Origin: a virus | Taxonomy: Duplodnaviria; Heunggongvirae; Uroviricota; Caudoviricetes | DNA: 64,000 bases | IMG/VR virus record: IMGVR_UViG_3300021060_000024 | Location: 11,577-75,576 of that record | Reading direction: 5' to 3' (one strand) | In this document: positions 1 through 64,000 of the stretch, in pieces | How positions within the stretch are numbered: position 1 is the stretch's first letter | Layout: each line of letters starts with the position of its first letter | Program-made: the position numbers and the translations under genes | Notes under the pieces: generated by a model | Told to the model about the DNA's origin: nothing | The model's input: only the letters and a program-made list of their open reading frames with translations | Databases searched by the model: none

Positions 1-1
1 C

Positions 2-481
2 GGCCAGCTTCGCGCGCTCGGCCAGCTCTGGCTGACCAAGGTCGCGGGCGACGGCGTGCGCACGGACTTCGGGCTGGTCTCCTGCCGCGTGGTGACCAAC
101 GCGGGCGTCAACTACATCGTGGACGCCTGGCAGAACCTGGTCGAGCTGGAGGACATGCGCTACCACGGCGTGGGCACCGGCACCACGGCTGAGGCCGCCA
201 CGCAGACCGCGCTGGTCACCGAGCTCACCACGCAGTACTCCACCTCGAACTCGCGCCCCCAGGGCACGCTCGGGGAGCAGTCCGGCGTGGCCAACGCCTT
301 CGAGTCCAGTGCCACGATCACCGTCTCCGCGGGCGTGGCCATCACCGAGCACGGCCTGTTCTCCCGCGCGGCCACCGGCGGCGGGGTGCTCATGGACCGC
401 TCGGTCTTCGCGGCCATCAACCTGGCCTCCGGCGAGAGCCTGCAGGCCACCTGGCGCCTCACCTTCCCCTCGGGCGGCTGA
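2..481 (+). CDS. phage structural protein (5' end beyond window); hypothetical
   Basis: Frame is open from the window edge; track shows 56..481. Lies directly upstream of the head-tail joining genes and shares their codon usage. No recognisable motif. Confidence 0.4.
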   Translation, partial: GQLRALGQLWLTKVAGDGVRTDFGLVSCRVVTNAGVNYIVDAWQNLVELEDMRYHGVGTGTTAEAATQTALVTELTTQYSTSNSRPQGTLGEQSGVANAFESSATITVSAGVAITEHGLFSRAATGGGVLMDRSVFAAINLASGESLQATWRLTFPSGG

Positions 482-525
482 GCCTCCCCGCTCGCCCGCC
501 TGTCGTCGTCGTGAGGAGGTAGCCC

Positions 526-1629
526 GTGGTCGCCGTCATCGCCTCGGGCAACGCCCCGAACAGCTACACCCTCACCGTCGACCGGCCCACCGGCGTGGAG
601 GCTGGCGACCTGCTGGTCGCCATGGTCTCCTCCGACGGGGACAACATCACCCTGGGCGCGCCCGGGGGCTTCGTCGACCTCGGCAACGTGACGGGCTACA
701 ACCGCACGGCGCGTGTCTGGTACAAGGTCGCCACGAATGCCGAGCCGGCCACCTACACCTTCACGTCCAGCTCGGGCAACGCCTACCGCGTGGCCATGGC
801 GCGCGTCACCGGCGCGCCCTCGTCCAACCCCATCGCGGCCCCGCTGGCCTGGAACGGTGCGAACGGCTCCACGACGTCGCTGTCGGTGCCCCAGCGCACC
901 GCGCCGACCGGCGGGGCCCTGCAGCTCGCCCTCGTCTCCTACGCGGCCGCTGGCGACATCACGCTGAACCTGCCCTCGGGGTGGAGCACGCCGCACCCGC
1001 GCACGGCCAACAACATGGCCCTGATCGCGGGGCGCGCCGTGGCCGCGGGCACTACGGCTGCCTCGACCTTCACGCTCACGAGCTCGCCGTACAACCACGT
1101 CATCGGCTCGCTGCTGATCGCCTCGGGCCAGGTCGTCTCGATCGCGCGCTCGATCACGCCCAACCGGGACCTGGTGCGCGGGCCCTTCACCAAGATCCTC
1201 GGGGGCTCGATCACCGCCGCGGGCGACAGCCTGCGCCAGCGCGTGGTGGTGCGCCTGTTCTCGCGCAGCATCGGCGGCACGGGCTCGACCGACGACAACT
1301 TCACCGACGCCTTCACCGACTCCTTCGCCACCGCGGGCGGCACGGCCAGCACGCTGTCGGCGACCCTGGCCAAGGTGCCGGTCAAGACCTTCGACCGCTC
1401 GATCGTCACCTACGGCGGCTACGCCAAGGTCACGGTCAAGGTGCTGGAGGCCTCGATCGCGATCACGGGCACCTCGCGCCGCGTGATCATCAGGGTCTTC
1501 CGCGCGACGATCGCGCCGGTGGCCACCTTCGTCAACTCCAACATCGGGCGCCTGTTCGGCACCCCCGGCATCGTCGACATCACCGTCCGCCTCGCGGGTG
1601 AGATCCGCGCGCGCGTCAGGAGGAGGTAG
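526..1629 (+). CDS. hypothetical virion structural protein (367 aa)
   Basis: GTG start preceded by GGAGG. Thr/Ser/Gly-rich beta-type composition. Sits in the head-to-tail part of the late operon. Confidence 0.45.
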   Translation: MVAVIASGNAPNSYTLTVDRPTGVEAGDLLVAMVSSDGDNITLGAPGGFVDLGNVTGYNRTARVWYKVATNAEPATYTFTSSSGNAYRVAMARVTGAPSSNPIAAPLAWNGANGSTTSLSVPQRTAPTGGALQLALVSYAAAGDITLNLPSGWSTPHPRTANNMALIAGRAVAAGTTAASTFTLTSSPYNHVIGSLLIASGQVVSIARSITPNRDLVRGPFTKILGGSITAAGDSLRQRVVVRLFSRSIGGTGSTDDNFTDAFTDSFATAGGTASTLSATLAKVPVKTFDRSIVTYGGYAKVTVKVLEASIAITGTSRRVIIRVFRATIAPVATFVNSNIGRLFGTPGIVDITVRLAGEIRARVRRR

Positions 1630-1631
1630 CC

Positions 1632-1949
1632 ATGGCCCAGGAGCTCACCGGCAGCATCGGCGGCGCCGTCGCCTACGTCGGCGCGCGCGTGCTGATCGAG
1701 GGCGACATCCGCGCCCGCGGTGTGCCGACGGACCCCACGCTGCTCATCTTCAAGATCCGCACGCCCTCGGGGCGCCACGTCCAGATCACCGTCCCCGACG
1801 ACGCGATCAACAAGCGCGACATCGGGCTGTACGAGGCCAACGTCGTGGTGGACGAGGCTGGCCTGTGGGGCTTCCGCTGGGAGGGTGCGGGCGTGGTCGA
1901 CGCGGTCGGCGAGGTCACCCTGCAGGTGATCGAGTCGTCCGTATCCTGA
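1632..1949 (+). CDS. small head-tail connector-like protein (105 aa)
   Basis: AGGAGG 7 nt upstream of ATG. Size and position fit a gp6-like connector. No motif support. Confidence 0.4.
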   Translation: MAQELTGSIGGAVAYVGARVLIEGDIRARGVPTDPTLLIFKIRTPSGRHVQITVPDDAINKRDIGLYEANVVVDEAGLWGFRWEGAGVVDAVGEVTLQVIESSVS

Positions 1950-1981
1950 GCCTGCCCGATCCGCACCACGAGAGGACCATC

Positions 1982-2200
1982 ATGGCTGCCAGCAAGTACA
2001 AGGACTCCGACCCGCTGACCGACAAGGAGGTCTACGGCAAGGTCGTGGAGCGCTCCTACCGCGAGGCCGTCACCCCCGAGCAGTACAAGCTGCTCAAGGC
2101 CCTGGGCCAGGAGCCCAGCGACGAGCAGACCGCTCAGGAGGCCGCCGACGCCCCCGTCGCTGACGCCACCGGCGGGGACACCTCGGGCCCGAAGGCCTGA
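1982..2200 (+). CDS. hypothetical small acidic protein (72 aa)
   Basis: RBS gagagga precedes ATG at 1982. Part of track ORF 1598..2200. Confidence 0.35.
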   Translation: MAASKYKDSDPLTDKEVYGKVVERSYREAVTPEQYKLLKALGQEPSDEQTAQEAADAPVADATGGDTSGPKA

Positions 2201-2203
2201 CCC

Positions 2204-2584
2204 GTGGGCGTGACGAGCATCGTCGCGGCGGGGCGCCGACTGGTCGCCACGACGCTGCTCGATCGCGCCGTGCGCCAGGAGCAGGTCACCACCCGCGACG
2301 GCATCGGTGGCTCCTGGTCGGGCTGGCAGGATGTCGGCCCCAAGGTCCCCGTGCGCTTCGGCGCCCTGTCGGAGGCCGACTCGGCCGGACGCTCTGTGCG
2401 CCCGGCCGCGGGTCAGCTCGACGGGGCGCCGGGCGGGATCATGCTGGCCCCCCTGGACAGCAAGTTCGCCGAGAACGACCGGGTGCGCGACGTGCGCACC
2501 GGGCGGATCTGGGTGATCCTCGGCGAACTCACCGCGCCGTCGACCCTGGCCGTGGTGCGCCGGCTCTACATCCGGGAGGCCTGA
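2204..2584 (+). CDS. head-tail adaptor / head closure protein
   Basis: 126 aa. Lies immediately before an HK97 gp10-like gene and a tail terminator-like gene, the typical siphovirus neck module order. Confidence 0.45.
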   Translation: MGVTSIVAAGRRLVATTLLDRAVRQEQVTTRDGIGGSWSGWQDVGPKVPVRFGALSEADSAGRSVRPAAGQLDGAPGGIMLAPLDSKFAENDRVRDVRTGRIWVILGELTAPSTLAVVRRLYIREA

Positions 2585-2958
2585 TGGGCAAGGTGCGCGT
2601 GCGCAACAACCGCCTGCCCGGCATCGCCCGGCGCCTGGAGCCGGAGATGGACCGCGAGGTCGACCGCGCCGGGGACGACCTGGCCAACGACGTCGAGGCT
2701 GCGGTGCGCTTCAACACCGGCGAGACGGCCGCCTCGACCAAGAACTACGAGCCGGGTGAGCTGCACGCCACGGTCGGCGTCGGCATCCGCGGCGGGCCCG
2801 CCTTCTACATCCGTTTCTGGGAGTTCGGCTGGCACAACCCCAACCGCTACGGCATCGGCCCCCAGGCCGGTGACCACACCGTGCAGCGCACCGGGCTGGC
2901 CTTCATGCCCGCCTTCCAGTCCCACATCGCCGACGCAGTCAGGAGGGCAGTCCGATGA
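2584..2958 (+). CDS. HK97 gp10-family neck/tail component
   Basis: 124 aa starting MGKVRVRNNRLPGIARRLE. Start overlaps the upstream stop (ATGA). Size and sequence style match HK97 gp10-like proteins. Confidence 0.5.
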   Translation: MGKVRVRNNRLPGIARRLEPEMDREVDRAGDDLANDVEAAVRFNTGETAASTKNYEPGELHATVGVGIRGGPAFYIRFWEFGWHNPNRYGIGPQAGDHTVQRTGLAFMPAFQSHIADAVRRAVR

Positions 2959-3386
2959 GCCACGGTCACGAGCCGCTGGAGGTCATCGAGCCGTACCTGT
3001 ACTCCACGCTCGCGGGCGACCCCTACCTGGCCTCCAGGGTCAACGACCGGATCATCAACACCCTGGCCGCGGCCGGAGTGGACGACCCCTACATCGTCTT
3101 CGCCCAGGCCCAGATCCGTGACCGCCGCATGGTCAGCGGCGTGCGCCTGTGGGTGGACGCGGTCTACGACGTCAAGGCTGTGATGCAGACGGCGAGCTGG
3201 AAGCCCATGCAGCCGCTCGCGGCTCGCTTCGACGAGCTGTTCGACCGCCAGGGCGAGGTCGTGCAGACCGCTGGCGGCAACCTGGAGATCTGGCGCGAGC
3301 GGCTGATCAGCTACCCCGAGATGGTGCAGGGCGTGCAGTTCCGCCACCTCGGCGCGCAGTACCACGTCCGGGCCTACATCCCCTGA
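2955..3386 (+). CDS. tail terminator / tail completion protein
   Basis: 143 aa. Last gene of the neck module and coupled to the upstream gene. Confidence 0.45.
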   Translation: MSHGHEPLEVIEPYLYSTLAGDPYLASRVNDRIINTLAAAGVDDPYIVFAQAQIRDRRMVSGVRLWVDAVYDVKAVMQTASWKPMQPLAARFDELFDRQGEVVQTAGGNLEIWRERLISYPEMVQGVQFRHLGAQYHVRAYIP

Positions 3387-3398
3387 CGGTCGCTCGGG

Positions 3399-3563
3399 TC
3401 AGATGCGGAACGCCCGGCGGCGTCGGATGCCGCCGAACCACCAGACGTTGCAGTCCCGGCAGCTGTAGGTCCGCCACCAGCGCGTCTCTGAGGTGACGAC
3501 CGCGTGGCAGGACGGACAGCGGTGCGGCTTGTTGCCGTTCCGGCGGACGAGGCGATCCGTCAT
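3399..3563 (-). CDS. zinc-ribbon peptide (54 aa, CxxC...CxxC)
   Basis: Hand-translated: MTDRLVRRNGNKPHRCPSCHAVVTSETRWWRTYSCRDCNVWWFGGIRRRRAFRI. Lies downstream of, and co-oriented with, the HTH gene. Confidence 0.3.
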   Translation of the reverse strand: MTDRLVRRNGNKPHRCPSCHAVVTSETRWWRTYSCRDCNVWWFGGIRRRRAFRI

Positions 3564-3682
3564 GGCCTGCTGCTACTCCGTCTTCTCGTCGAGCTCGTTC
3601 AGTACGAAGTCCTCCGCGGCGCGGCGCGTGCTGCGGTCGCTGGAGTGCGCGTAGGCGTCGACCATGGCCCAGTTGACCTCGC

Positions 3683-4069
3683 TCACGGCTGCACTCGCGG
3701 CCGCACGAGGATGGCCTCGCACAGCACGCAGATGTCCCGGCGGCACTGCGGCTTCGCGCAGGAGCAGCGCTCCCAGACGTGGTCGCACCCCGGGCTCGGG
3801 GCCAGGTCGTAGATGTCGATGTCGAGGTGGTGGGCCAGCAGGATGGCCTCCTCGAAACGCAGGCGCCGCGTGCCGAGCTCGATGGCGCCGTACTGGTCGG
3901 CGGCGAGGTCGCACAGCGCGGCCATCTCCACCCGCGTCATGCCCAGGCCGGTGCGCAGCGTGCGCAGACGCTCGGCCACGCCGCCGTCGAACTGGCTCCA
4001 GCTCTGGAGCTTCTGGCGGTTCGGGTTCGGCGCTCCTCCGGGCATGTAGAGATGATGACGAGTGGACAA
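3683..4069 (-). CDS. XRE-family HTH regulator with Cys-rich C-terminus (repressor-like); likely leaderless start at ATG 4045
   Basis: HTH_XRE signature VAERLRTLRTGLGMTRVEMAALCDLAADQYGAIELGTRRL. C-terminus CDHVWERCSCAKPQCRRDICVLC. TTGACT -35 (4080-4075), 17-bp spacer, CATCAT -10, then the ATG immediately at 4045. Confidence 0.65.
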   Translation of the reverse strand: MSTRHHLYMPGGAPNPNRQKLQSWSQFDGGVAERLRTLRTGLGMTRVEMAALCDLAADQYGAIELGTRRLRFEEAILLAHHLDIDIYDLAPSPGCDHVWERCSCAKPQCRRDICVLCEAILVRPRVQP

Positions 4070-4092
4070 GTCTTAGTCAACCCGGACATGAC

Positions 4093-4127
4093 GAGAGCCC
4101 CGGACCCTGAGGGTCTCCGGGGCTCTC
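4093..4127. terminator. GC-rich hairpin between the NlpC/P60 and HTH genes
   Basis: Perfect 12-bp inverted repeat GAGAGCCCCGGA ... TCCGGGGCTCTC with an 11-nt loop. Confidence 0.4.
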
Positions 4128-4163
4128 GCCAATCAGCCACCCACCACGGAGGCTGTCTGGATG

Positions 4164-4931
4164 CTACAGGACGCGACGGAACACGACCTCATCAGTCCAG
4201 AGCTTGCGCTCGCTGACCTCGCTGCCCGTGCGCGGCGCGTCGATGATCTTGCCGTTGCCGACGTAGATCGCGGCGTGGGCGTAGTCGTCGAAGAGCACCA
4301 GGTCGCCGGGGCGCGCCTCGGCGGCCGGGACCCGCGTGCCGAACGTGCGGAGCTGACCGGTGGTGCGCGGGGTGGCCACGCCCGCCGCCTTGCCGTAGAC
4401 GTACTGGATCAGGCCCGAGCAGTCGAAGCCGCGGCTCGGCGTCTCCTCGCCGTAGGCGTAGTCGATGCCGATCTGCTGGCGCGCCAGGGCGAGCACACCC
4501 TCAGCGCGCGAGGCCGCCGGGGCCGCCTGCTCGCGCTGGACGATGTCGCTGGCCTCCTCGGCCGGGGTTGCCACGGGCTGCGCGCGGCCGGGGATCACCA
4601 GGGTCTGGCCCGGGAAGATCAGCGTGCGTGCGCCCAGGCCGTTGGCCGCCAGCATGGCCGAGGTCGAGACCCCGGCGCGCCGCGCGAGCACGCTCACGGT
4701 GTCGCCCGAGCGCACGGTGACGGTGTCGCCGGTCAGGGCCGGCGAACTGGCCGGGCGCGGCGCGGCGCCCGCGGGCGCCTGGGCCATGGCCGGGGTGGCG
4801 AGCATGACCGGCACCACGGCGAGGGCGCCGGTGACGGCCGCGGCGCGGGCGATGTCGGTCTTGTGCAGGGCCAGGGTGTCGAGGACGGGCGTGGCGTCGG
4901 CCACGCGGTGACGGGCTGCGTTCCTGGTCAT
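4164..4931 (-). CDS. secreted LysM + NlpC/P60 peptidoglycan endopeptidase
   Basis: Signal peptide (AAAVTGALAVVPVMLATPAMAQA). LysM (TVTVRSGDTVSVLARRAGVSTSAMLAANGL). NlpC/P60 catalytic Cys (FDCSGLIQYVYG) plus downstream His. Start at the 29th codon of the track ORF, with AGGA upstream. Confidence 0.7.
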   Translation of the reverse strand: MTRNAARHRVADATPVLDTLALHKTDIARAAAVTGALAVVPVMLATPAMAQAPAGAAPRPASSPALTGDTVTVRSGDTVSVLARRAGVSTSAMLAANGLGARTLIFPGQTLVIPGRAQPVATPAEEASDIVQREQAAPAASRAEGVLALARQQIGIDYAYGEETPSRGFDCSGLIQYVYGKAAGVATPRTTGQLRTFGTRVPAAEARPGDLVLFDDYAHAAIYVGNGKIIDAPRTGSEVSERKLWTDEVVFRRVL

Positions 4932-5048
4932 GGTGGCGTCCTGGGTCGCGGGTGGCGTCCGGGGTGCCGGACCAGTCCATGGTGCGGTGTGGTGCGCGCA
5001 TCGGTGGTAGATCACCGGTCGTGCCCACCAGGATCACCCGCGTGGAGC

Positions 5049-5615
5049 ATGCTGTCCACCATGGCCTTCTCTGCGTCGACCGCGGCGCCCGACGACGTCC
5101 AGACGGCGCAGGGCTCCGGACACCTGCTGCACCACCAGCGGCTGCGTGCCGCAGTGCTGGAGCTGCGCAACGCGGGGCTCGCCCTGGAGGGCGACGTGCC
5201 CGAGCTCGCGCGCGATGCCGTCGCCGCGGCCATCCGGGCCACCGGTGGTGCCACGACCTCCAGCGACGACGCCGGTGACACGATCACGATCGACACCTCC
5301 GCGCTGGCCCGTCGCGGCCTGACGCAGAAGCCGATCACGGCCAACTACACCGTCATCGCAGCCGACCTGATCGACACCGTGCTGCACGTCACCGCCAACT
5401 CGGCCATCACGATCACCCTGCCGACGGGGCTGACCACGGAGATCGCGATCCCGTGGCGCCAGTTCGGCCAGGGTCAGGTGACCTTCGTGGCCGCCAGCGG
5501 TGGCTCGCTGCTGGCGCGCGGCGGGGCGAACAAGGCAGCCGGGCAGTACAGCGGGGGTGTGGTCACGGCGATCAACTCCACCGCCTGGCTGCTGGAGGGG
5601 GACATCACCTCGTGA
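5049..5615 (+). CDS. hypothetical protein (188 aa), translationally coupled to the GH6 gene
   Basis: Only the 3' end of track ORF 4161..5615 looks real (MLSTMAFSAS...GDITS). Its stop overlaps the next GTG (GTGA). Confidence 0.4.
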   Translation: MLSTMAFSASTAAPDDVQTAQGSGHLLHHQRLRAAVLELRNAGLALEGDVPELARDAVAAAIRATGGATTSSDDAGDTITIDTSALARRGLTQKPITANYTVIAADLIDTVLHVTANSAITITLPTGLTTEIAIPWRQFGQGQVTFVAASGGSLLARGGANKAAGQYSGGVVTAINSTAWLLEGDITS

Positions 5616-7822
5616 CTGCTCGCGTCTCGCGCCGCGGCGCCATCGGCGCGCTGCGCCGCCTGCTCACCGGCGTGGCCCCCGGCGCTCCGGGCTACCGCAC
5701 GAACTACGTGCCCAACCCCTCCTTCGAGGTCAGCGACGTGCCGGGCTCCCCGGACGGCCAGCGCTACGGCGGGGGCACGTTCTCGCGCGACACCACGGTC
5801 AAGCAGGTCGGCGCCGCCTCCCTCAAGCTCACCGCGACCAGCACCGTGGACTCCGGCCAGTGGGAGTCGATGGCGCTGGGCGCAGGCACCTACACGGCCT
5901 CGGTCTGGATCAAGACCGACAACGTCACGAACGCCTGCATGGTCCTGCGCGACCCGGGCTTCAACGACATCGGCAGCCAGACGCACCTCAGCGGCACCAA
6001 GGACTGGACGCGCTACTCCAACACCTTCACGCTGAGCGCGCCCACCACGGTGCAGATGCTCGTGGGCCTGGGCTCCTACGGCTCGACCAGCGCGGGCACG
6101 GTCTGGTTCGACGGCATGATGATCGAGGCTGGCTCCAACGTCGGCCCCTACTTCGACGGCGGCTACTCCGCGGCGGGCTCGACCGTGGCGTGGAGCGGCG
6201 GCTCCAACGCCTCCCCCTCCACCGAGAAGCGCCAGCCGGCCACGATCGCCACGCAGGCCGCGCTCAGTGCGAGCTCCACCCTCGGGGTCTCCCTGGCGAG
6301 CAGTGGCTCCGGTGCGAGCAACCCGCCGAGCATGTCCAACCTCTACAAGGCCTCGCAGCAGGTGGACAACTACGTCTCGGCCAACCCGAGCCTGTCGGTG
6401 ATCGCCGACCAGCCCCAGGCGCGGTGGATCAACACCCAGGGCGACGCAGACAACATGGGCGGCCTGGTCAGCGCTGCGGGCACCAAGACGCTGCTGATCT
6501 GCATCTACGCCATCCCCGGGCGCGACAACGGCCAGTACAGCGCTGGCGGCTTCCCTGACCGCGCCTCCTACCTGAACTTCCTGCAGACGGTCAAGACCAA
6601 GATCGGCACCAAGTCGGCCTTCATCTTCTTCGAGCCCGACGCGCTGGGCCTGACCAACGGCCTGAGCGCCTCGCTCAAGGCCGAGCGCATCGAGACGCTG
6701 CGCCAGGGCATCGACATCCTGGCCACGATCCCCAACGCCGAGACCTACATCGACGCCTCCAAGTGGATCTCGCCGTCGGACCAGGCCGGGCTGCAGGCCG
6801 CGGTCGACATCGCCAAGGTCTCGGGCATCGTCATGAACGTCTCGGGCTACGACTCCATGGACTCCTGCTACTCCTACGGCGAGGCGGTCCTGTCCGAGCT
6901 GGCCAACCGCGGCATCACCGGCAAGAAGTACATGATCGACTCCGGGCGCAACGGGGTCGGCCCGCTGACCGACGCCGATCGCCCGCTGGCCAACCCCTGG
7001 CTGGACACCTCCCAGGCCTGGTGCAACCCGCCCAAGCGCCGCCTGGGCCCGGTGCCTCAGGTGCCCTCGGGGCGGCCCAACTGCCGTGGCCTGGTGTGGG
7101 TCAAGAACCCCGGCGAGTCCGACGGCACGTTCCCCTCGACGTCGAACTCGACCTACTACGGCGAGAACGCCCCCAGTGCGGGCGCCTTCTGGCTCGTGCA
7201 GGCCAAGATGCTCGCGGGCACCGAGCCCAGTGGCGGCAGCGGCACCCCGGCCAACACCGGCTTCTCCGCTGTGGTGACGACCTTCGACGGCAACTACGGC
7301 GGCCTGAGCGACCGCTCGGCCGGGGTCAGCCTGGTGGGCGGGCGCGCGCGCCTGACCGCGGACACCTCCTACGCCAACATCTCCACGCCGGGCTCGTACA
7401 CGCTCAAGGAGTCCTCGGTCTACGCCCGGCTGTTCCCGCCGTCGGCCAGCGGGGCGACCCAGGCGGCCACGGTGCAGTTCCTGATCCGCTCCACCGCGGC
7501 CGCGGACGGCACCCGCCTGAACGCCGAGGTCAACACCTTCACCGGCAAGCTCACGATCGCCAGCGACTCGGGCTACTACGACGCCAACGCCGTCCAGCTC
7601 ACCTACGACGCCACGGCGCATGCCTTCCTGCGCTGGCGCGAGGCGGGCGGGACGGTCTACCTGGAGACGAGCTCGGACGGCAACAACTGGACCACGCGTC
7701 GCTCGCTGGCCACGCCCTCGTGGCTGACGGCGACCAACAACCAGCTCATGCAGTTCGTGGCCTACAAGGACGCCGGGGCCGCGGCCTACGCCGAGGTCGA
7801 CAACGTCAACACCACCTCCTGA
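5612..7822 (+). CDS. three-domain glycosidase: CBM4/9-like + GH6-like catalytic + ConA/LamG-like domain
   Basis: GH6 motifs LLICIYAIPGRDNG, IFFEPDALGL and LVWVKNPGESDG. N-terminal jelly-roll region (NPSFEVSD...WFDGMMIEAG). GTG start in a GTGA overlap with the upstream stop. Confidence 0.6.
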   Translation: MTARVSRRGAIGALRRLLTGVAPGAPGYRTNYVPNPSFEVSDVPGSPDGQRYGGGTFSRDTTVKQVGAASLKLTATSTVDSGQWESMALGAGTYTASVWIKTDNVTNACMVLRDPGFNDIGSQTHLSGTKDWTRYSNTFTLSAPTTVQMLVGLGSYGSTSAGTVWFDGMMIEAGSNVGPYFDGGYSAAGSTVAWSGGSNASPSTEKRQPATIATQAALSASSTLGVSLASSGSGASNPPSMSNLYKASQQVDNYVSANPSLSVIADQPQARWINTQGDADNMGGLVSAAGTKTLLICIYAIPGRDNGQYSAGGFPDRASYLNFLQTVKTKIGTKSAFIFFEPDALGLTNGLSASLKAERIETLRQGIDILATIPNAETYIDASKWISPSDQAGLQAAVDIAKVSGIVMNVSGYDSMDSCYSYGEAVLSELANRGITGKKYMIDSGRNGVGPLTDADRPLANPWLDTSQAWCNPPKRRLGPVPQVPSGRPNCRGLVWVKNPGESDGTFPSTSNSTYYGENAPSAGAFWLVQAKMLAGTEPSGGSGTPANTGFSAVVTTFDGNYGGLSDRSAGVSLVGGRARLTADTSYANISTPGSYTLKESSVYARLFPPSASGATQAATVQFLIRSTAAADGTRLNAEVNTFTGKLTIASDSGYYDANAVQLTYDATAHAFLRWREAGGTVYLETSSDGNNWTTRRSLATPSWLTATNNQLMQFVAYKDAGAAAYAEVDNVNTTS

Positions 7823-7900
7823 GTCATCCCACCCTCGCTGGGACTGATCGTTCACCACACTGGCGTCTGACCGAGAACCGCACCCGAGAGGAGCCCGGCC

Positions 7901-8905
7901 GTGCCCGAGCGCAGTACTACCTCGCAGACCGTCGCCATCGGCACCGAGGCGACCCCGGGCACCGCTGTCGCCGCGACGCGCCGCCTGGGTTCCATCGGCT
8001 TCCAGATGGGCGTCCAGACCGAGACGCAGAACCGCCGTCCCACCGGCCAGAAGTACGACTCCCTGGTCACCCTGGGTCAGGAGTGGACCGAGGCCGACAT
8101 CGAGGGTGCGCCGGTCTACCCGGAGCTGCCCTACATCTTCTCCTCGCTGATCAACGCCGCCACGGTCACGCAGATCATGGACGCGACCACGGCCACCGGC
8201 GCTTTCCGCTGGGTGTTCGAGTCCAACTCCTTCGGCGAGGACGCGCCCAAGACGTTCACCATCGAGCAGGGCTCCTCCTTCCGCGCCCACCGCGTGAGCA
8301 ACGGCATCATCACGGACTTCACCCTGGAGTTCGACCGCGAGGAGCTCTCCATCGAGGGCACCATGCTCGCCAAGGCCATCGAGGACGGCATCACGCTGAC
8401 CCCGGGCGCCACCATGCGCGACCAGGTGCCGGTGCTGCCCAAGGACGTGAGCGTCTTCCTGGACGCCACGGCCGCGGAGCTGGGCACCACCAAGCTCAAC
8501 CGCGCGCTGAGCGGCTCGATCGACATCGAGTCCCGCTACGCGCCGCTGTGGGTGGTGGACGCCTCTCAGCCCTCCTTCGTGACCACGCTGGAGAGCAACG
8601 AGGCCGAGCTCTCCTTCTCCATCCTGCAGATGGCCGACGCCCAGGCCATGGCCAACCTGACCGCCATGCGCGGTGGCCAGACGCGCTTCCTGCGCTTCCA
8701 GGCCCAGGGCCCGACGATCTACTCCGGCACCACGCCGATCCGCCACTCGTTCGTCATCGAGATGGCTGGCCAGGTGCAGGAGGTCGAGCAGTTCGACGAC
8801 GAGGACGGCGTCTACGCCATCGGCTGGACCTTCGGCGTGGTCCACGACCCGACGTGGAACAAGGCCTACCGCGTGGAGGTCGTCACCAACCACGGTCAGC
8901 TCTGA
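7901..8905 (+). CDS. major tail protein
   Basis: 334 aa. GAGAGGAG RBS then GTG. Followed by a strong hairpin, then the chaperone and tape measure genes. Confidence 0.5.
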   Translation: MPERSTTSQTVAIGTEATPGTAVAATRRLGSIGFQMGVQTETQNRRPTGQKYDSLVTLGQEWTEADIEGAPVYPELPYIFSSLINAATVTQIMDATTATGAFRWVFESNSFGEDAPKTFTIEQGSSFRAHRVSNGIITDFTLEFDREELSIEGTMLAKAIEDGITLTPGATMRDQVPVLPKDVSVFLDATAAELGTTKLNRALSGSIDIESRYAPLWVVDASQPSFVTTLESNEAELSFSILQMADAQAMANLTAMRGGQTRFLRFQAQGPTIYSGTTPIRHSFVIEMAGQVQEVEQFDDEDGVYAIGWTFGVVHDPTWNKAYRVEVVTNHGQL

Positions 8906-8914
8906 CCTGACCCG

Positions 8915-8951
8915 CAGCGCCCCAGCCGACTACTCCGCGGCTGGGGCGCTG
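8915..8951 (+). terminator. hairpin terminator after the major tail gene
   Basis: Perfect 14-bp stem CAGCGCCCCAGCCG / CGGCTGGGGCGCTG. Confidence 0.4.
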
Positions 8952-9042
8952 CTCTGTCTCGTAGCACAGCGTCACGGGCCGTGGCACACCGTGAGGCTAC
9001 GGTGTGGGCACCACGTCGGATCTCACCAAGGAGCCCCCACCC

Positions 9043-9399
9043 GTGAAGCTCTCCCAGGCCATCGCCAAGGCCCGCGACATCACCGTCCCCTTCGAGGGTG
9101 ACGACCTGCACGTCACCTACCGGCCGGCCTCGTTCACCATCCGCGAGCTCGACGCGCTGACCGAGGCGCAGAAGAAGGGCGACGGCAAGCCGACCCGTCA
9201 GCTCCTGGAGACCGTCAAGCGGGTCATCCTGGAGTGGGACCTCACCGATGAGGACGAGAAGGTCATCGCGCTCGACGCGAAGCTGGACGACGAGAAGGAC
9301 CCGCTGCGCGACGTCCCGTCGGTCGTGTTCACCGAGATCATGAAGAAGATCAACGAGGACCAGCAGCCGGGGGGGGACAAGACCTCCAGCGCGCGCTAG
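9043..9399 (+). CDS. tail assembly chaperone (G-like)
   Basis: AAGGAG then GTG at 9043. Acidic ~118-aa protein directly upstream of the tape measure gene. 3' end carries an 8-G run. Confidence 0.55.
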   Translation: MKLSQAIAKARDITVPFEGDDLHVTYRPASFTIRELDALTEAQKKGDGKPTRQLLETVKRVILEWDLTDEDEKVIALDAKLDDEKDPLRDVPSVVFTEIMKKINEDQQPGGDKTSSAR

Positions 9400-9593
9400 C
9401 CACTGGAGGTCAGGTCGGCGCGGTCCCGGAGTGGTACGAGACGCTCCAGGCCGCACGGTACATGAAGGTGCCCCCGTGGGAGTTGGCCGATCAGCCACTC
9501 TTCTGGCAGCGCGCGGCCCTTGCCGCCATGAAGGCTGAGAACGCCGCTCGCAACCGGAAGGACAAGCCCAGTGCCCACGGTCGCCGAGCTTGA
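9043..9593 (+). CDS. tail assembly chaperone GT product via -1 frameshift at G-run 9369-9376
   Basis: The -1 frame is open from the G-run to TGA at 9591-9593. It encodes ...WYETLQAARYMKVPPWELADQPLFWQRAALAAMKAENAARNRKDK. Confidence 0.45.
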
Positions 9594-12500
9594 GATCGAC
9601 CTCGACGCTCGTGACAACGCCACCGCTCAGCTCCTTGCCGTCAACCGGCTGCTGGAGCAGTTCGACGGTCGCGACGCGGACGCCAACCTCGGAGTCGACG
9701 GGGTGGGCCAGGTGCTCGCCGACATCCAGGCCGCCAACCAGGCCGCGCAGAGCTTCGCTGACCAGGATGTCCGCAAGGAGATCGAGGTCGAGAACGAGCG
9801 GGCCCTGCGCGCCCTGGAGCGCGTGCGCGCCGAGGCGGCGACGCTGGCCGACAACAAGATGCGGCTGGAGGTCGAGGTCGCCAACGCCAAGGCGCTGGCT
9901 GACCTGGCCGCCGTCGAGGCCGCCGCCGCGGCCCTGGCCGACCAGGTCAGCATGGACGTCGACATCGACGACGCCGCGGCCATGGCCAAGCTGGCCGGGC
10001 TGCAGCGCGCGGTCAACGCCATCGACGGCAACATCCGCGTGGACGCCGACACCTCCGCAGCGCGCGCGCAGATCGACGCCGTCATCGACTCGATCACGGA
10101 CCGCAAGGCCACCGTGAAGATGCTGGCCGACATCGCCGACGTCGAGCAGAAGGTGGCGCAGGTCGACGCGCTGACCTCGCGGCTGCGCGACCAGGTGGTG
10201 AGGTTCGACGGCGACGACGCGGGCGTGCGCGCCACGGTGGCTGCGGTCGAGGCCATGGTGCGTGACCTCAAGGCCAACGTGATCTTCGAGGGCGACACCA
10301 CCAACGTCGAGCAGGCCGTGGCGCTGGCCAACGGGCTGCTGCAGCAGTACGCCACCCAGCAGGCCGAGGCCAAGCTGGACGCCGACGCCGACGCCGCACG
10401 CGGGGCCATCGCCATGGCCATCGCTGACCTGCAGGCCTTCGACGGCCGAGTGGCCACTGCGCAGATCCGCGCTGACGTGGACGCTGCGGGCATCGCCCAG
10501 GCGCAGGCCCTGCTGGACTCCATCCCCAAGGAGGTCCGCAGCCGCATCACTGCCGACATCGGGGACCTGGTGGCTGGCGTCGCGGCGAGCAAGGCGGCGC
10601 TGGCCAGCCTGCCCGAAGAGATCAACATCCGCGTCGACACGCGCAACCTGTCCGACCTGGCCGACAAGGCGCGCTACGCCGGTGGCCAGATCGGCGTGCT
10701 CGGCATCGCCGTGTCCGGCCTGGGGGCGGCGCTGATCCCGCTGGGTGCGGTGGCTGTCGGCTCCGTCGGCGCGCTGGGCGCCGCCTTCACCGTCGCGGGC
10801 GGCGCGGCCACGGTCTTCGGCTTCGCGGCCGTCTCGGCCCTGGGTCCGGTGGCCGACGCCGTCGAGCAGATCCGTCAGGGCGAGCAGCAGTACAAGGAGG
10901 CCGTCACCGACCCGGCCAAGGAGGCCGCCCTCCTCAAGATCCAGATGGCCTACAACGCGCTCAGCACCGAGCAGCGCGCCGCGGTCGAGGGCGTGCTGGC
11001 CTACCAGAACGCCTGGCAGGGCCTGGTCACCAGCATCCAGCCGCAGATCTTCCAGGCCACGGCCACGGTGCTGCAGACGCTCACCAGCCTGTTCCAGCAG
11101 ATGAGTCCTGCGATCACCGGCGTGGCGAACGAGGTCGTCTCCCTGGCGAACAGCGCCGCGGCGGCTCTGGGCAACCCGGTCTGGCAGACCTTCATCAACA
11201 ACATGAACAACCTGGCCGGCCCCGTCTTCGGTGCGCTCGTGCGCGGCCTGGGCAACGTGGTCACCGGGATCATCGGCCTGGTCAACGCCTTCACCCCGAT
11301 GTCGGTCGGCTTCGTGCAGGGCTTCGAGCAGATGACGGCCGCCTTCGCGACCTGGTCGGCCGGGCTGGCCAACAACACCGGCTTCCAGAACTTCATCAAC
11401 TACATCCAGCAGAACATGCCGCGGGTGCGCGAGTTCATCGCTGACGCCGTGCAGGCCATCGTCGACTTCGTCCAGGCGACCGCACCGCTGGGCTCGACGG
11501 TGCTGGACGCGGTCAACCGGGTGCTGGAGGCGTTCAGTCGCCTGCAGGAGGTCAACCCTCAGCTCGCCGCCGTCGTGGCCTCGGTCGCGCTGCTGACCCC
11601 GGCAGTGCTGGGCGTCGCGGGCGCCGTGGCGCCGGTCATCTCCCTGTTCATCACCATGGCGGGCGCGGCCGGCGAGCTCGGCGGCGCGCTCGGCATCGCC
11701 GCGGGCGGCTTCACCGGCACGACCACCTCGGCCTCGGGCTTCGCCGGGGTCATGACCACGGTCGGCACCGCGGTGCGTACCGCGGGCGGGCTGCTGCAGT
11801 CGACGCTGGGCATCCTGACCCTGTTCGGTGGCGGCTTCATCACGGCCATCGCCGAGAGCCAGCGCTTCCGCGACACGATCGTGGACGGCTTCCAGTCGAT
11901 CGGCACGGCCTTCTCCGGCCTGGGCACGGCCTTCGCGGGCCTGTTCAGCGCGCTGGGCGAGATGGTCGGCGCCTTCAACGACGTGTCCGAGGCCGTGGTG
12001 ACCCTGGGCGGCTCCTGGGGTCAGTTCTTCGGGCCCATGGTCACCATCGCTGCGGAGTCGGCCTCGGCCGTGATCGAGATCCTCACCTCGATCGTGGAGG
12101 CCTTCTCCAACGTCTTCTCGGGCCTGGCCGCTGCGGCCAACCGGGACTGGCAGGGCGTGTGGGACGCGCTCAACGACGACGCGCCGCGCCAGGCCATCGA
12201 CCGCGCGCTGCAGAACGTCAAGAACGTGCTCAAGGCGCCCAGCCAGGACTACAGCGAGTACGGCAAGCGCTCGATGGACGAGGTCGGCCAGGGCTTCGAC
12301 GCGGGCGCAGGCCTGGTGGGCGGGCAGATGCCCAACCACGCCTCGATGCTCGCGCAGGCCTTCGGCTCCAACCTCACCGGCTTCGACACCGCGGGCCAGC
12401 AGGCCATGACCGCCGTCGGCACCGGCGCGGCCGCGGGCGTGCCCGGAGCCATCGCACCCTTCACCGGCCTGGGCACCCAGGCCAGCGGTGCTCTGACGGG

Positions 12501-15306
12501 CCTGGCGGCCATCGGCCAGCCCGCGGGTGCGCAGGCCATGGCCGGGGTCGGGGCGGGCGCGAGCCAGTCCGTGCCCCAGGCGCTGGCCCCCTTCGAGCAG
12601 CTCCAGCCCGGCATCCAGCAGGCCGTGGCCAACGTGGCCACCTCCACGCTGGCCGCGGGCACGGACGCCATGGGCAACTTCTCGGCCGGGGCGATCCAGA
12701 ACTTCACGGCCGCCATGGCCCCCTTCGAGCAGCTCCAGCCCGGCATCACCGCGGCCACGCTGAACGCGGCGCTGGCGGCGACTCCCGGTGGCCAGCGCGC
12801 CATGGCGGGCTTCGGCGAGGGCGCGCAGGCGAACATCGCCAGCGCCCTGACCCCCTTCCAGCAGCTCAACCCCCAGCTCGCCGCGGTCGTCATGGCCACG
12901 GTGGACTCCATCGCGCCCATGGGCGGGGCGACGATGGTCAGCTTCGGCGCCGAGGCGCAGGCCAACCTGGCCGCCGCGCTGGCGCCCTACGAGGCCATCG
13001 CCCCGGGGATCACCGCGGCGCTGACCAACGCGATCGTGGCCAACACTGAGCAGGGCCGCCTGGGCATGGAGGCCTACGGCCAGGGCGTGGCCTCGGGCGC
13101 GCCCGCGGTCACCGGTGCCGTGCAGCAGGTCACCACGCAGGCTCAGGCCGCGCTCGACGCGGGCAACGCCATGTACAACCCCTCGGGGGCCAAGGGCGCC
13201 GCAGAGTACAACGCGGGGCTGGCCTCGGGCGCGGCGGGTGCGGGGGCTGCAGCGGCGACCGTCACCACCGCGGTGCAGGGCGCCCTGGACTCCGGCTCGG
13301 CCATGTACAACCCCTCGGGCGCCAAGGGCGCCGCGGAGTACAATGCGGGCCTGACCACCGGTGGCGCCGGTGCCCACGCTGCGGCCATCTCGGTGACCGA
13401 CCAGGCGCGCATGGGCTTCATCGCTGGCGGCACCCTGACCGCTGAGGGCCTGGCCTCGGGCACGAGCTACGGCACCGGCATGACCGGCGCCAGTGGCGCA
13501 GTGAGTGCGGCGGCGGCGACGCTGCCCGCGGCGGCGCGCACCTCCTTCGGTGGCGGCGGCGACTTCACCCCTGAGGGTGCGCAGATCCCGACCAGCATGG
13601 CTGCGGGCATCAGCGCGGGCGTGGCCTCGGTGCAGGGCGCCATGATGCTGATCTCCAACGCCATCAGCGCGCAGATCGTGAACGCCCAGCTCCAGGGCAC
13701 CGACATGGGCACGCGCTTCTCGAACTCGCTGACCACGTCGCTGACGGGCGCGAGCACCGCAGTGCAGGGCTCGATGATGCTCATCACCAACGCCATGAGC
13801 GCCGGGGCGATCCAGGCCAGCACCGCTGGCACTGCGGTGGGGCAGAACTTCACCCAGGGCCTGACCACGAGCCTGACTGGCGCTGCCACCGCGGTGCAGG
13901 GCTCGATGATGATGATCACCAACGCGATGTCGGCTGGGGCGGTCCAGGCCTCGGTCGCGGGCACCGCGGTGGGTACCAACTTCACCCAGGGCCTGACCAC
14001 GAGCCTGACCGGCGCGGCCACCGCGGTGCAGGGCTCGATGATGATGGTGACCAACGCCATGAGTGCCGCGGCGGTTCCCGCCTCGGTCGCGGGCACGGCC
14101 ATCGGCACCAACTTCACCACCGGGCTCACCACGGGCCTGACGGCGGCCACGACCGCCACGACCACCGCCATGGCCTCGATCACCGCGGCCATGCAGACCG
14201 GCCTGGCTGGGGCGCAGGCGGCCGTGACGGCCGCCATGGCGGCGATGACGGCGGCCTTCACCACCGGCTTCACCGGCATGACCACCGCGGCCACCACGGC
14301 CATGGCGGCCATCGGCACGGCGATCACCGCGGGGCTGGCCACGGCGCAGGCGGCCGTGGCAGCGGCAGTCGCTGCCATGACGGCGGTCTTCACCACCGGC
14401 TTCGCGGCCATGCAGGCGGCGGTCACCGCGGCCATCACGGCCATCGGTGCCGCGATCACCGCAGGCATGGCGGCGGCCACCGCGGCTGTGACGGCGGCCG
14501 TGACGGCCATGCAGACCGCCTTCACCGCGGGCTTCACCGCGATCACCGCCGCGGTGACGCAGTCGATCACGGCGATCGTCCAGGCGATCACCCAGGGCAT
14601 GACCACCGCCCTGCAGGCCGTGACCACCAGCGTGCAGGCGATGGTGCAGGCCTTCACCAGCGGCTTCGCCCAGGCGCAGGCCGCGGTGCAGTCGGCCGTG
14701 GCGGGCATGGTGGCCGCGATCCAGTCGGGCATGAACCAGGCGCTCGCGGCGGTCAACAGCTTCGTGAACGCGGCCGTGGCGGCTCTGAACGGCATGGGCG
14801 CGCGCTTCCGGGCCGCGGGCGCGGCCGCAGGTGCAGACCTGGCCGCGGGCCTGCAGTCCCAGGTCGGTGCAGTCCAGGCCGCCTCGGCGGCGCTGGCGGC
14901 CGCGGCGGCCGCGCCGATGCCGGGCTCCCCGGCCAAGGTCGGGCCGCTGTCGGGCAACGGCTGGACGCGCATCCGTGGTGAGCACTTCGGTGAGGATCTG
15001 ACCGCGGGCCTGCTCTCCCAGGTGCGCGACGTGCGCGGGGCCTCGGGCGCGCTGGCCAGTGCGGCCAGCCGCGCGCTGGGCTCGGACATCGCTGGCGGCC
15101 TGTCGCTGTCGGGCTCGGGCTCGCTGGGCACGGCCAAGACGCTCTCGGGCTCGCTGTCGGGCAGCCGTGGTGGGATCACGATCAACGTGAGCGCCGACGC
15201 GGTCAAGGTGACCACGACCGGCGACGCCGCCAAGGCTGACTTCCGTGACGCGGGCAACGAGCTGGCGCACATCCTGAACGCCGCGCTCCGGCGCCGGACC
15301 TCGTGA
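9571..15306 (+). CDS. tape measure protein (1911 aa)
   Basis: Coiled-coil N-terminal region, transmembrane segments (GIAVSGLGAALIPLGAVAVGSVGALGAAF) and long Ala/Thr/Gly tandem repeats. Position after G/GT. Confidence 0.8.
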   Translation: MPTVAELEIDLDARDNATAQLLAVNRLLEQFDGRDADANLGVDGVGQVLADIQAANQAAQSFADQDVRKEIEVENERALRALERVRAEAATLADNKMRLEVEVANAKALADLAAVEAAAAALADQVSMDVDIDDAAAMAKLAGLQRAVNAIDGNIRVDADTSAARAQIDAVIDSITDRKATVKMLADIADVEQKVAQVDALTSRLRDQVVRFDGDDAGVRATVAAVEAMVRDLKANVIFEGDTTNVEQAVALANGLLQQYATQQAEAKLDADADAARGAIAMAIADLQAFDGRVATAQIRADVDAAGIAQAQALLDSIPKEVRSRITADIGDLVAGVAASKAALASLPEEINIRVDTRNLSDLADKARYAGGQIGVLGIAVSGLGAALIPLGAVAVGSVGALGAAFTVAGGAATVFGFAAVSALGPVADAVEQIRQGEQQYKEAVTDPAKEAALLKIQMAYNALSTEQRAAVEGVLAYQNAWQGLVTSIQPQIFQATATVLQTLTSLFQQMSPAITGVANEVVSLANSAAAALGNPVWQTFINNMNNLAGPVFGALVRGLGNVVTGIIGLVNAFTPMSVGFVQGFEQMTAAFATWSAGLANNTGFQNFINYIQQNMPRVREFIADAVQAIVDFVQATAPLGSTVLDAVNRVLEAFSRLQEVNPQLAAVVASVALLTPAVLGVAGAVAPVISLFITMAGAAGELGGALGIAAGGFTGTTTSASGFAGVMTTVGTAVRTAGGLLQSTLGILTLFGGGFITAIAESQRFRDTIVDGFQSIGTAFSGLGTAFAGLFSALGEMVGAFNDVSEAVVTLGGSWGQFFGPMVTIAAESASAVIEILTSIVEAFSNVFSGLAAAANRDWQGVWDALNDDAPRQAIDRALQNVKNVLKAPSQDYSEYGKRSMDEVGQGFDAGAGLVGGQMPNHASMLAQAFGSNLTGFDTAGQQAMTAVGTGAAAGVPGAIAPFTGLGTQASGALTGLAAIGQPAGAQAMAGVGAGASQSVPQALAPFEQLQPGIQQAVANVATSTLAAGTDAMGNFSAGAIQNFTAAMAPFEQLQPGITAATLNAALAATPGGQRAMAGFGEGAQANIASALTPFQQLNPQLAAVVMATVDSIAPMGGATMVSFGAEAQANLAAALAPYEAIAPGITAALTNAIVANTEQGRLGMEAYGQGVASGAPAVTGAVQQVTTQAQAALDAGNAMYNPSGAKGAAEYNAGLASGAAGAGAAAATVTTAVQGALDSGSAMYNPSGAKGAAEYNAGLTTGGAGAHAAAISVTDQARMGFIAGGTLTAEGLASGTSYGTGMTGASGAVSAAAATLPAAARTSFGGGGDFTPEGAQIPTSMAAGISAGVASVQGAMMLISNAISAQIVNAQLQGTDMGTRFSNSLTTSLTGASTAVQGSMMLITNAMSAGAIQASTAGTAVGQNFTQGLTTSLTGAATAVQGSMMMITNAMSAGAVQASVAGTAVGTNFTQGLTTSLTGAATAVQGSMMMVTNAMSAAAVPASVAGTAIGTNFTTGLTTGLTAATTATTTAMASITAAMQTGLAGAQAAVTAAMAAMTAAFTTGFTGMTTAATTAMAAIGTAITAGLATAQAAVAAAVAAMTAVFTTGFAAMQAAVTAAITAIGAAITAGMAAATAAVTAAVTAMQTAFTAGFTAITAAVTQSITAIVQAITQGMTTALQAVTTSVQAMVQAFTSGFAQAQAAVQSAVAGMVAAIQSGMNQALAAVNSFVNAAVAALNGMGARFRAAGAAAGADLAAGLQSQVGAVQAASAALAAAAAAPMPGSPAKVGPLSGNGWTRIRGEHFGEDLTAGLLSQVRDVRGASGALASAASRALGSDIAGGLSLSGSGSLGTAKTLSGSLSGSRGGITINVSADAVKVTTTGDAAKADFRDAGNELAHILNAALRRRTS
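13720..14115 (+). repeat. three tandem ~132-nt coding repeats inside the tape measure gene
   Basis: Repeated peptide LTTSLTGA(A/S)TAVQGSMM(L/M)(I/V)TNAMSAGA(V/I)QAS(V/T)AGTAVG(T/Q)NFTQG. A looser AAMTAAFTTGF... array follows to about 14700. Confidence 0.5.
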
Positions 15307-15313
15307 GGTAGCA

Positions 15314-18300
15314 GTGCCCAAGGTCGCATCCGCCCCGCATCACGACTCCCTCTCGGGCAGCCCCGAGAAGCGCTACGACATCGCCCCCGACGGTGGTGAG
15401 CACCTGCTGGTGGTGGCGCCCTACCGCGCCACCTTCCTGCGCTCGGTCGACGGCGGCAGCGTCTTCAACCCCTTCTCCTCCTTCGACCTGGGCCAGGACA
15501 CCGCGGTGCCCTCCTTCGTCATCGGCGACGACGGCACGGCCTTCGTCTCCTACTGCCAGTGGAACCGCGACCCCCAGGTCATCAAGCTGCGCCGCGGCCG
15601 CCAGACCTCCACGGGCTGGCAGTGGAGCGAGATCACCCTGGCCCCGGGCGGGCGCGTGGGCGTGGACACCGACCTGATCGTCTTCCGCCAGGGCGCGGGC
15701 TACGTGGTCTTCGTCTACTGGACGGCCATGGAGGGCGGCTACGTCGCGCGCGTGGACGTCTCCAGCGACGGCACCATGCGCGTGACCAGCCTGCGCCACG
15801 GCACCAAGGGCGGGCGCGTGGCCGGGCTGATCCAGATGGGCAGCCTGGAGTTCGCCCACAGCGGCGACGGCAAGACGCCGAGCTCGGCCCCGCACCTGTT
15901 CTGCACCACGGCGGCCTCGAACAACCCGCTGTACGTCCACCGCGCGCGCTTCGAGAGCGCGGGGGTGTGGACCTGGGAGGACCCGGTCGTGGTCGAGACC
16001 AACGTCTCGGTCAACCAGACCGCCATGACCACGGTGTGGGACGGCGAGCGGCTGTGCATCGCCTACGTGCTGAACAACTCCTCGACCATCCGGTTCGCGG
16101 AGTGGTCCGGCTCGGGTGCGGTCACCTTCCGCAACCCGCCGGCCTTCCCCTCCGGGCGCGGGGTGGTGCCGGGCATCACGATCAGCCACGACCCGGCGAC
16201 CGACGACATCTACCTGCTGGCCTACGGCTCCACGCAGGGCGACATCATGGCCTGCCGCCTGAACCGCGCCTCGGCCACCTGGGACTCGGCCTGGACCACG
16301 GCGGTGACCCGGCCCGCCTCCACCGCCGACGGCAAGGTCAACGCCGTGCGTCACCCCAGCCGCGACAGCGTGCAGTTCGCCTGGGCCACCCCCGGCGGGG
16401 CGGGCTGGGACGTGTACGCCAGCCAGCTCACCGCACTGGTGCGCACCCCCCAGGCGCCGGTGCTGCTGGACCCGCCCAGTGGTGCCACGCGCGACCTGGC
16501 GGCCGGGTACACCTTCCGCCACCGCTACCAGCCCGTGGGCCCCGGCGACAAGCAGCAGGGCTACTACTGGCGGCGCCAGTACACCTCGGGCGGCTCGGCC
16601 ATCACCGAGTGGTGGAACGCGGCCAGCCAGTCCTGGTCGAGCACCGCGGTGCTGAACACCGGGGAGACCTCGGCGGTGAGCTTCGCGCCGGGCAAGTGGT
16701 CCAACGGCTCGACCTACACCTGGTCGGTGGCCGCGCGCTCGCTGACGGGCTCGGTCTCGCCCTACTCCGCCCCGCGCACCGTGGTGGCCACCACCGCCCC
16801 GGCGCTGACGATCACCGAGCCGCTCGGCATCGTCTTCGGCACCACGACCCCGGCCGTGGCCTGGACCGTGGGTGGGCCCGACCCCCAGCGTGACTACCGC
16901 GTACGCATCGTGCCGGACGCGGCCAACGTGGACGCCAACGACCCCGGGCCTGCGATCTGGGACTCCGGGGTCATCGCCAGCGCGCTCGCGCGGCGCGTGG
17001 TCGTCGGCACCGACCTCACCCCCAACGTGGCCTACCGCGCCTGGGTGCGCGTGACTTCCACCGCGGGCATCGCCTCGGCCTGGGTCTCCTCGCCCTTCCT
17101 GCTCAACCTCAACCCGCCCAACGGGCCGCTGGTGGAGGTCGTCGACGAAGTCGCCTACGGCACCGAGGTGCCGCGCGTGCGCCTGGACCTGCTGGCGCGC
17201 TCCAACCTCATGGGCGAGGACCAGGCGCTGGGCCAGGCGGGCTGGCTGACCGACAACGCCAGCGTGGCGCCGGTGGGGGCCAACACCACCAGCCAGACCG
17301 AGAACGGCGTGGCGCTGACGAGCGCGGCCGGGGGTGCGATGAGCATGCTGAGCGCGCTCGGCACCCCGCCTGCCGCGCCGCCGGGGCGTCCCCAGCCGCT
17401 GGGGCCGCTGTTCTTCCCTGCGGTGCCGGGCCAGACTTACACGGCCATGGCGCACGGACGCAGCCCGGACAACAACCGCGCGCTGCGCGTGAGCATCCAC
17501 TGGTTCTCCGACGACACCGCCGCCGACGGCGCGCTGCCGGGCTCGGCCAGCTACATCACCACCGCAGCCGGGGAGCAGTTCAACATCGGCGCCGCGGCCT
17601 ACAACCAGGCCCGCCTCAGCGCGCGCGCCCCGGCCACGGCCCGCATGGGGCGCGTGGTCGTGGAGGTGCTGGGCGTGGCTGCAGCGGGGGAGGTCGTGTA
17701 CCTGTCGCGCTTCGCGGTCCAGCCCGGCGCGAGCACGGCCTGGCAGCCCGGCGGCTACACCGGCGGTCAGGTGCTGGTGCTGGAGCGCTCGGACGACGAC
17801 GGGGAGGCCTGGCGTCAGGTCGGAGAGCGGATCAAGCCCGACGTCTACCAGCGCGCCGTCACGCGCGACCGCTCGATGCCCATGGGGCGGCGCGTGCTCT
17901 ACCGCGCCTCCACCGTGGTCGATGTCTACGGCGCCTCGGGGGTCTCCACGCTGCGCTCGGTGATCTCCCCGGTGGCGGCCATCAACCTGGCCGGGCCCAC
18001 CTGGATCATGCGCGACCTCACCAACGAGTCCGACGACGGGGAGGTGCTGGCGTTCGTGACCGACTGGCAGGAGGAGGACGAGGAGGAGGTCGCGATCCAC
18101 AAGCCCACGGGTCGCTTCTACCCCGTGGTCGACTCCGAGGGCGAGCACGCCGGCTCGGGCTCGATGACCTTCTACGTGCCCGCGGCGCTGGTGGCCAAGA
18201 CCACGCGCCTGCTCACCTCCGGCAACGCGCTGCTGATGCAGTCCCCGCTGGGCCGGGTGCTCATGGCGCGCTTCTCCCGGCGCGAGTACGAGCCCGAGGT

Positions 18301-18349
18301 CGTGGGCGCGCGCACCATCACGGCCGACTACGTGGAGGTGGAGCGGTGA
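15314..18349 (+). CDS. minor tail protein (Dit-like, 1011 aa) with Asp-box-like motifs and two FN3-like domains
   Basis: First gene after the tape measure. SxDxG motifs (SVDGGSVF, SSDGTMRV). FN3-like segments (PQAPVLLDPPSG...YTWSVAARS and LTITEP...AYRAWVRVTS). Confidence 0.5.
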   Translation: MPKVASAPHHDSLSGSPEKRYDIAPDGGEHLLVVAPYRATFLRSVDGGSVFNPFSSFDLGQDTAVPSFVIGDDGTAFVSYCQWNRDPQVIKLRRGRQTSTGWQWSEITLAPGGRVGVDTDLIVFRQGAGYVVFVYWTAMEGGYVARVDVSSDGTMRVTSLRHGTKGGRVAGLIQMGSLEFAHSGDGKTPSSAPHLFCTTAASNNPLYVHRARFESAGVWTWEDPVVVETNVSVNQTAMTTVWDGERLCIAYVLNNSSTIRFAEWSGSGAVTFRNPPAFPSGRGVVPGITISHDPATDDIYLLAYGSTQGDIMACRLNRASATWDSAWTTAVTRPASTADGKVNAVRHPSRDSVQFAWATPGGAGWDVYASQLTALVRTPQAPVLLDPPSGATRDLAAGYTFRHRYQPVGPGDKQQGYYWRRQYTSGGSAITEWWNAASQSWSSTAVLNTGETSAVSFAPGKWSNGSTYTWSVAARSLTGSVSPYSAPRTVVATTAPALTITEPLGIVFGTTTPAVAWTVGGPDPQRDYRVRIVPDAANVDANDPGPAIWDSGVIASALARRVVVGTDLTPNVAYRAWVRVTSTAGIASAWVSSPFLLNLNPPNGPLVEVVDEVAYGTEVPRVRLDLLARSNLMGEDQALGQAGWLTDNASVAPVGANTTSQTENGVALTSAAGGAMSMLSALGTPPAAPPGRPQPLGPLFFPAVPGQTYTAMAHGRSPDNNRALRVSIHWFSDDTAADGALPGSASYITTAAGEQFNIGAAAYNQARLSARAPATARMGRVVVEVLGVAAAGEVVYLSRFAVQPGASTAWQPGGYTGGQVLVLERSDDDGEAWRQVGERIKPDVYQRAVTRDRSMPMGRRVLYRASTVVDVYGASGVSTLRSVISPVAAINLAGPTWIMRDLTNESDDGEVLAFVTDWQEEDEEEVAIHKPTGRFYPVVDSEGEHAGSGSMTFYVPAALVAKTTRLLTSGNALLMQSPLGRVLMARFSRREYEPEVVGARTITADYVEVER

Positions 18350-19437
18350 GCCTGTGGCCCACCTCGGCGGCCTTCAACACCGCGCTGGCCTCCGACCGGC
18401 GCCGCTGGTTCACCCAGGTCGAGATCATGCAGCAGAACCAGGTGCTGGCCACGCTGAACACCGTCGCGGACGGCTCGGTCACCCTGGCCGAGACCTCCAC
18501 GCGGCGCACCTGCGACCTGACGCTGGTGGACCCCAGCGGCACGCTGACCCCTACCTCGGCGCGGGACCTGCTGGCCCCGCTGCAGTCGGAGGTGCGCATC
18601 AGCCGCGGCCTGCGCCTGGCCGGGGGCGCGGTGGAGTACGTGCCGCTGGGCACCTTCGGGGTCATCGACCCCACGGTGGACTCCCTGGACGGCGCGGTGC
18701 TGATCCAGCTCAGCGGCGCCGACCGCTCCGACGCCGTGGCCTCGCGCCGCTTCGCCGAGCCCTGGACGGTCAAGGCGGGCACGCCCACCCACCAGGCGAT
18801 CATCGACATCGTCCGCTCGCGCCTGAACGTGCCGGTGCGCGTGACCGTCACCGGCTCCACGGTGCCCGAGACCGTCTTCGAGGACCTGACCAGCCCGTGG
18901 GACGCGGTGCAGAAGATCGCCGAGGCGGACGGGCTGACGGCCTACTTCGACCAGCTCGGCACGCTGGTGGTGGCGCGGGATGAGGAGGTGCCGACGGGGA
19001 TCTCCTACAACCCCGGCCCGGACAGCTTCATGCTGGAGGCCGGGCGCTCGATGTCGGCCGACACCACCTACTCGGGGGTGGTCGTCTCGGGCCAGCACCC
19101 CGACAACACCCCGGTGCGCGTGGTCGCCTGGGACAACGACCCCAAGAGCCCGACCTACTACCAGGGCCCCTTCGGGGCTCGCCCGTTCGGGTTCAACTCC
19201 CCCCTCATCACCAGTGCCGCCATGGCGAACGCTGCGGCGGCTACCCTGTTGCGCAGAGTGACCAAGATGCGACAGAAGGTGACTGTGCGCACTGTGGGGC
19301 ACCCCGGGCACGACATCGGGGACGTCATCCACGTCGAGCACCCCCTGAGCCGCATCAACGGGAACTACGTCATCACCGGTGCGCGCATCCCGCTGCGCAT
19401 CGGCTCGATCTCACTGACGGCGCTGGAGGCGGCATGA
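18346..19437 (+). CDS. minor tail protein (Tal/hub-like, 363 aa)
   Basis: GTGA overlap with the upstream gene. Size and position fit a gp27-like N-terminal tail tip protein. Confidence 0.45.
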   Translation: MSLWPTSAAFNTALASDRRRWFTQVEIMQQNQVLATLNTVADGSVTLAETSTRRTCDLTLVDPSGTLTPTSARDLLAPLQSEVRISRGLRLAGGAVEYVPLGTFGVIDPTVDSLDGAVLIQLSGADRSDAVASRRFAEPWTVKAGTPTHQAIIDIVRSRLNVPVRVTVTGSTVPETVFEDLTSPWDAVQKIAEADGLTAYFDQLGTLVVARDEEVPTGISYNPGPDSFMLEAGRSMSADTTYSGVVVSGQHPDNTPVRVVAWDNDPKSPTYYQGPFGARPFGFNSPLITSAAMANAAAATLLRRVTKMRQKVTVRTVGHPGHDIGDVIHVEHPLSRINGNYVITGARIPLRIGSISLTALEAA

Positions 19438-20195
19438 CGACGGAGGCAGCAGGCCCTACGCCCGCCGCCTCCTTCGACTCCACTACCTCGGCCGCGGACG
19501 ACTTCGTCGAGCGCATCCTGGCCAACACCGTCACCGGGGCTGAGCTGCGCGTGGCGCTGGTGACCGAGACCGAGAACTCCGGCGACTACCGCGTGAAGAC
19601 CTCGGCCACGGGCTCCTCCTTCTGGTGCGCCAGCCTGGACGCCAGCCTGCGGGTGGGCGACCGCGTGCTGATGCTCAAGCAGGAGAGCGCCTTCGTGGTC
19701 GTGGGCCGGCTGTCGGGGGGCGGCTCCACCGTGCCGATCGGGGTCGTGAACCCCTACGCGGGCGGGGTGGTCCCCAACGGCTGGCTGGTCTGCGACGGCT
19801 CGGCCGTCTCGCGCAGCGACTACGCCGCGCTGTTCGCCGTCATCGGCACGAGCTACGGCGGCGGCAACGGCTCGACCACCTTCAACATCCCCAACCTCGT
19901 GAACCGCTTCGCCCTCGGCGCGGGCTCGCGCCAGCGCGGCGCCACCGGCGGCGCCGAGAGCGTGACGCTGTCCCAGGCCCAGATGCCCAGCCACAACCAC
20001 TACCTGGACTCGGGCACCACCGGCACCGAGCCTGGCGGCACCGCCACGGTGCAGGCCGGCTCGGGAGCCACGGTCGCGGGCCTGGCCCGCCACAGCCACC
20101 AGGTCACGGCCAACACCGACTCCCGAGGCTCGGGCCAGGCCCACGAGAACATGCCCCCCTTCCAGGTGCTCCCCTACATCATCAAGGCGCGGTGA
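19434..20195 (+). CDS. tail fibre protein with phage tail-collar domain
   Basis: Collar signature NGWLVCDGSAVSRSDYAALFAVIGTSYGGGNGSTTFNIPNL...MPSHNHY. ATGA overlap with the upstream gene. Confidence 0.65.
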   Translation: MTTEAAGPTPAASFDSTTSAADDFVERILANTVTGAELRVALVTETENSGDYRVKTSATGSSFWCASLDASLRVGDRVLMLKQESAFVVVGRLSGGGSTVPIGVVNPYAGGVVPNGWLVCDGSAVSRSDYAALFAVIGTSYGGGNGSTTFNIPNLVNRFALGAGSRQRGATGGAESVTLSQAQMPSHNHYLDSGTTGTEPGGTATVQAGSGATVAGLARHSHQVTANTDSRGSGQAHENMPPFQVLPYIIKAR

Positions 20196-20683
20196 TCGCG
20201 GTGGCCCGACGTGCTCCCCGACGACTGGTGGTCGTCACCCGCAAGGACCCGATGCACTCCCTGCTGCTCAAGCGGATGCCCACCGAGGTGATCGAGTACC
20301 CGCTGGAGCTCGTGCTGAGCGTGTGGGCCTCGGTCTCGGGGCTGGCGCTGCTGGCGGGCGTCTCCGACCCGGTCTCGATCACCGAGACCCTGCCCGAGGG
20401 GCTGCAGGTCGCCTGGGGCGCCGCGCTGACGCTGTCCGGGGCCACCATCGGCATCGGCCTGGCGCTGCGCAAGTACGGCACCCTGGTGGCCCGGGGGCTG
20501 TCGCTGCTGGCGCCCGCGGCGCTGGTCTACGGGATCTCGATCTTCATCTGGGGCGGCATCGACCGCGCGGTGCCTGCGGGCCCGCTGCTGTTCTCCATCG
20601 CCATCCTGTGCTGGCTGCGCGCCTGGTGGCTCAACAAGCGCGAGGAGATCCTGCGCTACCTCGCGAAGGGCGGTGGGTCCTGA
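20192..20683 (+). CDS. membrane protein with 4 TM helices (holin-like)
   Basis: GTG in a GTGA overlap with the fibre gene stop. Four hydrophobic helices. Confidence 0.4.
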   Translation: MIAVARRAPRRLVVVTRKDPMHSLLLKRMPTEVIEYPLELVLSVWASVSGLALLAGVSDPVSITETLPEGLQVAWGAALTLSGATIGIGLALRKYGTLVARGLSLLAPAALVYGISIFIWGGIDRAVPAGPLLFSIAILCWLRAWWLNKREEILRYLAKGGGS

Positions 20684-21213
20684 TGCCGCCGAACGTGCTG
20701 AGCAACCCCTGGCTGTGGCTGCTGGGTCTGCTGATCACTTCGGGCTTCCTGCAGTACCTGGTGGGCGCTGCGCGCGACTTCCTCAAGAAGCGCGCCGAGG
20801 CGCCCAAGCCGGCCAGCCAGGAGGAGAAGTTCGTGGACCAGTCCCTGCTGGTGATGAGCAAGTCCAACGCCCAGCTTGAGGACGACAACGAGCGCCTGCG
20901 CCAGGCCAACCGCGAGCTCAGCGACATGCTCTCCACCGAGCGCACCGAGCGCCAGGCCGAGCGCCAGCAGCACCTGCGCGAGATCCAGGCGCTGGAGACC
21001 AAGCTGCGCGAGATGTCCAGCGAGATCGCCAACCTGCTGCGTCAGGTGGGCGACCTGCGCCAGCGCCACAACACCGACCCCCAGGGGCTGCGCGCCGTGG
21101 GTGGCGGGTTCAGCCGCACGCCCCCGGTCACCAACGACCCCTACCACCCCATGGACCACAGTCAGGGCCCCGGCGACCGGGCCGAGAAGACCACCGAGAT
21201 CCGAGAGGACTGA
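20683..21213 (+). CDS. N-terminal TM + coiled-coil protein
   Basis: ATGA overlap. TM segment NPWLWLLGLLITSGFLQYLVGAA then a heptad-rich region (LRQANRELSDML...LETKLREMSSEIANLL). Confidence 0.45.
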   Translation: MPPNVLSNPWLWLLGLLITSGFLQYLVGAARDFLKKRAEAPKPASQEEKFVDQSLLVMSKSNAQLEDDNERLRQANRELSDMLSTERTERQAERQQHLREIQALETKLREMSSEIANLLRQVGDLRQRHNTDPQGLRAVGGGFSRTPPVTNDPYHPMDHSQGPGDRAEKTTEIRED

Positions 21214-21215
21214 CC

Positions 21216-21392
21216 GTGAGCGAGCTCGACGCCACCTACACCCACCCCACCGGCGAGCACATCGACTGGAGCGCCTGGCCCGAGCCTGACGCCGCCGACG
21301 GTGACGGCTCGGAGTTCGGCGAGCGCCTGGGCGATGGCCCCGGCGCGGTGACCGACACCACCGTGGCCGCCACCCAGCGTCTGGAGTCCTGA
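21216..21392 (+). CDS. small acidic protein (58 aa)
   Basis: GTG start. Its stop overlaps the LysA ATG. Confidence 0.3.
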   Translation: MSELDATYTHPTGEHIDWSAWPEPDAADGDGSEFGERLGDGPGAVTDTTVAATQRLES

Positions 21393-22414
21393 TGGCCCTG
21401 AACCTCGATCAGGTCGTGCAGCGCGCGATCCCCTCCCCGAACTACTCCAGCCGCGGCGGCAAGGACGTGCGCCTGCTGCTGCTGCACACCGCCGAGGGCA
21501 GCCGGACCAACGCCTCCCTGGGCTCCTGGTTCGGGCGCAAGTCCACCAAGGCCTCCAGCCACGTCGGGATCGACGCCGACAGCGTGGTGCGCTTCGTGCC
21601 CGAGGCCTACTCGGCCTGGACCGCGCGCTCGGCCAACCCCGTGGCCTCCCAGGCCGAGCTCTGCGCCTGGGCCAAGTGGAAGGGCGCCGAGTGGGGCGCC
21701 CAGGACTCGATGCTGGAGAACGCCGCCCGCTGGCTGGCGGCCGCGGCGCGCTACCACGACATCCCCCTGGTGCGCCTGCGCGACGCCCAAACCAAGTCCG
21801 GGCGCGGCGTGGCCATGCACGTCGACATCACGCGCGGCTGGCGCGAGGGCTCCCACGCCGACTGCGGCCAGTGGTTCGCCGACCACCTCATGGACTCCGT
21901 GATCGAGCGCGCTCGGGTACTGGCTGGCGGCGCGGGCAGCCCCGTGGTCGTGCCCGCGGTGCCGGTCCCGATGCCCGCAGGCCGCGGCCCCTACGGGCTG
22001 CCGGTGCTGCGCTGCGACGGGGCCGAGTCCGGCTGGGCCTGGCTGATGCAGGAGGCGCTCATCCGCGCCGGGCACGCGCTCAGCCGCGACGGCAGGCCCG
22101 GAGCCCAGACCGACCGCGAGCTGCGCAAGTACCAGGCTGCGCGCGGGCTGGCCGTGGACGCGGTCTGCGGCGGCTGGACGTGGGCCTCCTTCATCAAGGA
22201 CGCGGGCGACCCGCTGCGCCAGGGCATGGCCAAGGGCCACCCCGGCGTCGAGGTGCTGCAGAACTTCCTCGGCATGCGCGGCGCCGACCTGGACCGCGAC
22301 TTCGGCGGCGGCACCGCGGCGCGCCTGCGGGCGGTGCAGTCCTGGGGCGACCTGAGCCCCGACGCGGTGGTCGGCTCCGACACCCGCACCCTGCTCGCGA
22401 CGCGGGCCTACTGA
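21392..22414 (+). CDS. endolysin: N-acetylmuramoyl-L-alanine amidase + two PG_binding_1 domains
   Basis: Amidase_2 motifs VRLLLLHTAEGS and SHADCGQW. Two peptidoglycan-binding repeats (DRELRKYQAARGLAVDAVCGGWTW and GVEVLQNFLGMRGADLDRDFGGGTAARLRAVQ). Confidence 0.8.
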   Translation: MALNLDQVVQRAIPSPNYSSRGGKDVRLLLLHTAEGSRTNASLGSWFGRKSTKASSHVGIDADSVVRFVPEAYSAWTARSANPVASQAELCAWAKWKGAEWGAQDSMLENAARWLAAAARYHDIPLVRLRDAQTKSGRGVAMHVDITRGWREGSHADCGQWFADHLMDSVIERARVLAGGAGSPVVVPAVPVPMPAGRGPYGLPVLRCDGAESGWAWLMQEALIRAGHALSRDGRPGAQTDRELRKYQAARGLAVDAVCGGWTWASFIKDAGDPLRQGMAKGHPGVEVLQNFLGMRGADLDRDFGGGTAARLRAVQSWGDLSPDAVVGSDTRTLLATRAY

Positions 22415-22424
22415 AAGGACGACC

Positions 22425-22670
22425 ATGAGCACCGACGACCCCAAGACCATCCCGACCCCGGTCAGCCCCAAGGTCTACTCCAGCACCGGCGCGGGTGCGG
22501 CGCTGCTGGCCCTGGGCTTCATCCTGCGCTACTACGGCCTGGACGTGCCCGACGCCGTCATCGGGGCCGTGGCCGTGATCGGCACGTTCGCCGCGGGCTA
22601 CATCACCCCCGACCGCCTGCGCGAGATCGGGGCCGTCTTCCAGCGCGGCCGCGGCGAGCACCGCGCGTGA
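22425..22670 (+). CDS. holin (2 TM, 81 aa)
   Basis: Helices GAGAALLALGFILRYYG and AVIGAVAVIGTFAAGYI. Lies immediately after the endolysin. Confidence 0.6.
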   Translation: MSTDDPKTIPTPVSPKVYSSTGAGAALLALGFILRYYGLDVPDAVIGAVAVIGTFAAGYITPDRLREIGAVFQRGRGEHRA

Positions 22671-22975
22671 TCACCCTGCTGGGTCAGCCTGCCGAGTGGA
22701 TGGATCGCGCAGCCTGCGCGGACCTGCGCACGAACATGTTCCCCTCGGTGCGCGACCCGGCAGGGCAGGCCGCGGCCAAGGCCGTCTGCAGGGGCTGCCC
22801 GGTGGAGGCCGAGTGTCGTGAGCTCGGCCTGGGCCAGGACAAGCAGGGCCGCGCCGAGGAGCGCTGGGGGGTCTGGGGCGGCCAGAACGGACCCCAGCGC
22901 GGGCGCACCGCGGCACGCCGCGCGAAGCACCCCACGAGGCGTTCCAAGATCATGCCCCCCACCCCCGAGGCATAA
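22667..22975 (+). CDS. WhiB-family [4Fe-4S] transcription factor
   Basis: Four Cys in AACADL...AVCRGCPVEAECRELGL, plus GVWGG and a basic tail. GTGA overlap with the holin. Confidence 0.7.
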   Translation: MITLLGQPAEWMDRAACADLRTNMFPSVRDPAGQAAAKAVCRGCPVEAECRELGLGQDKQGRAEERWGVWGGQNGPQRGRTAARRAKHPTRRSKIMPPTPEA

Positions 22976-22976
22976 C

Positions 22977-23070
22977 CGCAGGTCAGAGCGTTCTGGGGGG
23001 CACGGGGGCAGGGGCGTACACCCTCTGTCGCGCGCGTATGCAGGGGAAAGGGTGTAAACCCGTGCCCCCT
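22977..23070. repeat. structured ~94-bp element R1 (second copy at 46658..46752)
   Basis: 82-bp core is identical to 46658-46739 except for one C/T. Nested hairpins GGGGGCACGGG / CCCGTGCCCCC and GTACACCCT / AGGGTGTAA. Confidence 0.55.
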
Positions 23071-23140
23071 CGCCCCCTCAACCACTGCTTGAGGGTTGCG
23101 AGTCCACCACCCCGACGGCCTCCAGATCTACGCTCTGGCC

Positions 23141-24505
23141 ATGGGCCGACACGCCACCACCCCTCGTCCGCGAGGTCGTCTGCGCTCGCGTCACTGGGGC
23201 GTCCTGATCGGCACCCTGGCCGTGGTCGGCCTGGGTGCCACCGCAGGCCTGGCTGCCACCGGCGGCCTGCCCGGGGTGCGCTCGACGTCGGAGACTCCGG
23301 CCGCGGGCGGCAAGTACGTCACCACCGTCGAGGACGGCAAGCTCACCCGGCTGGAGTTCGTCCCGGACGGGTCCACCGCGGCCCCCAGCGCCACGCTGAG
23401 CCCCTCGGCCACGGCCACCGGCACTCCGAGTGCTTCGGCCTCCGCAAGCGCCTCAGCGTCCAGCGCAGCCCCCTCGGCGACCACCGCCGCCTCGGCGGCC
23501 CCGACCGGCAAGCCCCCGGCGGCCACGTCTGCGGCCCCCAGCGCCACGCAGAGCCCCTCGCGCAGCGCCAGCAGCACTCCGGCACCCCCGGCCACCTCCA
23601 GCCCCGCAGCGACGACCACAGCCCCTCCCGCCGTGGGCGCGGGCGACTGGCTCTCGGGCGTGGCCGGGACCGGCGACACCGACGGGCGCTTCGGCACCTG
23701 GCGCGGCACGCCGGTGGAGATCGTGGGCACCTGGGCCGACGCCGACGAGGCCAACCAGCGCCGCATCTACACCGTCACCGGCGGCTCGGGGCGCTTCGCC
23801 GGCCCGATCGACGTCGGGGTCGGCGCCCTGGTGCGCGGGGAGACCTGGGCCGCCGCGGCGCGCGGGGCCAACGACGCCCGCTGGCGGGAGTCCCTGACGG
23901 TGATGCGCGACGCGCGCGCGGGCAAGGGCACCACCTACATCCGCTTCGCCCACGAGATGAACGGCAACTGGTACCCCTGGGCCGTCAACGCCTCCAACCG
24001 GGCCGACTTCATCACCGCCTGGAAGCGCTACCGCGCGCTGCAGCGGGAGATCTTCCCCCAGGCCAAGCTCGTGTTCAGCGTCAACCGCGAGTCCGTGGGC
24101 TCGGGCATCGACTGGCGCACCACGTTCCCCGGGCCCGGCCAGGTCGACGTCATGAGCGTGGACTACTACAACTTCGCCGGGGTTTCCACGGCCGCGGAGT
24201 GGCGCAGCGAGATCGAGCGCACCGACCGCTTCGGGGCCCCGATCGGCCTGGAGCAGCACCGGCGCTTCGCGGCCTCGGTGGGCCTGCCGCTGGCGATCTC
24301 GGAGTGGTCCGGGCGCGCCTCCGAGGGCGATGACCCGGAGTTCATGACCCAGATGAACGCCTTCTTGCGCACCAACGGCGGCTCGGGGCCGGGCCAGATG
24401 CTCTACGAGATCGTCTTCAACATCGGCGGCTACGAGGGCAACTACCAGCTCTTCCCCACCACCAGCCAGCCCGCGGCCGCGGCACGCTACCGCGATGTCT
24501 TCTGA
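23141..24505 (+). CDS. membrane-anchored/secreted GH26-like glycoside hydrolase with Ser/Thr/Ala/Pro linker
   Basis: Signal anchor (VLIGTLAVVGLGATAGLAATG), low-complexity linker, YIRFAHEMNGNWYPW (GH26 acid motif) and LPLAISEWSG (nucleophile-like motif). Confidence 0.55.
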   Translation: MGRHATTPRPRGRLRSRHWGVLIGTLAVVGLGATAGLAATGGLPGVRSTSETPAAGGKYVTTVEDGKLTRLEFVPDGSTAAPSATLSPSATATGTPSASASASASASSAAPSATTAASAAPTGKPPAATSAAPSATQSPSRSASSTPAPPATSSPAATTTAPPAVGAGDWLSGVAGTGDTDGRFGTWRGTPVEIVGTWADADEANQRRIYTVTGGSGRFAGPIDVGVGALVRGETWAAAARGANDARWRESLTVMRDARAGKGTTYIRFAHEMNGNWYPWAVNASNRADFITAWKRYRALQREIFPQAKLVFSVNRESVGSGIDWRTTFPGPGQVDVMSVDYYNFAGVSTAAEWRSEIERTDRFGAPIGLEQHRRFAASVGLPLAISEWSGRASEGDDPEFMTQMNAFLRTNGGSGPGQMLYEIVFNIGGYEGNYQLFPTTSQPAAAARYRDVF

Positions 24506-24680
24506 GTCCTGCCCCACGCCGTTCAAGGCGGTCTACCCGACCAAGTTCGCCGCGCGGCGCGCGATCCAGAGCGCGCGCCACCGCGGCCCGGCCGCGGGCC
24601 AGGCGGGCAAGGTCGCGCCGTATGAGTGCGAGTGCGGGCACTGGCACGTCGGGCACCGCAAGGAGCGCCCGCGGCGGTAG
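24495..24680 (+). CDS. small zinc-ribbon-like protein (61 aa)
   Basis: YECECGHWHVGH motif. Overlaps the 3' end of the GH26 gene. Confidence 0.3.
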   Translation: MSSESCPTPFKAVYPTKFAARRAIQSARHRGPAAGQAGKVAPYECECGHWHVGHRKERPRR

Positions 24681-24830
24681 CCTGGCCGGATGGCTATCAC
24701 CACCTCCGTCCCCCTGCAGGTCCAGGCTGGCGAGGACGCGGACTGGCTCGACGTCGCCGCGGCCTGCAAGCTCGACGCCGACGGCAACGTCGACCCCGAG
24801 TGCGAGTCCTGCCAGTAGCGGTCGCTCTGG

Positions 24831-25016
24831 TCAGACCTCGTCGTGGGTCAGCACCTCGCCCCAGGGCTTCGTGATGACCTCGTTCTCCGCTGTGCGGAGA
24901 CGCGCCTTCTTCCGGTCGCCGCCGATGACCAGGGCCGTTCGCCTCTCGGTGCGGCTGCGGTAGTCGGGCCACCAGTAGTCGACGCGCTCGCCTCGCTGTC
25001 GCTCCACGTCTGCCAC
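24831..25016 (-). CDS. hypothetical protein (61 aa)
   Basis: Track ORF. First gene at the distal end of the leftward operon. Confidence 0.3.
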   Translation of the reverse strand: MADVERQRGERVDYWWPDYRSRTERRTALVIGGDRKKARLRTAENEVITKPWGEVLTHDEV

Positions 25017-25026
25017 TACTCCTCGC

Positions 25027-25224
25027 TCATGTCAGGCCGTCCATCAGCACGGCCGCGGTCACACACAGCACTGCGCCGATGAAGACGCCCACTGCGCCCC
25101 AGTGACGCTGGTCGGCACCGCCCGCGATCGTGGCGATGCCGACCAGCTCGATGAACGCGCCGAGGATGAACAGGCACACCAGGGCTGCGTTCACGGGGGT
25201 CTCCAGTCGATGTCTACCTGCCAT
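25027..25224 (-). CDS. small membrane protein (2 TM)
   Basis: Internal ATG of track ORF 25027..25356. Helices LVCLFILGAFIELVGIATIAG and GAVGVFIGAVLCVTAAVL. Confidence 0.35.
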   Translation of the reverse strand: MAGRHRLETPVNAALVCLFILGAFIELVGIATIAGGADQRHWGAVGVFIGAVLCVTAAVLMDGLT

Positions 25225-25399
25225 GGCGGCGCAGGCGGCGTCCCAGATCCTCCACCCAGTCCAGGTCGCGGGGGAAGCCCAGCTCGTCGGTGACGTCCTC
25301 GGCGCGCTCGACCTGGGTGACCATGTCCACCTCGCGGTAGTCGGGCCACTCCCCACGGTCCTCGCGCCCCGCGCGCAGCGTGAGCTGCAGCACGAACAT
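25214..25399 (-). CDS. hypothetical protein (61 aa)
   Basis: MFVLQ... start overlaps the upstream stop (TGATG coupling). Confidence 0.3.
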   Translation of the reverse strand: MFVLQLTLRAGREDRGEWPDYREVDMVTQVERAEDVTDELGFPRDLDWVEDLGRRLRRHGR

Positions 25400-25674
25400 C
25401 AGCGCGGCTCGACCGAGCACGAGGCGATCAGGACCGCCTCGACCTCGGGCATGAGCTCGGGCATCTTCCCGGCGGGGAACATGCCCTCGTACTGGGCACG
25501 GGTGGCGAAGACCTTGGTCAGCTTCGTCACGCGCCGGTAGGAGCCGATCCGCAGCCCCTCGGTGATCCGCTTCATAGCCGTGGGCAGCGCGGCCTGCTCG
25601 AAGGGGGTGCGGTCCTCGGCCTCGATGGCCGCGATCGGCACCGGCACGGCGACGGCCATGATCAGACTGCTCAC
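25399..25674 (-). CDS. hypothetical protein (91 aa)
   Basis: Track ORF with a coupled neighbour. Confidence 0.4.
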   Translation of the reverse strand: MSSLIMAVAVPVPIAAIEAEDRTPFEQAALPTAMKRITEGLRIGSYRRVTKLTKVFATRAQYEGMFPAGKMPELMPEVEAVLIASCSVEPR

Positions 25675-26030
25675 AGGATCTCCTCGTCAGTGACGCTGAT
25701 GACCTCACCGAGCACGGCGGGGCCCTGGTCGCGCGCCTGAGCAGGCTCGCGGTGGATCGGATAGATGATGAACCCCTCATCCTCGCCGTCGTCCATGACG
25801 TGGCGGTAACCGAAGGCGCCACCCTCGCGCGCCATCTGGCGCTCACGCTCGGTCTGCTCGATCTTGTCGCTCAGCCAGGAGCGCTTGGCCGCCGCCGCCA
25901 GCATGTCCATCAAGATCTCCCGGCTCTCGAAGAGCTCGTAGTCCCTCACCGTGGACCCTGGCGGTCGTTGAGCCGCTTCTCGATCAGGTCGGCCCAGACG
26001 TAGACGGCCAGGGCCGTGATCGAGATCCAC
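25671..26030 (-). CDS. hypothetical protein (up to 119 aa; true start may be internal)
   Basis: The C-terminal part (MDMLAAAAKRSWLSDKIEQTERERQ...) looks genuine. The N-terminal part is Arg-rich shadow frame. Confidence 0.35.
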   Translation of the reverse strand: MDLDHGPGRLRLGRPDREAAQRPPGSTVRDYELFESREILMDMLAAAAKRSWLSDKIEQTERERQMAREGGAFGYRHVMDDGEDEGFIIYPIHREPAQARDQGPAVLGEVISVTDEEIL

Positions 26031-26051
26031 TGCGCCACCTCGTTCATGACC

Positions 26052-26537
26052 TCAGCCCCCCAGGTGCAGCACGTTGAGCATCGGCGCGACCTGGCCGCCG
26101 TGGGTGGCCTCGACGCTGGAGTTGAACCAGAAGGCTGCCGCCAGCCCCGAGCCCTTGAGCAGGCGCTGGCACCCCGGACAGGGCGCGTCGGTGATGGCCA
26201 TCCACCCGCCGCGGCGCCGGACGGGGTCGGAGTACATGATCGCGTTCTCCTCGGCATGGATGGCCACGCAGGGGTGGGCCACGCCGGGGCCGGTGTAGGC
26301 GCTGTCGGGCGCGAGGTCGGCGTGGGTCATCGACCCCCGCGGGCAGCCGGCCGCGGTCAGGCAGCCCGGCGCCTCGGGGGGTGCGCCGTTGTAGCCCACC
26401 GAGAGCACCCGGCGGTCCGCGTCCAGCACGACGGCGCCGACCCTGCGGCGGGTGCAGTCCGCGCGCATCGCCACGGCCGTGGCGATGCCGATGGCCCACT
26501 GCTCCCAGGAGGGCCGACTCGGCGTCTGGACGATCAT
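26052..26537 (-). CDS. dCMP/cytidine deaminase-family zinc enzyme
   Basis: HAEENAI plus PCPGCQRL zinc-binding motifs. Start MIVQTPS at codon 48 of the track ORF. Confidence 0.7.
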   Translation of the reverse strand: MIVQTPSRPSWEQWAIGIATAVAMRADCTRRRVGAVVLDADRRVLSVGYNGAPPEAPGCLTAAGCPRGSMTHADLAPDSAYTGPGVAHPCVAIHAEENAIMYSDPVRRRGGWMAITDAPCPGCQRLLKGSGLAAAFWFNSSVEATHGGQVAPMLNVLHLGG

Positions 26538-26719
26538 GCGCCCGTCACCGTCAGGTAGCCGACGAAGCTGGCGACGGCCACGCCGACGACGGCGAGCGCG
26601 AGCAGCTCCCAGCCACCCAGGCGACGCCAGGCCAGGACGGCCTGCGCCGCAACCAGCAGGAAGCAGACCACCAGGCACCAGCCCCAGACGATGGCCAGTG
26701 CGCCACCTGTCGCGATCAC
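26534..26719 (-). CDS. small membrane protein (2 TM, 61 aa)
   Basis: GTG start in a GTGA overlap with the JAB stop. Its stop is in an ATGA overlap with the deaminase start. Confidence 0.35.
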   Translation of the reverse strand: MIATGGALAIVWGWCLVVCFLLVAAQAVLAWRRLGGWELLALAVVGVAVASFVGYLTVTGA

Positions 26720-27156
26720 GAGGGGCTCCCGAAGCCCATGGGCACCTCGGCCGCGCGCTCGCCGGGCTCGACCCACCAGGCGCGGTGGCGCTGGGACTCG
26801 TACTTGAGCGTGGCGCCCGAGGAGATCAGCATCAGCGGCACCTCGTCGTTGGCGTGGTCGGTCTCGCTCGGGATGGCCGCGCCGCTGGGGTGGGAGTGCC
26901 ACCAGGCCTGGATGTCGCGCCCGGCCGCGCGCTGGCGCTCCAGCACCGGCTGGAGCTGCTCGATGGTCACCTCGCAGCGCTTGTGAGCCTCGTGCGCCGC
27001 GGCCTCGTTGAACAGCGGCTCGATGATCCAGTGCTGGGGGTCCTCGTCGGGGGCGCCGAACAGGATGGCCACCCCCTCCTCCTCGTCAGCCTCCACCAGC
27101 AGCGCGTTCAGCAGCCTCAGGTGGGTCTTGGTCAGCGTCAGGCCCTCGATCACCAC
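26716..27156 (-). CDS. JAB/MPN (JAMM) metalloprotease domain protein
   Basis: JAMM motif HSHPSGAAIPSETD with an upstream Glu (ADEEEG). Confidence 0.6.
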   Translation of the reverse strand: MVIEGLTLTKTHLRLLNALLVEADEEEGVAILFGAPDEDPQHWIIEPLFNEAAAHEAHKRCEVTIEQLQPVLERQRAAGRDIQAWWHSHPSGAAIPSETDHANDEVPLMLISSGATLKYESQRHRAWWVEPGERAAEVPMGFGSPS

Positions 27157-29537
27157 GAACCTCCCGGGATCATCGGGTCACCGCTGCGCAGCAGCATGAC
27201 CCGCAGGTTGACGACCTGGCGGTCGCCCTTGACCTTCTTGGTGGGGTAGCCGATGCGCGCCAGGCGCTCGGTGAGCTCGGGGGCGGACATGCGCCCCATG
27301 CCGTTCTCCTCGCACCAGCGCTTGAAGGACTGGTACACGACCGAGGACTTCTCGGTGTGGCCCTCCTGGGTGGTGCAGCACTCCTTGGCCCAGGCGCGCA
27401 CGCGGTCGATGTCCTCCACGAAGGCGTCGAAGGCCTCGGCCACCGCGCCCTTGCGCTCGAAGCTGCGCCGCTCCAGCAGGCGCCGCAGCGCGACCACGGC
27501 CTTGGCCGCGATGCCGGGGATCTCACTCTCCAGCCGGTCGGAGAGGTTGGCGATCATGTCGGTCTCGGCGATCTTGCGGTTGAAGGGCACCACGATCCAG
27601 CGACGCGTGTAGCCGTCGGAGGTGTCCGAGGAGCCGGGGATCTTGTTGGCCGAGAAGATCGGGGTGGCCCAGGAGACGAAGTCGAAGGGCTGGCCGTACT
27701 TGTGCTGGGCGCGGTACTGGTCCTCGCCGGTGAGCATCTTGAAGCTCGCCGTGGACTCCTGGTAGGTGGCGTCGATGTCGCCCGCGATGTTGGCGATCTT
27801 GCCGAACAGGCCCGAGGGCGCGAAGCGGTCCCCGTTGAGGTCGTCCAGGGAGATCGAGGCGATGTTGGACCGGCCCAGCATCGTGGACAGCACCCGCAGC
27901 ACGGTCCCCTTGCCGTTGCCGCCGCCGCCGACGAACAGGATCGCCTTCTGCAGGGGGTTGCCCGAATAGAGCATGTACCCCAGCACCTCCCAGATCAGCT
28001 CCACGGTCTCCGGCTCAGCGATGCTGGCCAGGAAGGCGTCGAACTGGGGGCAGTCGTCCTCGGGGCGCCAGTCGTGGGGGAACTGGATGGTGGTGCGCGC
28101 CTCGGGGCTGTGCGCGCTGAGCACGCCGGTCTTCCAGTCCAGCAGCCCGTTGCGCCAGTTCATGATCGCGGGGGTGGGGTCGAAGTCCAGCCGCGGCACG
28201 CGGTGGCGGGTGTAGGCCTCCACGTTGGTCACGATGGAGCCCCGGAAGCGGCCCTGCAGCAGGCGCGTGGCGCGCCCCTCGACCACGTCCGGCTCGCAGC
28301 GCCACACCCCCGCGCGGTAGGCCCAGAAGTTGTGGTCGCGCCCGAAGGCCAGCGGGCCCAGGCGCAGCACGTCGTCGGAGAGCATGCGCACGTCCACCCC
28401 GGCGGCCTTGTCGAGGAAGTAGTCCCCCGGGTCGCGCACCGGCCCCAGCGTGACGCTGTCGACGGCCACCTCCGGCTCGGGGGCGCTGGCGCTGGTGACC
28501 TCCATCTCCGCGTTCGGGGCCCGCGGGGCTTCGGCGCGCACCAGGGCCTCGATGGCGGCCACGGGGTCGGCGGGGTCCAGCACGCCCGAGCCCGGCGGGG
28601 CCACCAGGGAGTCGTCGTTGATCGCCTGCCCGATGGCCCAGGCGACCACGCCGGAGAACTCACTCGCGGGGTGGCGCCCGGGGGTGGGCCGCTCGGCCAT
28701 GGCCTCCATGAACATGCCCTGCAGGGTGTCGATCGCCAGCGCCGCGGGGTAGAAGCCCTTGCGGGCCTCGCGCATGGCCCAGCAGGCCGCCTCCACCAGC
28801 GCCTCGTGGCGGCTGGCGCCGTCCTTGACCGCGCGGGCGAAGCGCTCCAGCACCGGGTCCAGCGCGCCGAGCTTGTAGTTGTCGACGTGCTCGGCCTTGA
28901 AGGCGGCGATCATGTCGTCGCTGGCGGGGGCGTCGCGCTCGGCGCCCTGGGGCAACAGCGCGTCCACGTAGGACGGCAGCAGCGGCACCTGGCCGTCGCT
29001 GTACCAGTGGTACTCGCCCGCGTCGTCGGGGTGGGGGCTGGGCTCGGCCATGACGAAGCCGTTCAGCCCACGCACCTCCCCCCAGGTGATGCGCCGCTCC
29101 CCGGGCTCCTGGCCGGAGTCGTAGAGCTGGCCGCGGCCGTTGCCCAGCACGCGCCCCGGCGGCACCCGGAAGATCAGGTGGCCGCGGTTGAGCTGGCCAC
29201 GGCGGGTCTGCTGGAAGGGCGGGGCCTCCTCGACCGCGGCGCGCTGCAGCGCCTCGGGCAGCACCTCGGGGTGGTCGATGTCGAAGATGACCAGGCCGCT
29301 GCGGCCAGCGTGGATGCCGACGCCGTGGTCGGTCCCGGCCCAGAGGGCCACGATCTCCTGCACGTCGCGGGTGGACTTCATCTGCCAGCCGTCGCCCAGC
29401 ACCGAGCCGGGGTGCTTGGTGTGCGACTTCACCGGCACGACGTAGAGCCCCGCCTTGGCGTACTTGATCGCCGCCGACATGGCGTCGTCCTCGGCGGTGA
29501 TCTCGGGGATGTAGATCGGGGTGGTGTCAGTGGTCAC
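27150..29537 (-). CDS. bifunctional primase-polymerase (AEP) fused to D5/P4-type SF3 helicase
   Basis: Prim-pol N-terminus (GLYVVPVKSHTKHP...LVIFDIDHPE). Walker A ILFVGGGGNGKGT. 795 aa. Confidence 0.75.
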   Translation of the reverse strand: MTTDTTPIYIPEITAEDDAMSAAIKYAKAGLYVVPVKSHTKHPGSVLGDGWQMKSTRDVQEIVALWAGTDHGVGIHAGRSGLVIFDIDHPEVLPEALQRAAVEEAPPFQQTRRGQLNRGHLIFRVPPGRVLGNGRGQLYDSGQEPGERRITWGEVRGLNGFVMAEPSPHPDDAGEYHWYSDGQVPLLPSYVDALLPQGAERDAPASDDMIAAFKAEHVDNYKLGALDPVLERFARAVKDGASRHEALVEAACWAMREARKGFYPAALAIDTLQGMFMEAMAERPTPGRHPASEFSGVVAWAIGQAINDDSLVAPPGSGVLDPADPVAAIEALVRAEAPRAPNAEMEVTSASAPEPEVAVDSVTLGPVRDPGDYFLDKAAGVDVRMLSDDVLRLGPLAFGRDHNFWAYRAGVWRCEPDVVEGRATRLLQGRFRGSIVTNVEAYTRHRVPRLDFDPTPAIMNWRNGLLDWKTGVLSAHSPEARTTIQFPHDWRPEDDCPQFDAFLASIAEPETVELIWEVLGYMLYSGNPLQKAILFVGGGGNGKGTVLRVLSTMLGRSNIASISLDDLNGDRFAPSGLFGKIANIAGDIDATYQESTASFKMLTGEDQYRAQHKYGQPFDFVSWATPIFSANKIPGSSDTSDGYTRRWIVVPFNRKIAETDMIANLSDRLESEIPGIAAKAVVALRRLLERRSFERKGAVAEAFDAFVEDIDRVRAWAKECCTTQEGHTEKSSVVYQSFKRWCEENGMGRMSAPELTERLARIGYPTKKVKGDRQVVNLRVMLLRSGDPMIPGGSW

Positions 29538-30118
29538 GCGAGGGCCTCCGGGCGGTACAGGGCGAGGATCTCCAACGCGAACGCCACCTTGTCCTCGACG
29601 CGCTGGCCCGCGGGCTGCGCGGTGTTCCAGAGCTCCAGGTTCTCCAGGCGGTTGTCGGCGCGGTCGCCGTTGATGTGGTGGACGTTCTCGTTCGCGGTCA
29701 GCATCCTGCCGAGCGCCTCGGACATCACGAGCCGGTGCTCAGCGACGTAGCCGTTCCGCTTGGCCATGGGGCTGTCGGGTCGCAGGACCAGCACGTAGCC
29801 GTCAGCCGTCACATGGCGCCTCGTGCCACGGTTCGGGACCTGCGAGATCGCCGGGTCAGTGTGCCGGCGCTTCCAGATCTGATAGTGGTTGTAGCACCAC
29901 TCGCGCGCGTACATGCCTGCTGAACACGTTTCGATCTTGCAGATCTTGTCAGTGCGGTTTCGCCGTGCGTAGGAGGCGTGGGTGTTGCAGAGGCGCACCG
30001 TTCCTCCGCGACGCTTCGACCTCTTGGTGCAGCCTTCAACCTTGCACGTCGGCCAGTCGACCTTGACTGCGCTAGCCTCTTCCATAGCGACCTCATCTCG
30101 CTCATCGCCCCCGGCCAC
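29534..30118 (-). CDS. HNH endonuclease
   Basis: NGYVAEHRLVMSEALGRMLTANENVHHINGDRADNRLENL, with upstream CxxC...C Cys cluster. Confidence 0.65.
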   Translation of the reverse strand: MAGGDERDEVAMEEASAVKVDWPTCKVEGCTKRSKRRGGTVRLCNTHASYARRNRTDKICKIETCSAGMYAREWCYNHYQIWKRRHTDPAISQVPNRGTRRHVTADGYVLVLRPDSPMAKRNGYVAEHRLVMSEALGRMLTANENVHHINGDRADNRLENLELWNTAQPAGQRVEDKVAFALEILALYRPEALA

Positions 30119-30163
30119 GTTCGCAGCGTGGCGCGGGGGCTCCTTCGTTGCGGGACCCTGACC

Positions 30164-30454
30164 CTAGCGCGAGCGGAGCGCGTCCAGGCCGGTCTCGACC
30201 ACGTCCTCCAGGGTCTGCCCGGGGGGCAGCTCGCCGTTGCTCAGGCCGAAGATCTTGTCCAGGGCCTGACGCACGACCTCGGCCCGCGAGATCTTGGCGG
30301 CGGCGCTGGCGGACTCCACCGCGGCGCGCTGGGTGGGAGTGCCCACCCACGGCATCTGCTTGGTCAGTCTCGCTTCGACGGCCACGGCGGCCTCCTCTCG
30401 GGTCGATGTCCAGGTCACAGTACGTGACTCGATGACCAGTTGACAACGCGTCAT
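30164..30454 (-). CDS. ribbon-helix-helix-like DNA-binding protein
   Basis: C-terminal QRAAVESASAAAKISRAEVVRQALDKIFGL. First gene of the leftward operon. TTGACA-like -35 in the 52-bp divergent intergenic region. Confidence 0.4.
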   Translation of the reverse strand: MTRCQLVIESRTVTWTSTREEAAVAVEARLTKQMPWVGTPTQRAAVESASAAAKISRAEVVRQALDKIFGLSNGELPPGQTLEDVVETGLDALRSR

Positions 30455-30506
30455 CCACTCGGGCAGTCTCCTCGGTGTCAGAACCACCACAGAACGGAGG
30501 AAGTCG

Positions 30507-30761
30507 ATGAGCCTGGTCGTGAAGGTCTCGATCAACGACGCGCCGACGGTGGCCGTGCTGGCCGCCACGCGCATGGCCGGCACCACCGACCCCGACAGCA
30601 TCGGCCAGTACAGCGTCAACGCCTGGCACGTCCCCCTGGGCGAGCCCGGCTTCACCCCGGTGCTGGAGAGCGCGTCGGTCGAGCACCGCTACGGCGACGG
30701 CGCCCTGGAGCTCGTCAAGAAGATGATCGCGGCGCTGCCGCAGAAGGAGGAGCAGTCGTGA
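30507..30761 (+). CDS. hypothetical protein (84 aa)
   Basis: GGAGGAAG RBS. First gene of the rightward operon. Confidence 0.4.
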   Translation: MSLVVKVSINDAPTVAVLAATRMAGTTDPDSIGQYSVNAWHVPLGEPGFTPVLESASVEHRYGDGALELVKKMIAALPQKEEQS

Positions 30762-31183
30762 AACTGATCAGTGGACGCCGCTACCGCGTCGTCGAGACCT
30801 ACGAGTCGGGCACCGTGCTGACCTACGAGGGCACGATCGTGAACAGCGCCGACACCCAGGACCACGGCGCCACCGTCGAGTTCCGCGACGCGGGCACCGC
30901 CTGGGTCGACGACCGCGAGGACTGCAAGGTCACCGTCGAGCCGCTGCGCGACCTGCTGCCGACCGCGCTCGGCTCGCTGATCCGCTACTACCCCTCGACC
31001 CGCGAGCACCCCGACGTCAACGTGATCCAGATGCGCGTGCCGACCACGCGCCAGGCGGTCACCGACGAGGGTCAGCCCGTGCGCCGGGTCGACCTGAACT
31101 GGGTTACGGCCATGTCCGGCCTGCGGGTCACCGACCCGCTGGACGACTTCGACGTCATCTTCGACGCGGGGGCCGAGCAGTGA
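30758..31183 (+). CDS. hypothetical protein (141 aa)
   Basis: GTG in a GTGA overlap. Confidence 0.4.
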   Translation: MKLISGRRYRVVETYESGTVLTYEGTIVNSADTQDHGATVEFRDAGTAWVDDREDCKVTVEPLRDLLPTALGSLIRYYPSTREHPDVNVIQMRVPTTRQAVTDEGQPVRRVDLNWVTAMSGLRVTDPLDDFDVIFDAGAEQ

Positions 31184-31482
31184 GCGACTCGATCGCCCAG
31201 GCCGTCGAGGCCCTGTACGGCCCCATCATCGTCGGCACTGCGCCGGTGGAGATGCTGACCGAGCCCATCGACGAGCGCGTGAAGCAGTTCGACGTCGTGG
31301 TCATCCTCTCCGCTCAGCTCGGTCCGGTGCCGGAGTTGGGCTTCGTGCTGGACTTCGAGGAGGGCCAGGCCCTGGTGGGCATCATGAACGACCCCGAGGC
31401 CAGGCTGCTCCCGATCGACGACCTCGTCGTCATCGCCTCCACCAACATCGCTCAGCAGGTGCGCGATGCTCGCGGAGACTGA
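31180..31482 (+). CDS. hypothetical protein (100 aa)
   Basis: GTGA overlap. Confidence 0.4.
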   Translation: MSDSIAQAVEALYGPIIVGTAPVEMLTEPIDERVKQFDVVVILSAQLGPVPELGFVLDFEEGQALVGIMNDPEARLLPIDDLVVIASTNIAQQVRDARGD

Positions 31483-32008
31483 GCCCGTCGGCACCGTCTC
31501 GATGGGCTGGTCGATGATCAAGGACGGCGACGTCGTCCTGGGTGCGCGTGACGGCGCCCAGTGGCAGGTCGACGGCACCCCCACCGACCAGCCCGACGGC
31601 TCGCGGCTGGTCAACCTGGTGAAGCTGGACGAGCAGGCCGTGCGCCACAAGAACATCCGGGTGCGCGGGGTGGTGCGTCGCGTGGCCACCGGCGCCCAGA
31701 TGCGCGAGCGCGCCCTGGCCATCGTGCAGGTCAAGCTCGGCGGGGAGGTGGTGGCCGTGGCCGATGACGGCGACGAGCGCGGCCACGCCTGCCCGGCCGT
31801 GTTCACCGACGCGGGCCACCTGGCCGCGCACCTGCTGCTCTTCCACGCCACCACCGCTACCAAGAACGTGGACGGCAGCGAGTCGACCTACAGCCAGGTC
31901 GACGGCGAGCACCGCGCGCTGCACCACGACATCGCCGCGGGCAACCCCAAGCCCGGAACCGTCACCCACTGGCACGACCCGAACTTCGACAAGAGGAGCT
32001 TCAGCTGA
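31466..32008 (+). CDS. hypothetical protein (180 aa)
   Basis: Track ORF with a 17-nt overlap. Confidence 0.4.
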   Translation: MLAETEPVGTVSMGWSMIKDGDVVLGARDGAQWQVDGTPTDQPDGSRLVNLVKLDEQAVRHKNIRVRGVVRRVATGAQMRERALAIVQVKLGGEVVAVADDGDERGHACPAVFTDAGHLAAHLLLFHATTATKNVDGSESTYSQVDGEHRALHHDIAAGNPKPGTVTHWHDPNFDKRSFS

Positions 32009-32469
32009 TGGCCACCACGACCACGATCAACGTGCTGGACGAGATCGCCCAGGAGCGCGAGAACCAGGACAGGAAGTGGGGCGAGCAGAACCACCCCAAC
32101 GGCACCGGCGAGGACTACGACGACAAGGCCGCTCAGGCCAAGACCGAGTGCGATCGGGCCACCTGGAACGAGCACCTGACCTGGGACCTGATCCTGCTGG
32201 AGGAGGTCTACGAGGCCCTGGCCGAGTCCGACCCGGCGCTGCTGCGCGCTGAGCTCGTGCAGGTGGCCGCTGTGGCCATCGCCTGGATCGAGAAGATCGA
32301 CCGTGACGAGCGCAGGGTGGCCCCCCTGGACATGCTGGCTGCCGCGCTGGCCGAGGCCGACGACGACGAGTTCGCCCAGTTCAACGACACCACCCAGAAC
32401 CTGCACCGCGAGAAGGCCCAGGCACTGCTGACGCGCATGGGCGCCGCCATCCCCACCGGAGGAAACTGA
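32008..32469 (+). CDS. hypothetical protein, possible MazG-like nucleotide pyrophosphohydrolase fold
   Basis: ATGA overlap. Motif ERENQDRKWGEQNHP (weak resemblance only). Confidence 0.35.
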   Translation: MATTTTINVLDEIAQERENQDRKWGEQNHPNGTGEDYDDKAAQAKTECDRATWNEHLTWDLILLEEVYEALAESDPALLRAELVQVAAVAIAWIEKIDRDERRVAPLDMLAAALAEADDDEFAQFNDTTQNLHREKAQALLTRMGAAIPTGGN

Positions 32470-32471
32470 TC

Positions 32472-32807
32472 ATGGACCACTACGACCGCAACCCCTACTA
32501 CCACCCCGAGCACCAGGGTGTGACGACCGTGGCGACGATCGACTGGCGTGAGCCCTGCTACGACTTCGACATGACCGTCGTGTGGCGCCGCGAGGACGGC
32601 ACCTACGCCATGGCGAGCGACTCGGGCTGCTCGCGCCCCTCCCCGTTCGAGAACACGGTCTTCGCCGACCTGCCGGTGATGACGCGCCAGGAGGTCATGG
32701 CGGCGCTGACCGCGGACTTCACCGAGCGCGCGGGCACCTACGGGCTGGACGAGTCGGGCAAGCGCTCGTACATGAGCGCGCTGGAGACGCTGGCGGTGGC
32801 CGCGTGA
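32472..32807 (+). CDS. hypothetical protein (111 aa)
   Basis: Track ORF. Confidence 0.4.
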   Translation: MDHYDRNPYYHPEHQGVTTVATIDWREPCYDFDMTVVWRREDGTYAMASDSGCSRPSPFENTVFADLPVMTRQEVMAALTADFTERAGTYGLDESGKRSYMSALETLAVAA

Positions 32808-33280
32808 GCAACGTCGAGATCCTGGCCGCCGAGCTGGCCGCGGCCGAGGGGCACTCCTGGGACGACCTGTCGGGAGAGGACCAGGAGTACTACGAGCAGC
32901 GCGGCCAGGCCGTGCTCGACCGGATGAAGGCGGGGCGCGCCCGCGGGGGCGACGACGAGCTGCAGGCGCGCCGGGTCGCGGTGCTCGCCAAGGCCTTCTC
33001 GGCGGGCAAGCCCATGGCCGCGGCCCTGCGCGAGTCCGAGCCGGACCTGGCGGCGAGCTACGTCCCCAACGCCGTCGCGCGCGCCTTCGAGTGGGACTAC
33101 GCCCACGACCGGGCGCTGGTGGGCGCGGGCTCGTGGGGACGCAAGGGCAACGAGGGGCTGCGCGTGGAGTGCAGGCTCACCACCCCCGATGGCCAGGTGG
33201 CCCGCTGGCGCTTCGCCACCCTGGCCGAGGCCTCGGAGTGGGTGCGCAGCCTGGATGGCCCCGAGGGCGGCTGGCTGTGA
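32804..33280 (+). CDS. hypothetical protein (158 aa)
   Basis: GTGA overlap. Confidence 0.4.
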   Translation: MSNVEILAAELAAAEGHSWDDLSGEDQEYYEQRGQAVLDRMKAGRARGGDDELQARRVAVLAKAFSAGKPMAAALRESEPDLAASYVPNAVARAFEWDYAHDRALVGAGSWGRKGNEGLRVECRLTTPDGQVARWRFATLAEASEWVRSLDGPEGGWL

Positions 33281-33546
33281 GCGACAACCTGCGCGAGCAC
33301 CTGCTGCGCGGCAAGGTCGATCGCTCCATTGAGCGGGCCATCGACGTCTTCTTGGAGGACGTCGACAAGCTCGTGACCTCCAAGGAGGCCACCGAGCAGG
33401 AGGTCACCGAGTTGCTCGCGGGCTGCTCCGACTTTCAGGACGCCTGGATCAACTACCTCGACATCACCGCCGAGGAGGCCGCCGCCGACGCCGAACGTGC
33501 AGGTCAGGCCGGGCTGTCCGACCCTCCTGGCACGGTGGGCGCATGA
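33277..33546 (+). CDS. hypothetical protein (89 aa)
   Basis: GTGA overlap. Its stop overlaps the exonuclease ATG. Confidence 0.35.
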   Translation: MSDNLREHLLRGKVDRSIERAIDVFLEDVDKLVTSKEATEQEVTELLAGCSDFQDAWINYLDITAEEAAADAERAGQAGLSDPPGTVGA

Positions 33547-34832
33547 GCGAGTTCGACGCCTTCTTCGACGCCGCCATCGCGGCGCCGGAGGCCCCGGCCA
33601 AGCCCGAGATCCGCACGCGCATCCGGCCCGACGACTGGGAGCCCGAGCCCGAGGCGCTCGCCGCGGGTCGCGGCACCGTCGGCACCGTGCTGCTGGGCAA
33701 GCACGAGCCCAACAGCCCGGCCTGGGACTACCTGCGCGCCACGCGCCTGGGCGGCTCGGAGGTGGCCGCGGTGGTGGGGCTGAGCAAGTGGGCCACGCCC
33801 TACTCGCTGTGGCACCGCAAGGCCGGCATGAGGCACGGGCACCCGCTGCTGCCCGAGGAGGACATCGGCGACTCCCCGATGATCGAGTGGGGCAACCGCC
33901 TGGAGGAGGTCGTCGGGGAGAAGCTGATCGAGAACCACCCCGACCTGTCCCTGGTGGCCAGCCCCGGCACCTTCGCCCACGTCGAGCGGGACTGGCAGCT
34001 CGCCAACCCCGACCTGCTGGGCGATGACCCGGATCTGCCCGACACCGACGGCCAGCCGCGGCCGGTCATCGGCGAGGTGAAGACGGCGGCCTACGGCCAC
34101 GCCTGGGGCGCCGACGGCACCGACGAGATCCCGCTCTACTATCGCTGCCAGTGCCAGTGGTACATGGACGTCATGGGCGCGGAGTACGCCATCCTGTGCG
34201 TGCTCATCGGCGGGAACGACTACCGCGAGTACAAGATCCCCTTCGACCTGGCTGACGCGCTGTATCTGCGCAGCCACGGCGAGGCCTTCATGAAGTCGGT
34301 GCGCGACGGCGTCGAGCCGCCGGTCACCGGGGGCTTCGTGGACAAGGACGCAGTCCAGGCCATGTGGGAGCCCGCACTGGAGGGCGGGGACGTGCAGATC
34401 CCGCGCGAGGTGGCGCTGGCCTACGCCCGCGCCGTGGCCGCGGAGAAGGCGGCCAAGATCGAGAAGGCCACCTGGGTGGCCAAGATCGAGTCCCTGCTCA
34501 AGGGTGACCGCCGAGCCATGCTCAACGCCACCCCGGTGGCCGCGCGCACCAACGGCCCGCACGGCATCTACCTGCGCCCGGACGCCAAGCTCAGCGCCAT
34601 CGCCACCGCGGCCTCCCTGGAGGCCGCACCGGGGCTGCCCTCGGCTATCACCCCCGACATCCCGCCGTGGGTGCGCCAGGCCCACATGGACTTCGAGGTC
34701 CAGCTCACCTGGCTGGTCGAGAACGTCCAGACCGCCGAGGACTGCGTGGCCATCGTGCGCATGCTCGGCCGCTTCATGACCAAGACCCAGAAGAACAACC
34801 TGCGCAAGCTCTGGAAGGAGAAGGCAGCGTGA
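33543..34832 (+). CDS. YqaJ / lambda-Exo / RecE-like viral recombinase exonuclease
   Basis: RLGGSEVAAVVGLSKWATPYSLWHRKAG and a PD-(D/E)xK-like core (IGEVKTAAY...YYRCQCQWYMDVMG). Confidence 0.7.
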   Translation: MSEFDAFFDAAIAAPEAPAKPEIRTRIRPDDWEPEPEALAAGRGTVGTVLLGKHEPNSPAWDYLRATRLGGSEVAAVVGLSKWATPYSLWHRKAGMRHGHPLLPEEDIGDSPMIEWGNRLEEVVGEKLIENHPDLSLVASPGTFAHVERDWQLANPDLLGDDPDLPDTDGQPRPVIGEVKTAAYGHAWGADGTDEIPLYYRCQCQWYMDVMGAEYAILCVLIGGNDYREYKIPFDLADALYLRSHGEAFMKSVRDGVEPPVTGGFVDKDAVQAMWEPALEGGDVQIPREVALAYARAVAAEKAAKIEKATWVAKIESLLKGDRRAMLNATPVAARTNGPHGIYLRPDAKLSAIATAASLEAAPGLPSAITPDIPPWVRQAHMDFEVQLTWLVENVQTAEDCVAIVRMLGRFMTKTQKNNLRKLWKEKAA

Positions 34833-35374
34833 AGATCAGCTACGGCCAGCTCGTGAGGGTGATCGCCGAGTCCGATGACAGGCCCAATCTCGTCGGCAAG
34901 GAGCTCTACGTGGACGAGATCGACCCCCCCGAGAGCAGGCTGCGCTTCTTCGTGGACAGCGACCCCAACCCGAACGACGTCAACGTCTCCAACGACAACG
35001 AGGACTACGGCTACGTCAGCGACGTCGAGCCGGTGATGCCCGAGCGGTTCGTCGACCGCGACCGCTACTTCGTGGACGGCATCAGGAAGTTCGCCCTGAT
35101 CGACGAGCCGGCCACCGTCGAGGCTGGCGAGCCCGACCTGCAGGCCAAGCTCGGCGCCGAGGCCGAGGCGGCCGTGCACGACCCCGTGGATCACCCCAGC
35201 CACTACACCAGCACCGCGGGGGTGGAGTGCATCGACGTGACCGAGCAGTTCAACTTCAACCGCGGCAACGCGATCAAGTACATCTGGCGCGCGGGCGGCA
35301 AGGGCGACGAGATCGAAGACCTGCGCAAGGCCGCCTGGTACATCAACCGCGAGATCGAGAGGATCTCGCGGTGA
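34829..35374 (+). CDS. DUF3310-domain protein
   Basis: C-terminal HPSHYTSTAGVECIDV...RGNAIKYIWRAGGKGDEIEDLRKAAWYINREIERI. Confidence 0.5.
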   Translation: MKISYGQLVRVIAESDDRPNLVGKELYVDEIDPPESRLRFFVDSDPNPNDVNVSNDNEDYGYVSDVEPVMPERFVDRDRYFVDGIRKFALIDEPATVEAGEPDLQAKLGAEAEAAVHDPVDHPSHYTSTAGVECIDVTEQFNFNRGNAIKYIWRAGGKGDEIEDLRKAAWYINREIERISR

Positions 35375-35565
35375 GCACGAAGTACCGCATGGAGGCGCGC
35401 CGCCCCGAGGTGCCGGACTTCCTGCTCACGCTGCGCATGGACTCCTGGGATGCGAGCCTGGACGCCGAGCACGAGCGGGCAATCGGCGCCATGGCCACCG
35501 GGCTGCAGCACGCCGGCTACACCACCGAGGTGACCGTCGAGACGACCACCGCGAGGCCGCTGTGA
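35371..35565 (+). CDS. hypothetical protein (64 aa)
   Basis: GTGA overlap. Confidence 0.3.
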   Translation: MSTKYRMEARRPEVPDFLLTLRMDSWDASLDAEHERAIGAMATGLQHAGYTTEVTVETTTARPL

Positions 35566-35756
35566 GCACCGCGCTGCTGACCCCGGCCGAGGTCGCCGAG
35601 CGCTTCGGCGTCAACGTCAAGACCATCACGCGCTGGGCCGACGCCGGCCTGCTGACCTGTCAGCGCACCCTCGGCGGTCACCGCCGCTTCTCGGCCGAGC
35701 AGGTCGAGCGCATGATCGCTGCCCAGAACACCACCCCGGAGGACCACGATGACTGA
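35562..35756 (+). CDS. excisionase/MerR-like HTH_17 DNA-binding protein
   Basis: LLTPAEVAERFGVNVKTITRWADAGLLTCQRTLGGHRRF. Confidence 0.5.
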   Translation: MSTALLTPAEVAERFGVNVKTITRWADAGLLTCQRTLGGHRRFSAEQVERMIAAQNTTPEDHDD

Positions 35757-36348
35757 GCCCACCCGCGCCCAGCGCCTGCTGATCAACAGGAAGGTGCGCA
35801 TCACCGACAGCGCTTGGCCCGACCACATCGGCTTCATCGGCCTGTCCGAGTGGGATTCCGAGGGCAACGGCACCGCGCCGGACCAGCACTGGGTCGTCCG
35901 CGAGCTCAACGGCACCGGCGGCCGCTACGGCAGCGCCGTCGAGCTCGTCGAGGATCTGGTCGTCGTCGAGCCCATCACCCCGGCCAACGTGCGCGCGCTG
36001 GCGCTGAGCCAGGCCAAGCAGCTCTACCCCGACGGCGACCTCCACGACCACATCACCGCGGCCGCATGGCTGCTGCAGGCTCCCGAGCCCGAGATCAAGC
36101 CCATCGCCCCGCCGATCAGTTCCGGGCCCACCGCTGAGACCGTCGAGACCCCCTGGCGCTTCCGCTGGACGGACTCCCAGGGGAACCGCAACCTGGCGTG
36201 CAGGCTGGACAGCCCCGACAGTGATGGCGACATCGCCTGGATGTCCACCCACGACGAGGACAAGGGGACCCGCACCGTCTACTTCAACCCCGCCCAGGCC
36301 GCGAGCGTGGTGGAGATCCTGCGGGAGACGCTGCGCGGAGGGAGTTGA
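35749..36348 (+). CDS. hypothetical protein (199 aa)
   Basis: Track ORF in the recombination operon. Confidence 0.4.
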   Translation: MTEPTRAQRLLINRKVRITDSAWPDHIGFIGLSEWDSEGNGTAPDQHWVVRELNGTGGRYGSAVELVEDLVVVEPITPANVRALALSQAKQLYPDGDLHDHITAAAWLLQAPEPEIKPIAPPISSGPTAETVETPWRFRWTDSQGNRNLACRLDSPDSDGDIAWMSTHDEDKGTRTVYFNPAQAASVVEILRETLRGGS

Positions 36349-36406
36349 CAAGGCTTCATCCACGACTGATAGAGTTTCACCACCCCACACGGAAGGACGC
36401 ATCATC

Positions 36407-37057
36407 GTGACCGTCACCAACGAGTTCGACACCGCTGCCGACAACGCCGCCACCGGAGGCATCGGCGGGCCCAGCTACAAGTTCGACGGGGTGGGCGACA
36501 CCATCACCGGCGAGATTGTCTCGGTCACCGGGATGGACGTCACCGTCTACGGCACCAACCCGGCCCAGACCGAGTTCCTCGCCGACGGCTCCCCGGCGCG
36601 CCAGATGGCGATCACCCTCAAGACCGACCTGCGCAACTGGGACCGCGTGGCCAAGCTGCCCACCAACCAGGACGGCACGGCCCAGCCCCCCTCCGAGGAC
36701 GAGGGCCTGCGCAACCTCTACGCCAACGTCACCGGCAAGGGGTCCAAGGCGCTCTTCACCGCCATCAGCCGCGCGATCAAGGACGCCGGCCTGGGCGGTG
36801 CGCCGAAGGTCGGCGCCCGCCTGCAGGTGAAGCTGTCCGAGCTGCGCCCGACGAACAAGGGCAACCCCGCCAAGCTCTTCGAGGCGCGCTACGCCCCGCC
36901 GGCCGCGGCCAGCGAGTTCGACGCGCCGGCCAGCTCGGCCGCCGCGGCCCAGCCCCCGGCGCCTGCGCCGCAGAACACCGGCGGAGCCAACCCGTGGGCG
37001 CCCTCGACCCCGCCGAGCCAGCCCTCGGGCGGCTTCTCGGGCGAGCCCCCGTTCTGA
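36407..37057 (+). CDS. putative ssDNA-binding protein with SSB-like acidic C-terminal tail
   Basis: GGAAGGA then GTG. Ends ...SGGFSGEPPF, like actinobacterial SSB tips. Gly/Pro-rich linker before the tip. Confidence 0.4.
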   Translation: MTVTNEFDTAADNAATGGIGGPSYKFDGVGDTITGEIVSVTGMDVTVYGTNPAQTEFLADGSPARQMAITLKTDLRNWDRVAKLPTNQDGTAQPPSEDEGLRNLYANVTGKGSKALFTAISRAIKDAGLGGAPKVGARLQVKLSELRPTNKGNPAKLFEARYAPPAAASEFDAPASSAAAAQPPAPAPQNTGGANPWAPSTPPSQPSGGFSGEPPF

Positions 37058-37203
37058 TCGGCTGACTCCCGCGGGCGCCGGGCGGTTCACAACCCCCGGC
37101 GCCCGCCGGGCCACACACGTCCTGTCGGGCGGTTCCGGGGAGGGGAAGCCCCACTCCGCCCGGCAGGGCTCCACCCGCCACCACGGCCACCACGGAGACA
37201 ATC

Positions 37204-38073
37204 GTGACCATGACCGACCAGACCCCCGCCATCGCGCCGCTGACCCACGAGTACGTGCTGGTCACCCCTGAGCTCGCCAGCCAGATGCTGGAGAACAACC
37301 CCTCCAACCGGCGCCTGCGTCCGCGTCAGGTGGCCGCGCTGGCCCGGGACATGGCCGCGGGCAACTGGACCGTGAGCAACGACGACGTCTGCATCGCCGC
37401 GGACGGCACGCTGCTCAACGGTCAGCACCGCCTCTCGGCGGTCACGCTGTCCAAGACGGCGGTGATGATGGGCGTGAAGCGCAACGTGCCCACCGAGGCC
37501 TTCCGCAACATGGACACCCCCATCATCCGCACCGCGGGGGACTACCTCACCGCACAGGGCTACGCGAACGCACGCAACGCCGCGGGCTGCGCGCGACTGC
37601 TGTTCCAGACCCGGCGCTTCATGACCAACCTCACGCGTGACCTGAACAACATCAACGTCACCGTGACCGAAGTCGAGCAGATGTTCATCGACGAGCCCGA
37701 CTTCATGCACAGCGTGGACGTGGCCATGGAGACCAACCGCGTTCCTGGCGGCCTGAAGCTCCGCATCCCGCCCCTGGCCGTGGCTCACCGCCTCATCGCT
37801 GACGCGGGCAACGACATCGAGGTGGTGGACCGGTACTTCTCCCACCTGGCCACGCCGGTGGACGAGCCCGCGGGCTCGCCGATCCACGCCCTGCGTGCTC
37901 GGGTGCAGTCGATGCGCGAGACCAAGCAGACCCTGCCCGCAGCCAACCATCTCTACATGCTGCTCAAGAACTGGAACTTCTGGGCCAAGGGGGAGTCGGT
38001 GGCGCGCGTGTTCGCGGCGCCCAACGGCGACTTCTACCTGCCCCGGCCGGTCGTGGCGCCCGAGGGTCGCTGA
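37204..38073 (+). CDS. ParB/Srx-like nuclease-domain protein
   Basis: LRPRQVAALARDMAAGNWTV...DVCIAADGTLLNGQHRLSA. Confidence 0.55.
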   Translation: MTMTDQTPAIAPLTHEYVLVTPELASQMLENNPSNRRLRPRQVAALARDMAAGNWTVSNDDVCIAADGTLLNGQHRLSAVTLSKTAVMMGVKRNVPTEAFRNMDTPIIRTAGDYLTAQGYANARNAAGCARLLFQTRRFMTNLTRDLNNINVTVTEVEQMFIDEPDFMHSVDVAMETNRVPGGLKLRIPPLAVAHRLIADAGNDIEVVDRYFSHLATPVDEPAGSPIHALRARVQSMRETKQTLPAANHLYMLLKNWNFWAKGESVARVFAAPNGDFYLPRPVVAPEGR

Positions 38074-38127
38074 GACCAGCGGTGCCCCGCTTTCCTCGCC
38101 AGGGGGAGGCGGGGCACACTGCTGTGC

Positions 38128-38733
38128 GTGCCCGCCGCGAAGCCCTGCGTCGACTGCCAGGTCCACCCCAAGCGGGCCGGACACCCCAAGTGGTGCGACG
38201 AGGACTGGCTGCGCCGCCAGCCCATCGCGGTGCGCAGCCAGGTCCGCGCACGCAGGCTCGCCGCGGCCCCCGAGGAGCTGCGGCGCTCTCGCGTGCCCGA
38301 GCGGGACTGGCCGGTGGGCCGGCGCTGGTGCTCGGGCTGCCAGAGCTTCGCGCGCCTGGTCGACTGCACCGGCTCGCGCTGCTCCACCTGCGCCTCCACC
38401 GCGGCCCACGCCAGCCGGATCAAGTCGACCTACGTCCTCGACGGGCGTCCCTTCACGGCCGAGGACTACGACGCCCTGGCTGCGCGCCAGGGCCACCGGT
38501 GCGCGATCTGTGGGCGACGCACCAAGAACCGCCTGACGATCGACCACGACCACGCCTCAGGCGAGGTGCGCGGCCTGGTGTGCGGCGGGGACTCCTCCTC
38601 GGGCGGCTGGACGTGCAACTGGTCGATCCTGGCCAGCTTCGACTCCCTGCCCGCCCCCCTGGCCGCGGCGCGCGCGCTGGTGGCCTACTACGAGCGCCCG
38701 CCCGCCCAGCGTCTGCTGCGCACGGCACGATGA
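38128..38733 (+). CDS. endonuclease VII-like Holliday junction resolvase
   Basis: CAICGRRTKNRLTIDHDHASGEVRGLVCGG...CN, with N-terminal Cys pairs. Confidence 0.6.
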   Translation: MPAAKPCVDCQVHPKRAGHPKWCDEDWLRRQPIAVRSQVRARRLAAAPEELRRSRVPERDWPVGRRWCSGCQSFARLVDCTGSRCSTCASTAAHASRIKSTYVLDGRPFTAEDYDALAARQGHRCAICGRRTKNRLTIDHDHASGEVRGLVCGGDSSSGGWTCNWSILASFDSLPAPLAAARALVAYYERPPAQRLLRTAR

Positions 38734-38770
38734 CTTGACAAGACTTTGATGAGTCGTTGACCATGGCCCG

Positions 38771-39178
38771 ATGAGCGCGACCTCCACGGCGGTGCCGGGC
38801 ATCACGTCCGAGCACCTCGCCGACATCCTGGCCGGCCCCAAGCCCGACGAGGCCACACGCCTGCCCATGCTGATGCACACGATGGTCTACGGCGCCCACG
38901 GCGAGCGCGACGCGGCCACCAAGACCCTCAGCGACTACGTCGAGCGCTCGGCCCGCCAGATCGCCGCTGCGCGCGCGGTGGCGACGAACCTGGGTGCGAT
39001 GAGCGATGCCGAGAAGGCCGCCGTCATCGCCGACGAGATGACCCAGGTGGCCGAGGTGGTCTCGGGCTACCGGGCCACCCTGGTCAAGGGCGGCTTCACC
39101 CCCGCCGTGGCCGAGCAGATGAGCATGCACATGCACGCCATGATGATGCAGAAGGCCGCGGGGGCCACGCAGGCATGA
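38771..39178 (+). CDS. hypothetical protein (135 aa)
   Basis: Track ORF. Confidence 0.4.
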   Translation: MSATSTAVPGITSEHLADILAGPKPDEATRLPMLMHTMVYGAHGERDAATKTLSDYVERSARQIAAARAVATNLGAMSDAEKAAVIADEMTQVAEVVSGYRATLVKGGFTPAVAEQMSMHMHAMMMQKAAGATQA

Positions 39179-39546
39179 CCGCCCTCGCACTGCCGATCGC
39201 GGCGGTCGAGCACCTCATCACCGGCAACGACGTCACGGTGGAGTGGGTGAGCTCGGCGGACCCGATGCGCACGACGACCACCATGGGCAAGGTGGTGGCG
39301 ATCTCCACCGAGACCGTCCACATCCAGCCCACCCTGAGTGCCCACCCCAAGATCATCAACCTCACCCGCGTCACCGGTGTGTGGGTCCACGGCCTGGGCG
39401 CCGCGGCCCTGCACCGCCAGGCCGCGGCCGCCGAGAAGCTCCACCACGCCGCGGACGCCATGGCGCGCGGGGACATCGCGGGGGCCGCGGCGATGCTGGC
39501 CACCGCCCTGCACTTCGCCCCCCACCTGCGCGAGGAGGCGCTGTGA
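39175..39546 (+). CDS. hypothetical protein (123 aa)
   Basis: ATGA overlap. Confidence 0.4.
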   Translation: MTALALPIAAVEHLITGNDVTVEWVSSADPMRTTTTMGKVVAISTETVHIQPTLSAHPKIINLTRVTGVWVHGLGAAALHRQAAAAEKLHHAADAMARGDIAGAAAMLATALHFAPHLREEAL

Positions 39547-39863
39547 GCACCGACCAGCACTGGCTGCTGGTGCCCGAGGACCCCGCCGCAGCGATGTCCC
39601 TGGAGCACCCCCACACCTGCCCGCGCGTGCCGCTGCGCATCCAGCACGGCACCTCCTGGGTCATGGGCTCCACCCCCGCCTGCACCGAGGCCCGCGTGGC
39701 CCGTGAGTACGGCCTGGAGACCTTCTTCCACCCGGCCGGGGCGCCGCCGAACGGCTACGAGTCTCCCGTGCGCGCCGAGCTGGCGCCGGGGGTGTACGCA
39801 GTGGGCCTGGAGGCCGACCCCGGGGACGCCTCGCTGTACCTGAACCGGCTCGTGGTCTGGTGA
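39543..39863 (+). CDS. hypothetical protein (106 aa)
   Basis: GTGA overlap. Confidence 0.35.
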   Translation: MSTDQHWLLVPEDPAAAMSLEHPHTCPRVPLRIQHGTSWVMGSTPACTEARVAREYGLETFFHPAGAPPNGYESPVRAELAPGVYAVGLEADPGDASLYLNRLVVW

Positions 39864-40435
39864 GCCCGTCCACGCGCATCGACCCGGCCGACTGGAACTT
39901 CTCCGGGCCCACCGACGCGGTGCCCTCGATGGTGGGCGGCCCGCCGGGCTCGGCTCCGCGCTACCCCCGCCACCTGGGCTACCGCCAGCCCTCGGTGGGC
40001 GGCTCGGGCTGCCTGGCGGCCGCGGTGGCCACCCTGGTGGGCCTGCGCGCGCCGCTGGTGGCCGCAGTCATGGGCGAGCGCCCTGACGTCGCGGCCGCCA
40101 CGCGCGCGGTGGAGCTCTGGAGCGGGGAGCACACCCTGGCCTACTGGGAGCGCCCGCTGGAGTGGACCCCCCGCGCCGGCAAGCTGATCCTGGTCTACCG
40201 CGCCGGGTCGGGCGCCGGGCGCCACCGCGACGAGGGCCCGGCGCGCGACCCGGAGTCGGGCCGCTTCATGAGCCAGCCCGTCCACGCCGCGGTCGTCCAC
40301 GGCGACGACGCCAGCCTCTACTGCGACCCCCACGCCGAGACCTGGACCGAGCCCGAGCCCGAGAACGTCATCGGCTACCTGCAGGTCGTCTCGGCCATCA
40401 CCCTCCCCTCCTACCTGGAGCGCACCACAGCATGA
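39860..40435 (+). CDS. hypothetical protein (191 aa)
   Basis: GTGA overlap. Confidence 0.4.
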   Translation: MSPSTRIDPADWNFSGPTDAVPSMVGGPPGSAPRYPRHLGYRQPSVGGSGCLAAAVATLVGLRAPLVAAVMGERPDVAAATRAVELWSGEHTLAYWERPLEWTPRAGKLILVYRAGSGAGRHRDEGPARDPESGRFMSQPVHAAVVHGDDASLYCDPHAETWTEPEPENVIGYLQVVSAITLPSYLERTTA

Positions 40436-40962
40436 GCACGCACACCGCCGTCGGCACCACTCGTCGCCTGCAGGGCCTGGCCGTGATGGGCTGGGACCTG
40501 GGGGCCGTGGCCGCGCGCACGGGGCTGACCGAGGCCGACCTGGGCGCCGCGCGCGCTGGCGAGCTGGCGATGGGCCCCTCGGCCGACGCCGTCATCGCTC
40601 GGGCCTACCGCACCCTGGTGGCGCTGCCGGGCCCGGACGGCGCCCTGCGCGCCTGGGCGCGCGAGCAGGCCTGGCACTCCCCGCTGGCCTGGGAGGCCCC
40701 CGATGACGAGGCGGCACTGCCCGAGCGCCCCACGGCGCCGCGCGGGGACCAGGAGGTGGACCAGTTCGCCATCGACCGGGCCCTGGCGCTGCGTGACGGG
40801 CGTGACCTGAACCGCGCCGAGCGCCTGGCCGCGGCCATCCTGCTGGGGATGCCGAACAGCCCCAACTCGGTGATCTCCACCAAGCTGGGGCTGTCGACGA
40901 CGGTCGCGAAGTCGCTGCGAGCGACGCTGGAGGCTATGCCGCAGGCCGCTCCGGCAGCGTGA
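40432..40962 (+). CDS. DNA-binding protein with C-terminal sigma-region-4/LuxR-type HTH (possible late activator)
   Basis: NRAERLAAAILLGMPNSPNSVISTKLGLSTTVAKSLRATL. Last gene of the rightward early operon. Confidence 0.4.
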   Translation: MSTHTAVGTTRRLQGLAVMGWDLGAVAARTGLTEADLGAARAGELAMGPSADAVIARAYRTLVALPGPDGALRAWAREQAWHSPLAWEAPDDEAALPERPTAPRGDQEVDQFAIDRALALRDGRDLNRAERLAAAILLGMPNSPNSVISTKLGLSTTVAKSLRATLEAMPQAAPAA

Positions 40963-41422
40963 AGCCCAGCTCCTGCAGCTTGGCCGCGAGGCTGTCCGCG
41001 CTCCTGAACGAGGCGTCGGTGAGGTTGAGCGCCTGAGCCATCCGCGTGCGCTCGGCCGCCTTGGGGTCGGTCGGCCACGGCTCGTGGCCCATCAGCACCC
41101 GGTAGAGCATCAGCGCGTTCGCGGCGTGCTGGAGCACCCAGTTCGGGTTCTCCCCCCGGCGCGCGCGGCAGGCCGAGACCCCCTCGCCCACCTCGACCGC
41201 GTCCACCCCGGCCCAGCGCACCTCCTCAGCGTCCTCGACCAGGAAGTCGCGCACGTCGGGGTGCAGGTCGAGGTAGTTGCCCTTCTCGTAGGCCTCGGTG
41301 AGCGCCGCCAGCACTGCGGCGCGCCAGCGCTGGGCCGGAGTGGAGATGTCGTCCGCCCACCAGGCCTTCCTGGCGGCCGCCGTGGCGGCGTCCACGAACT
41401 CATCGGACCAGACCTGACCCAT
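40934..41422 (-). CDS. hypothetical protein (162 aa)
   Basis: Track ORF. Most distal gene of the leftward block. Confidence 0.4.
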   Translation of the reverse strand: MGQVWSDEFVDAATAAARKAWWADDISTPAQRWRAAVLAALTEAYEKGNYLDLHPDVRDFLVEDAEEVRWAGVDAVEVGEGVSACRARRGENPNWVLQHAANALMLYRVLMGHEPWPTDPKAAERTRMAQALNLTDASFRSADSLAAKLQELGFTLPERPAA

Positions 41423-41829
41423 CAGGCGAACACCCCCGAGCGGGTCTGGATGGCGTCCGCCGTCGAGCGCATCAGCATGAGTACCGCCGCCTGGCTGGTC
41501 TTGGGCTCGTCGTTCCAGTTGGGGAAGTGACCCAGGTGGGGCGTGGTCGGGGTGTCCCGGGCCCCCACGGCCAGCGACAGCGCCTCCTCAGCCAGGTAGG
41601 CCGCACCGTGAGCGCGCTCGCCGGTGCCCTTCACGACCTCGATGGCGCCCCAGCCGCAGCAGGGCTGCGCGGAGCGCGGCGTCCCCTGCGAGATCGGGAA
41701 CAGGCCGCCCTTGTGCAGCCCCACGCGCTCCAGGTGGTCGGCGGCCTCGGTGAGCACCCGCGCGACCTCCTCGCGGCTGGCGCCCTCCTGGGCCAGGGTG
41801 TGCTTCCACAGCGACGGCGACATGCTCAC
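41422..41829 (-). CDS. AADH-PCC paralog family member P1
   Basis: LTEAADHLERVGLHKGGLF...PCCGWGAIEVV...FPNWNDEP...MRSTADAI. Confidence 0.45.
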   Translation of the reverse strand: MSMSPSLWKHTLAQEGASREEVARVLTEAADHLERVGLHKGGLFPISQGTPRSAQPCCGWGAIEVVKGTGERAHGAAYLAEEALSLAVGARDTPTTPHLGHFPNWNDEPKTSQAAVLMLMRSTADAIQTRSGVFA

Positions 41830-42167
41830 GACTGCTCCTTCATCCAGGCCTCGCGACGCACGCGCATGCGCCGCTGGATGGCCGCACTGATCCGGTCATG
41901 GGTACTCATCCACGGCCGCCCCAGCGCTGCGCTGGCGACGGTGGCGTAGATGCGGCTGGCCTGGGCCCTGTAGGCCGTGGACATGCCGTTGATGTCGACC
42001 TCGCCACTGCCCAGGCGCGCGCGGGTGCGCAGCTCCCACATGGCGTCGGCCGCGGCGTCAGCCGCGCGGTCCCCGGGCGGGGTGCCGCGGCGGTTGACGT
42101 AGACCCCGAGCTGCTCGATCGCGCGAGCCTCCAGGTCGGTCTCGGTGTAGTTGCTCAGCTCGGCCAT
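41826..42167 (-). CDS. hypothetical protein (113 aa)
   Basis: Internal ATG (MAELSNY...) of the track ORF. ATGA-coupled to the downstream gene. Confidence 0.35.
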   Translation of the reverse strand: MAELSNYTETDLEARAIEQLGVYVNRRGTPPGDRAADAAADAMWELRTRARLGSGEVDINGMSTAYRAQASRIYATVASAALGRPWMSTHDRISAAIQRRMRVRREAWMKEQS

Positions 42168-42406
42168 CAGCCGCGCCTCCTTCTCGTCGGCTTGAGGATG
42201 TGCCAGCCGTTCTCGGCCACGGCCACGGCCAGCATGACGAGGACGGCCAGGGCCATGATGATCAGAAAGAGCCCGGCGCTGACCCACAGCGGCGCGGTCA
42301 CCCACCACCAGGACCAGTCGATGAACCCGGTCAGCTTGAGGACCAGGAAGACCAGGAACAGCACCGCCCCCAGGCCCAGGCCGCTGGTGCGGCTCGCCTC
42401 GCCCAT
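42167..42406 (-). CDS. small membrane protein (2 TM, 79 aa)
   Basis: GAVLFLVFLVLKLTGFIDWSWWWVTAPLWVSAGLFLIIMALAVLVMLAVAV. Confidence 0.4.
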   Translation of the reverse strand: MGEASRTSGLGLGAVLFLVFLVLKLTGFIDWSWWWVTAPLWVSAGLFLIIMALAVLVMLAVAVAENGWHILKPTRRRRG

Positions 42407-42609
42407 CAGATGTTCTCCCAGACCTGCTTGGCGACCCCGATCAGGATCGCCAGGACGATGACGCCGACGACGAAGGCCAGCACCTGCAGCCAGGTGTCGG
42501 TGACGAAGCGCGCGGGGTGGTCCTCCGACCGGCGGCTCTGGATGGTCCAGAGCCGCCAGCCAGCGATCCCCACCAGCGCGAGCACCAGTGCGGGACCGAG
42601 GACCCTCAC
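42406..42609 (-). CDS. small membrane protein (67 aa)
   Basis: GTG in a GTGA overlap with the upstream gene. Hydrophobic LGPALVLALVGIAGW and VLAFVVGVIVLAILIGV. Confidence 0.3.
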   Translation of the reverse strand: MRVLGPALVLALVGIAGWRLWTIQSRRSEDHPARFVTDTWLQVLAFVVGVIVLAILIGVAKQVWENI

Positions 42610-42800
42610 CGCACGCACCCACCCGTGGTGCCGGACAGCCACGTGCCGCCGGCGGCGATGCACTCGCTCGCGAGCTTCTGAGTGATCTCACCGTTGGCCT
42701 CGCTGGTGGTGAAGAACACTCCGATGATCACCAGCACCACGATCAGGATCGCCGCGATGCCGACGAGGTTCTGGATGAAGTCGTTGTCGTAGCGGCTCAT
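42606..42800 (-). CDS. small membrane protein (64 aa)
   Basis: MSRYDNDFIQNLVGIAAILIVVLVIIGVFF. ATGA-coupled to the gene upstream. Confidence 0.35.
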   Translation of the reverse strand: MSRYDNDFIQNLVGIAAILIVVLVIIGVFFTTSEANGEITQKLASECIAAGGTWLSGTTGGCVR

Positions 42801-43309
42801 CAGCCCTCCTCGCCCTCGTGCAGCCACTTGGCCAGGGCCAGCACGTCGCGGGTCTCCGCAATGCCGCCGAGCAGGTCAGTGGCCCGCTCCCAGGAGCGCT
42901 CGCGCCCCGTGACTTCCGGGGTCGGCGGCTCGACGTCGGCCGGCTTCGGGTGGACGATCCCGATCGTGTCACCCGGGCGCAGCGTGTGCTTGCGCAGGGC
43001 GCCGTCGGGGCTGAGGATCTCGACCTCGACATAGGTGAGGCTGGCGCCGATCAGGCGCACCTTGGTCTCATTCGTGCTCACGGGCTTCTCCTCGATGTAG
43101 GGCTCCAGCTGGCTGGGGCGGATGTAGAACCGGCGCCCCAGGTTGTCCTTGCACAGCCACCAGTGCGCGGTGATGTCAGCCCCCTCGGGAGCCGTGGAGC
43201 CGTTGACGATGGTCAGCACGTCGCCCACCATCAGCGACAACTGAACGCCGCGGTCGTCGGTCAGCCGCACCCGGTCGTCGGTGCGGAAGATGTGCCAGGG
43301 GCTGACCAT
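42800..43309 (-). CDS. hypothetical protein (169 aa)
   Basis: Track ORF, ATGA-coupled on both sides. Confidence 0.4.
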   Translation of the reverse strand: MVSPWHIFRTDDRVRLTDDRGVQLSLMVGDVLTIVNGSTAPEGADITAHWWLCKDNLGRRFYIRPSQLEPYIEEKPVSTNETKVRLIGASLTYVEVEILSPDGALRKHTLRPGDTIGIVHPKPADVEPPTPEVTGRERSWERATDLLGGIAETRDVLALAKWLHEGEEG

Positions 43310-44172
43310 CAGGACGGGGCGCCCGGGTTGACGTTCAGCGCGGTGCCCTGCGGGACGGGGATCACGGTGACCTTGCCGTCCTTGATCGCCTGGTAGGTGT
43401 TGTAGCCGTCAGGGCCCAGCACCTCCACGAGCTGGCGGATGGAGTCCAGCTCGGACTGCACCTGCACGTTGCGCTGCTGCTGGGCCGTGTTCTGCTCGAT
43501 GGCCACCTGGGTCTGCTGCAGCGCGTTCGCGAGCTCGTCGGGCAGCGTGGGCGTCGACAGCGACACGGCGAAGCCCGTGAAGTAGTCCCCGCCGGCGAGC
43601 TGGTTCACGTAGCCGGGCAGGAGCTCGTTGACCCGGCCCTCGATGTCCTTGCGGACCTTGGCGTCGGCGTAGATGGTCTTCCAGTCCACGCCCTGGGCGG
43701 CCTCGGTCAGGCTGCGCTGCAGCGGGCCGCGCAGGTAGGTCTCCATGAAGCCGGACCAGTTCTGCAGACCGTCCTTGCCGGCGCCGTACTTGCGCCCGAT
43801 GTTCTCGTGGAAGGCGCGCAGCACGTCGCAGTCGGTGTTCAGCTCGAAGGTCAGCGTGCCGACCTGGGCGAGCTGGACCTGGGTGTTGGCGCCCTGCTCC
43901 CCCGAGCCCGCGGCGATGAGCGCGAGCGCCCCGCCGTCCTGCTTCTCGCCGGTGCCGAAGTCGTAGGTGCGCTGGCCGGCGGGGTACTTGTAGTGGTCGT
44001 CCCCAGGCCCGTCCCAGGAGCGCTGGCCGGGGTCGATGCAGTGGTCGAAGCTGACGTTGGAGATCACGCCGTTCTCGTACTGCAGGCCCACCTCATCCAC
44101 GTCGGTGCTCATCTGGCTGCAGCCCGCCAGGGCCAGCACGGCCAGGGGCGCCAGGAGGGTCATCTTCTTCAC
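43309..44172 (-). CDS. lipoprotein with SPFH/band-7-like domain
   Basis: Lipobox LAVLALAGC after VKKM. GAGAGGA RBS. C-terminal ...IEQNTAQQQRNVQVQSELDSIRQLVEVLGPDGYNTYQAIKDGKVTVIPVP resembles SPFH C-termini. Confidence 0.4.
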   Translation of the reverse strand: MKKMTLLAPLAVLALAGCSQMSTDVDEVGLQYENGVISNVSFDHCIDPGQRSWDGPGDDHYKYPAGQRTYDFGTGEKQDGGALALIAAGSGEQGANTQVQLAQVGTLTFELNTDCDVLRAFHENIGRKYGAGKDGLQNWSGFMETYLRGPLQRSLTEAAQGVDWKTIYADAKVRKDIEGRVNELLPGYVNQLAGGDYFTGFAVSLSTPTLPDELANALQQTQVAIEQNTAQQQRNVQVQSELDSIRQLVEVLGPDGYNTYQAIKDGKVTVIPVPQGTALNVNPGAPS

Positions 44173-44378
44173 GGGGCACTCGTCCTCTCGATGGTGATCT
44201 TGAACTTGGTCTGGTGCTGGTCGCCCAGCCCGGTCAGCGTCATGTCGACGTTGGCGACGTTGGCCCCACGGGTGCGCATCACGGCGCTGGCGAAGACGCA
44301 CAGCTCGTCGTCGTACTCCCCGTCCGCCGAGGCCACGAAGTGCTCCGCAGCCTCGGCAGCCGTGATGGGGATGGTCAC
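44169..44378 (-). CDS. hypothetical protein (69 aa)
   Basis: GTGA-coupled to the lipoprotein gene. Confidence 0.3.
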   Translation of the reverse strand: MTIPITAAEAAEHFVASADGEYDDELCVFASAVMRTRGANVANVDMTLTGLGDQHQTKFKITIERTSAP

Positions 44379-44755
44379 GCCTCAGTCGGAGAGAGCTCGT
44401 CGGCGGCCGCCCGCAGGGTGGCGACCACCTGCTCCTTGGTGCGCCGGTGGGCGTCGTTGTACCGAGCGAAGCCCAGCTGGTTGAGGTTGTGGCTGACCAC
44501 GAACCTCTCCAGCACCCGCTGAGCCTCGGCATAGGCCTCGGCGGCGGCGTTCTGCTCGGCCTCGGAGCGCTTGTCCGGAGCCGAGGGGCCGACGTAGAGC
44601 TTGGTGACCACGGCCACCGCGCCCAGACCGCAGCAGGGCAGCTTCTCCACCGGAACGTCCAGGTCGTCGTACTCGATCGGGAACATCTGGCCCTGGATCC
44701 AGCCCACCTGCTCGATGTGGTCAGCCGCCTCGCGCAGCACCTGCTCGGTGTTCAC
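44375..44755 (-). CDS. AADH-PCC paralog family member P2
   Basis: VLREAADHIEQVGWIQGQMF...LPCCGLGAVAVV...ARYNDAH...LRAAADEL. Confidence 0.45.
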   Translation of the reverse strand: MNTEQVLREAADHIEQVGWIQGQMFPIEYDDLDVPVEKLPCCGLGAVAVVTKLYVGPSAPDKRSEAEQNAAAEAYAEAQRVLERFVVSHNLNQLGFARYNDAHRRTKEQVVATLRAAADELSPTEA

Positions 44756-45159
44756 GATCCGAGCCTGTTCGCGGCCGCGCGCATCGCGGCGGCGACGTCG
44801 GCCGCCGTGGTGTCTGCGCTGTCGGACCACCGCGGCACGGTGAAGTTGCCCCCCGACTTCTCGTCCACCACCGCGGCCAGGGCATCAACGGCCGCGGTGT
44901 CGAGAGCGGCCGTCGCGTCAGCCTCCTGGCCACCCTCGAACGTGACGGTGGCGTAGATGCTCATCCAGCCGCTCGGGTTGTGCGGGTCCTCGATGAAGTA
45001 GCCGGAGCTGACCGCGATGGCCCCCAGTGCGCAGCAGGAACGTGCGGCCAGGGGCTTGCTGCCGCCCCTCTCGAAGAAGCTCCCCTTGTACAGACCCACG
45101 GTCTCGATGTGGTCGGCGGCCTCGGTGAGAACCTGTGCCGGCGTCTTGGTCTCGCTCAT
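44752..45159 (-). CDS. AADH-PCC paralog family member P3
   Basis: VLTEAADHIETVGLYKGSFF...SCCALGAIAVS...VPRWSDSAD...MRAAANRL. Confidence 0.45.
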   Translation of the reverse strand: MSETKTPAQVLTEAADHIETVGLYKGSFFERGGSKPLAARSCCALGAIAVSSGYFIEDPHNPSGWMSIYATVTFEGGQEADATAALDTAAVDALAAVVDEKSGGNFTVPRWSDSADTTAADVAAAMRAAANRLGS

Positions 45160-45503
45160 GCTGCAGCCTCCTCGGCCTTGAGGCGGTCGGCGGTGGCGCG
45201 CATCCGCCGCAGCACCACCTCCTGGGTGATCTGGGGGTCGTCGTTCCAGGCCACGATGCGGTCGTGGGCGTAGCGCTCGCCGTAGCCCAGGTCGCGCGCA
45301 ACCGCGGCGAGGGCGTCACGCGAGGCGGACTCGCCCACGAAGAGGCTGACCCGGGGCGTCACGACGCGGATGGCGCCGACGACGCAGCAGGGGCGCTGGC
45401 TGTCGGGAGCCTCCACCCCCGAGCGGTAGTAGTGCCCGTCCTGGTTCAGCCCCACGGTCTCGATGTGGTCGGCCGCGGCGCGCAGCACCTGCTCGGCGTT
45501 CAC
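45156..45503 (-). CDS. AADH-PCC paralog family member P4
   Basis: VLRAAADHIETVGLNQDGHYY...PCCVVGAIRVV...VAWNDDPQ...MRATADRL. Confidence 0.45.
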   Translation of the reverse strand: MNAEQVLRAAADHIETVGLNQDGHYYRSGVEAPDSQRPCCVVGAIRVVTPRVSLFVGESASRDALAAVARDLGYGERYAHDRIVAWNDDPQITQEVVLRRMRATADRLKAEEAAA

Positions 45504-46306
45504 GCGTTCACCGGCTCGGTCAGGGCGGCCACGGCGGCCTCGATGGCCATGACGGCGTCGACCTCGGTGGTGTCCTCGCTGGGGACGTCGGCCGGGTCGG
45601 GGCCCTCCAGGCCCAGCAGCGCCTCGGGGACCTGCGTCAGGGCCGCGAGGGCCTTGATCTCCTTGCCCACCATCGCCAGGGCCTCGCCCATCGACTTCAT
45701 GGCCTCGGTGGCCGCCTCGCTCGTCGGCGTCCAGGTCGCCTGGCTCTTGAGGATGCTCACCTCGGCCTCGGTCAGGATCGAGTGGCGCTTGGGGCGCTGG
45801 CCCATGCGCTTGTGGGTGGCCCGCTGGCGCAGCCCGGCCATGCCCCAGCGCTCCACGGCCTCAGCCGCGCCCTGGAAGGCCCCGACGACGGTCTCGACCG
45901 TGACGGCCCCGTGGTCGTTCCATACCGGCACCGCCTGGTCGGTGTTGAGCTCGACCTCCAGGTAGTAGCGCAGCGCGAGCGCGGCCTCGCTGTAGATGTG
46001 GCGGGGGTCGTCCTCGGGCAGGTGTCCCCAGCCGTGCACGCCCGCGCCCTCGGCACCGAGGAGCAGGTCCTGCACGCCCGCGGCGATGCCGATGGCGCCC
46101 AGCGCACATGCCGGGGCGTGCTCGTAGTCCAGGTACTGCTCGACCTTGACGGTCTGCTCAGCGGCGCCGGGGCCATAGAGGTCGATGGGGCCGGGCACCA
46201 CGCGCTGCTTGACGGCGGGGCGGTAGAAGGCCCCGCGGGTCCAGCCGTGGGTCTGGATGTGCTCGGCCGCGCCGCGCAGCACGCCCGGGATGGTCAGAGT
46301 CGACAT
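45500..46306 (-). CDS. AADH-PCC paralog family member P5 (longer, C-terminal extension)
   Basis: VLRGAAEHIQTHGWTRGAFY...PACALGAIGIA...VPVWNDHG. Start at codon 117 of the track ORF. Confidence 0.45.
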   Translation of the reverse strand: MSTLTIPGVLRGAAEHIQTHGWTRGAFYRPAVKQRVVPGPIDLYGPGAAEQTVKVEQYLDYEHAPACALGAIGIAAGVQDLLLGAEGAGVHGWGHLPEDDPRHIYSEAALALRYYLEVELNTDQAVPVWNDHGAVTVETVVGAFQGAAEAVERWGMAGLRQRATHKRMGQRPKRHSILTEAEVSILKSQATWTPTSEAATEAMKSMGEALAMVGKEIKALAALTQVPEALLGLEGPDPADVPSEDTTEVDAVMAIEAAVAALTEPVNA

Positions 46307-46383
46307 GCGCACTCCTTGGTGGTGGTCGCCTCCGGCGAACCCGGCGGCGTGAGTGGAACTCTCGCGCACTGGACAAGGGCTTG

Positions 46384-46578
46384 TCAACCCCGAAAGCCAG
46401 CCCGTCGCAGTCGGCTGAGCTCGTTCTTGCGGCTGCGCCAGTCGCTCGGCGTGGCCGACAGGATCGCCACGATCTCGCCCGCGGCGTTGCGCACCTTGTA
46501 GTGCCCGTTCCCCGCGCGCTGCACGGTGAAGCCCTGTGCCTCGATGGCCTTGAGTAGGTGTCGCGTCTCTTTGTGCAT
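46384..46578 (-). CDS. HicA/YcfA-like small protein (possible mRNA interferase toxin), no partner evident
   Basis: MHKETRHLLKAIEAQGFTVQRAGNGHYKVRNAAGEIVAILSATPSDWRSRKNELSRLRRAGF. Confidence 0.4.
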   Translation of the reverse strand: MHKETRHLLKAIEAQGFTVQRAGNGHYKVRNAAGEIVAILSATPSDWRSRKNELSRLRRAGFRG

Positions 46579-46657
46579 GTTCGCAGCATACATGGGGGGG
46601 CACAGGGGGCACAGCCCGGCCCAGAACTTTCTGTGCCCCCCAGCGAAATGGCATCGT

Positions 46658-46752
46658 CGCAGGTCAGAGCGTTTTGGGGGGCACGGGGGCAGGGGCGTAC
46701 ACCCTCTGTCGCGCGCGTATGCAGGGGAAAGGGTGTAAAGCCATGCCCCCTT
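46658..46752. repeat. structured element R2 (copy of R1)
   Basis: See R1. Lies in the divergent intergenic region between the HicA-like gene and the HNH gene. Confidence 0.55.
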
Positions 46753-47209
46753 GACCCTCTGCTGCATGATGACTTATCATCAAGCCATGGATGAGACGAC
46801 GAGGGCGTGGGTCCGCGCAGCCCTGGAGCGCAACGTGGCGCCGCCCAACCAGATGGGCTGCGCGCGCTGGCTGCGCGGAGTGGACGACCTGGGCTTCGGC
46901 CTGATGTGGGTGCCCGACCCTGAGCGGGTCTGGGTCTCTCGTCGGGCTCACCGCATGGTCTACGAGCTGGAGCACGGGCCCACGCGTCGCCTGGTGCGCC
47001 AGACCTGCGGGGACCGGCGCTGCACCACGCTGGAGCACCTGACGCCCGCCACCGTGGCGGGCCGGCCCACCGGGCGCCACATCGACCAGGAGGTGGTCGT
47101 CGCCATCCGGGAGGGCCACCACCGGGGAGAGACCCAGCGCGCCCTGGGGATCAAGTGGGGCGTGTCTCCCTCTCATGTCAGCCGCATCGTGAACGGGCTG
47201 GTCCGGTGA
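46751..47209 (+). CDS. HNH endonuclease with C-terminal HTH (start may be ATG 46766 or 46787)
   Basis: RRAHRMVYELEHGP...VRQTCGDRRCTTLEHL, then HTH ETQRALGIKWGVSPSHVSRIVNG. Confidence 0.5.
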   Translation: MTLCCMMTYHQAMDETTRAWVRAALERNVAPPNQMGCARWLRGVDDLGFGLMWVPDPERVWVSRRAHRMVYELEHGPTRRLVRQTCGDRRCTTLEHLTPATVAGRPTGRHIDQEVVVAIREGHHRGETQRALGIKWGVSPSHVSRIVNGLVR

Positions 47210-47343
47210 GTTCGGGCCCCGAAGCCGAGGGTGTTCGTGTGTTGCGCGGCATCCTCATCGGCATGGCGCTGGGCGTGGGCTGCTGGTGCGTGGCTGGCGC
47301 GTGGCTGGTGCTGGGACTCCTGGCCGTGGCCGCGTGGCGCTGA
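47206..47343 (+). CDS. tiny membrane peptide (45 aa)
   Basis: GTGA overlap with the HNH stop. ILIGMALGVGCWCVAGAWLVLGLLAVAAW. Its stop overlaps the next ATG. Confidence 0.3.
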   Translation: MSSGPEAEGVRVLRGILIGMALGVGCWCVAGAWLVLGLLAVAAWR

Positions 47344-47900
47344 TGGACTGGCGCGAGGAGTGCGCCGGGCCCTTCGAGATCTCTGGCGCCGAGATCGAGG
47401 CGGGGGAGCTGGCGGGGCGGGCCCTGCCGGCCTCGCTGCGCACCACCTACCGCCGCGGCGCCAAGCACGGCTGGGAGTGCCGGGTGGTGTCCTGGCGACG
47501 CCCGGCCCTGCGCCCCGACGGCAGCATCAAGCCCCGCACGCGTGATGAGCCTCGGTTCGACCCCGACTCCGGCAAGCCCCTGCTGACCGAGCGGGGCGTC
47601 CAGCGGGTGAGCAAGGTCGAGATCGAGGGCAGCGCGCTGATGCAGGACACGCTGCTGCTGCAGGCCACCACCGCCTGGGAGGGCCACGTCCAGCGCCTGG
47701 CCGTGGTGTGGACCGACGGCAAGTTCGACGCGGCCTGGCACCGCTGGCCCCACCTGGGGCCGCTGTCCAGTCCCGAGGTGAAGACGTTCATGGAGTCGGG
47801 CGGCATCCCGCCGCACCGTCAGCAGGGTGTGCCCACCACCGTGTGGGCCGAGCGCGCGGCCAAGGCCGCGGCGAAGGAGGAGGACGAGGATGGCGAGTGA
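47343..47900 (+). CDS. hypothetical protein (185 aa)
   Basis: Internal ATG of track ORF 47286..47900, coupled to the upstream peptide. Confidence 0.4.
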   Translation: MDWREECAGPFEISGAEIEAGELAGRALPASLRTTYRRGAKHGWECRVVSWRRPALRPDGSIKPRTRDEPRFDPDSGKPLLTERGVQRVSKVEIEGSALMQDTLLLQATTAWEGHVQRLAVVWTDGKFDAAWHRWPHLGPLSSPEVKTFMESGGIPPHRQQGVPTTVWAERAAKAAAKEEDEDGE

Positions 47901-48231
47901 GACCCCGACGATCAAGCTGGTGGCACCGACCCTGCCGCCTGGCCACTACTACGAGGTCGAGGAGGCCAAGAGCGGCTGGGTCAAGGTCGCCGTCATGGAG
48001 GCCAACACCGAGCGGGGCACCGCGGGACTGCGCCCTCCCAGGCGGGTCATGGGCCGGGAGGCCAGCGCCCAGAGCACCCTGGCCTGGGGCACCCTGACGC
48101 CGCGCGAGCGTGTCGAGCTGGTGATGCAGCAGGTGGGTCACGAGTTCCTCGACCGCTGGAGGGCCGACCAGGAGAGCGCGGAGATGAAGACCTACATCGG
48201 TCGCTACGACGGCTCGGGGACCAAGCTGTGA
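47890..48231 (+). CDS. hypothetical protein (113 aa)
   Basis: Track ORF tail (MASETPTIKLV...). Confidence 0.4.
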   Translation: MASETPTIKLVAPTLPPGHYYEVEEAKSGWVKVAVMEANTERGTAGLRPPRRVMGREASAQSTLAWGTLTPRERVELVMQQVGHEFLDRWRADQESAEMKTYIGRYDGSGTKL

Positions 48232-48569
48232 GCCGGGCCGAGCCCACCACGCAGTACGAGGCCCTGCGGGCGCTGGGGGCGCCCAAGCTGCCCGAGGGCT
48301 ACGCCTACGCCACGGACCGGACCGACTACTACGGCAGCCGCGTCGTGGCCCTGGTGCGCCTGCCCGACGCCAGCGCTCGTCGCCCGCGCGAGCACGTCGA
48401 GAACTCCTTCGTGGTCGACGGCATCTGGCGCATCCTGTGCCTGGGCGAGCAGCGCGCCATCATCCTGGGCTGCCACGTCATGCGGGCCCTGCTGGCTCAC
48501 GACCTGCGGGCTCAGGCTCGCCATGAGCGTCGCCAGGCGCGGCTCAAGGTCGACGGGCCGCTGCGGTGA
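48228..48569 (+). CDS. hypothetical protein (113 aa)
   Basis: GTGA overlap. Confidence 0.4.
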   Translation: MSRAEPTTQYEALRALGAPKLPEGYAYATDRTDYYGSRVVALVRLPDASARRPREHVENSFVVDGIWRILCLGEQRAIILGCHVMRALLAHDLRAQARHERRQARLKVDGPLR

Positions 48570-48919
48570 GCGGGGTGGTCTACGACGGGCTGCTGAGCAA
48601 CGGCGCCCCCGCGCTGCCGGATGAGCACTACTACGAGGTGCGCTGGCGCCACACCCTGGGGATGACCTACGTCAAGGCGCGGGTCAAGCGGCGGGTGTGG
48701 CTGCCCTGGCTGCCGGGGTATGCCTGGAGCCGTCAGGTCACGCCCTGGTACGAGGCCTACGTGCGTGACGAGGACGCGCGCAGCGCGATCAGCGCCTACG
48801 CCTACGTGTGCGCCCGCACCGTGCAGGAGGGTGAGCTCCTGAGCGCCAAGAGCAAGCGCGAGCGCCACCTGGCCGAGTTCGCGGGCAAGCATGGCCCCCT
48901 GCGGGGCCAGGGTGCCTAG
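48566..48919 (+). CDS. hypothetical protein (117 aa)
   Basis: GTGA overlap. Confidence 0.4.
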   Translation: MSGVVYDGLLSNGAPALPDEHYYEVRWRHTLGMTYVKARVKRRVWLPWLPGYAWSRQVTPWYEAYVRDEDARSAISAYAYVCARTVQEGELLSAKSKRERHLAEFAGKHGPLRGQGA

Positions 48920-49265
48920 GGCGCGGCGGTTGTGTCGCTACTCCAACCGCGACGGCATCGGGGCCCACGCCGCGGACCCGGGCCGGACCGACTGTGCCGA
49001 GCACCGCCAGGCCGAGGCCGCGGCGCGAGGCGGCACCACGGCGCGCGGCTACGGCGCGGCCCACCAGAACTCCCGGGCTGCCTGGGCCCCCCAGGTGGCC
49101 ACCGGCACGGTGACCTGCTGGCGGTGCCAGACGCTGATCAAGGCAGGCCGGCCCTGGGTGCTGGGCCATCGGGACGACCGCAGCCTGCCGAGCCATCCTG
49201 AGCATTTACATTGTAATCAGCGCGCCGCGGGGCTGTCCCGGCACGGGATCGGAGAGGGAGCCTGA
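48891..49265 (+). CDS. small HNH endonuclease (start possibly GTG 48907)
   Basis: CWRCQTLIKAGRPWVLGHRDDRSLPSHPEHLHCNQ (CxxC...GH...H...C..N pattern). Confidence 0.4.
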   Translation: MAPCGARVPRARRLCRYSNRDGIGAHAADPGRTDCAEHRQAEAAARGGTTARGYGAAHQNSRAAWAPQVATGTVTCWRCQTLIKAGRPWVLGHRDDRSLPSHPEHLHCNQRAAGLSRHGIGEGA

Positions 49266-49582
49266 TGGGCTGGCAGCAGAAGATCACTGAGCCGGAGCCG
49301 CCGCACCCCTGCAAGGTGCCCAGCGACACGGTGCTGGAGCGCGAGCGGGTGCTGGCGGGCTCGACGTGGAAGTGCGAGGAGTGCCAGGCGCTGTGGCGCT
49401 TCCAGGGCTGGGGCCACGGTTTCGGCGCCGAGCAGGGTGAGTCCTGGTCGAAGTGGGAGCGGCTGGCCCAGCCGCGGCCCCAGCCGGTCTTCGGCGGCTT
49501 CCAGGGTCGACCGGCCGCGGTGCGCGACGACCCGAGCACCCAGCCGGGCGGAGGTGCCGTCCAGCAGCAGTGGGAGCGCTGA
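49265..49582 (+). CDS. hypothetical zinc-ribbon protein (105 aa)
   Basis: ATGA overlap. PCKVP...WKCEECQALW. Confidence 0.4.
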   Translation: MGWQQKITEPEPPHPCKVPSDTVLERERVLAGSTWKCEECQALWRFQGWGHGFGAEQGESWSKWERLAQPRPQPVFGGFQGRPAAVRDDPSTQPGGGAVQQQWER

Positions 49583-49630
49583 GACACAGAAGGGCCCCGC
49601 CAGGATCGCCTGGCGGGGCCTCTCGCTGTC

Positions 49631-49972
49631 TCAGGCGGCCTGGGTGGTCCCCGAGGCCCGGGAGCGCTTGTCGGCCGCCACAGCGGCCGTACAGGGCCTG
49701 CAGCGGCATCCGTAGTCCCGATAGCCCGTGGCCGAGCCGTGGACGTGGTCGGGCGTGGGGGCCGCGCGCAGCCGAGCGCGGCGCTGGGCGGGGTAGCAGC
49801 CGGTGCAGCGACAGACCGGGGTCCGGTAGTGGCGCCGACCCAGCACCGGCGGCAGGCCGGGGCCCGCTCCGTCGCGACGCGCGGCGTGGGTGTCGGTGGC
49901 CTGGCCGCGCAGGGTGCGGCAGCGGTCCAGCGGCAGGGCCAGGCAGACCGGGCAGGGGTTGGCCAGGCTCAC
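49631..49972 (-). CDS. Cys-rich protein with two GCRCxxC-type motifs (113 aa)
   Basis: GTG in a GTGA overlap with the upstream stop. RHYRTPVCRCTGCY and GSATGYRDYGCRCRPCTAA. N-terminal CPVCLALPLDRC. Confidence 0.4.
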   Translation of the reverse strand: MSLANPCPVCLALPLDRCRTLRGQATDTHAARRDGAGPGLPPVLGRRHYRTPVCRCTGCYPAQRRARLRAAPTPDHVHGSATGYRDYGCRCRPCTAAVAADKRSRASGTTQAA

Positions 49973-50250
49973 GCGCTCAGCGCCTCCGGCGGCAGGGTCT
50001 GGTTGGCCGGGCGGACTGCGCCGGGCAGCAGCGGGGCCATCGGGCGCACCCCGCCGGGGCGGGTGTCGGCCTTGAGGTCGCGGCGCCGGTTCCAGGCCCG
50101 CACGCGGGCCCGCTCGTTGTCGCACACCATGCACTTCCAGGCACTCAGGGTGGTGCCGTCCGCGCGCAGGCCGTGCTGAGCTCGGGCGTGGGTCACGTCC
50201 CCGTGCAGCGGGCAGGGACGGGTCTCCTTGATGCGGGTGGAGCGGGGCAT
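49969..50250 (-). CDS. Cys-rich zinc-ribbon protein (93 aa)
   Basis: GGAGGA RBS. CPLHGDV...WKCMVCDNERARVRAW. Confidence 0.45.
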   Translation of the reverse strand: MPRSTRIKETRPCPLHGDVTHARAQHGLRADGTTLSAWKCMVCDNERARVRAWNRRRDLKADTRPGGVRPMAPLLPGAVRPANQTLPPEALSA

Positions 50251-50313
50251 GTCGTCCTCCGGGATGGGATGGCCCCGGCCCGCCGCAGCGAGCCGGGGCC
50301 GGTGGATGGGTGG

Positions 50314-50760
50314 TCAGTCCAGACTGACGGTCTCCCAGGGCTGGGCGCCCTGCTCGGCAGCGTCACGCTCCTTGGCCAGGCGGACAGCCTCGGCCCACGG
50401 CTTGCCGCAATCCTGGTACTCCTGAGCGCGGCGCAGCAGGTCGTGGGCTCGATCGTCCAGGCTGAGCAGGTCCCCGCCGGCCAGGCCGCCGACGGTGCAG
50501 CCCTCGTTGTAGGTGCCGACGTCGTCGATCGTCAGGCCGTTGTCGGCCAGCACCTGCCCGACGATGCAGCAGGGCTCGCCGGGGGCGTAGCGGGCGGCGA
50601 TGCCCTTGCGGGCGTTGGTGTCGTTGGTGGCGCCAGCGGTGTAGGTGTCGAAGAAGTACAGGCAGGTGCCGCCCATGTCTTCCAGGTTGCGCTCGGGCTG
50701 CTTGGCGGCGGCGGACTCCAGCGCGGTCAGGGCCTGCTCGAAGGTCAGGGACAGGGTCAC
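50314..50760 (-). CDS. divergent AADH-PCC paralog family member P6
   Basis: ...YAPGEPCCIVGQVLADNG... has the PCC-x-GA core. The N-terminal motif is divergent. Confidence 0.35.
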   Translation of the reverse strand: MTLSLTFEQALTALESAAAKQPERNLEDMGGTCLYFFDTYTAGATNDTNARKGIAARYAPGEPCCIVGQVLADNGLTIDDVGTYNEGCTVGGLAGGDLLSLDDRAHDLLRRAQEYQDCGKPWAEAVRLAKERDAAEQGAQPWETVSLD

Positions 50761-50792
50761 GGTGATCAGCTCTCTCTCGTGGTGGTGGTGGG

Positions 50793-51374
50793 TCAGGAGT
50801 TGGACAGGTCGACGTACTTCTCGGCGGACTCCAGCAGGGCCGCCAGCGTGGTGGTCGACAGAACGACCTCCCGGTCGCCGTGAGTGCCTTCGACCAGCGT
50901 GCGGCTGCTCTCCAGCACGGCCTGGGTGCGCTCGTTCAGAGCGGCGATGACGCCGGCGCGAGCGCGAGCGGCCTCGATCTCGATTCGCTGGACACGCTGG
51001 GCCCGCTCACGCTGAGCGATGCGAGCGGCCACCCCCTCGGCCCAGGGGCCGCGCAGGGTGGCCAGGCGCACCACCTCGACGGTGGTGCTCTCCTCGCCCT
51101 GGTCGAGGGTGTCGAAGCTGTACTTGGGCCCGGTCAGCCGGCACAGCACGCCACGGTCTGCGGAGGAGTCGTGGGACTCGGGCAGGCGTGCGGGGGCCTG
51201 CACGGTGGTGCCGTCCTCCAGTGTGATGACCACAGGCTCGGCGTCGCGGGTGATCCACGAGGAGCGCAGGCGCACGAACGGGCGCGAGTCCAGCACGGTG
51301 GCACGGGCGGGGTAGTCGTTGGTGCTGCGCTGGTAGGCGTAGACCTCGCCGACCTTGATCTCGGAACGCTTCAC
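50793..51374 (-). CDS. hypothetical protein (193 aa)
   Basis: Track ORF. A degenerate copy of the promoter cassette lies upstream (51385-51440). Confidence 0.4.
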   Translation of the reverse strand: MKRSEIKVGEVYAYQRSTNDYPARATVLDSRPFVRLRSSWITRDAEPVVITLEDGTTVQAPARLPESHDSSADRGVLCRLTGPKYSFDTLDQGEESTTVEVVRLATLRGPWAEGVAARIAQRERAQRVQRIEIEAARARAGVIAALNERTQAVLESSRTLVEGTHGDREVVLSTTTLAALLESAEKYVDLSNS

Positions 51375-51433
51375 AGTGATCTCCTCAGTGGTGGTGGTGG
51401 TGGGTAGAGCGTAGGCGGCGCGGGGTGGAGCGT

Positions 51434-51571
51434 CTAGTCGCGCAGGTGGTCGGGGTCGGGCTCGGTGGGCTCAGGGGCGTCGGGGCACCAGCCGTCGTTG
51501 TGGACGTAGTCGGGGCAGCCGCAGAGCAGGCAGTTGCCGTGACCGTCGTCGGTGAAGACGTAGTCGCTCAC
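51434..51571 (-). CDS. tiny Cys-rich peptide (45 aa)
   Basis: GTG in a GTGA overlap with the upstream tiny gene. GHGNCLLCGCPDYVHNDGWC. Confidence 0.25.
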   Translation of the reverse strand: MSDYVFTDDGHGNCLLCGCPDYVHNDGWCPDAPEPTEPDPDHLRD

Positions 51572-51702
51572 CAGCGGTACTCCTTCGGCAGGCTTCGGCG
51601 CAGCACGTGGCGCCGACGTCGGTAGGTGATCTCGCACGCGGCAGCCACCAGGACGGTTCCGCCGATCGTGACCATGGCCAGGGCGGCCAGGAACAGGCTC
51701 AC
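51568..51702 (-). CDS. tiny membrane peptide (44 aa)
   Basis: Hand-translated: VSLFLAALAMVTIGGTVLVAAACEITYRRRRHVLRRSLPKEYRW. Confidence 0.25.
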   Translation of the reverse strand: MSLFLAALAMVTIGGTVLVAAACEITYRRRRHVLRRSLPKEYRW

Positions 51703-51718
51703 AGTGATCAGCTCCAGG

Positions 51719-52258
51719 TCAGTAGCGGTCGGTGGCGGTGGAGATGGGCAGGGCCAGCCCCTGGGCCGTGGCCCACTGGCGGGCGGTGTACGAGCGCTCG
51801 GGGGTGCCGTCGGCGGCGTAGGTCACGACGTAGTGGAAGGCGACGCCGGGGAAGCGAGCGTCGTAGCGCACCTCGGGGCACGAGCGGTTGCCGTCCACGC
51901 GGCAGTCGAAGCGCGGATCGTCCTCCTCGACGACGGGCGCCGGCGCCGCGGGCAGCACCTCGGGGGCCACGACCTGCAGGCGCACGGCCGGCTGCACGAC
52001 GTCGGTGCGCAGGGCGGCGGTGGCCGCCTGCTGGGGGGTGGCCAGGGCCAGCACGGTCAGCAGGCCGGCGAGCAGGATCGGCAGCGTGGACAGCAGCGCG
52101 CGAGCGTGGCGCGGGGTGGGGCGACGGGTGGCGCGGTGACGAGCCGAGACGAGCCGCCCTGCGGATCGGCTCGTCGCGCGGTGACGAGCCGGGCGGGTGC
52201 GGCGGGTCAGGACGCGCAACGTGGCGGTGAGGGTGGGGGTGGCGGCGTGAGCAGACAT
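51719..52258 (-). CDS. secreted hypothetical protein (179 aa)
   Basis: Signal peptide LLSTLPILLAGLLTVLALATPQQAATAA. Driven by promoter cassette E1. Confidence 0.45.
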   Translation of the reverse strand: MSAHAATPTLTATLRVLTRRTRPARHRATSRSAGRLVSARHRATRRPTPRHARALLSTLPILLAGLLTVLALATPQQAATAALRTDVVQPAVRLQVVAPEVLPAAPAPVVEEDDPRFDCRVDGNRSCPEVRYDARFPGVAFHYVVTYAADGTPERSYTARQWATAQGLALPISTATDRY

Positions 52259-52288
52259 CAGGGGCCTCCGAGCGGTGGTGGTGGGCTT

Positions 52289-52355
52289 GTGGGTAGAACG
52301 TTACGGGGTAGAACGTGGCGGTGCAAGCATCGGCCCTGTGACCTACGTCACAGGG
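52289..52355 (-). promoter_or_regulatory. promoter/operator cassette E1 (variant)
   Basis: GTGGGTAGAACGTTACGGGGTAGAACGT plus perfect palindrome CCCTGTGACCTACGTCACAGGG. On the minus strand: TTGCAC, 17 bp, TAACGT. Confidence 0.5.
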
Positions 52356-52374
52356 CCGATAGCTGCGCGTCTGA

Positions 52375-52806
52375 TCAGATCGGCTGGCCCGCCAGAACGC
52401 GCGCCAACTCCTCCTCACTGACGACCCGGTCCTGGTCGAGCACCGGCTGGAAGTTGCCGCGGCGCGTGCGGACGACGTGATCCCAGCGGTTGCCGCGCAT
52501 GTTCGACAGGAGGATCTCGTGGTCTCCGGGGAGCGCCTTCACGTCGGCGGCGTCGAGCATCTCGCCGATGTAGATGTAGCGCCGACCAGCAGGGGCGCCG
52601 TCCGGCAGCCACTTCTCGTTGCCCTCGTCGTCCGTCCAGCGGACCCAGGTGCGCGCCTGGAGGCGCACCCCGAACCAGCGGCCGTCGTCGGGCATCTTCG
52701 GCAGGACGGCCTGTGGCGTGCCGCGTTCGACCTGCACCGAGGCGCCCTCCTCGCTCATGAACGACCCCGGGTAGAGGGGCGTGGCGTGGATGCGGTTCTC
52801 CTTCAT
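52375..52806 (-). CDS. hypothetical protein (143 aa)
   Basis: AAGGAGAG RBS. Track ORF. Confidence 0.45.
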   Translation of the reverse strand: MKENRIHATPLYPGSFMSEEGASVQVERGTPQAVLPKMPDDGRWFGVRLQARTWVRWTDDEGNEKWLPDGAPAGRRYIYIGEMLDAADVKALPGDHEILLSNMRGNRWDHVVRTRRGNFQPVLDQDRVVSEEELARVLAGQPI

Positions 52807-52843
52807 GGCCTTGCTCTCCTTCTGTCAGTAGTCCTGGGGATGG

Positions 52844-53059
52844 TCAGGTCAGGTACTGCAGGTCGATGCCGAGCATGTCGGCGAACGTGTCCACAGCGGC
52901 GGTGTTGCCGACGTCGATGCCCTCCTGCAGGCGGTCGACGGTGGCGCGGGTGGTGGCGTCCTCCAGGGCGAACCAGGGCGCGACGGCGTCGCGGACCTCG
53001 GTGGAGTCGACGGTGGCCGAGCCGGAGCCGTCGCGGGCGGTGACGCTGATCAGTGCCAT
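52844..53059 (-). CDS. hypothetical protein (71 aa)
   Basis: Internal ATG (MALISVTARDG...) of the track ORF. Its start abuts the Lsr2-like gene stop. Confidence 0.35.
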   Translation of the reverse strand: MALISVTARDGSGSATVDSTEVRDAVAPWFALEDATTRATVDRLQEGIDVGNTAAVDTFADMLGIDLQYLT

Positions 53060-53063
53060 GGGG

Positions 53064-53519
53064 TTAGTCCTCCAGGGTTGCGTTGGGGTTGCGCCGGCGC
53101 AGCCCGCCGAGGCGGTACTGACCGGCGCGGTGGGCGTCGAAGGTGTCCAGGGTGTCCCACTGGGTGCGGAACGGGCGCTCGGGGTGGGCCTGGTTGTAGG
53201 CCTTGACCAGCGCCAGGGGCAGCGTGCCACGGTCGGGCACATCCACCGGGGAGACCCGCCGCGCCCAGGCGCGCACCTCGGCGGCGCTGGCCCGGTCGGG
53301 CTTGACCTCGACGGGCTGGCGCGAGGTCTGGGTGTGGCCGGCCCAGCGGCCGGGGCCACCCTTGAGTCGTGGGACGGGTGTGGCGTAGGGCCGGCCGGGG
53401 TGGGCCCGGTTGTAGGCCTCGACGTAGACGTCGGCCAGGCGGCCGCGCGAGGTGACGGCGTCGGGCTCGATGTCGCGCAGCCAGGCGCGGACCTCAGCCA
53501 TGGTGGCGTACTCGCTCAT
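53064..53519 (-). CDS. protein with two tandem Lsr2-like C-terminal DNA-binding domains
   Basis: AEVRAWLRDIEPDAVTSRGRLADVYVEAYNRAHPGRP and AEVRAWARRVSPVDVPDRGTLPLALVKAYNQAHPERP, compared with Lsr2 [30 protein letters not shown]. Confidence 0.55.
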   Translation of the reverse strand: MSEYATMAEVRAWLRDIEPDAVTSRGRLADVYVEAYNRAHPGRPYATPVPRLKGGPGRWAGHTQTSRQPVEVKPDRASAAEVRAWARRVSPVDVPDRGTLPLALVKAYNQAHPERPFRTQWDTLDTFDAHRAGQYRLGGLRRRNPNATLED

Positions 53520-53521
53520 GG

Positions 53522-53944
53522 TCAGTAGCCGAACTGCAGCACGCGAATGGTCTCGGACTCCTCGGTGGTGGACATGACCGAGGCGATGAGCGCGATGGCC
53601 CAGGCGAACCGGCGGTAGGGGTCGGTGCGCTGGTCGGCCTTGAGCGCGTCCAGCAGTGCGCGGGCGGGGACGGCGGTGAGCCGGGCGCCGTACTTGTCCT
53701 CGGTCAGTACCTGCTGCGAGGCGCCCTCGGGGTCGAACATGGTCATGTCGCTGGGCACCTCGGTGCTGGTCTGGTAGAAGCGCTCGCCGGCGGCGCGGGC
53801 CTGGGCCAGCAGTGCACCGGTGGCGGTCTCGCGGCCGGCGTTGGCCAGGTCGATGGTGGCCAGTGTGCGGCAGTCGACCAGCGGGCCGTCCTGCATGTAC
53901 TCGGGGTACTCGCGGACGATGAACAGACGGGTGTCGTAGGACAT
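53522..53944 (-). CDS. hypothetical protein (140 aa)
   Basis: Track ORF. First gene downstream of cassette E2. Confidence 0.4.
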   Translation of the reverse strand: MSYDTRLFIVREYPEYMQDGPLVDCRTLATIDLANAGRETATGALLAQARAAGERFYQTSTEVPSDMTMFDPEGASQQVLTEDKYGARLTAVPARALLDALKADQRTDPYRRFAWAIALIASVMSTTEESETIRVLQFGY

Positions 53945-53987
53945 CGTGATCAGCTCCAGGTGGTGGGTGGTGGTGCTTGATGGGTAG

Positions 53988-54044
53988 AACGTTACGGGGT
54001 GGTGCGGGGCGGGTCAAGCCCCAGCTCTGTGACCTGCGTCACAC
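53988..54044 (-). promoter_or_regulatory. promoter/operator cassette E2
   Basis: Minus strand: GTGTGACGCAGGTCACAG ... TTGACC - 17 bp - TAACGT - TCTACCCATCA ... ACCACCACC ... GGAG - ATG. Confidence 0.55.
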
Positions 54045-54080
54045 CCGCCGGGGGCCGTGCTGGCCCCCGGCGGGCGGCGC

Positions 54081-55310
54081 TCACATGATGGCGTGGAGGA
54101 TGGCGGCCGCCATGAGCGGCGGTACGGCGTTGCCCACCTGCTGCTGCTGGGACGTCTTGCTGCCCTGCCAGGGGTAGTCGCGGTCGAAGGACTGCAGCAC
54201 GCCAGCCTCGGCCTGGGTCACGCGGACCGAGCCGGGGGTCTTCTGGCGCGGGGGGTCGCCAGCCTTGCGGTAGCCGGGCGCCGCGATGACGTCGCCCGCG
54301 AACGTGCCGACCACGGTCGGGGAGGTGTCGCCCTCGACGGCAGCCACGGGCTGCCAGCGCGTGCCGGTGGCGAGCGTGTCGCGCGGGTCGATGTCGCCCG
54401 ACTCCTGCCAGGTCACCGCGTTGCCGCGACCACCGAAATGGATCGTAGGGGCAGGAGTGGACTCGTGACGCACGGCCGTGTTGGCCTGGTTGCCGTTGTA
54501 GAACCACTGCCCGCGCGTGACCTTGCTGGTGACGGCAGCAGCGGGCTGCTCGGCGGTGCGCACGCCACGGGCGGCGGGGTCGCCGCCGGTGCCGTAGTTG
54601 GACCGGATGGCCTCGCCGTGGTGGGCGTCGAGCGCGTCGGCCATGGAGACCCACGAGGGCACGCCCTCGTCGCGGCGCTGGGGGTCGCGGGGGTAGTAGG
54701 CGCTGTGGGTGGGCTCAGGCAGGGACACCTCGCGCACCCGGGAGGCCACCAGCACGGCGCGGCGGCGAGTCTGCGGCACGCCGTACTGCTCGGACTTGAG
54801 CACGCCCGTGGCCACGCTGTAGCCCCACTCGCGCAGGTGCTCGGCGTAGGCCTCCCACACGGGCAGGACGGCGGGCACCTGCTCCAGCGCGACCCACTGG
54901 GGGCGCTGGTCGCGGATGACGGTCAGCGGGTGCAGGACCAGGACCGACCGGTCGTCGAGCGTGGCATCGGCCACGATCTCCACGGCCTGCTCGGGGCTGT
55001 AGCCGCAGCCGACCAGGTCGACAGCGTCGAGCAGGTGGCCCAGCGCAGCGCGACCGGCGCCCTTGCCAGCGGCCGTGAACGTCTGGCACGGCGGACTAGA
55101 GATGTAACCGACGTGGGCAATCAGATTGACCAGGCGCACGTCCCCGCGGATGCGCTGGTGACCAGCGGCCACGGCCGTGGCGCACGCGTTGGCGTCCCAC
55201 TCCACGCCCATGACACGGGCGGGGTCGACGCCGAGCAGGCGCAGCCCCTCGTCCCAGCCGCCGGGGCCGGCGAAGTCGTCGCGGATGTCGATGATCGTGG
55301 GGGTGGACAT
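54081..55310 (-). CDS. DNA (cytosine-5)-methyltransferase (orphan)
   Basis: Motif I FAGPGGW, motif IV SPPCQTFTAAGK, motif VI-like LEQVPAV, motif VIII QTRRRAVLVAS. Start MSTPTIIDI (the longer N-terminus in the track is promoter read-through). Confidence 0.8.
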   Translation of the reverse strand: MSTPTIIDIRDDFAGPGGWDEGLRLLGVDPARVMGVEWDANACATAVAAGHQRIRGDVRLVNLIAHVGYISSPPCQTFTAAGKGAGRAALGHLLDAVDLVGCGYSPEQAVEIVADATLDDRSVLVLHPLTVIRDQRPQWVALEQVPAVLPVWEAYAEHLREWGYSVATGVLKSEQYGVPQTRRRAVLVASRVREVSLPEPTHSAYYPRDPQRRDEGVPSWVSMADALDAHHGEAIRSNYGTGGDPAARGVRTAEQPAAAVTSKVTRGQWFYNGNQANTAVRHESTPAPTIHFGGRGNAVTWQESGDIDPRDTLATGTRWQPVAAVEGDTSPTVVGTFAGDVIAAPGYRKAGDPPRQKTPGSVRVTQAEAGVLQSFDRDYPWQGSKTSQQQQVGNAVPPLMAAAILHAIM

Positions 55311-55341
55311 GGTCGGTGCCTCCGTGGTGGGTGGTGCCGGG

Positions 55342-55409
55342 CTGATGGGTAGAACGTTACGGGGTGGCGGGGGGCCGGTCAACCCCTGGCAGCGTGACGT
55401 GCGTCACAC
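55342..55409 (-). promoter_or_regulatory. promoter/operator cassette E3
   Basis: GTGTGACGCACGTCAC palindrome, TTGACC, 17 bp, TAACGT. Confidence 0.55.
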
Positions 55410-55438
55410 CGGATGAGCCGGCCCCCCCAGCTGATGAT

Positions 55439-55942
55439 CTAGAAGCACGCCGAGCAGGTGCAGTGGCGGCGCTTGCCGGACTGGCAGCGGGGGGAGGGGT
55501 CGTGCGGGGGCAGCACCCCGTCGCGGCAGGACTGGCAGGGCTCGGACTCGCGCAGCAGCGCAGCCAGGCGCTCGACGTGGTTGCGCTGGTCGTCGGCGCG
55601 GGAGCGCAGCGTGGTGGCCAGGGCCACGGAGGATGCGTCGCGCATCTTGCGCAGGATGGTGCCGAGGTAGGCGCGCTCGCCCGCCAGGAGATCGGTGAGC
55701 CCGTCGCGGTCCAGCACCAGCAGCGTGGTGTCGTCGCTACCCACGTGCAGCACGACCGGCACACCGTCCAGCGTGGTGCCGTGGTGGGTGCCGACGGGGA
55801 GCATGCGGCCGGGGGTGGCGCGGGCAGTGCTGGCCAGCCCGTCGTGCAGCGGCATGCCGAACGTGTCGGCCGGGTCGGTGATCGTGACGTGCTGGTCGGA
55901 CAGGACGTGACCCAGGCGGGTGATGGTCTCGGACATGATCAT
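55439..55942 (-). CDS. hypothetical protein with Cys-rich C-terminus (167 aa)
   Basis: Starts MIMSE (ATGATCATG). C-terminal CQSCRDG...RCQSGKRRHCTCSAC. Confidence 0.4.
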   Translation of the reverse strand: MIMSETITRLGHVLSDQHVTITDPADTFGMPLHDGLASTARATPGRMLPVGTHHGTTLDGVPVVLHVGSDDTTLLVLDRDGLTDLLAGERAYLGTILRKMRDASSVALATTLRSRADDQRNHVERLAALLRESEPCQSCRDGVLPPHDPSPRCQSGKRRHCTCSACF

Positions 55943-56025
55943 GGCCTCCGTGGTGGTGGGTGGGTGGTGGGCGTGCCTGGCCCCGGTGCCGGTCCGGGTG
56001 CGCCCCACGGCGCCAGGCCAGTAGG

Positions 56026-56232
56026 TCAGTGCTGCTCGCGCCAACGGTGCAGGGAGAGGGCGGACTGAGCCGACCCGATGTCACCACCCACCTCGCCGAC
56101 GACGTGAGCCAGGCAGACCGGGCACAGCGTGTGCCAGGTGTTGTCACCAGCGTGGCTGATGCTGCCGACGCGAGCGACGATGATGGGGGTAGCGGGGGTG
56201 GCGGTGGGGGTGAGGGTCTTGGACATGATCAT
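56026..56232 (-). CDS. small zinc-ribbon protein (68 aa)
   Basis: Also starts MIMS. CPVCLAHV. Driven by cassette E4. Confidence 0.4.
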   Translation of the reverse strand: MIMSKTLTPTATPATPIIVARVGSISHAGDNTWHTLCPVCLAHVVGEVGGDIGSAQSALSLHRWREQH

Positions 56233-56258
56233 GGCCTCCGTGGTGGTGGGTGGTGGTG

Positions 56259-56327
56259 CCTGATGGGTAGAACGTTACGGGGTGGTGCGGGGCGGGTCAA
56301 CTCCTGGCGGCGTGACGTGCATCACAC
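56259..56327 (-). promoter_or_regulatory. promoter/operator cassette E4
   Basis: GTGTGATGCACGTCAC palindrome, TTGACC, 17 bp, TAACGT. Confidence 0.55.
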
Positions 56328-56397
56328 CCGGATGGGCCGGCCCCAGAGCTCTGGACCTTGGTCCCCGGGCCCGCGCGCGCGGGCCCGGGGTGGTGCC

Positions 56398-57078
56398 TCA
56401 CGCGGACAGCGCGTGCCCGTCGAACGCACCGGGGGCCCAGTAGTTGCGGCGCCACGCGATCCACGTCACGGCCTGCACCTCGCTGGCGGCCACGGGGCGA
56501 CCCATCTCACGCGAGAGGATGCGCGCGGCCCGTCGGTAGCCATCGGCCGCCCACGCGTAGCGGGTGCCGGTGATGCCCGGTCGCACAGGCAGGCTCTCGT
56601 CGCCGGAGATGGCGTCGTCGCGGTGGCGCGTGTTGGTCACGATGTCCCACGCGTGGCGGTCGATGCACACGGCGTCGAGGTCGGTGCCGCCCGAGACGAT
56701 GCACGCCCAGAAGTTGGTGATCTTGGGGGAGTTGAGCGTAGTCGGGATGTCGGCACCCGAGAGGATGGCGGCCGCCTTGCGCAGCCCGGTCCCGAGGTAG
56801 CCCGCCGTGGTGGTGATGCCCTCGGCGTGGTCGGCCAGGATGCGCCCGGCGAGGTTGACGTTCGCGCCCCAGGAGTTGAGCGGGCTGGTGGCCGCGATGA
56901 CACCGGCGGCCTGGGCCAGCGTGACGCCGTAGCGGGTGGCGAGCGCGTCCGCGATGCGCTGCGCGTCGGCATACCAGCCGATGCCGGTCACGATGCCGTC
57001 GGCGATGGCCAGCCGGTACAGGGTGGTGATGTTGCGGGTGGCGAGCGCGTCGGTGATGGGGGCGGTGAAGCGAGCCAT
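56398..57078 (-). CDS. hypothetical protein (226 aa)
   Basis: Track ORF. Driven by cassette E5. Confidence 0.45.
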   Translation of the reverse strand: MARFTAPITDALATRNITTLYRLAIADGIVTGIGWYADAQRIADALATRYGVTLAQAAGVIAATSPLNSWGANVNLAGRILADHAEGITTTAGYLGTGLRKAAAILSGADIPTTLNSPKITNFWACIVSGGTDLDAVCIDRHAWDIVTNTRHRDDAISGDESLPVRPGITGTRYAWAADGYRRAARILSREMGRPVAASEVQAVTWIAWRRNYWAPGAFDGHALSA

Positions 57079-57112
57079 GATCGTGAACCTCCGTGGTGGT
57101 GGGTGGGTCCTG

Positions 57113-57180
57113 CTGATGGGTAGAACGTTACGGGGTGGGGGCTGGGCTGTCCAGCCCCCACGGTGTGACCTGCGTCACAC
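57113..57180 (-). promoter_or_regulatory. promoter/operator cassette E5
   Basis: GTGTGACCTGCGTCACAC (on the plus strand) plus second palindrome GGGGGCTGGGCTGTCCAGCCCCC. TGGACA, 17 bp, TAACGT. Confidence 0.55.
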
Positions 57181-57549
57181 GATGCGGCCCGAGAGCGTGG
57201 CCCGGTAGGCCTGGCGCGCACGCTCCACGCGCACCTCGCGCTCACGGCTGCTCGGGCTGGTGTGGTCGCGCCACTCGATCGGGCGCCACGTGGTAGCCAC
57301 CCCGTCGATGGACGTGTCGGACAGGTGGCGCCCGGTCAGCGCGTAGTACTCCGTGGAGCGCACGGCCTCGCGTCGGTAGCCTGCCGCCTGCTGCGCGTAG
57401 TGGTCGGCCTGGCTGGCCATACCCATGATCCGGAACATGCGGGACTGCGTGATCGCGAACCGTGCAGCGTTGAGCGCGTAGTCGCGGCCGTGGGTGTTCA
57501 CGTCGTACGTGCGTGCGTCGCTGATCTTGGTGGCGAGGGTGGTGGACAT
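57175..57549 (-). CDS. hypothetical protein (124 aa)
   Basis: Track ORF. Driven by cassette E6. Confidence 0.4.
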   Translation of the reverse strand: MSTTLATKISDARTYDVNTHGRDYALNAARFAITQSRMFRIMGMASQADHYAQQAAGYRREAVRSTEYYALTGRHLSDTSIDGVATTWRPIEWRDHTSPSSREREVRVERARQAYRATLSGRIV

Positions 57550-57582
57550 GATCTTGACCTCCGTGGTGGTGGGCGGGTCGTG

Positions 57583-57650
57583 CTGATGGGTAGAACGTTA
57601 CGGGGTGGGGGCTGGGCTGTCCAGCCCCCACGGTGTGACCTGCGTCACAC
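57583..57650 (-). promoter_or_regulatory. promoter/operator cassette E6 (near-identical to E5)
   Basis: Same composite as E5. Confidence 0.55.
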
Positions 57651-57992
57651 CAGCCCGAGGACGAGGTAGGCCTCGGTGCCGTCGGTGCCGGGGTCACCCA
57701 CGGTAACGAAGTAGCGCGGGCCCTGCTCACCCTCGCAGAACGCCAGGGCCACCATGGTGCCCTCACTGTTGGGGGCGTAGTCGCGGAAGACGATCTCGCC
57801 CGTGGCGGGGTCGGTGGTCACGTAGGCGGTGCAGTCATCGGCGACCCGGATGCTCATCTCGTCGGCCGTGGTGGAGAACGTCACTCGGGCCTGTGCGGGG
57901 ACCGTGGTGGAGGCACTGGCGGCCGAGGCGCCGAAGATGGCCAGGGTGAGGAACGCGAGGGTGAGGGCGAGGGTGCGAGCGATGCGGGCCAT
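57645..57992 (-). CDS. secreted hypothetical protein (115 aa)
   Basis: Signal peptide MARIARTLALTLAFLTLAIFGASAASA. Driven by cassette E7. Confidence 0.45.
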   Translation of the reverse strand: MARIARTLALTLAFLTLAIFGASAASASTTVPAQARVTFSTTADEMSIRVADDCTAYVTTDPATGEIVFRDYAPNSEGTMVALAFCEGEQGPRYFVTVGDPGTDGTEAYLVLGLV

Positions 57993-58027
57993 GATCGTGA
58001 TCTCCTGTTCTCGGCCGCCCTGTGCGG

Positions 58028-58095
58028 CTGATGGGTAGAACGTTACGGGGGCCGAGGGTCGCTGTCCACCCCACACCGTGTGACCTGCATCACAG
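58028..58095 (-). promoter_or_regulatory. promoter/operator cassette E7
   Basis: CTGTGATGCAGGTCACAC palindrome, TGGACA, 17 bp, TAACGT. Confidence 0.5.
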
Positions 58096-58329
58096 AGCTC
58101 TGGGTGACCAAGCATCACTGTGGGTAGTGGCCGGCTCAGCCCCATACCTACCGTGCGCACACGCGCGTACCCGCGACCTACCACACCCATAGGTGTGTGT
58201 GCAATGCGTGGGTAGTGCATGGCCATGCATACCCACAACGGCCCTGTACGCCACGCTGCGCCCCTTTACCCCCGTAGTGGCACTACCACCCACGCATGCC
58301 CTGTTCGTGGCGCAGCGTGCATCGGTGCT

Positions 58330-58540
58330 GGTCACAGGCATGATCATTGTGTATGTAAGAACATTGTTTACATGTATGTCATGACATGTGATGCATACAT
58401 TGTGTTGCATGTGTATGCAATCACTACATGTAGTGATCACACTACATGTTGTTACATACGCATGTGATGTATGTATGTTGTGTGCGATGTAACACATAGT
58501 CATTGATCACTACACATAGTCATGCTCACTGTGTGTGTGC
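58330..58540. other. AT-rich palindrome/iteron island (candidate cos/pac or ori) between divergent blocks
   Basis: GC falls to about 35-40% over ~200 bp. Perfect 14-bp palindrome CACTACATGTAGTG. Repeated CATGTGATG(C/T)AT, ACATGT and TGATCAC(T)ACA. Flanked by direct repeats GTGGCCGGCT...ACCTAC(C/G)GTG at about 58127 and 58555. Confidence 0.45.
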
Positions 58541-58805
58541 CTATGCCTACCCACAGTGGCCGGCTACCTACGGTGATGGGTCATGCACGGAGAGCTCCGA
58601 CTACGGTGCGTAACGATCAAGAGCTCAGGGTGATGGGGGTGTGCATGGCCCTCCGCGTTTGTCAGGACATACCCCCACCCCTGGGGGGGTGACCCCTTGA
58701 TCAGCTTCGACGGCTGACCTGTGGAGAGGGGAAAAAACGGGCGGTCAAGTTCAAGAGCATCTGGCGTCACACCAGTAACACGGGCCACGCGGCTACGCTG
58801 CGGGC

Positions 58806-59162
58806 ATGCAGCTGGACGTGGAGGCCGCGGCCCGCATCGCCTACGGAGGGGTGCGCGCCCTGGCCATCGAGGCTGGTCAGGCGCATGTTCCGCTGTCCTG
58901 GGACAAGGCGCCGGAGTGGGCCCGCAACGAGATGCGCACCGAGATCGTCGAGGCTCTGGACGAGCCCGACGCCGAGGCGCGCTGGCGTCGCCTGCGTCGC
59001 GAGCGTCAGACCTCCGGCTGGCGCTACGGGCCCAAGCTCGACGGCCGCGAGAAGACCGACCCCCGCCTGGCTGAGGAGTACGACCGGCTCGACGACTTCT
59101 GGCGCCAGCGCGACGCCGTGGTCGGGGCCGCGGTCGCTGCGCTGCTGCCCTGGCTGCGCTGA
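58806..59162 (+). CDS. hypothetical protein (118 aa)
   Basis: First rightward gene after the AT-rich island. Confidence 0.4.
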   Translation: MQLDVEAAARIAYGGVRALAIEAGQAHVPLSWDKAPEWARNEMRTEIVEALDEPDAEARWRRLRRERQTSGWRYGPKLDGREKTDPRLAEEYDRLDDFWRQRDAVVGAAVAALLPWLR

Positions 59163-59332
59163 TGGCCGCGACCGGCTACAAGGTGGAGGTCACCTGCCCG
59201 CTCGGCTGCAAGATCAAGCTCACCGAGGTGCTGTCGTTCGCCGTGGTCACCAACGGTGCAGTACGGGTCGAGCTCGACGTCGATCGCTACGAGCTCGCCA
59301 TGCACGCCCACATGGTCGGGATGCACTCGTAG
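59162..59332 (+). CDS. hypothetical small protein (56 aa)
   Basis: Stop/ATG overlap. CPLGC motif. Confidence 0.3.
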   Translation: MAATGYKVEVTCPLGCKIKLTEVLSFAVVTNGAVRVELDVDRYELAMHAHMVGMHS

Positions 59333-59356
59333 CATCCTCATCAGGAGGTGGACAAG

Positions 59357-60049
59357 ATGCCGTCAGGTGGAGCACGCATGCGGTCGGGGCCGGCCAAGGA
59401 CCCGAACGCGCTGCGTCGTGTACGCGACGCCAAGGAGTGGGTGAAGCTCACGCGCGACGCGCGCGTCGGCATCCCCGCGCCCGAGTGGCCGCTGGACCCC
59501 CCGATCGCCGTGCAGGCGCACATCGACTTCCTGACCGAGCAGGTCGAGGAGCTGCGCGACAAGTGGGCCGCGGCCGAGGATGGCCGCACAGCCAACGCGC
59601 TCGCGAAGAAGCTCGACCGGGCCTCGGAGAACCTCAAGGTCATGGAGGCTGTGGAGGCCGCGCGTGAAGAGCGCGAGGGTGCGCTGTGGGTGAAGCTCTG
59701 GCAGTACCCGCAGGCCGCGGTCTGGGAGGCCGACTTCCAGCACCTCAACGTCGCGCTGTACGTGCGCATGTTCCTGGAGTCCAGCCAGCCCGGAGCGAAG
59801 GGCGCTGACCGCACGGTGCTGCGCCAGCTCGGCGACAGCCTGCTGCTGACCGAGCCCAGCCTGCACGCGCACAAGTACGTGATCGACGCCGACATCGTCG
59901 GCGGGGCTGACCCCGACCTCGTCGCGGACAAGGCCGGGCTGAACCCGGCCGACGAGGGCGAGGCCCCCAAGAAGAAGCGTGGCCGCACGTCGCGCTTCCT
60001 GACCGTGGCCCCCGAGCCGCCCACCGAGGACGAGGACGACGCATCGTGA
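59357..60049 (+). CDS. putative terminase small subunit (position-based)
   Basis: AGGAGG 8 nt upstream of ATG. Basic and acidic termini. Lies upstream of the large terminase, but two small genes intervene. Confidence 0.3.
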   Translation: MPSGGARMRSGPAKDPNALRRVRDAKEWVKLTRDARVGIPAPEWPLDPPIAVQAHIDFLTEQVEELRDKWAAAEDGRTANALAKKLDRASENLKVMEAVEAAREEREGALWVKLWQYPQAAVWEADFQHLNVALYVRMFLESSQPGAKGADRTVLRQLGDSLLLTEPSLHAHKYVIDADIVGGADPDLVADKAGLNPADEGEAPKKKRGRTSRFLTVAPEPPTEDEDDAS

Positions 60050-60318
60050 CCATGTTCCGCAAGAAGCCCGTCGTGATCGAGGCCCGCCACTACGACGGCG
60101 GCCGGGAAGCGGCATACTCGCTGATCGACTGGATCGACCAGGACGCGGAGGGCAACGACGCCGTCTACGACCCCGAGGACAACGGCGTCGCCATCAAGAC
60201 GCTGGAGGGTGTCATGACGGCAGTGCCGGGCGACTGGATCATTCGGGGCGTGCAGGGCGAGTTCTACCCGTGCAAGCCCGACATCTTCGCGGCGACCTAC
60301 GACGAGGTGACCCAGTGA
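60046..60318 (+). CDS. hypothetical protein (90 aa)
   Basis: Track ORF. Confidence 0.4.
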   Translation: MTMFRKKPVVIEARHYDGGREAAYSLIDWIDQDAEGNDAVYDPEDNGVAIKTLEGVMTAVPGDWIIRGVQGEFYPCKPDIFAATYDEVTQ

Positions 60319-60632
60319 AGGTCCAGAAGATCGACATTACGCTGGAGGTGCCCAAGGCTGACGTCGTCGCCATGGGCCGTGACGCCGCGGCGCGCTACTG
60401 CATCGAGAAGCTGCGCCACGGGGCCGAGGAGAAGGCCCACGAGGTCGGCGGGCACGTCATCACCGACCGCGCGCCGGAGTTCCTCATCGAGGAGGGCTCG
60501 CGCCTGGACATCGGCGGGGACTGGCTGCTCATGGCCGCGCGCTTCGAGATCGAGGTGCCCGACTCCTTCGACGCCCACGCCCAGCCGGGCTCGGTCGTCA
60601 CCTCGCGCAACCGCATCCTGCTGCCGGGCTGA
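60315..60632 (+). CDS. hypothetical protein (105 aa), alternative terminase small subunit candidate
   Basis: GTGA overlap. Its stop overlaps the terminase large subunit ATG. Confidence 0.35.
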   Translation: MKVQKIDITLEVPKADVVAMGRDAAARYCIEKLRHGAEEKAHEVGGHVITDRAPEFLIEEGSRLDIGGDWLLMAARFEIEVPDSFDAHAQPGSVVTSRNRILLPG

Positions 60633-62380
60633 TGGCCGCGCCGTCCAAGACGGTCGCGCTGCCGTTCGCCGCCGAGGTCGGCAGCCCCAAGGACGTCACC
60701 TGGCCCGTGCTGGAGGTGGCGATCGACTGGGTCGAGCGCCACTGCGTCGTCCCTGACCGCTTCGAGGCGGGCCAGCCCTACCGCCTGGCCTCCTACCAGC
60801 TCTGGTTCTACGCCAACCACTACCGGGTGCGCGAGGACGCCGAGCTGACCGAAGTGCCGGACAACCGCACCGACTCGTTCGGCAACGTCGTCAGCCACGG
60901 CATGAAGCTCGTGCCGACCGGCGCGCCCGCCTTCTACTACCGCCGCAGCCAGATCATCATGCCCCAGAAGGCGGGCAAGGGGCCGCTGACCGCGAGCCAG
61001 ATCTGCCTGGAGGCTGTGGGCCCGGCCATGTTCGCTGGCTGGAGCGACGGCACCGAGGTCTACCGCTGCAGCGACCACTTCTGCGACTGCGGGTGGGAGT
61101 ACGAGTACGCCGAGGGCGAGGCCATGGGCGCGCCCTGGCCGACCGCGCTGATCCAGGTCACCGCCTTCTCCGAGGAGCAGGCGGGCAACGTCTGGGACGC
61201 GCTCAAGCCGATGATCGAGCTCGGCCCGCTGGCGTCGGTGATCAACATCGGCGAGGAGTTCGCGCGCCTGCCCGGCGGCGGCCGCATCGACAAGGTGACG
61301 TCGAGCGCGAAGTCCCGCCTGGGTCAGCGCGTGACCTTCGTGCCCCAGGACGAGCTCGGGCTGTGGGTGAAGGAGAACAAGATGATCTCCGTCGCCGACA
61401 CCCAGCGCCGCGGCGCCGCGGGCATGCAGGGCAGGGTCGTGGAGACCACCAACTCCTTCGACCCGGCCGAGGAGTCCGTGGCCCAGGGCACGGCCATGGC
61501 CGCCATGAAGTCCAAGGACCTGTTCCGCATCCATCCCCAGGGCGACCCGAGCCTGCGCTTCGCCGACAAGCGCCAGCGCCGGCTGATCCTCAAGCACGTC
61601 TACGCGGGCTGCCACTGGATCAACCTGGACTCCATCGAGGCCGAGATGGCCGAGATCTTGGAGCGCGACCCCGCCCAGGCCGAGCGCTTCTTCGGCAACC
61701 GCGTGGTGGCTGGCCTGGGTGCCTGGGTCGAGTCCGAGGAGTGGGCCAAGTGGTCCCGGCCCGACATCGTCGTGCCCCAGGGCGCGGAGGTCTGCGGCGG
61801 CTTCGACGGCTCCGAGTCCGACGATTGGACCGCGATTCGCCTGCAGACCAAGGAGGGGCACCGCTTCACCCCGCTGTACGGGCCCGACCGGCGCCCCACG
61901 TACTGGGACCCGCGCGACTGGGGCGGCTCGATCCCGCGCGGAGAGGTCTCGGCCGCGGTGGACGAGATCAGCCGCGAGTACCGCCTGCGCCGCCTCTACG
62001 CCGACCCCCGCGACTGGGAGACCGAGATCGGCGACTGGGCGCTCAAGCTCGGCGAGGAGGTGGTCTTCGAGTGGGCCACCTACCGCATCATCGACATGCA
62101 CAAGGCGCTGGTGCAGGCCCGCACCGACCTCATCCAGGGCCGCTCGACCCATGACGGCGACGAGACCGTGGCCATCCACGTCGGCAACGCGCGCAAGATC
62201 GCCAAGCCGATGGAGCGCTACATCATCGGCAAGCCGGACCAGCACCGCAAGATCGACATCTGCATGGCCGACGTGCTCGCGCACCGCGCCGCCAGCGACC
62301 TGCGCGCCGAGGGCTGGATCGTGCAGGCGGCCAAGCAGAAGGCGCTCACGCGCGTGCGTGGGCTGGCGCGCTCTCGCTGA
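60632..62380 (+). CDS. terminase large subunit
   Basis: 582 aa. N-terminal ATPase-like region and C-terminal acidic nuclease-like region. Followed by the portal gene. Confidence 0.75.
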   Translation: MAAPSKTVALPFAAEVGSPKDVTWPVLEVAIDWVERHCVVPDRFEAGQPYRLASYQLWFYANHYRVREDAELTEVPDNRTDSFGNVVSHGMKLVPTGAPAFYYRRSQIIMPQKAGKGPLTASQICLEAVGPAMFAGWSDGTEVYRCSDHFCDCGWEYEYAEGEAMGAPWPTALIQVTAFSEEQAGNVWDALKPMIELGPLASVINIGEEFARLPGGGRIDKVTSSAKSRLGQRVTFVPQDELGLWVKENKMISVADTQRRGAAGMQGRVVETTNSFDPAEESVAQGTAMAAMKSKDLFRIHPQGDPSLRFADKRQRRLILKHVYAGCHWINLDSIEAEMAEILERDPAQAERFFGNRVVAGLGAWVESEEWAKWSRPDIVVPQGAEVCGGFDGSESDDWTAIRLQTKEGHRFTPLYGPDRRPTYWDPRDWGGSIPRGEVSAAVDEISREYRLRRLYADPRDWETEIGDWALKLGEEVVFEWATYRIIDMHKALVQARTDLIQGRSTHDGDETVAIHVGNARKIAKPMERYIIGKPDQHRKIDICMADVLAHRAASDLRAEGWIVQAAKQKALTRVRGLARSR

Positions 62381-62517
62381 ACCTGCCCCCACGCCGCGGC
62401 CGCGGCGGGGCAGCCTGGCGGTGATCTCCTGCAGCGCGAGGCGGGGAGGTCGCTGGCGAGACGGCGCGAGGCCCCTCGTCCCACGCGGCGCGAGGCCGCA
62501 GACCCGAGGAGCACCCC

Positions 62518-64000
62518 ATGGTCGTCAAGCTGAACCAGCCCGATGCCGTCGAGTCCCCGCAGTGGTGGACCAAGCGGCTGTACAAGCGGCTGACCGAGCG
62601 CCAGGACGAGATCGAGGTGCTGGACAACTACTACTCCGGCAACCACCCGATCCCGTGGATGCCCGAGGCGATGCAGGACGAGTTCAAGCACGTCCTCAAG
62701 ATCACCCGCTCCAACTACATGGGCCTGGTCGCTGACGCCCAGGTCGAGCGCATGGTCGTCGAGGGCTTCCGCATCGGTGACTCCCAGGTGGCCGACGCCG
62801 AGACCTGGGACCTGTGGCAGCGCAACAACATGGACGCGGACTTCGACCAGTGCCTGCTGGAGGCGACCATCGCCGGGCGCGGCTACACCCTCATCGCGCC
62901 CCCCGGGGACGAGGACGACTTCGCGCGCATGTACGTCGAGCACCCCAGCCAGTGCATCGTGGCCTACCAGCCGGGCAACCGCCGCAAGCGCGCCGCGGGC
63001 CTCAAGGCCTGGGTGGACGACTGGACCGGCGACGTCTTCGTCACGCTGTGGCTGCCCGACAAGATCTACCGGTTCAGCGCCACCCAGAAGCAGCTCAACG
63101 CGCTGCAGTCCGTCGGCACCGAGGGTCTGGTCAGCGGCGCCTACGAGTGGAAGCCGCGCTCGGGCAACGGCTACGAGGCCGTGGAGGACAACACCCTGGA
63201 GGAGGTGCCGCTGTTCGAGCAGCCGAACAACCCGCGCATGCTCACCGGCGGCGTCTCCGAGCTCATCGACCTGATCCCGATTCAGGACCGCATCAACAAG
63301 ACCCTCGCCGACCGCCTGATCACCCAGGACTTCGGCGCCTTCCCCCAGAAGTGGGCCACCGGCTACCCCAGCGAGGACGAGGCGGGCAACCCCACCCCTG
63401 GTGCGCGTGTGGGCCGCGATCGCCTGCTGGCCACGGACGTGGCCGAGACCAAGTTCGGCCAGTTCCAGGGCACGAGCCTGGACCCGTACTCCAACGCCAA
63501 GCGCGAGGACGTCAAGGACATCGCCAGCCGCTCGCGCACCCCCGCGCAGTACCTGCTGGGCGAGCTCTCGAACGTGAACGGCGAGACGCTGCGGGCCTCC
63601 GAGTCCGGTCTGGTGAGCAAGGTCCGCCAGCGCATGCGCGGCCACTCCGACCCGCTGGAGAGTGCCGTGCGCCTGCTGCGCAAGGCCGCGGGCCTCAAGG
63701 ACGTGAAGGGCCAGGAGGCCATGGAGGTGCTCTGGCGCAACCCGGAGTTCCGCTCCGAGGGCGAGCTGGTGGACGCGCTGGTCAAGCTGGCCCAGATCCA
63801 CGTCCCGGACAAGGCGCTGTGGGAGCAGTACGGCGCCACCCCGCAGATGATCGCGCGCTGGGAGGAGATGCAGACCCAGCAGGCTGCGCGCCAGGACGTG
63901 CTCGCGATGATGGCCGACCGCTTCCGCGCCGAGCAGGGCGGCGTCGCCGCCGGGGCTGACCAGCCCGCCTCGGGCTCGGGCACGCGCCAGGACCGCGGCT
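62518..64000 (+). CDS. portal protein (3' end beyond window)
   Basis: GAGGAG RBS. Frame open from ATG 62518 to the window end (hand-translated MVVKLNQPDAVESPQWW...). Position after the terminase large subunit. Confidence 0.6.
   Translation, partial: MVVKLNQPDAVESPQWWTKRLYKRLTERQDEIEVLDNYYSGNHPIPWMPEAMQDEFKHVLKITRSNYMGLVADAQVERMVVEGFRIGDSQVADAETWDLWQRNNMDADFDQCLLEATIAGRGYTLIAPPGDEDDFARMYVEHPSQCIVAYQPGNRRKRAAGLKAWVDDWTGDVFVTLWLPDKIYRFSATQKQLNALQSVGTEGLVSGAYEWKPRSGNGYEAVEDNTLEEVPLFEQPNNPRMLTGGVSELIDLIPIQDRINKTLADRLITQDFGAFPQKWATGYPSEDEAGNPTPGARVGRDRLLATDVAETKFGQFQGTSLDPYSNAKREDVKDIASRSRTPAQYLLGELSNVNGETLRASESGLVSKVRQRMRGHSDPLESAVRLLRKAAGLKDVKGQEAMEVLWRNPEFRSEGELVDALVKLAQIHVPDKALWEQYGATPQMIARWEEMQTQQAARQDVLAMMADRFRAEQGGVAAGADQPASGSGTRQDRG

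Follow-up and report, generated by a model that had tools for sequence, protein, structure and literature searches.

The window, i.e., the whole stretch of DNA analysed here, comprises 64 kb of an actinophage genome of ~75.4 kb with a GC content of 71% (window 71.1%). The source contig has a size of 75,580 bp, and wrapping of the window coordinates at a period of 75,439 bp is consistent with a circular assembly and an end overlap of 141 bp. Leftward coding-like ORFs occupy positions 3399-4931 with rightward structural genes on either side, as had been proposed in an earlier examination of this DNA, which will be referred to as the sequence-only reading, and the gene caller used for the source contig called the same leftward genes. 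Three genes had been counted in that reading; the block of ~1.5 kb however consists of four (Table 1), encoding a LysM and NlpC/P60 protein (referred to as P60), an HTH protein, a protein of 37 amino acids (sORF37), which had been overlooked, and a zinc-ribbon-like protein. tRNA genes and Rfam families were not found in the 64-kb window, and cultured phage records searched by megablast with 12 kb of sequence contained no match.

Table 1. Features of the leftward block, its flanks and other regions of the phage genome (window coordinates).
Feature	Position	Strand	Remarks
Left flank: tail-completion-like structural gene	2955..3386	+	Weak Pfam Tail_completion_gp17 match
Very basic zinc-ribbon-like ORF, 54 aa	3399..3563	-	CPSC-x14-CRDC; last gene of leftward operon
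sORF37, acidic micro-ORF, 37 aa	3573..3686	-	HTH to zinc-ribbon gap; source annotations
XRE-family HTH protein gene, 120 aa	3683..4045	-	Pfam HTH_3, HTH_31, HTH_19
Cys-rich tail of HTH protein	3719-3787	-	Residues 87-109; CxH-x4-CxC-x4-C-x4-CxxC
HTH domain	3806-3976	-	Residues 24-80
Predicted sigma-70/HrdB-type promoter	4052..4080	-	TTGACT 4075-4080, 17-nt spacer, CATCAT 4052-4057
18-bp motif, copy 1	4063-4080	-	Within HTH promoter, overlapping -35 hexamer
G+C-rich hairpin	4089..4131	-	Just past P60 stop codon; inverted repeat, folding, covariation
Putative secreted LysM + NlpC/P60 (C40) peptidoglycan endopeptidase gene (P60), 255 aa	4164..4931	-	Pfam, alignment
NlpC/P60 domain of P60	4200-4466	-	Residues 156-244
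LysM domain of P60	4590-4718	-	Residues 72-114
Predicted signal peptide of P60	4785-4931	-	~Residues 1-49; hydropathy
Small stem-loop, P60 5' region	4957..4972	-	GTCCGG-CACC-CCGGAC; ~25 nt upstream of P60 ATG
Right flank: minor-tail-like gene	5049-5615	+	
Right flank: GH6-domain protein	5612-7822	+	
Right flank: major-tail-position gene	7901-8905	+	
Canonical endolysin, Amidase_2 + PG_binding_1	21392-22414		Pfam
GH26-like protein with signal peptide	23096-24505		Same phage as island
18-bp motif, copy 2	30440..30457	+	TTGACAACGCGTCATCCA; 67 nt upstream of rightward block starting 30507
18-bp motif, copy 3	36345..36362	+	TTGACAAGGCTTCATCCA; upstream of gene at 36407
18-bp motif, copy 4	46370..46387	-	TTGACAAGCCCTTGTCCA; 75 nt upstream of leftward DUF6197 gene 45500-46312

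A variable site among the tail genes

The block is located at a hypervariable site extending from the tail-completion-like gene to the major-tail-position gene. Homologs of the tail-completion-like gene, which forms one edge of the site, are present in the phage loci L001, L002 and L004. A synteny comparison with related phages, which the sequence-only reading had put forward as a check, showed that the block represents extra DNA at this position. The related phages L001 and L002 do not carry it; secreted glycosidase-like genes occupy the homologous site, which in L002 additionally holds a leftward HNH gene. L004 and L005 are closer relatives, with a major-tail-position protein 86% identical to that of the window. 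Their island has kept the P60 gene (72% identity) and the hairpin following it but not the HTH gene, and carries six other leftward genes as cargo, among them an sORF37 homolog and one encoding a SpoT/RelA-like HD hydrolase. The cassette does not deviate from its surroundings in base composition (GC 72.0% versus 71.1% for the window).

That the block is merely recently captured host DNA without function, or an annotation artefact of a high-GC genome, is extremely improbable. Sequences of high GC content do give rise to many spurious ORFs, and the zinc-ribbon ORF is without a homolog, but the frames called in the block show a GC3 of 0.91-0.96, the catalytic residues of P60 are intact, and three diverged phage loci have all kept P60, the hairpin and sORF37. 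In addition, synonymous changes outnumber non-synonymous ones in the P60 gene, the HTH gene and sORF37, indicating purifying selection; for the P60 gene, the comparison with L003, a locus also carrying the HTH gene and sORF37, yielded 18 codon changes that are synonymous and 8 that are not.

The P60 gene and its hairpin

The gene call of the source contig is identical to the 255-aa P60 protein. P60 matches Pfam NLPC_P60 (PF00877) with 75.2 bits (cut-off 23) and Pfam LysM (PF01476) with 45.7 bits (cut-off 20.9), and a hydrophobic segment at residues 29-49, ending AMA|QA, is common to the bacterial homologs. Judged from hydropathy and the alignment of homologs, this segment is part of a signal peptide, consistent with the architecture of signal peptide, LysM and NlpC/P60 recognised in the sequence-only reading. 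Among the aligned phage and bacterial homologs, the catalytic residues Cys171, located in a DCSG motif, His219 and Asp231 show no variation.

The closest cellular homologs, one of which is from Quadrisphaera granulorum, show 45% identity with matching length and architecture and are found in conserved chromosomal contexts; from its sequence, P60 looks like a captured host gene. It shares the layout of signal peptide, LysM and NlpC/P60, the length and the conserved Cys-His-acidic catalytic residues with actinobacterial D,L-endopeptidases of the RipA/RipB type and chromosomal LysM-NlpC/P60 hydrolases of the Quadrisphaera type. Unlike these enzymes, P60 is encoded by a phage, and it scores far below the NCBIfam cut-offs for RipA, RipB and RipC. 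An alignment search of JGI metagenome contigs with P60 retrieved no relative. A role as a virion or tail lysin was considered as well and rejected on account of the signal peptide, the full-length bacterial homologs and the lack of a fusion to a tail protein.

Just past the P60 stop codon, a G+C-rich hairpin with a folding energy of -37.1 kcal/mol was computed (z = -5.68), and none out of 200 shuffled sequences was as stable. Over the window, L003 and L004, four of its 18 pairs are compensatory, which bears out the hairpin that had been proposed to separate the HTH gene from P60. It resembles an intrinsic terminator lacking a U-tract and closing the P60 transcription unit. A promoter scan upstream of P60 recognised no sigma-70-type promoter. 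A small stem-loop in this upstream region has retained its stem in L004/L005, where the loop shows a C-to-T change; the P60 5' region overall is not unusually structured (z = -1.47).

The phage encodes a canonical amidase endolysin with holin-like genes nearby, and the P60 gene lies 17 kb away on the other strand. Sec-exported, holin-independent endolysins of the fOg44 Lys44 type are known (PMC7143992). P60 resembles these in being a phage-encoded muralytic-type enzyme with a predicted N-terminal secretion signal, and in L009, a contig of an unrelated phage, a LysM-Rpf-P60 homolog is located within a lysis cassette, directly after an Amidase_2 gene and followed by small ORFs. In contrast to the Lys44-type genes, however, the P60 gene is distant from the lysis cassette, oriented in the opposite direction and equipped with a terminator-like hairpin of its own, and its phage possesses a conventional amidase endolysin in addition. 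P60 and the amidase/Rpf-P60 cassette of L009 might both serve as muralytic tools against actinobacteria of high GC content.

P60 might alternatively act as a diffusible exoenzyme secreted from infected cells, which together with the phage glycoside hydrolases would loosen the cell packets, aggregates or biofilm surrounding such a cell and thus allow progeny to reach its neighbours. We regard this as rather unlikely. The cleavable-looking signal peptide, the host-like secreted architecture, the GH6-domain and signal-peptide GH26-like proteins encoded by the same phage and the comparable signal-peptide proteins of L001 and L002 at the same site argue for it, as does the closest cellular homolog, since Q. 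granulorum is a granule former growing as cocci in packets; on the other hand, the LysM domain would tether P60 to the wall of the producing cell itself, and the L009 homolog sits within a lysis cassette.

The HTH operon and the 18-bp motif

The promoter TTGACT, 17 bp, CATCAT noticed in the sequence-only reading is present in front of the HTH gene (4080-4052), with one such site compared to 0.1 expected in shuffles. The segment spanning the -35 hexamer through the ATG is nearly identical in L003, the sole homologous locus, whereas the remaining intergenic DNA diverges. The A of the ATG (4045) lies 7 nt beyond the end of the -10 hexamer, and a Shine-Dalgarno sequence is absent. This spacing fits the predicted transcription start at the A of the ATG and hence a leaderless mRNA, as had been claimed; nevertheless, an in-frame TTG at 4069 might conceivably represent the start, in which case the mRNA would not be leaderless.

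The HTH protein matches Pfam HTH_3 (PF01381) at residues 27-80 with 30.4 bits (cut-off 23). As observed earlier, a Cys-rich C-terminus takes the place of a peptidase domain, which is absent from the protein. The seven Cys/His residues of the tail (C87, H89, C94, C96, C101, C106 and C109) are all invariant in P0001 (89% identity), the one homolog with HTH domain and Cys tail found among 1.8 billion representative proteins. The tail occurred in no other match of two large protein searches, and a PDB sequence search with the tail alone yielded chance matches only. Likewise, no relative of the HTH protein was detected in IMG/VR or by tblastn against cultured phage records. AlphaFold2, run on a two-sequence alignment, gave a pLDDT of 41. 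Among solved structures, the closest are C.AhdI (E = 0.0026) and 434 Cro, both of which are autoregulators. Weak matches were obtained to PHROG families annotated as transcriptional repressors and to NCBIfam RstR, and the best match in a defence library was the PADLOC restriction-modification model Control_protein (E = 1.3e-4).

The GTG start codon of sORF37 overlaps the stop codon of the HTH gene (GTGA), suggesting translational coupling of the two. sORF37 is the best-conserved piece of the block: its protein is 100% identical in L003, all three nucleotide changes being synonymous, and L004/L005 carry a 41-aa homolog of 59% identity overlapping the end of the preceding small protein gene. A profile search with sORF37 retrieved the known members only, and a degenerate DNA pattern gave one chance match inside a membrane protein and none in viral contigs. 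The 54-aa CxxC peptide placed downstream of the HTH gene in the sequence-only reading does exist as an ORF with the pattern CPSC-x14-CRDC, but owing to the intervening sORF37 it does not follow the HTH gene directly, and it is not conserved in L003, which carries a different sequence at this position. The ORF ends 12 nt from the stop codon of the convergent tail-completion-like gene, and no terminator was found 3' of it. Its protein shows weak similarity to the eL43/L37ae zinc ribbon (E = 0.02 and E = 0.006); tblastn against cultured phage records detected no phage homolog.

Phage accessory islands often carry defence or counter-defence genes, and the HTH-sORF37-zinc-ribbon operon could represent a toxin-antitoxin-like, superinfection-exclusion or anti-defence module. 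The XRE protein would then be an autoregulating antitoxin or controller, sORF37 and the zinc-ribbon protein a pair of effector and neutraliser, and P60 unrelated cargo. The matches to Control_protein and C.AhdI, the tight coupling and opposite charge of the two small genes, and the alternative cargo of L004 with its SpoT/RelA-like HD hydrolase, a typical host-manipulation function, are in line with such a module. However, all defence-library matches of the HTH protein are far below the family cut-offs, sORF37, the zinc-ribbon protein and P60 match no PADLOC family, a nuclease or recognisable toxin domain is lacking, and L003 combines the HTH gene and sORF37 with other sequence at the zinc-ribbon position. 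PADLOC yielded no assignment to a defence system. We consider a defence-related module unlikely.

Part of the HTH promoter recurs elsewhere in the window. The 18-bp motif TTGACW-N5-TYRTCMA, a pattern derived from the same sites that it was later matched to, has four exact matches in the window compared to none in 100 shuffles. All four are intergenic and each faces the downstream gene; every TTGACA or TTGACT hexamer of the window is intergenic as well. The three sites besides the one in the HTH promoter are promoter-like and face blocks of replication, recombination and other non-structural genes, and this common motif fits expression during the lytic cycle. A symmetric palindromic operator, TTGAC-N8-GTCAA, had also been considered, but only two sites were found, 14 out of 100 shuffles did equally well, and the two motif subtypes differ in the symmetry that they imply; this idea was replaced by the asymmetric 18-bp motif. 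The motif could also be bound by another factor, as the phage encodes WhiB-like and Lsr2-like proteins, or simply reflect a promoter class. The HTH protein is the sole HTH protein detectable by Pfam in the phage genome. Queries with the primase-helicase and YqaJ proteins for the early regions of related phages found no usable relatives.

Among known regulators, the restriction-modification controllers C.AhdI and C.PvuII and 434 Cro resemble the HTH protein as small HTH proteins and, in part, as its nearest structures, and the promoter of the HTH gene itself carries a candidate site overlapping the -35 hexamer. C.PvuII is likewise made from a leaderless mRNA (PMC2175313). In contrast to the controllers, the HTH protein possesses a Cys-rich tail of 40 residues and an N-terminal extension of 23 residues, no restriction endonuclease gene is located downstream, and the candidate site is neither a GACT-N3-AGTC C-box nor clearly palindromic. 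The immunity repressors of Cluster A mycobacteriophages are monomeric two-domain proteins binding asymmetric sites that overlap the early promoter (PMC9283540). Here the likeness, a two-domain HTH protein and an asymmetric candidate site that recurs at several genomic positions and overlaps a -35 TTGACA hexamer, is one of analogy only; the HTH protein shows no sequence similarity to these repressors, there are four candidate sites versus dozens of stoperators, and the phage appears to be non-temperate.

A more far-reaching proposal is that the HTH protein with its tail constitutes a new type of two-domain regulator of lytic growth with a metal-binding tail and an asymmetric bipartite site, modulated by sORF37 and perhaps by the zinc-ribbon protein, which we judge to be quite improbable. 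The half-sites TTGACW and TYRTCMA, spaced by one turn of the helix, would then be contacted across the -35 region of four promoters, and the tail would bind Zn or an Fe-S cluster, possibly sensing redox state. In any case, the orphan HTH/Cys-tail protein and the four-site motif form a small candidate regulatory circuit that is directly testable.

Phage lifestyle and role of the island

Pfam analysis of the whole ~75.4-kb genome detected no integrase, recombinase, excisionase or ParA/B domains in predicted genes of at least 190 aa; this check used our own Pfam scans or Pfam matches precomputed for the called genes, which covered all genes of this size apart from 15314-18349, a gene of the tail module. 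Searches with the HTH protein and the major-tail-position protein, which detect close relatives only, retrieved no relative of either protein and no related prophage from the genomes of 185,579 bacterial and archaeal species, each represented once. The phage seems to be virulent, although a missing integrase does not by itself prove this.

These data bear on the suggestion made in the sequence-only reading that the block is an immunity region with a hydrolase expressed in lysogens. The HTH protein would then be the prophage repressor, made from a leaderless mRNA in lysogens, and P60 a lysogenic-conversion gene. Several features are compatible with this: the weak repressor and RstR matches, genes opposing the late operon, and a host-type promoter of the HTH operon resembling those of prophage-expressed genes. 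Leaderless repressor genes are moreover classic, the best-known example being lambda cI transcribed from P_RM. Nevertheless, since lysogeny genes were not found in the phage, the block is probably not an immunity region, and prophage relatives were not found in the species genomes searched. A divergent cro-like partner or adjoining early lytic genes were not found beside the HTH gene; the P60 gene precedes it on the same strand, and structural genes lie to either side; the HTH gene is missing from the closely related L004/L005 island, and the same motif fronts the replication and recombination gene blocks. Taken together, we did not retain the immunity interpretation, which appears very unlikely.

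The reading we favour, giving it about an even chance, is that of a two-unit, moron-like accessory island of an apparently virulent actinophage, combining an exported auxiliary peptidoglycan endopeptidase with a regulator operon that is probably early. It builds on the observed gene content, domains, site variability and absence of lysogeny genes and on the computed hairpin covariation, promoter conservation, purifying selection and motif enrichment; from the sequence alone we infer the timing of expression, the transcription start site, export, the enzymatic role and the motif-binding protein. The island would be a swappable insert at a recombination hot spot amid the tail genes, consisting of two independent leftward transcription units. 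The first would encode a host-derived LysM-NlpC/P60 D,L-endopeptidase exported in a Sec-type manner and end at its own hairpin terminator. Infected cells would export P60 into the wall, where it would cut peptide stems, complementing the cytoplasmic Amidase_2 endolysin as an auxiliary exported lysin or as a cell-separation enzyme easing release. From the host-type promoter of the second unit, a leaderless-compatible mRNA would be made for the HTH protein, whose Cys-rich tail looks suited to binding metal, the coupled sORF37 and the zinc-ribbon protein. The HTH protein supposedly acts as an early phage regulator, Cro- or controller-like, controlling its own synthesis and the promoters carrying the 18-bp motif. 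Its gene is, however, missing from L004 and hence dispensable for the phage lineage, which weakens the idea of a core regulator. Should rightward transcription traverse the block later on, it would run against both leftward units.

As morons are mostly considered in connection with temperate phages, an island of this kind in a phage without lysogeny genes widens the picture, although current understanding is not overturned by it. In this case an actinophage that seems to be virulent harbours, amid its tail genes, an exchangeable accessory island oriented against them, which is anchored by what looks like a host-derived exported endopeptidase and bounded by a conserved micro-ORF, and is mainly of genomic interest. 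The alternative proposal of the sequence-only reading, a moron cassette, holds with respect to the extra DNA, the P60 terminator and the HTH promoter but not with respect to a deviating GC content. Morons are found in lambdoid and other phages, e.g., gene 15 of HK97 in the tail operon (PMC3594210). In accordance with these, the block is inserted between tail genes as additional DNA compared to related phages, and the two parts seem to be independent units, P60 with its own terminator and the HTH operon with its own promoter; the complete set of promoter and terminator was found for neither, as P60 lacks a recognisable promoter and the HTH operon a terminator. For P60 at least, the closest full-length homologs are found in bacterial chromosomes. 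Unlike typical morons, the GC content of the island matches that of the phage, expression from a repressed prophage is unlikely as no lysogeny module was found, and the insert comprises several genes, with exchangeable cargo following a conserved anchor gene.

Gene content of the leftward block

The leftward block between the rightward structural genes is filled by ORFs with a GC3 of 0.91-0.96, and the same genes are present in the source annotation. Four genes were counted, the addition to the sequence-only reading being a 37-aa ORF (sORF37) whose GTG start codon overlaps the HTH stop codon (GTGA). The LysM and NlpC/P60 domains attributed to the first gene product (P60) were recovered along with a signal-peptide-like N-terminus, with a hydrophobic core at residues 29-49 ending AMA|QA and both domains well over the Pfam cut-offs, as was the hairpin separating it from the HTH gene (-37.1 kcal/mol, z = -5.7). 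The canonical promoter claimed for the HTH gene, TTGACT-17-CATCAT, is the sole sigma-70-type site in a scan of 3000-5600 (one observed versus 0.1 expected). The end of its -10 hexamer is 7 nt from the A of the start codon (ATG, 4045), and a Shine-Dalgarno sequence is absent, a geometry consistent with the proposed leaderless mRNA. Spacing of this kind is expected in leaderless genes of actinobacteria. The HTH protein passes the HTH_3 cut-off and carries, as had been read, a Cys-rich C-terminus (CxH-x4-CxC-x4-C-x4-CxxC) and no peptidase domain. The zinc-ribbon peptide placed behind it was found, but sORF37 intervenes. sORF37 is acidic, the zinc-ribbon protein very basic.

By database searches the HTH protein is essentially an orphan: its homolog P0001 was the only match including the Cys tail, whether 5.8 billion clusters were searched by word index or 1.84 billion representatives were scanned in full with HMMER, all other matches covering the HTH domain alone. 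The nearest solved structures, the R-M controller C.AhdI (E = 0.0026) and 434 Cro, as well as the top defence-library model, 'Control_protein', matched far under membership level, and AlphaFold2 gave no usable structure of this protein.

Coordinates of features in the window and in related loci
Feature	Locus	Position (strand)	Remark
Zinc-ribbon gene	window	3399-3563 (-)	CPSC-x14-CRDC
sORF37	window	3573-3686 (-)	823-936 in L003
HTH gene	window	3683-4045 (-)	120 aa
HTH promoter	window	4080-4052	
Hairpin	window	4089-4131	
P60 gene	window	4164-4931 (-)	255 aa
Tandem 19-nt duplication	window	4932-4969	GGTGGCGTCCTGGGTCGCG / GGTGGCGTCCGGGGTGCCG (+ strand)
GH6-domain protein	window	5612-7822 (+)	Pfam E = 5e-38
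Endolysin	window	21392-22414	Amidase_2 + PG_binding_1
WhiB-like transcription factor	window	22667-22975 (+)	Pfam E = 1.6e-12
GH26-like protein	window	23096-24505 (+)	signal peptide; weak Pfam match
Further 18-bp element copies	window	30440 (+), 36345 (+), 46387 (-)	
DUF6197 paralogs	window	41422-41829, 44375-44755, 45156-45503, 45500-46312 (all -)	
SPFH/Band-7 gene	window	43309-44172 (-)	
64-aa ORF	window	46434-46628 (-)	MHKETRHLLKAIEAQGFTVQRAGNGHYKVRN…
Lsr2 DNA-binding-domain protein	window	53064-53519 (-)	
~45-nt repeat, leftward copies	window	54017 (-), 55382 (-), 56300 (-)	
~45-nt repeat, partial	window	57554 (+)	TTGACC hexamer and inverted form of shared stretch only
Second variable spot	L001	5900-7360	
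Signal-peptide proteins, block site	L001; L002	8424-9815; 7698-9266	
HD-domain protein	L004 (and L005)	7090-7560	156 aa
Amidase_2 gene, P60 homolog, two small ORFs	L009	7096-9044	in this order
1577-aa protein	L006; L007	15973-20706; 19034 onward	

The block site in related loci

Only a handful of public sequences are related to the block. L003, a 988-bp Logan contig with 91% DNA identity to the window, contains the P60 3' end, the hairpin, the same promoter, the HTH gene and sORF37, its HTH protein being 88% identical in amino acids with all Cys and His residues kept. Within the intergenic region only two parts have not diverged: the hairpin stem, which carries compensatory changes, and the segment running from the -35 hexamer up to the ATG. 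Most codon changes are synonymous; synonymous and non-synonymous changes amounted to 20/13 for HTH, 18/8 for P60 and 3/0 for sORF37, with DNA differences of 13.1%, 9.3% and 2.6%, respectively. Homology stops abruptly right behind the sORF37 stop codon; divergence beyond it is complete, and a different sequence holds the zinc-ribbon position in L003. The low DNA change of sORF37 relative to its neighbours fits a conserved recombination junction, and the pattern as a whole looks like either a conserved mosaic junction or an additional constraint at the nucleotide level.

The 8-9-kb Logan contigs L004/L005 represent a closer whole-phage relative, with 86% identity in the major-tail-position protein and 58-69% in the flanking connector-like genes. 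At the block site they carry P60 (72% identity) together with the hairpin, where compensatory changes recur (4 of the 18 pairs over window, L003 and L004). The genes behind the hairpin differ, encoding proteins of 194, 169 (lipoprotein-like), 80, 41, 156 and 67 aa. Among them, the 41-aa protein is homologous to sORF37 (59% identity), and its gene, as in the window, overlaps the small gene before it at that gene's end. A candidate for a phage-encoded alarmone hydrolase is the 156-aa HD-domain protein, which resembles the RelA/SpoT N-terminal hydrolase (NCBIfam E = 1.7e-8). Since the closely related L004 island has no HTH gene, this gene is not core to the lineage.

Synteny comparison further showed that the more distant IMG/VR loci L001 and L002 lack the leftward block, the site being held by a signal-peptide protein in L001 and by a signal-peptide FN3-domain protein plus a leftward HNH endonuclease in L002. 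The different contents of this homologous site across L001-L005 make it an accessory-DNA hot spot, in which P60 and its terminator form the conserved anchor and sORF37 a conserved small element, while the other cargo is swapped. L001 shows a second variable spot, in the connector region: its homolog of window gene 2204-2584 seems to be divided between two ORFs, the N-terminal part fused into one of 486 aa and the C-terminal part in the next, with the matching parts ~1.5 kb apart.

Probable origin and role of P60

Alignment of P60 with its homologs showed the catalytic residues Cys171, His219 and Asp231 to be invariant. The nearest full-length homologs outside the window phage and related phages are chromosomal, which makes the phage gene look like a captured host wall hydrolase gene. 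The Quadrisphaera granulorum 'cell wall-associated hydrolase, NlpC family' (246 aa, same architecture) is 45% identical to P60; this and a second homolog share a bacterial neighbourhood adjoining a cytosine/purine permease gene, and a third adjoins a HATPase_c_2 gene. Cultured phage records commonly contain NlpC/P60 domains, in the form of tail lysins or endolysin modules; 347 records gave a match, none with 80% query coverage.

On the unrelated phage contig L009 (Logan SRR13100624), a 347-aa P60 homolog is encoded immediately behind an Amidase_2 gene and ahead of two small ORFs, a lysis-cassette-like position. It is a fusion of LysM, Rpf-like transglycosylase (PF06737) and NlpC/P60 with an N-terminal hydrophobic segment resembling that of P60; Rpf-like and RipA-like domains are here joined in one phage protein. 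Sec-exported endolysins are an established class (PMC7143992), and in our preferred reading P60 would be an exported auxiliary endopeptidase complementing the amidase endolysin. A close second is a diffusible aggregate-loosening enzyme, a role that would fit the GH6-domain and GH26-like hydrolases of this phage and the secreted proteins encoded at the block site in L001 and L002.

The GH6-domain protein lies among the tail genes and the GH26-like protein beyond the lysis cassette. The signal-peptide proteins of L001 and L002 at the tail-gene hot spot carry a similar conserved block (EMN…W), and phage-borne glycosidases for wall or matrix seem to recur in this lineage. Directly upstream of the P60 start codon, the 19-nt duplication doubles the putative ribosome-binding region; L004 lacks that form.

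Phage lifestyle and promoter motifs

Judged by gene content, the window (71% GC) belongs to a siphovirus-like actinophage, and no close relative was found among 50,697 cultured phage records. Its structural genes encode head-tail connector, tail, a 1911-aa tape-measure-position protein, baseplate and collar, and its packaging genes comprise a terminase-position and a portal gene. Behind the endolysin follow an 81-aa holin-like ORF, directly behind it the WhiB-like gene, and the secreted GH26-like protein; replication and accessory genes include primase-polymerase/D5 helicase, dCMP deaminase, YqaJ exonuclease, endonuclease VII, C5 methylase and an Lsr2-like gene. ENA contig ERZ27250785 k141_661892 (75,580 bp) carries identical P60 and terminase-position proteins, and the 75,439-bp offset between their coordinate mappings is consistent with a circular assembly whose ends overlap by 141 bp. 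The 11.4 kb beyond the window hold the remainder of the portal gene, scaffold, major capsid and further structural genes. A gene for a 1577-aa protein, for which no Pfam match is on record, lies just outside the window; it is located downstream of the capsid gene, with a 372-aa gene on one side and the head-tail connector region on the other.

Pfam searches of the predicted genes of at least 190 aa, all of which were covered by own or precomputed scans except tail-module gene 15314-18349, detected no domain of an integrase, serine recombinase, excisionase or ParA/B, and no relatives of the HTH or major-tail-position protein were found in 185,579 bacterial and archaeal species (one genome each). 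The absence of detected lysogeny genes and prophage relatives suggests that the phage is most likely virulent and speaks against the immunity region considered in the sequence-only reading, which the block probably is not. The other option offered there, a moron cassette, held in part. Morons are recognised as extra DNA with own regulatory signals, deviant GC content and prophage expression (PMC3594210); the block is likewise extra DNA relative to related phages and has some regulatory signals of its own, the P60 gene showing a covarying terminator hairpin but no recognisable promoter and the HTH operon a conserved sigma-70-type promoter but no terminator; its GC content does not deviate. The description that fits best is a moron-like accessory island of two units, situated in the tail region of an actinophage that appears to be virulent. 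Novel features are the combination of an HTH domain with a Cys tail, the conserved micro-ORF and the layout of an anchor with swappable cargo.

The HTH promoter contains, in its -35 hexamer and spacer, one copy of an 18-bp element, TTGACW-N5-TYRTCMA, which occurs four times in the window and in none of 100 shuffles, the pattern being drawn from the very sites counted. All copies are intergenic and oriented to the downstream gene, with an ANNNT-type -10 candidate 17-19 nt past their TTGAC hexamer; the TTGACA/TTGACT hexamers of the window are likewise all intergenic. The element makes no convincing palindrome. The shared element ties the HTH operon into the phage promoter set and suggests that the HTH protein may autoregulate and act at these sites. 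Working analogies come from two known systems: C proteins autoregulate at sites that overlap the -35 hexamer of their own promoter and may have leaderless mRNA (PMC2175313), and monomeric two-domain mycobacteriophage repressors read asymmetric sites (PMC9283540). The WhiB-like and Lsr2-like proteins are candidate alternative binders of phage promoter motifs.

A second promoter-like repeat family of ~45 nt may be a distinct temporal promoter class. Its three leftward copies precede successive leftward genes in the 50-58 kb block and read TTGACC, 17 nt (…CCGCACCACCCCG), TAACGT, TCTACCCATCA. The 64-aa ORF, without match in Pfam, PADLOC or NCBIfam, starts 6 nt past a TATGCT hexamer and is thus another candidate leaderless gene; its stop codon overlaps the TTGACA of the 18-bp element at 46387. 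This fourth element copy precedes the first gene of a leftward block in which four paralogous DUF6197 genes accompany the SPFH/Band-7 gene.

Follow-up and report, generated by a model that had tools for sequence, protein, structure and literature searches.

A predicted endo-type GH6 glycanase carried as cargo among the tail genes of an uncultured actinophage

Results

A glycanase gene and its upstream partner in the late operon

Within a 64,000-nt stretch of DNA (the window) from an uncultured, siphovirus-type actinophage with 71% GC, we found a 736-aa protein that is very probably an intact GH6 glycanase of the endo type, inserted here as cargo. Its gene lies in an island of ~4.5 kb (3400..7822) between a tail-completion gene and the putative major tail gene (Table 1). 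These two flanking genes were assigned from weak matches plus synteny: in 20+ related loci a tail-completion homologue immediately precedes either the major tail gene or the cargo in the slot, and the major tail protein, which gave no direct family match in profile and sequence searches, keeps 40–63% identity in 23 related loci.

The GTG start of the 736-aa gene (5612–5614) overlaps the TGA stop of a 188-aa ORF (5613–5615); the GTGA overlap is therefore real, and the coordinates agree with the coupling of the two genes proposed earlier. Codon-position GC backs both forward frames (GC3 0.93 and 0.97), and the same 188-aa and 736-aa genes were called independently on the contig's ENA copy. The larger product is laid out as a CBM4_9-like domain, a Ser/Ala-rich linker, the GH6 domain and a ConA-like domain, and the tail proteins of the window include no paralogue of it. 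A signal peptide is absent from it and from 22 clade relatives. By eye, it has neither a Sec/Tat signal nor a lipobox, the SRRGAIGALRRLL stretch being charged in the would-be h-region.

An initial sequence-only reading had placed the gene between the terminator and major tail genes, an outline that stands but is incomplete, 3–4 minus-strand genes in the island having been missed. The segment 3400..5015 is coding on that strand by codon-position GC, translations and independent gene calls. Its LysM–NlpC/P60 ORF reaches to 5015, with an independent gene call of 255 aa, and the N-terminus carries by eye a Sec-type signal ...AVVPVMLATPAMA/QAP. The 117-nt region that separates this gene from the 188-aa gene showed no consensus sigma-70 site. 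The same reading had also passed over the tail-type nature of the 188-aa partner and the hot-spot character of the slot.

Table 1 Features of the glycanase locus (window coordinates)
Feature	Coordinates	Strand	Evidence or remark
Further upstream tail-completion gene	2584..2958	+	phrog_5 match
Tail completion/terminator-like gene, 143 aa	2955..3386	+	Pfam Tail_completion_gp17 E = 7.7e-4, below cutoff
Cys-rich (CxxC...CxxC) 54-aa ORF, Zn-ribbon-like	3400..3563	-	Translation, codon-position GC, independent 54-aa gene call
Small ORF, 49 aa (37 aa by independent gene call), no function assigned	3573..3722	-	
XRE-type HTH regulator, 120–128 aa	3683..4069	-	Pfam HTH_3 E = 4.8e-7; PHROG transcriptional repressor families; GC3
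Secreted LysM + NlpC/P60 cell-wall peptidase, 255 aa from ATG at 4931	4164..4931	-	Pfam NLPC_P60 5.6e-21, LysM 7.5e-12
Divergent intergenic region, 117 nt, between NlpC/P60 and 188-aa genes	4932..5048	.	Sequence
Tail-type partner/putative adaptor, 188 aa	5049..5615	+	Fibre-like N-terminal motif and ~100-aa C-terminal knob
CBM4_9-like/GH6/ConA-like glycanase gene, 736 aa	5612..7822	+	GTG start
CBM4_9-like jelly-roll domain, aa ~25–205	5684..6226	+	Pfam CBM_4_9 matches of homologues
GH6 catalytic domain, endoglucanase-type, aa ~240–535	6329..7216	+	Pfam, PDB sequence matches, Foldseek
ConA-like lectin/glucanase-fold domain, aa ~547–736	7250..7819	+	phrog_14065 1.3e-37; Foldseek PDB and BFVD
Putative major tail protein, 334 aa	7901..8905	+	By position, before chaperone and tape measure
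Chaperone gene	9004..9399		Downstream of major tail gene
Tape measure gene	9571..15306		phrog_305 4.7e-27
Amidase_2 + PG_binding_1 endolysin and holin	21392..22670		Downstream of tail genes

Fold and catalytic residues of the GH6 domain

At the level of sequence, the match of the predicted protein to Pfam Glyco_hydro_6 (PF01341) is far beyond chance (E = 4.6e-38; 132 bits, cutoff 27), covering aa 247–512 and positions 5–302 of the 305 in the profile. The three GH6 signatures named in the sequence-only reading were all located in the translation: PGRD at aa 302–305, FEPDALG at 340–346 and VWVKNPGESDG at 495–505. Among solved structures, the closest relative by sequence is M. tuberculosis Cel6 (1UP0, E = 7e-36), and T. 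fusca Cel6A (1TML) matches at 8e-24. In the AF2 model, where pLDDT is ≥83 across most of aa 240–535, the domain takes the distorted barrel of the family, a seven-stranded α/β barrel that Foldseek superposes on these two enzymes with TM 0.84–0.86 and rmsd 2.4–2.9 Å (1UP0: TM 0.84, rmsd 2.5 Å, E = 4e-23; 1TML: TM 0.85). Target-normalised TM values were 0.82–0.86 for bacterial endoglucanases, 0.68 for H. insolens Cel6B and 0.51–0.67 for cellobiohydrolases. Judged by whole-domain TM, its size of ~290 aa and its best sequence matches, the domain is predicted to be of the open-cleft endo type and not a cellobiohydrolase.

The catalytic aspartates D305, D343 and D504 are all present and conserved. 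An alignment of 20 sequences showed Y299, R304, D305, E341, P342 and D343 to be invariant and D504 to be ≥90% conserved; within the phage clade (13 sequences), D343 and D504 are invariant and D305 is ≥90% conserved. K498, E502 and D504 of the K.PGESDG motif are likewise present, with K498 conserved. We take the roles of Y299, D305 and D343 to be those of the corresponding residues in T. reesei Cel6A and T. fusca Cel6A; D504 would be the base or a network residue.

Sugar-binding domains and the 188-aa partner resemble tail proteins

The CBM4/9-like jelly roll proposed for the N-terminus matches CBM4_9 (PF02018) directly only below the cutoff (E = 0.068, 14 bits against 25.9), with a model pLDDT of 50–63. 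Homologues of aa 22–215 at 33–47% identity nevertheless match Pfam CBM_4_9 at 5e-40, 4e-21 and 1.5e-17, so the assignment is probable by transitive homology. The proposed C-terminal ConA/LamG-like domain, which has no Pfam match in this protein, is backed by its predicted fold: pLDDT over aa 547–736 is mostly 77–93 with two short dips to ~62, and Foldseek returned GH16/xyloglucanase, legume-lectin and Emp46p jelly rolls (2UWC, 6IBU, 5SV8 and Emp46p 2A6W, each with Foldseek probability 1.0 and E ~1e-6). Its relative P0007 carries Laminin_G_3. The GH16 catalytic motif ExDxxE was not seen by eye in this domain.

Both domains and the 188-aa partner each recur in annotated minor tail proteins of actinophages, a GenBank label that is largely positional. 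The N-terminal domain is also found in gp44 of Arthrobacter phages Ottawa and Kharcho, annotated as a minor tail protein, and the ConA-like domain is shared with minor tail proteins of Streptomyces phages and with Ponzi gp58 and Kromp gp22. For the 188-aa protein, tblastn found minor tail proteins of Gordonia phages, and its PHROG matches lie at the far C-terminal ends of minor tail proteins and virion structural proteins. A homologue of its knob, 53% identical, lies in the baseplate block of another phage, contig L177, between a Dit-like gene and a DUF5047 hub gene. The knob was modelled at pLDDT 83–90, and Foldseek matched it to virion proteins only, namely the Pa223 capsid spike (1.3e-5), the KP1 baseplate cup and the N-terminus of CBA120 TSP4. 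In addition, the motif ARDAVAA.IRA...DDA.D.I.I is common to this protein and to the Phage_tail_C protein that precedes the GH6 gene in contig L008. On the model, the partner thus looks like a virion protein and is a putative adaptor.

The insertion site is a lineage-specific hot spot

In 10 related contigs, the tail-completion gene is followed directly by the major tail gene (gap 24–96 nt), which confirms the earlier description of the glycanase gene as inserted. In 8 other related contigs, the same slot holds a GH26-like glycanase with a signal peptide, often adjoined by an HNH endonuclease gene. With the slot empty in 10 contigs and filled by a different glycanase in 8, the site is a cargo hot spot, and one specific to this lineage.

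GH6 relatives in phages and cells

Among 50,697 GenBank phage records, GH6 was found only in Streptomyces phage Gilgamesh (two records) and in one faecal phage contig, and the fold is absent from the top BFVD matches. Calling such an enzyme uncommon in an actinophage late operon was therefore fair by these searches, although 156 of 2.9 million IMG/VR contigs carry GH6. The phage relatives lie in tail regions: in contigs L005 and L009 after the tape measure, Dit and Sipho_Gp37 genes, in L001 and L008 directly after Phage_tail_C genes, and in Gilgamesh (gp72) two genes after a minor tail protein. Many of the clade relatives are 1000–1400 aa long and bear PKD, fn3, LamG or PL14 modules.

We scanned genomes for cellular GH6 with two short peptide patterns. 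Among the matches listed, identity of the phage clade to cellular GH6 is at most 36%, and 48 of the 80 best cellular relatives adjoin a homologue of glxA and/or cslA (43 of them adjoin both); the genera concerned are Streptomyces, Kitasatospora and Actinoplanes. CslZ is among the highest-scoring cellular relatives listed (33–36% identity); the phage clade forms its own branch in a neighbour-joining tree and is not nested in CslZ, so the link to CslZ is one of nearest score only. We ruled out a CslZ-type identity for the 736-aa protein, given the missing lipoprotein signal and lipobox, the phage context and the separate branch. Terminase and domain matches point to Streptomyces-type phages.

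Discussion

A candidate virion-tethered glycanase

We give an even chance to the reading that the 736-aa protein works as an endo-β-1,4-glycanase tethered to the virion and cuts a glycan of the host surface; that it is active, what it cuts, the genus of the host and its attachment to particles are all inferred. Having no export signal, the enzyme would fold in the cytoplasm late in infection, and the 188-aa partner would fasten it to the virion, in all likelihood at the tail. When the particle meets a new host, both sugar-binding domains would hold the enzyme on a β-1,4-linked surface glycan, which the GH6 domain would cleave by an inverting mechanism with D343 as the acid, clearing the way to the wall or to a receptor. 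Copies that were not assembled and are set free by lysis may also clear matrix. The most likely substrate would be a cellulose-like glycan of the CslA/GlxA type on Streptomyces-like hosts, with peptidoglycan glycan strands or another wall polysaccharide as possible alternatives. That the gene pair lies within the late structural module, on the same strand, supports a virion role. The suggestion made from the sequence alone, a virion-associated or free exopolysaccharide depolymerase, is consistent with this evidence.

Counting against tethering, the pair sits upstream of the major tail gene, outside the baseplate and fibre block, and no recognisable anchor domain was found in the 736-aa protein, whose first 82 residues are of low confidence in the AF2 model. 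The same observations favour a soluble late enzyme, released only at lysis, that degrades host matrix or surface glycan so that progeny diffuse and escape debris. It would be equivalent to the GH26-like enzyme of the sister phages, which by its Sec signal would be a soluble, secreted protein that cannot be part of the virion, and the 188-aa protein would be an independent tail component or a co-factor. Two CBM-type domains are typical of free glycanases, too. Yet the 736-aa protein lacks the export signal of the GH26-like cargo, is coupled in translation to a partner whose fold is of virion type, and has clade relatives within tail-fibre blocks that are often very large multidomain proteins. 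On balance we regard a soluble enzyme as possible but rather unlikely.

Another alternative is that the GH6 domain is directed at peptidoglycan, either as a lysin that the virion uses to enter or as an additional lytic function alongside the amidase endolysin. CslZ, a near cellular GH6 type, hydrolysed S. coelicolor peptidoglycan in vitro, an activity abolished by D120A (PMC9040799). The tape measure here has no Pfam lysozyme, SLT or peptidase domain (a weak phrog_971 'endolysin' match, E = 2.3e-5, covers aa 580–864), that of L177 carries SLT and LysM, and NlpC/P60 genes lie near GH6 in both the source phage and L001. However, characterised GH6 enzymes are overwhelmingly β-1,4-glucanases, the domains on either side resemble CBM4_9 and lectins and not LysM, SH3 or PG_binding, and the gene lies 13 kb from the endolysin and holin. 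The neighbouring NlpC/P60 gene is on the opposite strand and has its own signal peptide, so its product is not co-assembled with the GH6 protein. We consider a peptidoglycan-directed role improbable. As for the endolysin itself, that identity was ruled out for the 736-aa protein, the phage having a separate Amidase_2 and PG_binding_1 endolysin; Pfam found no PG-binding domain in the GH6 protein.

Least credible by far is an auxiliary metabolic gene, that is, a host-derived cellulase boosting the infected cell's use of plant cellulose: virome papers list viral GH6 among carbon-degradation genes of this kind (PMC8725595) and a CBM plus GH6 architecture would suit, but with no signal peptide the enzyme cannot reach extracellular cellulose before lysis, the gene is embedded in a late structural operon and coupled to that of a tail-type protein, its flanking domains are of phage-tail type and not the CBM2/CBM3 of cellulolytic systems, and the phage clade is distinct from cellular GH6.

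Returning to the tethered glycanase, a bolder extension is that in this lineage the terminator/major-tail junction is a dedicated exchange site for interchangeable enzymes that degrade host glycans, with GH6 specifically targeting the cellulose-like CslA/GlxA glycan around growing hyphal tips. HNH endonucleases would possibly service the slot, which some phages would fill with a secreted GH26-like enzyme and the source phage with a GH6 enzyme tethered through its adaptor. Bacterial cellulose-like glycan would then protect filamentous actinomycetes in general as a physical obstacle to phages, and phages would have recruited a CslZ-like activity to breach it. With its gene standing beside those of the neck, the enzyme could also be attached to the collar or along the tail and not to the baseplate. 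We doubt this extension as a whole and put it forward as speculation.

Implications

The proposed job is a familiar one for a phage, the GH6 family an unusual choice for it. Depolymerases of phages are well known, viral GH6 is currently filed under carbon-cycling auxiliary metabolic genes, and in the open-access literature searched we found no study of GH6 as a phage infection tool. Architecture and synteny argue for an infection role, under which the reading of GH6 counts in soil and sediment viromes would change. They also suggest that cellulose-like glycans on the surface of actinomycetes may be a barrier or a receptor for phages. The enzyme could help to disperse Streptomyces pellets or the cellulose-containing biofilms of mycobacteria. 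Finally, a hot spot with alternative glycanases offers a compact case of modular cargo exchange inside a structural operon.

Comparison with known systems

The endoglucanases M. tuberculosis Cel6/CelA1 (1UP0/1UOZ) and T. fusca Cel6A (1TML/2BOD) share with the phage enzyme the fold, the size of ~290 aa, the catalytic set (Y, D, EPD, K..E.D) and the endo type. Compared with them, the phage protein is 26–31% identical, lacks a signal peptide, carries CBM4_9-like and ConA-like flanking domains of phage type in place of CBM2, and is encoded in a phage structural operon. In secreted GH6 enzymes, disulfides are formed by two cysteines, one in the RDC motif and one following PGESDGT; the phage GH6 has RDN and DGTF at these positions.

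Tail depolymerases such as the K1F endosialidase, the P22 endorhamnosidase and the Klebsiella capsule depolymerases are late, tail-encoded, modular and carbohydrate-binding, and in branched systems such as that of CBA120 TSP4 they are sometimes attached via a separate adaptor. The N-terminal region of TSP4 is one fold match of our 188-aa partner. The present enzyme differs from these in having a GH6 α/β barrel and not a trimeric β-helix, in a gene placed before the major tail gene and not after the tape measure, and in an adaptor whose role is putative.

Closer in context is Gilgamesh gp72, annotated 'glycoside hydrolase', which is also a GH6 protein in an actinophage tail region but is only 30% identical, over the GH6 part only. 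The uncultured clade P0002–P0012 and P0022–P0027 has the same two-domain unit of GH6 and ConA-like domains (45–55% identity, aa ~240–734). All of these lie in tail regions, none of them in the terminator/major-tail slot.

Streptomyces CslZ, the GH6 enzyme of the cslA–glxA–cslZ system for a cellulose-like glycan, hydrolyses cellulose, chitin and Streptomyces peptidoglycan (PMC9040799). Like the phage protein, it has a single endo-type GH6 domain, and apical β-glucan, possibly also peptidoglycan, is a plausible shared substrate. It differs in being a ~340-aa lipoprotein without CBMs, and whereas CslZ would serve to deposit the glycan, the phage enzyme would serve to breach it.

A GH6 gene coupled to a tail-type partner

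The window has a GC content of 71% and is phage-like along its full extent. The 736-aa GH6 protein is encoded immediately after a 188-aa partner, and the GTGA coupling proposed in the sequence-only reading is borne out: the GTG start (5612-5614) of the GH6 gene overlaps the TGA stop (5613-5615) of the partner gene, with a GGAGG-rich stretch 10-13 nt 5' of this start. GC3 values are 0.93 and 0.97 in the two frames, and the ENA copy of the contig (75,580 bp), annotated separately, has the same two genes. The identical 736-aa protein was found in one record, on a 75.6-kb JGI contig, and a nucleotide search of the region against GenBank phages gave no match.

The last ~100 residues of the partner form a conserved knob, which also occurs in annotated minor tail and virion proteins, at their extreme C-termini. 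L177, a phage with the same baseplate architecture, encodes a 53%-identical copy between a Dit-like gene and a DUF5047 hub gene. In an AF2 model (pLDDT 83-90), the knob matches a capsid spike (E=1.3e-5), a baseplate cup, and the N-terminal region of CBA120 TSP4, and every listed fold match is a virion protein. The TSP4 N-terminal region is a docking platform for other tailspikes, and the analogy suggests an adaptor role for the partner. A single conserved family uniting the partner with the upstream Phage_tail_C genes of loci L001 and L008 was rejected: a 30-residue N-terminal motif is all that it has in common with the L008 protein (E=2e-6), and comparison with the upstream genes of L001 and L007 revealed no similarity. 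The recurring theme is a tail-fibre-type gene followed by GH6, not a strictly conserved gene pair.

Domain architecture of the GH6 protein

A nearly full-profile match to Pfam Glyco_hydro_6 (aa 247-512, E=4.6e-38) upholds the GH6 assignment made earlier from sequence. The closest solved structures by sequence are those of M. tuberculosis Cel6 (1UP0/1UOZ, E=7e-36), with a compost GH6 endoglucanase (6FAO) and T. fusca Cel6A (1TML, 8e-24) as further relatives. An AF2 model with 20 homologues as alignment input is confident over aa 240-535 and 547-736, and a Foldseek comparison recovers the GH6 fold, with TM-scores of 0.84-0.86 and an rmsd of 2.4-2.9 Å against endoglucanases. Since the same model scores lower against cellobiohydrolases (TM 0.51-0.67), the domain is predicted to be endo-type, with an open cleft. 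The signatures are in place, with Y299 and D305 in IYAIPGRD, D343 in FEPDALG, and K498, E502 and D504 in VWVKNPGESDG; active-site roles were assigned by analogy to T. reesei Cel6A and T. fusca Cel6A. A check of the catalytic Asp in a 20-sequence alignment found Y299, D305 and D343 invariant and D504 at least 90% conserved, while in a 13-sequence phage clade it is D305 that is at least 90% conserved, with D343 and D504 invariant.

The C-terminal domain has no Pfam match and corresponds to phrog_14065 (1.3e-37). Its likeness in Foldseek to the jelly rolls of xyloglucanases, Crh5, legume lectins and Emp46p agrees with the proposed ConA-like fold, and a search of a viral structure library matches it to minor tail proteins of actinophages. 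The N-terminal CBM4/9 call stands through transitive homology only: the direct CBM_4_9 match is weak (E=0.068), whereas relatives of aa 22-215 (33-47% identity) reach this profile at 5e-40, 4e-21 and 1.5e-17, one of them also having a weak SPP1_Dit match. Tat export through SRRGAIGAL was ruled out, given a charged h-region (by inspection) and relatives without signals. The N-termini of window proteins show no internal paralogy, which speaks against an anchor common to the GH6 protein and others.

GH6 relatives in other phages

Single-protein pattern scans of genome and viral collections found no close relatives; GH6 relatives were recovered by alignment-based scans of such collections. A distinct clade of ~13 representatives (439-1427 aa) has the same GH6 and ConA-like unit at 45-55% identity, and no signal peptides were found in it. 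In the loci with available context, its GH6 genes come after tape measure, Dit and Sipho_Gp37 genes in L005 and L009 and directly after Phage_tail_C fibre-type genes in L001 and L008, often with a stop/start overlap with the preceding tail gene. In the cultured Streptomyces phage Gilgamesh, gp72 ("glycoside hydrolase") has a GH6 domain and lies near a minor tail gene; in the cultured phages Ponzi and Kromp, the ConA-like domain belongs to gp58 and gp22, respectively, which are encoded where the tail block ends. Overall, GH6 is present in 156 IMG/VR contigs and a few cultured phages, where it has so far gone without remark.

A stand-alone GH6 family of ~282 aa forms a clade apart from the actinophage one (L095 9968-10816, L121 9956-10810 and ~75 more IMG/VR loci within L095-L169). 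Its members match Pfam at 1e-49 to 1e-51, lack a signal peptide and reside on viral contigs of 30-43% GC, with a conserved ~270-aa gene immediately upstream; in L095, a peptide deformylase gene lies one gene further upstream.

An insertion slot with alternative cargo

Related loci (n=23) were retrieved via the major tail protein (40-63% identity). In 10 of them the major tail gene comes next after the tail-completion gene, across a gap of 24-96 nt, which substantiates the description of the GH6 gene as inserted. Eight loci have this slot filled by a protein of 350-520 aa in which a Sec signal and a Pro/Thr linker accompany a catalytic region resembling clan GH-A, and one has an 827-nt gap; among the loci compared, the window alone carries the GH6 island (3400..7822). 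The terminator/major-tail junction is thus an insertion hot spot. Pfam is silent on the cargo of these sister phages; the label GH26-like derives from a match of the cargo-family profile to C. japonicus Man26C in the PDB (E=8.6e-4) and a sub-threshold Pfam GH26 match (E=0.0046) on a distant paralogue in the window. This second putative glycanase has a GH26-like clan GH-A region with HEMNG and SEW motifs (by eye), along with an N-terminal signal anchor and a linker rich in Ala, Ser and Pro.

Homing-type mobility is suggested by an HNH endonuclease that adjoins the cargo or slot in four of the related loci. An HNH endonuclease bearing several CxxC pairs is encoded in L171 (9259-10017, -) and also in L179, L185, L186 and L199; in several sister phages the HNH gene separates the GH26-like cargo from the major tail gene.

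Gene neighbourhood

The placement between tail genes holds in outline, although the earlier reading overlooked antisense coding at 3400..5015, evident from codon-position GC. The minus-strand cluster (3400-4931) sits inside the late operon and resembles a moron or a unit expressed early. A recurring module of GH6 and NlpC/P60 is unsupported: the window NlpC/P60 protein is antisense and secreted. The NlpC/P60 domains near GH6 in the window and L001 are 45% identical, and this domain is generic in phages.

Features of the window
Feature	Coordinates	Strand	Basis or remark
Neck1/tail-completion-like genes	2584..3386		Upstream of island; weak matches
Cys-rich 54-aa ORF	within 3400-4931	-	Codon-position GC, gene calls
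37-49-aa ORF	within 3400-4931	-	Codon-position GC, gene calls
XRE HTH regulator	within 3400-4931	-	Profile matches
LysM + NlpC/P60 peptidase, Sec-type signal peptide	within 3400-4931	-	Profile matches
188-aa partner gene	5049..5615	+	ORF, codon-position GC
GH6 protein gene (736 aa)	5612..7822	+	ORF, codon-position GC
1011-aa protein	15314-18349	+	Directly 3' of tape measure; fn3/Ig-like repeats
WhiB-like regulator	22667-22975	+	Directly 3' of holin
Distant GH26-like paralogue of slot cargo (second putative glycanase)	23141..24505	+	22-27% identity to cargo
SPFH/Band 7 protein	43309-44172	-	Non-structural arm
DUF6197 protein	45500-46369	-	Non-structural arm
C5 cytosine methylase	54081-55310	-	Non-structural arm

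Downstream follow, in this order, genes for a 334-aa protein in the major-tail position, a chaperone-sized protein, a 1911-aa tape measure, the 1011-aa protein, a DUF5047/Phage-tail_3 hub, a tail-collar fibre, an Amidase_2 + PG_binding_1 endolysin, a holin and WhiB. The 334-aa protein had no tblastn or PDB sequence match, so its major tail identity rests on position and synteny. The 1011-aa protein, 26% identical to a 1031-aa protein at the equivalent position in L177, is probably a distal tail protein enlarged by carbohydrate-binding decorations. With a canonical endolysin and holin elsewhere in the window, the GH6 protein was ruled out as the endolysin. Scanning the island for promoters and terminators yielded nothing informative, a tRNA search found none in the window, and no integrase match appeared among the scanned window ORFs, ~11.6 kb of the contig lying beyond the window.

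Host and substrate

A Streptomyces-like host is suggested by sequence similarity, because the terminase is closest to that of Streptomyces phage Kromp (51%) and most domain matches are to Streptomyces phages. A lead on the substrate comes from the best cellular relatives of the GH6 protein, which share 33-36% identity: among the matches listed, a glxA and/or cslA homologue adjoins 48 of the best 80 (both in 43), from Streptomyces, Kitasatospora and Actinoplanes, and other cellular relatives listed are CelA1-type proteins of mycobacteria or belong to CPR bacteria. CslZ, the GH6 enzyme of the Streptomyces cslA-glxA-cslZ system for a cellulose-like glycan, is the nearest cellular type by score only, and descent of the phage clade from it finds no support, as a neighbour-joining tree keeps this clade outside CslZ.

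In the cslZ locus of Streptomyces varsoviensis (L011 9824-16441), cslZ is separated from glxA-cslA by an FtsW/RodA-family gene. In MAGs of Candidatus Taylorbacteria and Wildermuthbacteria (L015 and L070, ~10001-13600), GH6 and a CslA-like family-2 glycosyltransferase (29-30% identity to Streptomyces CslA) are ~2 kb apart, a hint that CPR bacteria may have a system for a cellulose-like glycan.

Proposed role and comparison with known systems

The best-supported reading of the GH6 protein is a late-expressed, putative endo-β-1,4-glycanase acting on a host surface glycan. Its two lectin-type domains would hold it on this glycan, and the enzyme, probably mounted on the virion through the coupled 188-aa partner, would act at adsorption or penetration, while free enzyme might also aid release. 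As the principal alternative, the enzyme would be soluble throughout, a reading to which the secreted GH26-like cargo of sister phages points. Peptidoglycan is a possible target; in vitro, CslZ degrades Streptomyces peptidoglycan as well as cellulose and chitin (PMC9040799). Virome papers list viral GH6 genes as AMGs (PMC8725595), yet such an auxiliary-metabolism role is unlikely here because an export signal is absent. A search of the open-access literature found no paper that treats GH6 as a phage infection enzyme. Compared with known systems, a virion-mounted surface glycanase of this kind would draw on elements already familiar, namely phage depolymerases and GH6 enzymes; what is new is their combination, in the GH6 catalytic family, the separate putative adaptor, the location and the exchangeable-glycanase slot.

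Follow-up and report, generated by a model that had tools for sequence, protein, structure and literature searches.

In the 64,000-nt stretch of phage DNA analysed here (the window), two copies of an 82-nt block, R1 and R2, lie on either side of a 23.7-kb segment, which raises the question of what these copies do for the phage. The original prediction had offered three answers, namely a structured 5' leader or regulatory RNA, a terminator shared by both boundaries, or sites of recombination. The near-identity on which it built was borne out, as R1 and R2 are direct repeats agreeing at 81 of 82 positions, the single C/T difference being at 22993 vs 46674. A repeat search pairs the extended intervals 22953-23076 and 46634-46757 at 89% identity, and the predicted decay into related sequence was likewise recovered, with 15/24 identical positions in the left flank and 14/18 in the right flank before identity falls to background (22-26%) further out; the homology fades across about 20 nt per side. 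A core 21-mer was observed twice, as compared with 0.09 expected occurrences in shuffles, and the repeat pair is real and not due to chance. It is also not an assembly artefact, because the contigs of an independent sample (SRR7162643), assembled by Logan with k=31, end at 23023 and 46704 and start at 46710, i.e. they break about 30 nt inside the identical stretch, as a true repeat predicts. Tandem 132-nt repeats within the 1911-aa tape-measure gene (12588-14156) break Logan contigs as well.

The window has a GC content of 71% and is 100% identical to the MEGAHIT contig k141_661892 of ENA ERZ27250785 (75,580 bp), the ends of which overlap by 141 nt, giving by coordinate arithmetic a circular assembly of 75,439 bp. 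Its terminase is at most 51% identical to those of Streptomyces, Gordonia and Arthrobacter phages, and a BLAST search of GenBank phages returned no nucleotide match for 25 kb of the window and no near relative. To judge from its genome, the source phage is an actinobacteriophage without close cultured relatives.

The coordinates of the repeats and of the genes around them are compiled in Table 1. The calls of a WhiB gene beside R1 and of an HNH gene beside R2 hold, whereas the GH26 and HicA-like calls are weak, the former with a Pfam E of 0.005 that misses the cut-off and without a PHROG match, the latter with E=0.034; a search with the HicA-like protein returned the query alone, and an endolysin-based locus search in viral contigs yielded nothing. 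The repeats had been described as bracketing the early region. Indeed, they flank 23.7 kb, which encode a prim-pol/D5-type helicase, the RecE-like exonuclease, endonuclease VII, a deaminase and DUF6197 genes, but non-structural genes also fill the 12 kb that follow R2 on its right. The five DUF6197 paralogs of the leftward operon adjoining R2 (41422-46309), four adjacent and one apart, are also visible as a nucleotide repeat family. A second free-standing endonuclease gene, of the HNH_3 type, lies directly upstream of the prim-pol gene (29534-29998). Past the window end, at about 69.7-74.4 kb of the circle (L003, 19034-21749), a 1577-aa ORF without a Pfam match separates the head genes from the first of the tail genes.

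Table 1 Features of the R1 and R2 loci and of the surrounding transcription units. Positions are those of the window.
Feature	Position	Strand	Remarks
R1, 82-nt block	22977-23058	+	81/82 identical to R2
R2, 82-nt block	46658-46739	+	81/82 identical to R1
Left decayed flank of R1	22953-22976	+	Last codons and stop of whiB (ATGCCCCCCACCCCCGAGGCATAA); 15/24 identical to 46634-46657
Decayed whiB 3'-end relic at R2	46634-46657	+	GCATAA (Ala-stop) changed to GCATCG
R1 full imperfect palindrome	22996-23077	either	~82 nt, 29-32 pairs; covariance model 106 bits
R2 palindrome	46677-46758	either	Covariance model 97.7 bits; outer helix weakened
Second hairpin beside R2 (module A)	46595-46641	either	GGGGGGCACAG...CTGTGCCCCCC; covariance model E=0.8 only
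Small hairpin	23075-23095	+	CCCTCAA-N7-TTGAGGG, then TT; kept in L008, absent at R2
Predicted start downstream of R1	23129-23143	+	TACGCT, 6 nt, ATG; leaderless-type
Predicted rightward promoter at R2	46751-46789	+	TTGACC-18-TATCAT, 6 nt, ATG 46787
Predicted leftward start at R2	46576-46590	-	TATGCT, 6 nt, ATG 46578; without a good -35
Leaderless-type starts by TANNNT-6-ATG	46578 (-), 46787 (+), 58806 (+), 24690, 23141		23141 by direct reading
whiB	22667-22975	+	Pfam Whib E=1.6e-12; last gene of late structure-lysis operon
454-aa membrane-anchored protein	23141-24505	+	GH26 match weak; first gene of short rightward block
64-69 aa protein, phrog_2089	46384-46578	-	Faint HicA match only; first gene of DUF6197 operon
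Free-standing HNH endonuclease, C-terminal HTH	46787-47209	+	PHROGs E=4e-9; gene caller start 46769
RecE-like recombination exonuclease	33543-34832	+	phrog_434 E=7e-61, Pfam YqaJ; inside R1-R2 segment
Late operon	~58.8 kb through map origin to 22975	+	Terminase, portal, capsid, tail genes, endolysin, holin, whiB
Short block	23141-24818	+	454-aa protein and two small ORFs
Operon	24831-30385	-	Includes prim-pol/helicase
Operon	30507-40962	+	Includes RecE-like exonuclease and endonuclease VII
Operon	40934-46578	-	DUF6197 paralogs; 64-aa first gene
Block	46787-49582	+	Headed by HNH endonuclease
Operon	49969-~58200	-	

The nested-hairpin fold proposed for both copies was confirmed, although its dimensions had to be revised. 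The inner stem comprises 8 bp (TACACCCT/AGGGTGTA) instead of 9 bp, and the outer stem pairs in R1, but its 3' arm is located outside the 82-nt block and is degraded in R2 (GCCATGCCCCC, two mismatches). Moreover, a second outer tier, consisting of a second G-run and a second C-run, had been missed, so that the palindrome reaches beyond the right end of the block. It contains two G-run tiers, two C-run tiers, an inner helix of 8-10 bp and a centre of about 20-24 nt, the left arm of R1 reading GGGGGGCAC-GGGGGCAG-GGGCG-TACACCCT and the right arm AGGGTGTA-AACCC-GTGCCCCC-TCGCCCCC. The conserved unit additionally includes an 18-nt left extension (CGCAGGTCAGAGCGTTCT) outside the palindrome. In RNA folding, the 84-nt hairpin of R1 forms 29 pairs with -56.9 kcal/mol on the + strand and 32 pairs with -60.0 kcal/mol on the - strand. 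The R2 fold is weaker (-47.3 kcal/mol on +, -43.8 kcal/mol on -), because substitutions in the 3' arm outside the identical block (GCCATG..., TTGACCC) weaken its outer helix. On 99-nt stretches, the z-scores were -3.3 (R1 +), -5.7 (R1 -), -2.2 (R2 +) and -3.6 (R2 -), and none of the shuffles folded as well as R1. The - strand folds better in R1 and in the related phage L008, owing to G-U pairs, and the + strand in R2. We dropped this strand bias as evidence, since it is reversed in R2 and vanishes with DNA parameters.

The motif GGGGGCA has 18 sites in the window, which is below expectation overall, and 10 of these are found at the R1 and R2 loci, arranged in ++- modules. Module A has the G5CA arm motif in common with the R2 hairpin, and its 3' arm is the relic of the whiB 3' end described below. 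Coding sequence was rejected as an explanation for R1 and R2; the ORFs that cross the two copies do not share a frame on the - strand, and those on the + strand overlap whiB.

Two relatives of the phage were found, L007 and L008, both from Logan assemblies. Their WhiB proteins are 77% (L007) and 84% (L008) identical to that of the source phage, the L007 endolysin is 76% identical, and in both an element directly follows whiB. In L008 it has the same orientation and starts 2 nt past the whiB stop. Its hairpin is 71% identical to R1, with unchanged outer helices and a diverged inner helix and loop, and folds with -48 and -57 kcal/mol (z-scores -5.1 and -6.4). The covariation check suggested by the original prediction showed that pairing is kept: among the pairs that differ from R1, three are changed on both sides, all of them in the inner helix, and eight carry one-sided compatible changes, but a few are broken, and the set comprises three full copies and one partial copy. 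Since L008 keeps the fold at 71% identity, the hairpin is selected as a structure. The small hairpin to the right of R1 is kept in L008 as a 9-bp stem followed by TTT, and the L008 contig reads through the element unbroken. The L007 core, by contrast, is inverted relative to whiB, i.e. its + strand reads TTTACACCCTTTCCCCTGCGTACG, which corresponds to the - strand of the window, and it scores 30 bits with the covariance model in the inverted vs 11 bits in the other orientation; the contig terminates inside the element, as at a repeat. Because of this inversion, the orientation of the element is taken to be irrelevant.

Beyond these phages, searches for related sequences were negative. Rfam gave no match at gathering thresholds and, when E-values as high as 10 were allowed, only generic hairpins of miRNA-precursor type (14-25 bits vs thresholds of 70-100), and no tRNA genes were found. 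The covariance model detected only R1 and R2 in the window plus a further 8.4 kb, which together make up all but about 3 kb of the circle. No copy matching the element patterns was present in 185,579 species genomes, nor in the viral contig or metagenome contig collections, which are weak negatives, as contig L018 (see below) carries the pattern yet went unmatched, so that the collections are incomplete. BLASTN with the 82-mer, proposed as a check, revealed no related copy among GenBank phages, only a 34-nt chance match. Eight hairpins with G5CAC arms from unrelated bacteria, one of which overlaps a tRNA end, were rejected as relatives; they have no inner helix, score 20-37 bits and are generic G/C hairpins. 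Arrays of GGGGGCAC units followed by their complement occur in MAGs of Thermoanaerobaculia and Gemmatimonadales (L010, L012, L015, L016) and in Streptomyces hawaiiensis (L013). These arrays form hairpins, and their G-tracts with 3-nt spacers also fit a G-quadruplex pattern; they are tied to the phage element by the arm motif alone. From these results we conclude that the R1/R2 element is a real, conserved and structured repeat, which represents a new sequence family.

The position of the element relative to transcription was assessed next to the gene starts. Leaderless transcripts, which actinobacteria commonly produce, are marked by a TANNNT hexamer followed by 6 nt and ATG. In the window, only five credible gene starts show this arrangement, three of which flank R1 and R2; the start at 58806 belongs to the first gene of the late operon, and the one at 24690 is probably due to chance. 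R1 begins 2 nt past the whiB stop, where some 24 kb of rightward genes for structure and lysis come to an end, and is intergenic between that stop (22975) and the ATG at 23141. R2 is located within the 209-bp gap of two divergent starts, ATG 46578 (-) and ATG 46787 (+). The rightward promoter predicted there matches the sigma-70 consensus at 10 of 12 positions (46751-46780), the best match in 13 kb, with 0-0.5 expected, and its -35 hexamer starts just after the first C-run of the hairpin and occupies the place of the second. The putative promoter on the R1 side is less certain, because it consists of the -10-like TACGCT alone, without a -35, and the homologous gene of L008 has a Shine-Dalgarno leader. 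As the downstream gene starts are of the leaderless type, both R1 and R2 would be located upstream of the predicted transcription starts. These leaderless starts, together with the inverted copy in L007, disfavour a structured 5' leader or regulatory RNA, a reading for which Rfam likewise offered no family.

The second of the predicted roles, a shared terminator, fits R1 best, as R1 starts 2 nt past whiB at the end of the late operon, a position kept in three phages, but it is at odds with the missing U-tract and with the position of R2 between divergent promoters. The GC-rich hairpin of a canonical intrinsic terminator is present and its U-tract of 7-9 nt is absent: none follows the hairpin on either strand, and a T-run scan gave 0 sites at R1 and R2. 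Mycobacterial RNA polymerase was shown to need a U-tract for termination (PMC3993855). R1 stands where the late operon must end, behind its last gene, as does the element in both relatives, and R2 is not at such a 3' end; since the predicted promoters diverge at R2, there would be no sense transcript to stop, only read-through or antisense transcription. Another hairpin (49580-49640) is found where the HNH block and the leftward early operon converge, the only place at which the position of a terminator is unambiguous. It is near-perfect, with about 25 pairs (z=-4.7), and is probably a bidirectional terminator. It too has no proper U-tract, only a weak T-rich tail on the - strand, so that U-less terminator hairpins seem to be a habit of the source phage.

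Elsewhere in the window, the RecE-side and DUF6197-side operons converge with an overlap of 29 nt between their last genes (40934-40962), and a 20-bp hairpin on the - strand lies inside coding sequence just beyond the end of the leftward operon (40842-40885). The idea of a closed transcription domain, in which no other hairpin would stand between the internal operons and R1/R2, holds only partly, given this hairpin and another one on the - strand (24745-24795). Upstream of the small leftward early genes (52280-58094), a unit of about 73 nt is present seven times. On the - strand, this unit comprises the palindrome TGTGACnnAGGTCACA, a G/C hairpin with a TTGACA-like -35 in its loop and a conserved TAACGT -10; these units look like repeated operator-promoter cassettes and are nearer to the multi-copy PeSLs discussed below than R1/R2 are. 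An AT-rich island (58340-58530, GC 0.37-0.38) with dense short direct and inverted repeats (ATCACTACATGTAGTGAT, CATGTGATGCATAC), located in the divergent gap ahead of the first late gene at 58806, stands out more strongly in its fold than any other part of the window once composition is corrected for, and is a candidate replication origin or packaging site.

The history of the two copies can be read from their flanks. The left flank of R2 aligns with the last whiB codons, ATGCCCCCC being changed to GTGCCCCCC, and R2 is thus a derived copy of the whiB spacer. By this comparison, the ancestral copy is the one directly after whiB, and R2 is a partial, secondary duplicate of that spacer. Core and flanks have since diverged to different extents, with 81/82 identical positions (99%) in the core vs 29/42 (69%) in the flanks (Fisher p=2e-6); if the core matched at the rate seen in the flanks, 81/82 would arise with a probability of 2e-12. 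Because the L008 ortholog is only 71% identical, gene conversion fits the identity of the R1/R2 cores better than purifying selection alone, and the data point to gene conversion.

A further trace of exchange is a JGI contig of 1794 bp (L018; 3300017680, Ga0182233_1009723), in which the left flank of R2 is joined to the right flank of R1. Its first ~810 nt correspond to the R2 left side and have two strain markers in common with an ordinary R2 contig (L019), the final 915 nt agree with the right side of R1 at every position, and the crossover falls inside a 64-nt identical stretch of the core. This is exactly the junction expected of a looped-out 23.7-kb circle or a tandem duplication, the kind of product that the original prediction proposed to look for by PCR, and it is supportive, not decisive; L018 is one contig of 1.8 kb, the assembly it comes from is fragmented, and it may instead be a chimera that arose where the graph had low coverage. 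RecE-type exonucleases act on homologies of about 50 bp, and it is plausible that the RecE-like exonuclease of the phage drives recombination between such short repeats. The third predicted role, recombination sites, is therefore supported indirectly, by the concerted evolution of the cores and by the L018 junction, but is qualified by the chimera alternative for the latter. Attachment sites of a prophage or an integrative element were rejected, as no integrase or recombinase domain is encoded among the genes at 23-47 kb and no tRNA is present; R1 and R2 are also unlike att sites because their flank homology decays gradually, without an abrupt end.

Taken together, we favour the reading that the element is a terminator or insulator hairpin beside promoters, which doubles as a recombination substrate in the manner of PeSL cassettes, and we put the probability of this reading at roughly 45%. 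R1 and R2 would be two copies of an intergenic boundary cassette, the core of which is a long hairpin formed by a G-run/C-run palindrome. The hairpin may act as a factor-independent stop or insulator for transcripts arriving from either direction and may protect transcript 3' ends. Separating transcription units and standing immediately upstream of putative leaderless sigma-70-type promoters, the element would follow the logic of a terminator-promoter cassette. The 82-nt direct repeats and the RecE-like exonuclease of the phage would allow R1 and R2 to recombine with each other, with gene conversion holding the core identical as the flanks drift, and crossing-over between R1 and R2 would loop out or duplicate the 23.7-kb replication and recombination segment.

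The decayed outer helix of R2 is a point against the terminator or insulator reading, as it fits a passenger copy. It is conceivable, if rather unlikely, that R1 alone is functional, as a terminator or 3'-end hairpin, and that R2 is a functionless by-product of recombination or of the insertion of an HNH cassette, in which about 125 nt of the whiB spacer were copied and the identity reflects a recent event or conversion. Besides the decayed helix, the relic of the whiB 3' end and the location of R2 next to a free-standing HNH endonuclease, between divergent promoters, would agree with such a history, as would the unbroken L008 contig, according to which L008 may have a single copy. However, the flanks are about 31% diverged and the core is not, which requires repeated conversion or selection and not a simple recent copy, and the L007 contig ends within the element as if two copies existed there also.

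We consider it unlikely that the palindrome acts at the DNA level as a protein-binding site, i.e. as an operator or upstream activating site controlling the adjacent leaderless promoters, bound by a phage or host regulator and possibly with the adjacent WhiB involved. The concentration of GGGGGCA sites in ++- modules at both loci, the R2 3' arm adjoining the -35 hexamer, the conservation of the outer-arm sequence across the relatives and the independence of orientation, which suits a symmetric site, would all be in line with protein binding. On the other hand, the compensatory changes in the inner helix keep pairing and not sequence, the spacing to the downstream start differs between R1 (~64 nt) and R2 (~29-37 nt), the occurrence of G5CAC-armed hairpins in unrelated bacteria indicates that the motif is not specific, and no candidate for the binding protein was found.

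That the element serves RNA processing or stability, e.g. as a long double-stranded hairpin that RNase III cleaves, or gives rise to a small stable RNA of its own from the - strand appears distinctly improbable. The near-continuous helix of about 29-32 pairs has the size of a substrate, the - strand RNA folds better for R1 and L008 (G-U pairs), and the sub-threshold Rfam matches are generic pre-miRNA-like hairpins only; but the strand preference is inconsistent (R2 folds better on +, and there is none with DNA parameters), neither a promoter nor a terminator frames a small RNA, the core has the opposite orientation in L007, and R2 precedes both predicted transcription starts. A phage-borne episome, in which the hairpin is an attachment-like site and L018 the junction of a circle or tandem duplication, could be imagined, but that the 23.7-kb segment regularly loops out via the 82-nt element as a self-replicating circle and then re-enters seems to us very improbable. 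Least credible is a mobile palindrome of MITE or REP type or a single-strand DNA signal, e.g. a priming or origin hairpin for the prim-pol, since against the palindromic, repeated nature of the element, its two orientations among the relatives and the prim-pol/D5-type helicase encoded by the phage stand the lack of a target-site duplication, the asymmetry of the conserved unit with its 18-nt extension, the mere two copies with none elsewhere in the scanned genome, the species genomes or the viral and metagenome collections, the absence of a transposase or RAYT from the phage and a location that is not beside the replication genes.

Returning to the boundary cassette, R1 and R2 very probably belong to a known kind of element, that is, phage intergenic terminator/promoter repeats that serve as recombination patches. 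PeSL (promoter-early stem-loop) cassettes of T4-type phages consist of a poly-G/poly-C stem-loop and a sigma-70 promoter within about 100 bp, and their recombination gives chimeric cassettes and mini-circles (Arbiol et al. 2010, PMC2839356; Comeau et al. 2014, PMC4122927). R1 and R2 resemble them in being intergenic, in forming a stable stem-loop from a G-tract and a subsequent C-tract (R1, -57 to -60 kcal/mol), and in being repeated in one genome. A counterpart to the PeSL recombination products would be the L018 junction, a possible chimera, with its crossover inside the element. The likeness in the promoter is partial, as a sigma-70-type promoter (10/12) is predicted at R2 and only the -10-like TACGCT without a -35 at R1. 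In contrast to PeSLs, to which they are unrelated in sequence, R1 and R2 form a much longer hairpin (~82 nt) and occur in a high-GC actinobacterial phage with predicted leaderless promoters. Their two copies are 23.7 kb apart and bracket a segment that includes replication genes, whereas PeSLs are many, flank small variable genes in hyperplastic regions and bracket single orphan genes.

Intrinsic bidirectional terminators, including the U-less 'I-shaped' form proposed for actinobacteria, resemble R1 in that a GC-rich hairpin directly follows an operon's last gene, folds on both strands and is indifferent to orientation. The function of U-less hairpins is disputed (PMC3993855). R1 and R2 differ from the usual terminators in lacking a U-tract and in a hairpin three to four times the usual length, and R2 would end no sense transcript. 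The RNase III sites of T7 are near-identical long hairpins between cistrons, all in sense orientation and inside transcripts. R1 and R2 are likewise near-identical long hairpins repeated between cistrons, but the core of L007 is inverted, and R2 precedes the predicted starts. REP/BIME and MITE-type repeats are intergenic imperfect palindromes of about 80-120 nt with arm motifs in alternating orientation, which also applies to the architecture of R1 and R2; these, however, have two copies, none in host-type genomes, no duplicated target and no cognate transposase.

The element breaks short-k-mer assemblies of the source phage group and may yield chimeric contigs. If the favoured reading is true, an uncultured actinophage would, like the T4-type phages, use one hairpin-plus-promoter spacer repeatedly to punctuate its genome, and this spacer would also provide a short stretch of homology by which whole modules may be exchanged, duplicated or lost. 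The two copies, the one large essential segment between them and the RecE-type exonuclease of the phage would then make up a testable case, and a mechanism of phage mosaicism known from T4-like myoviruses, which infect Gram-negative hosts, would extend to siphoviruses of high GC content.
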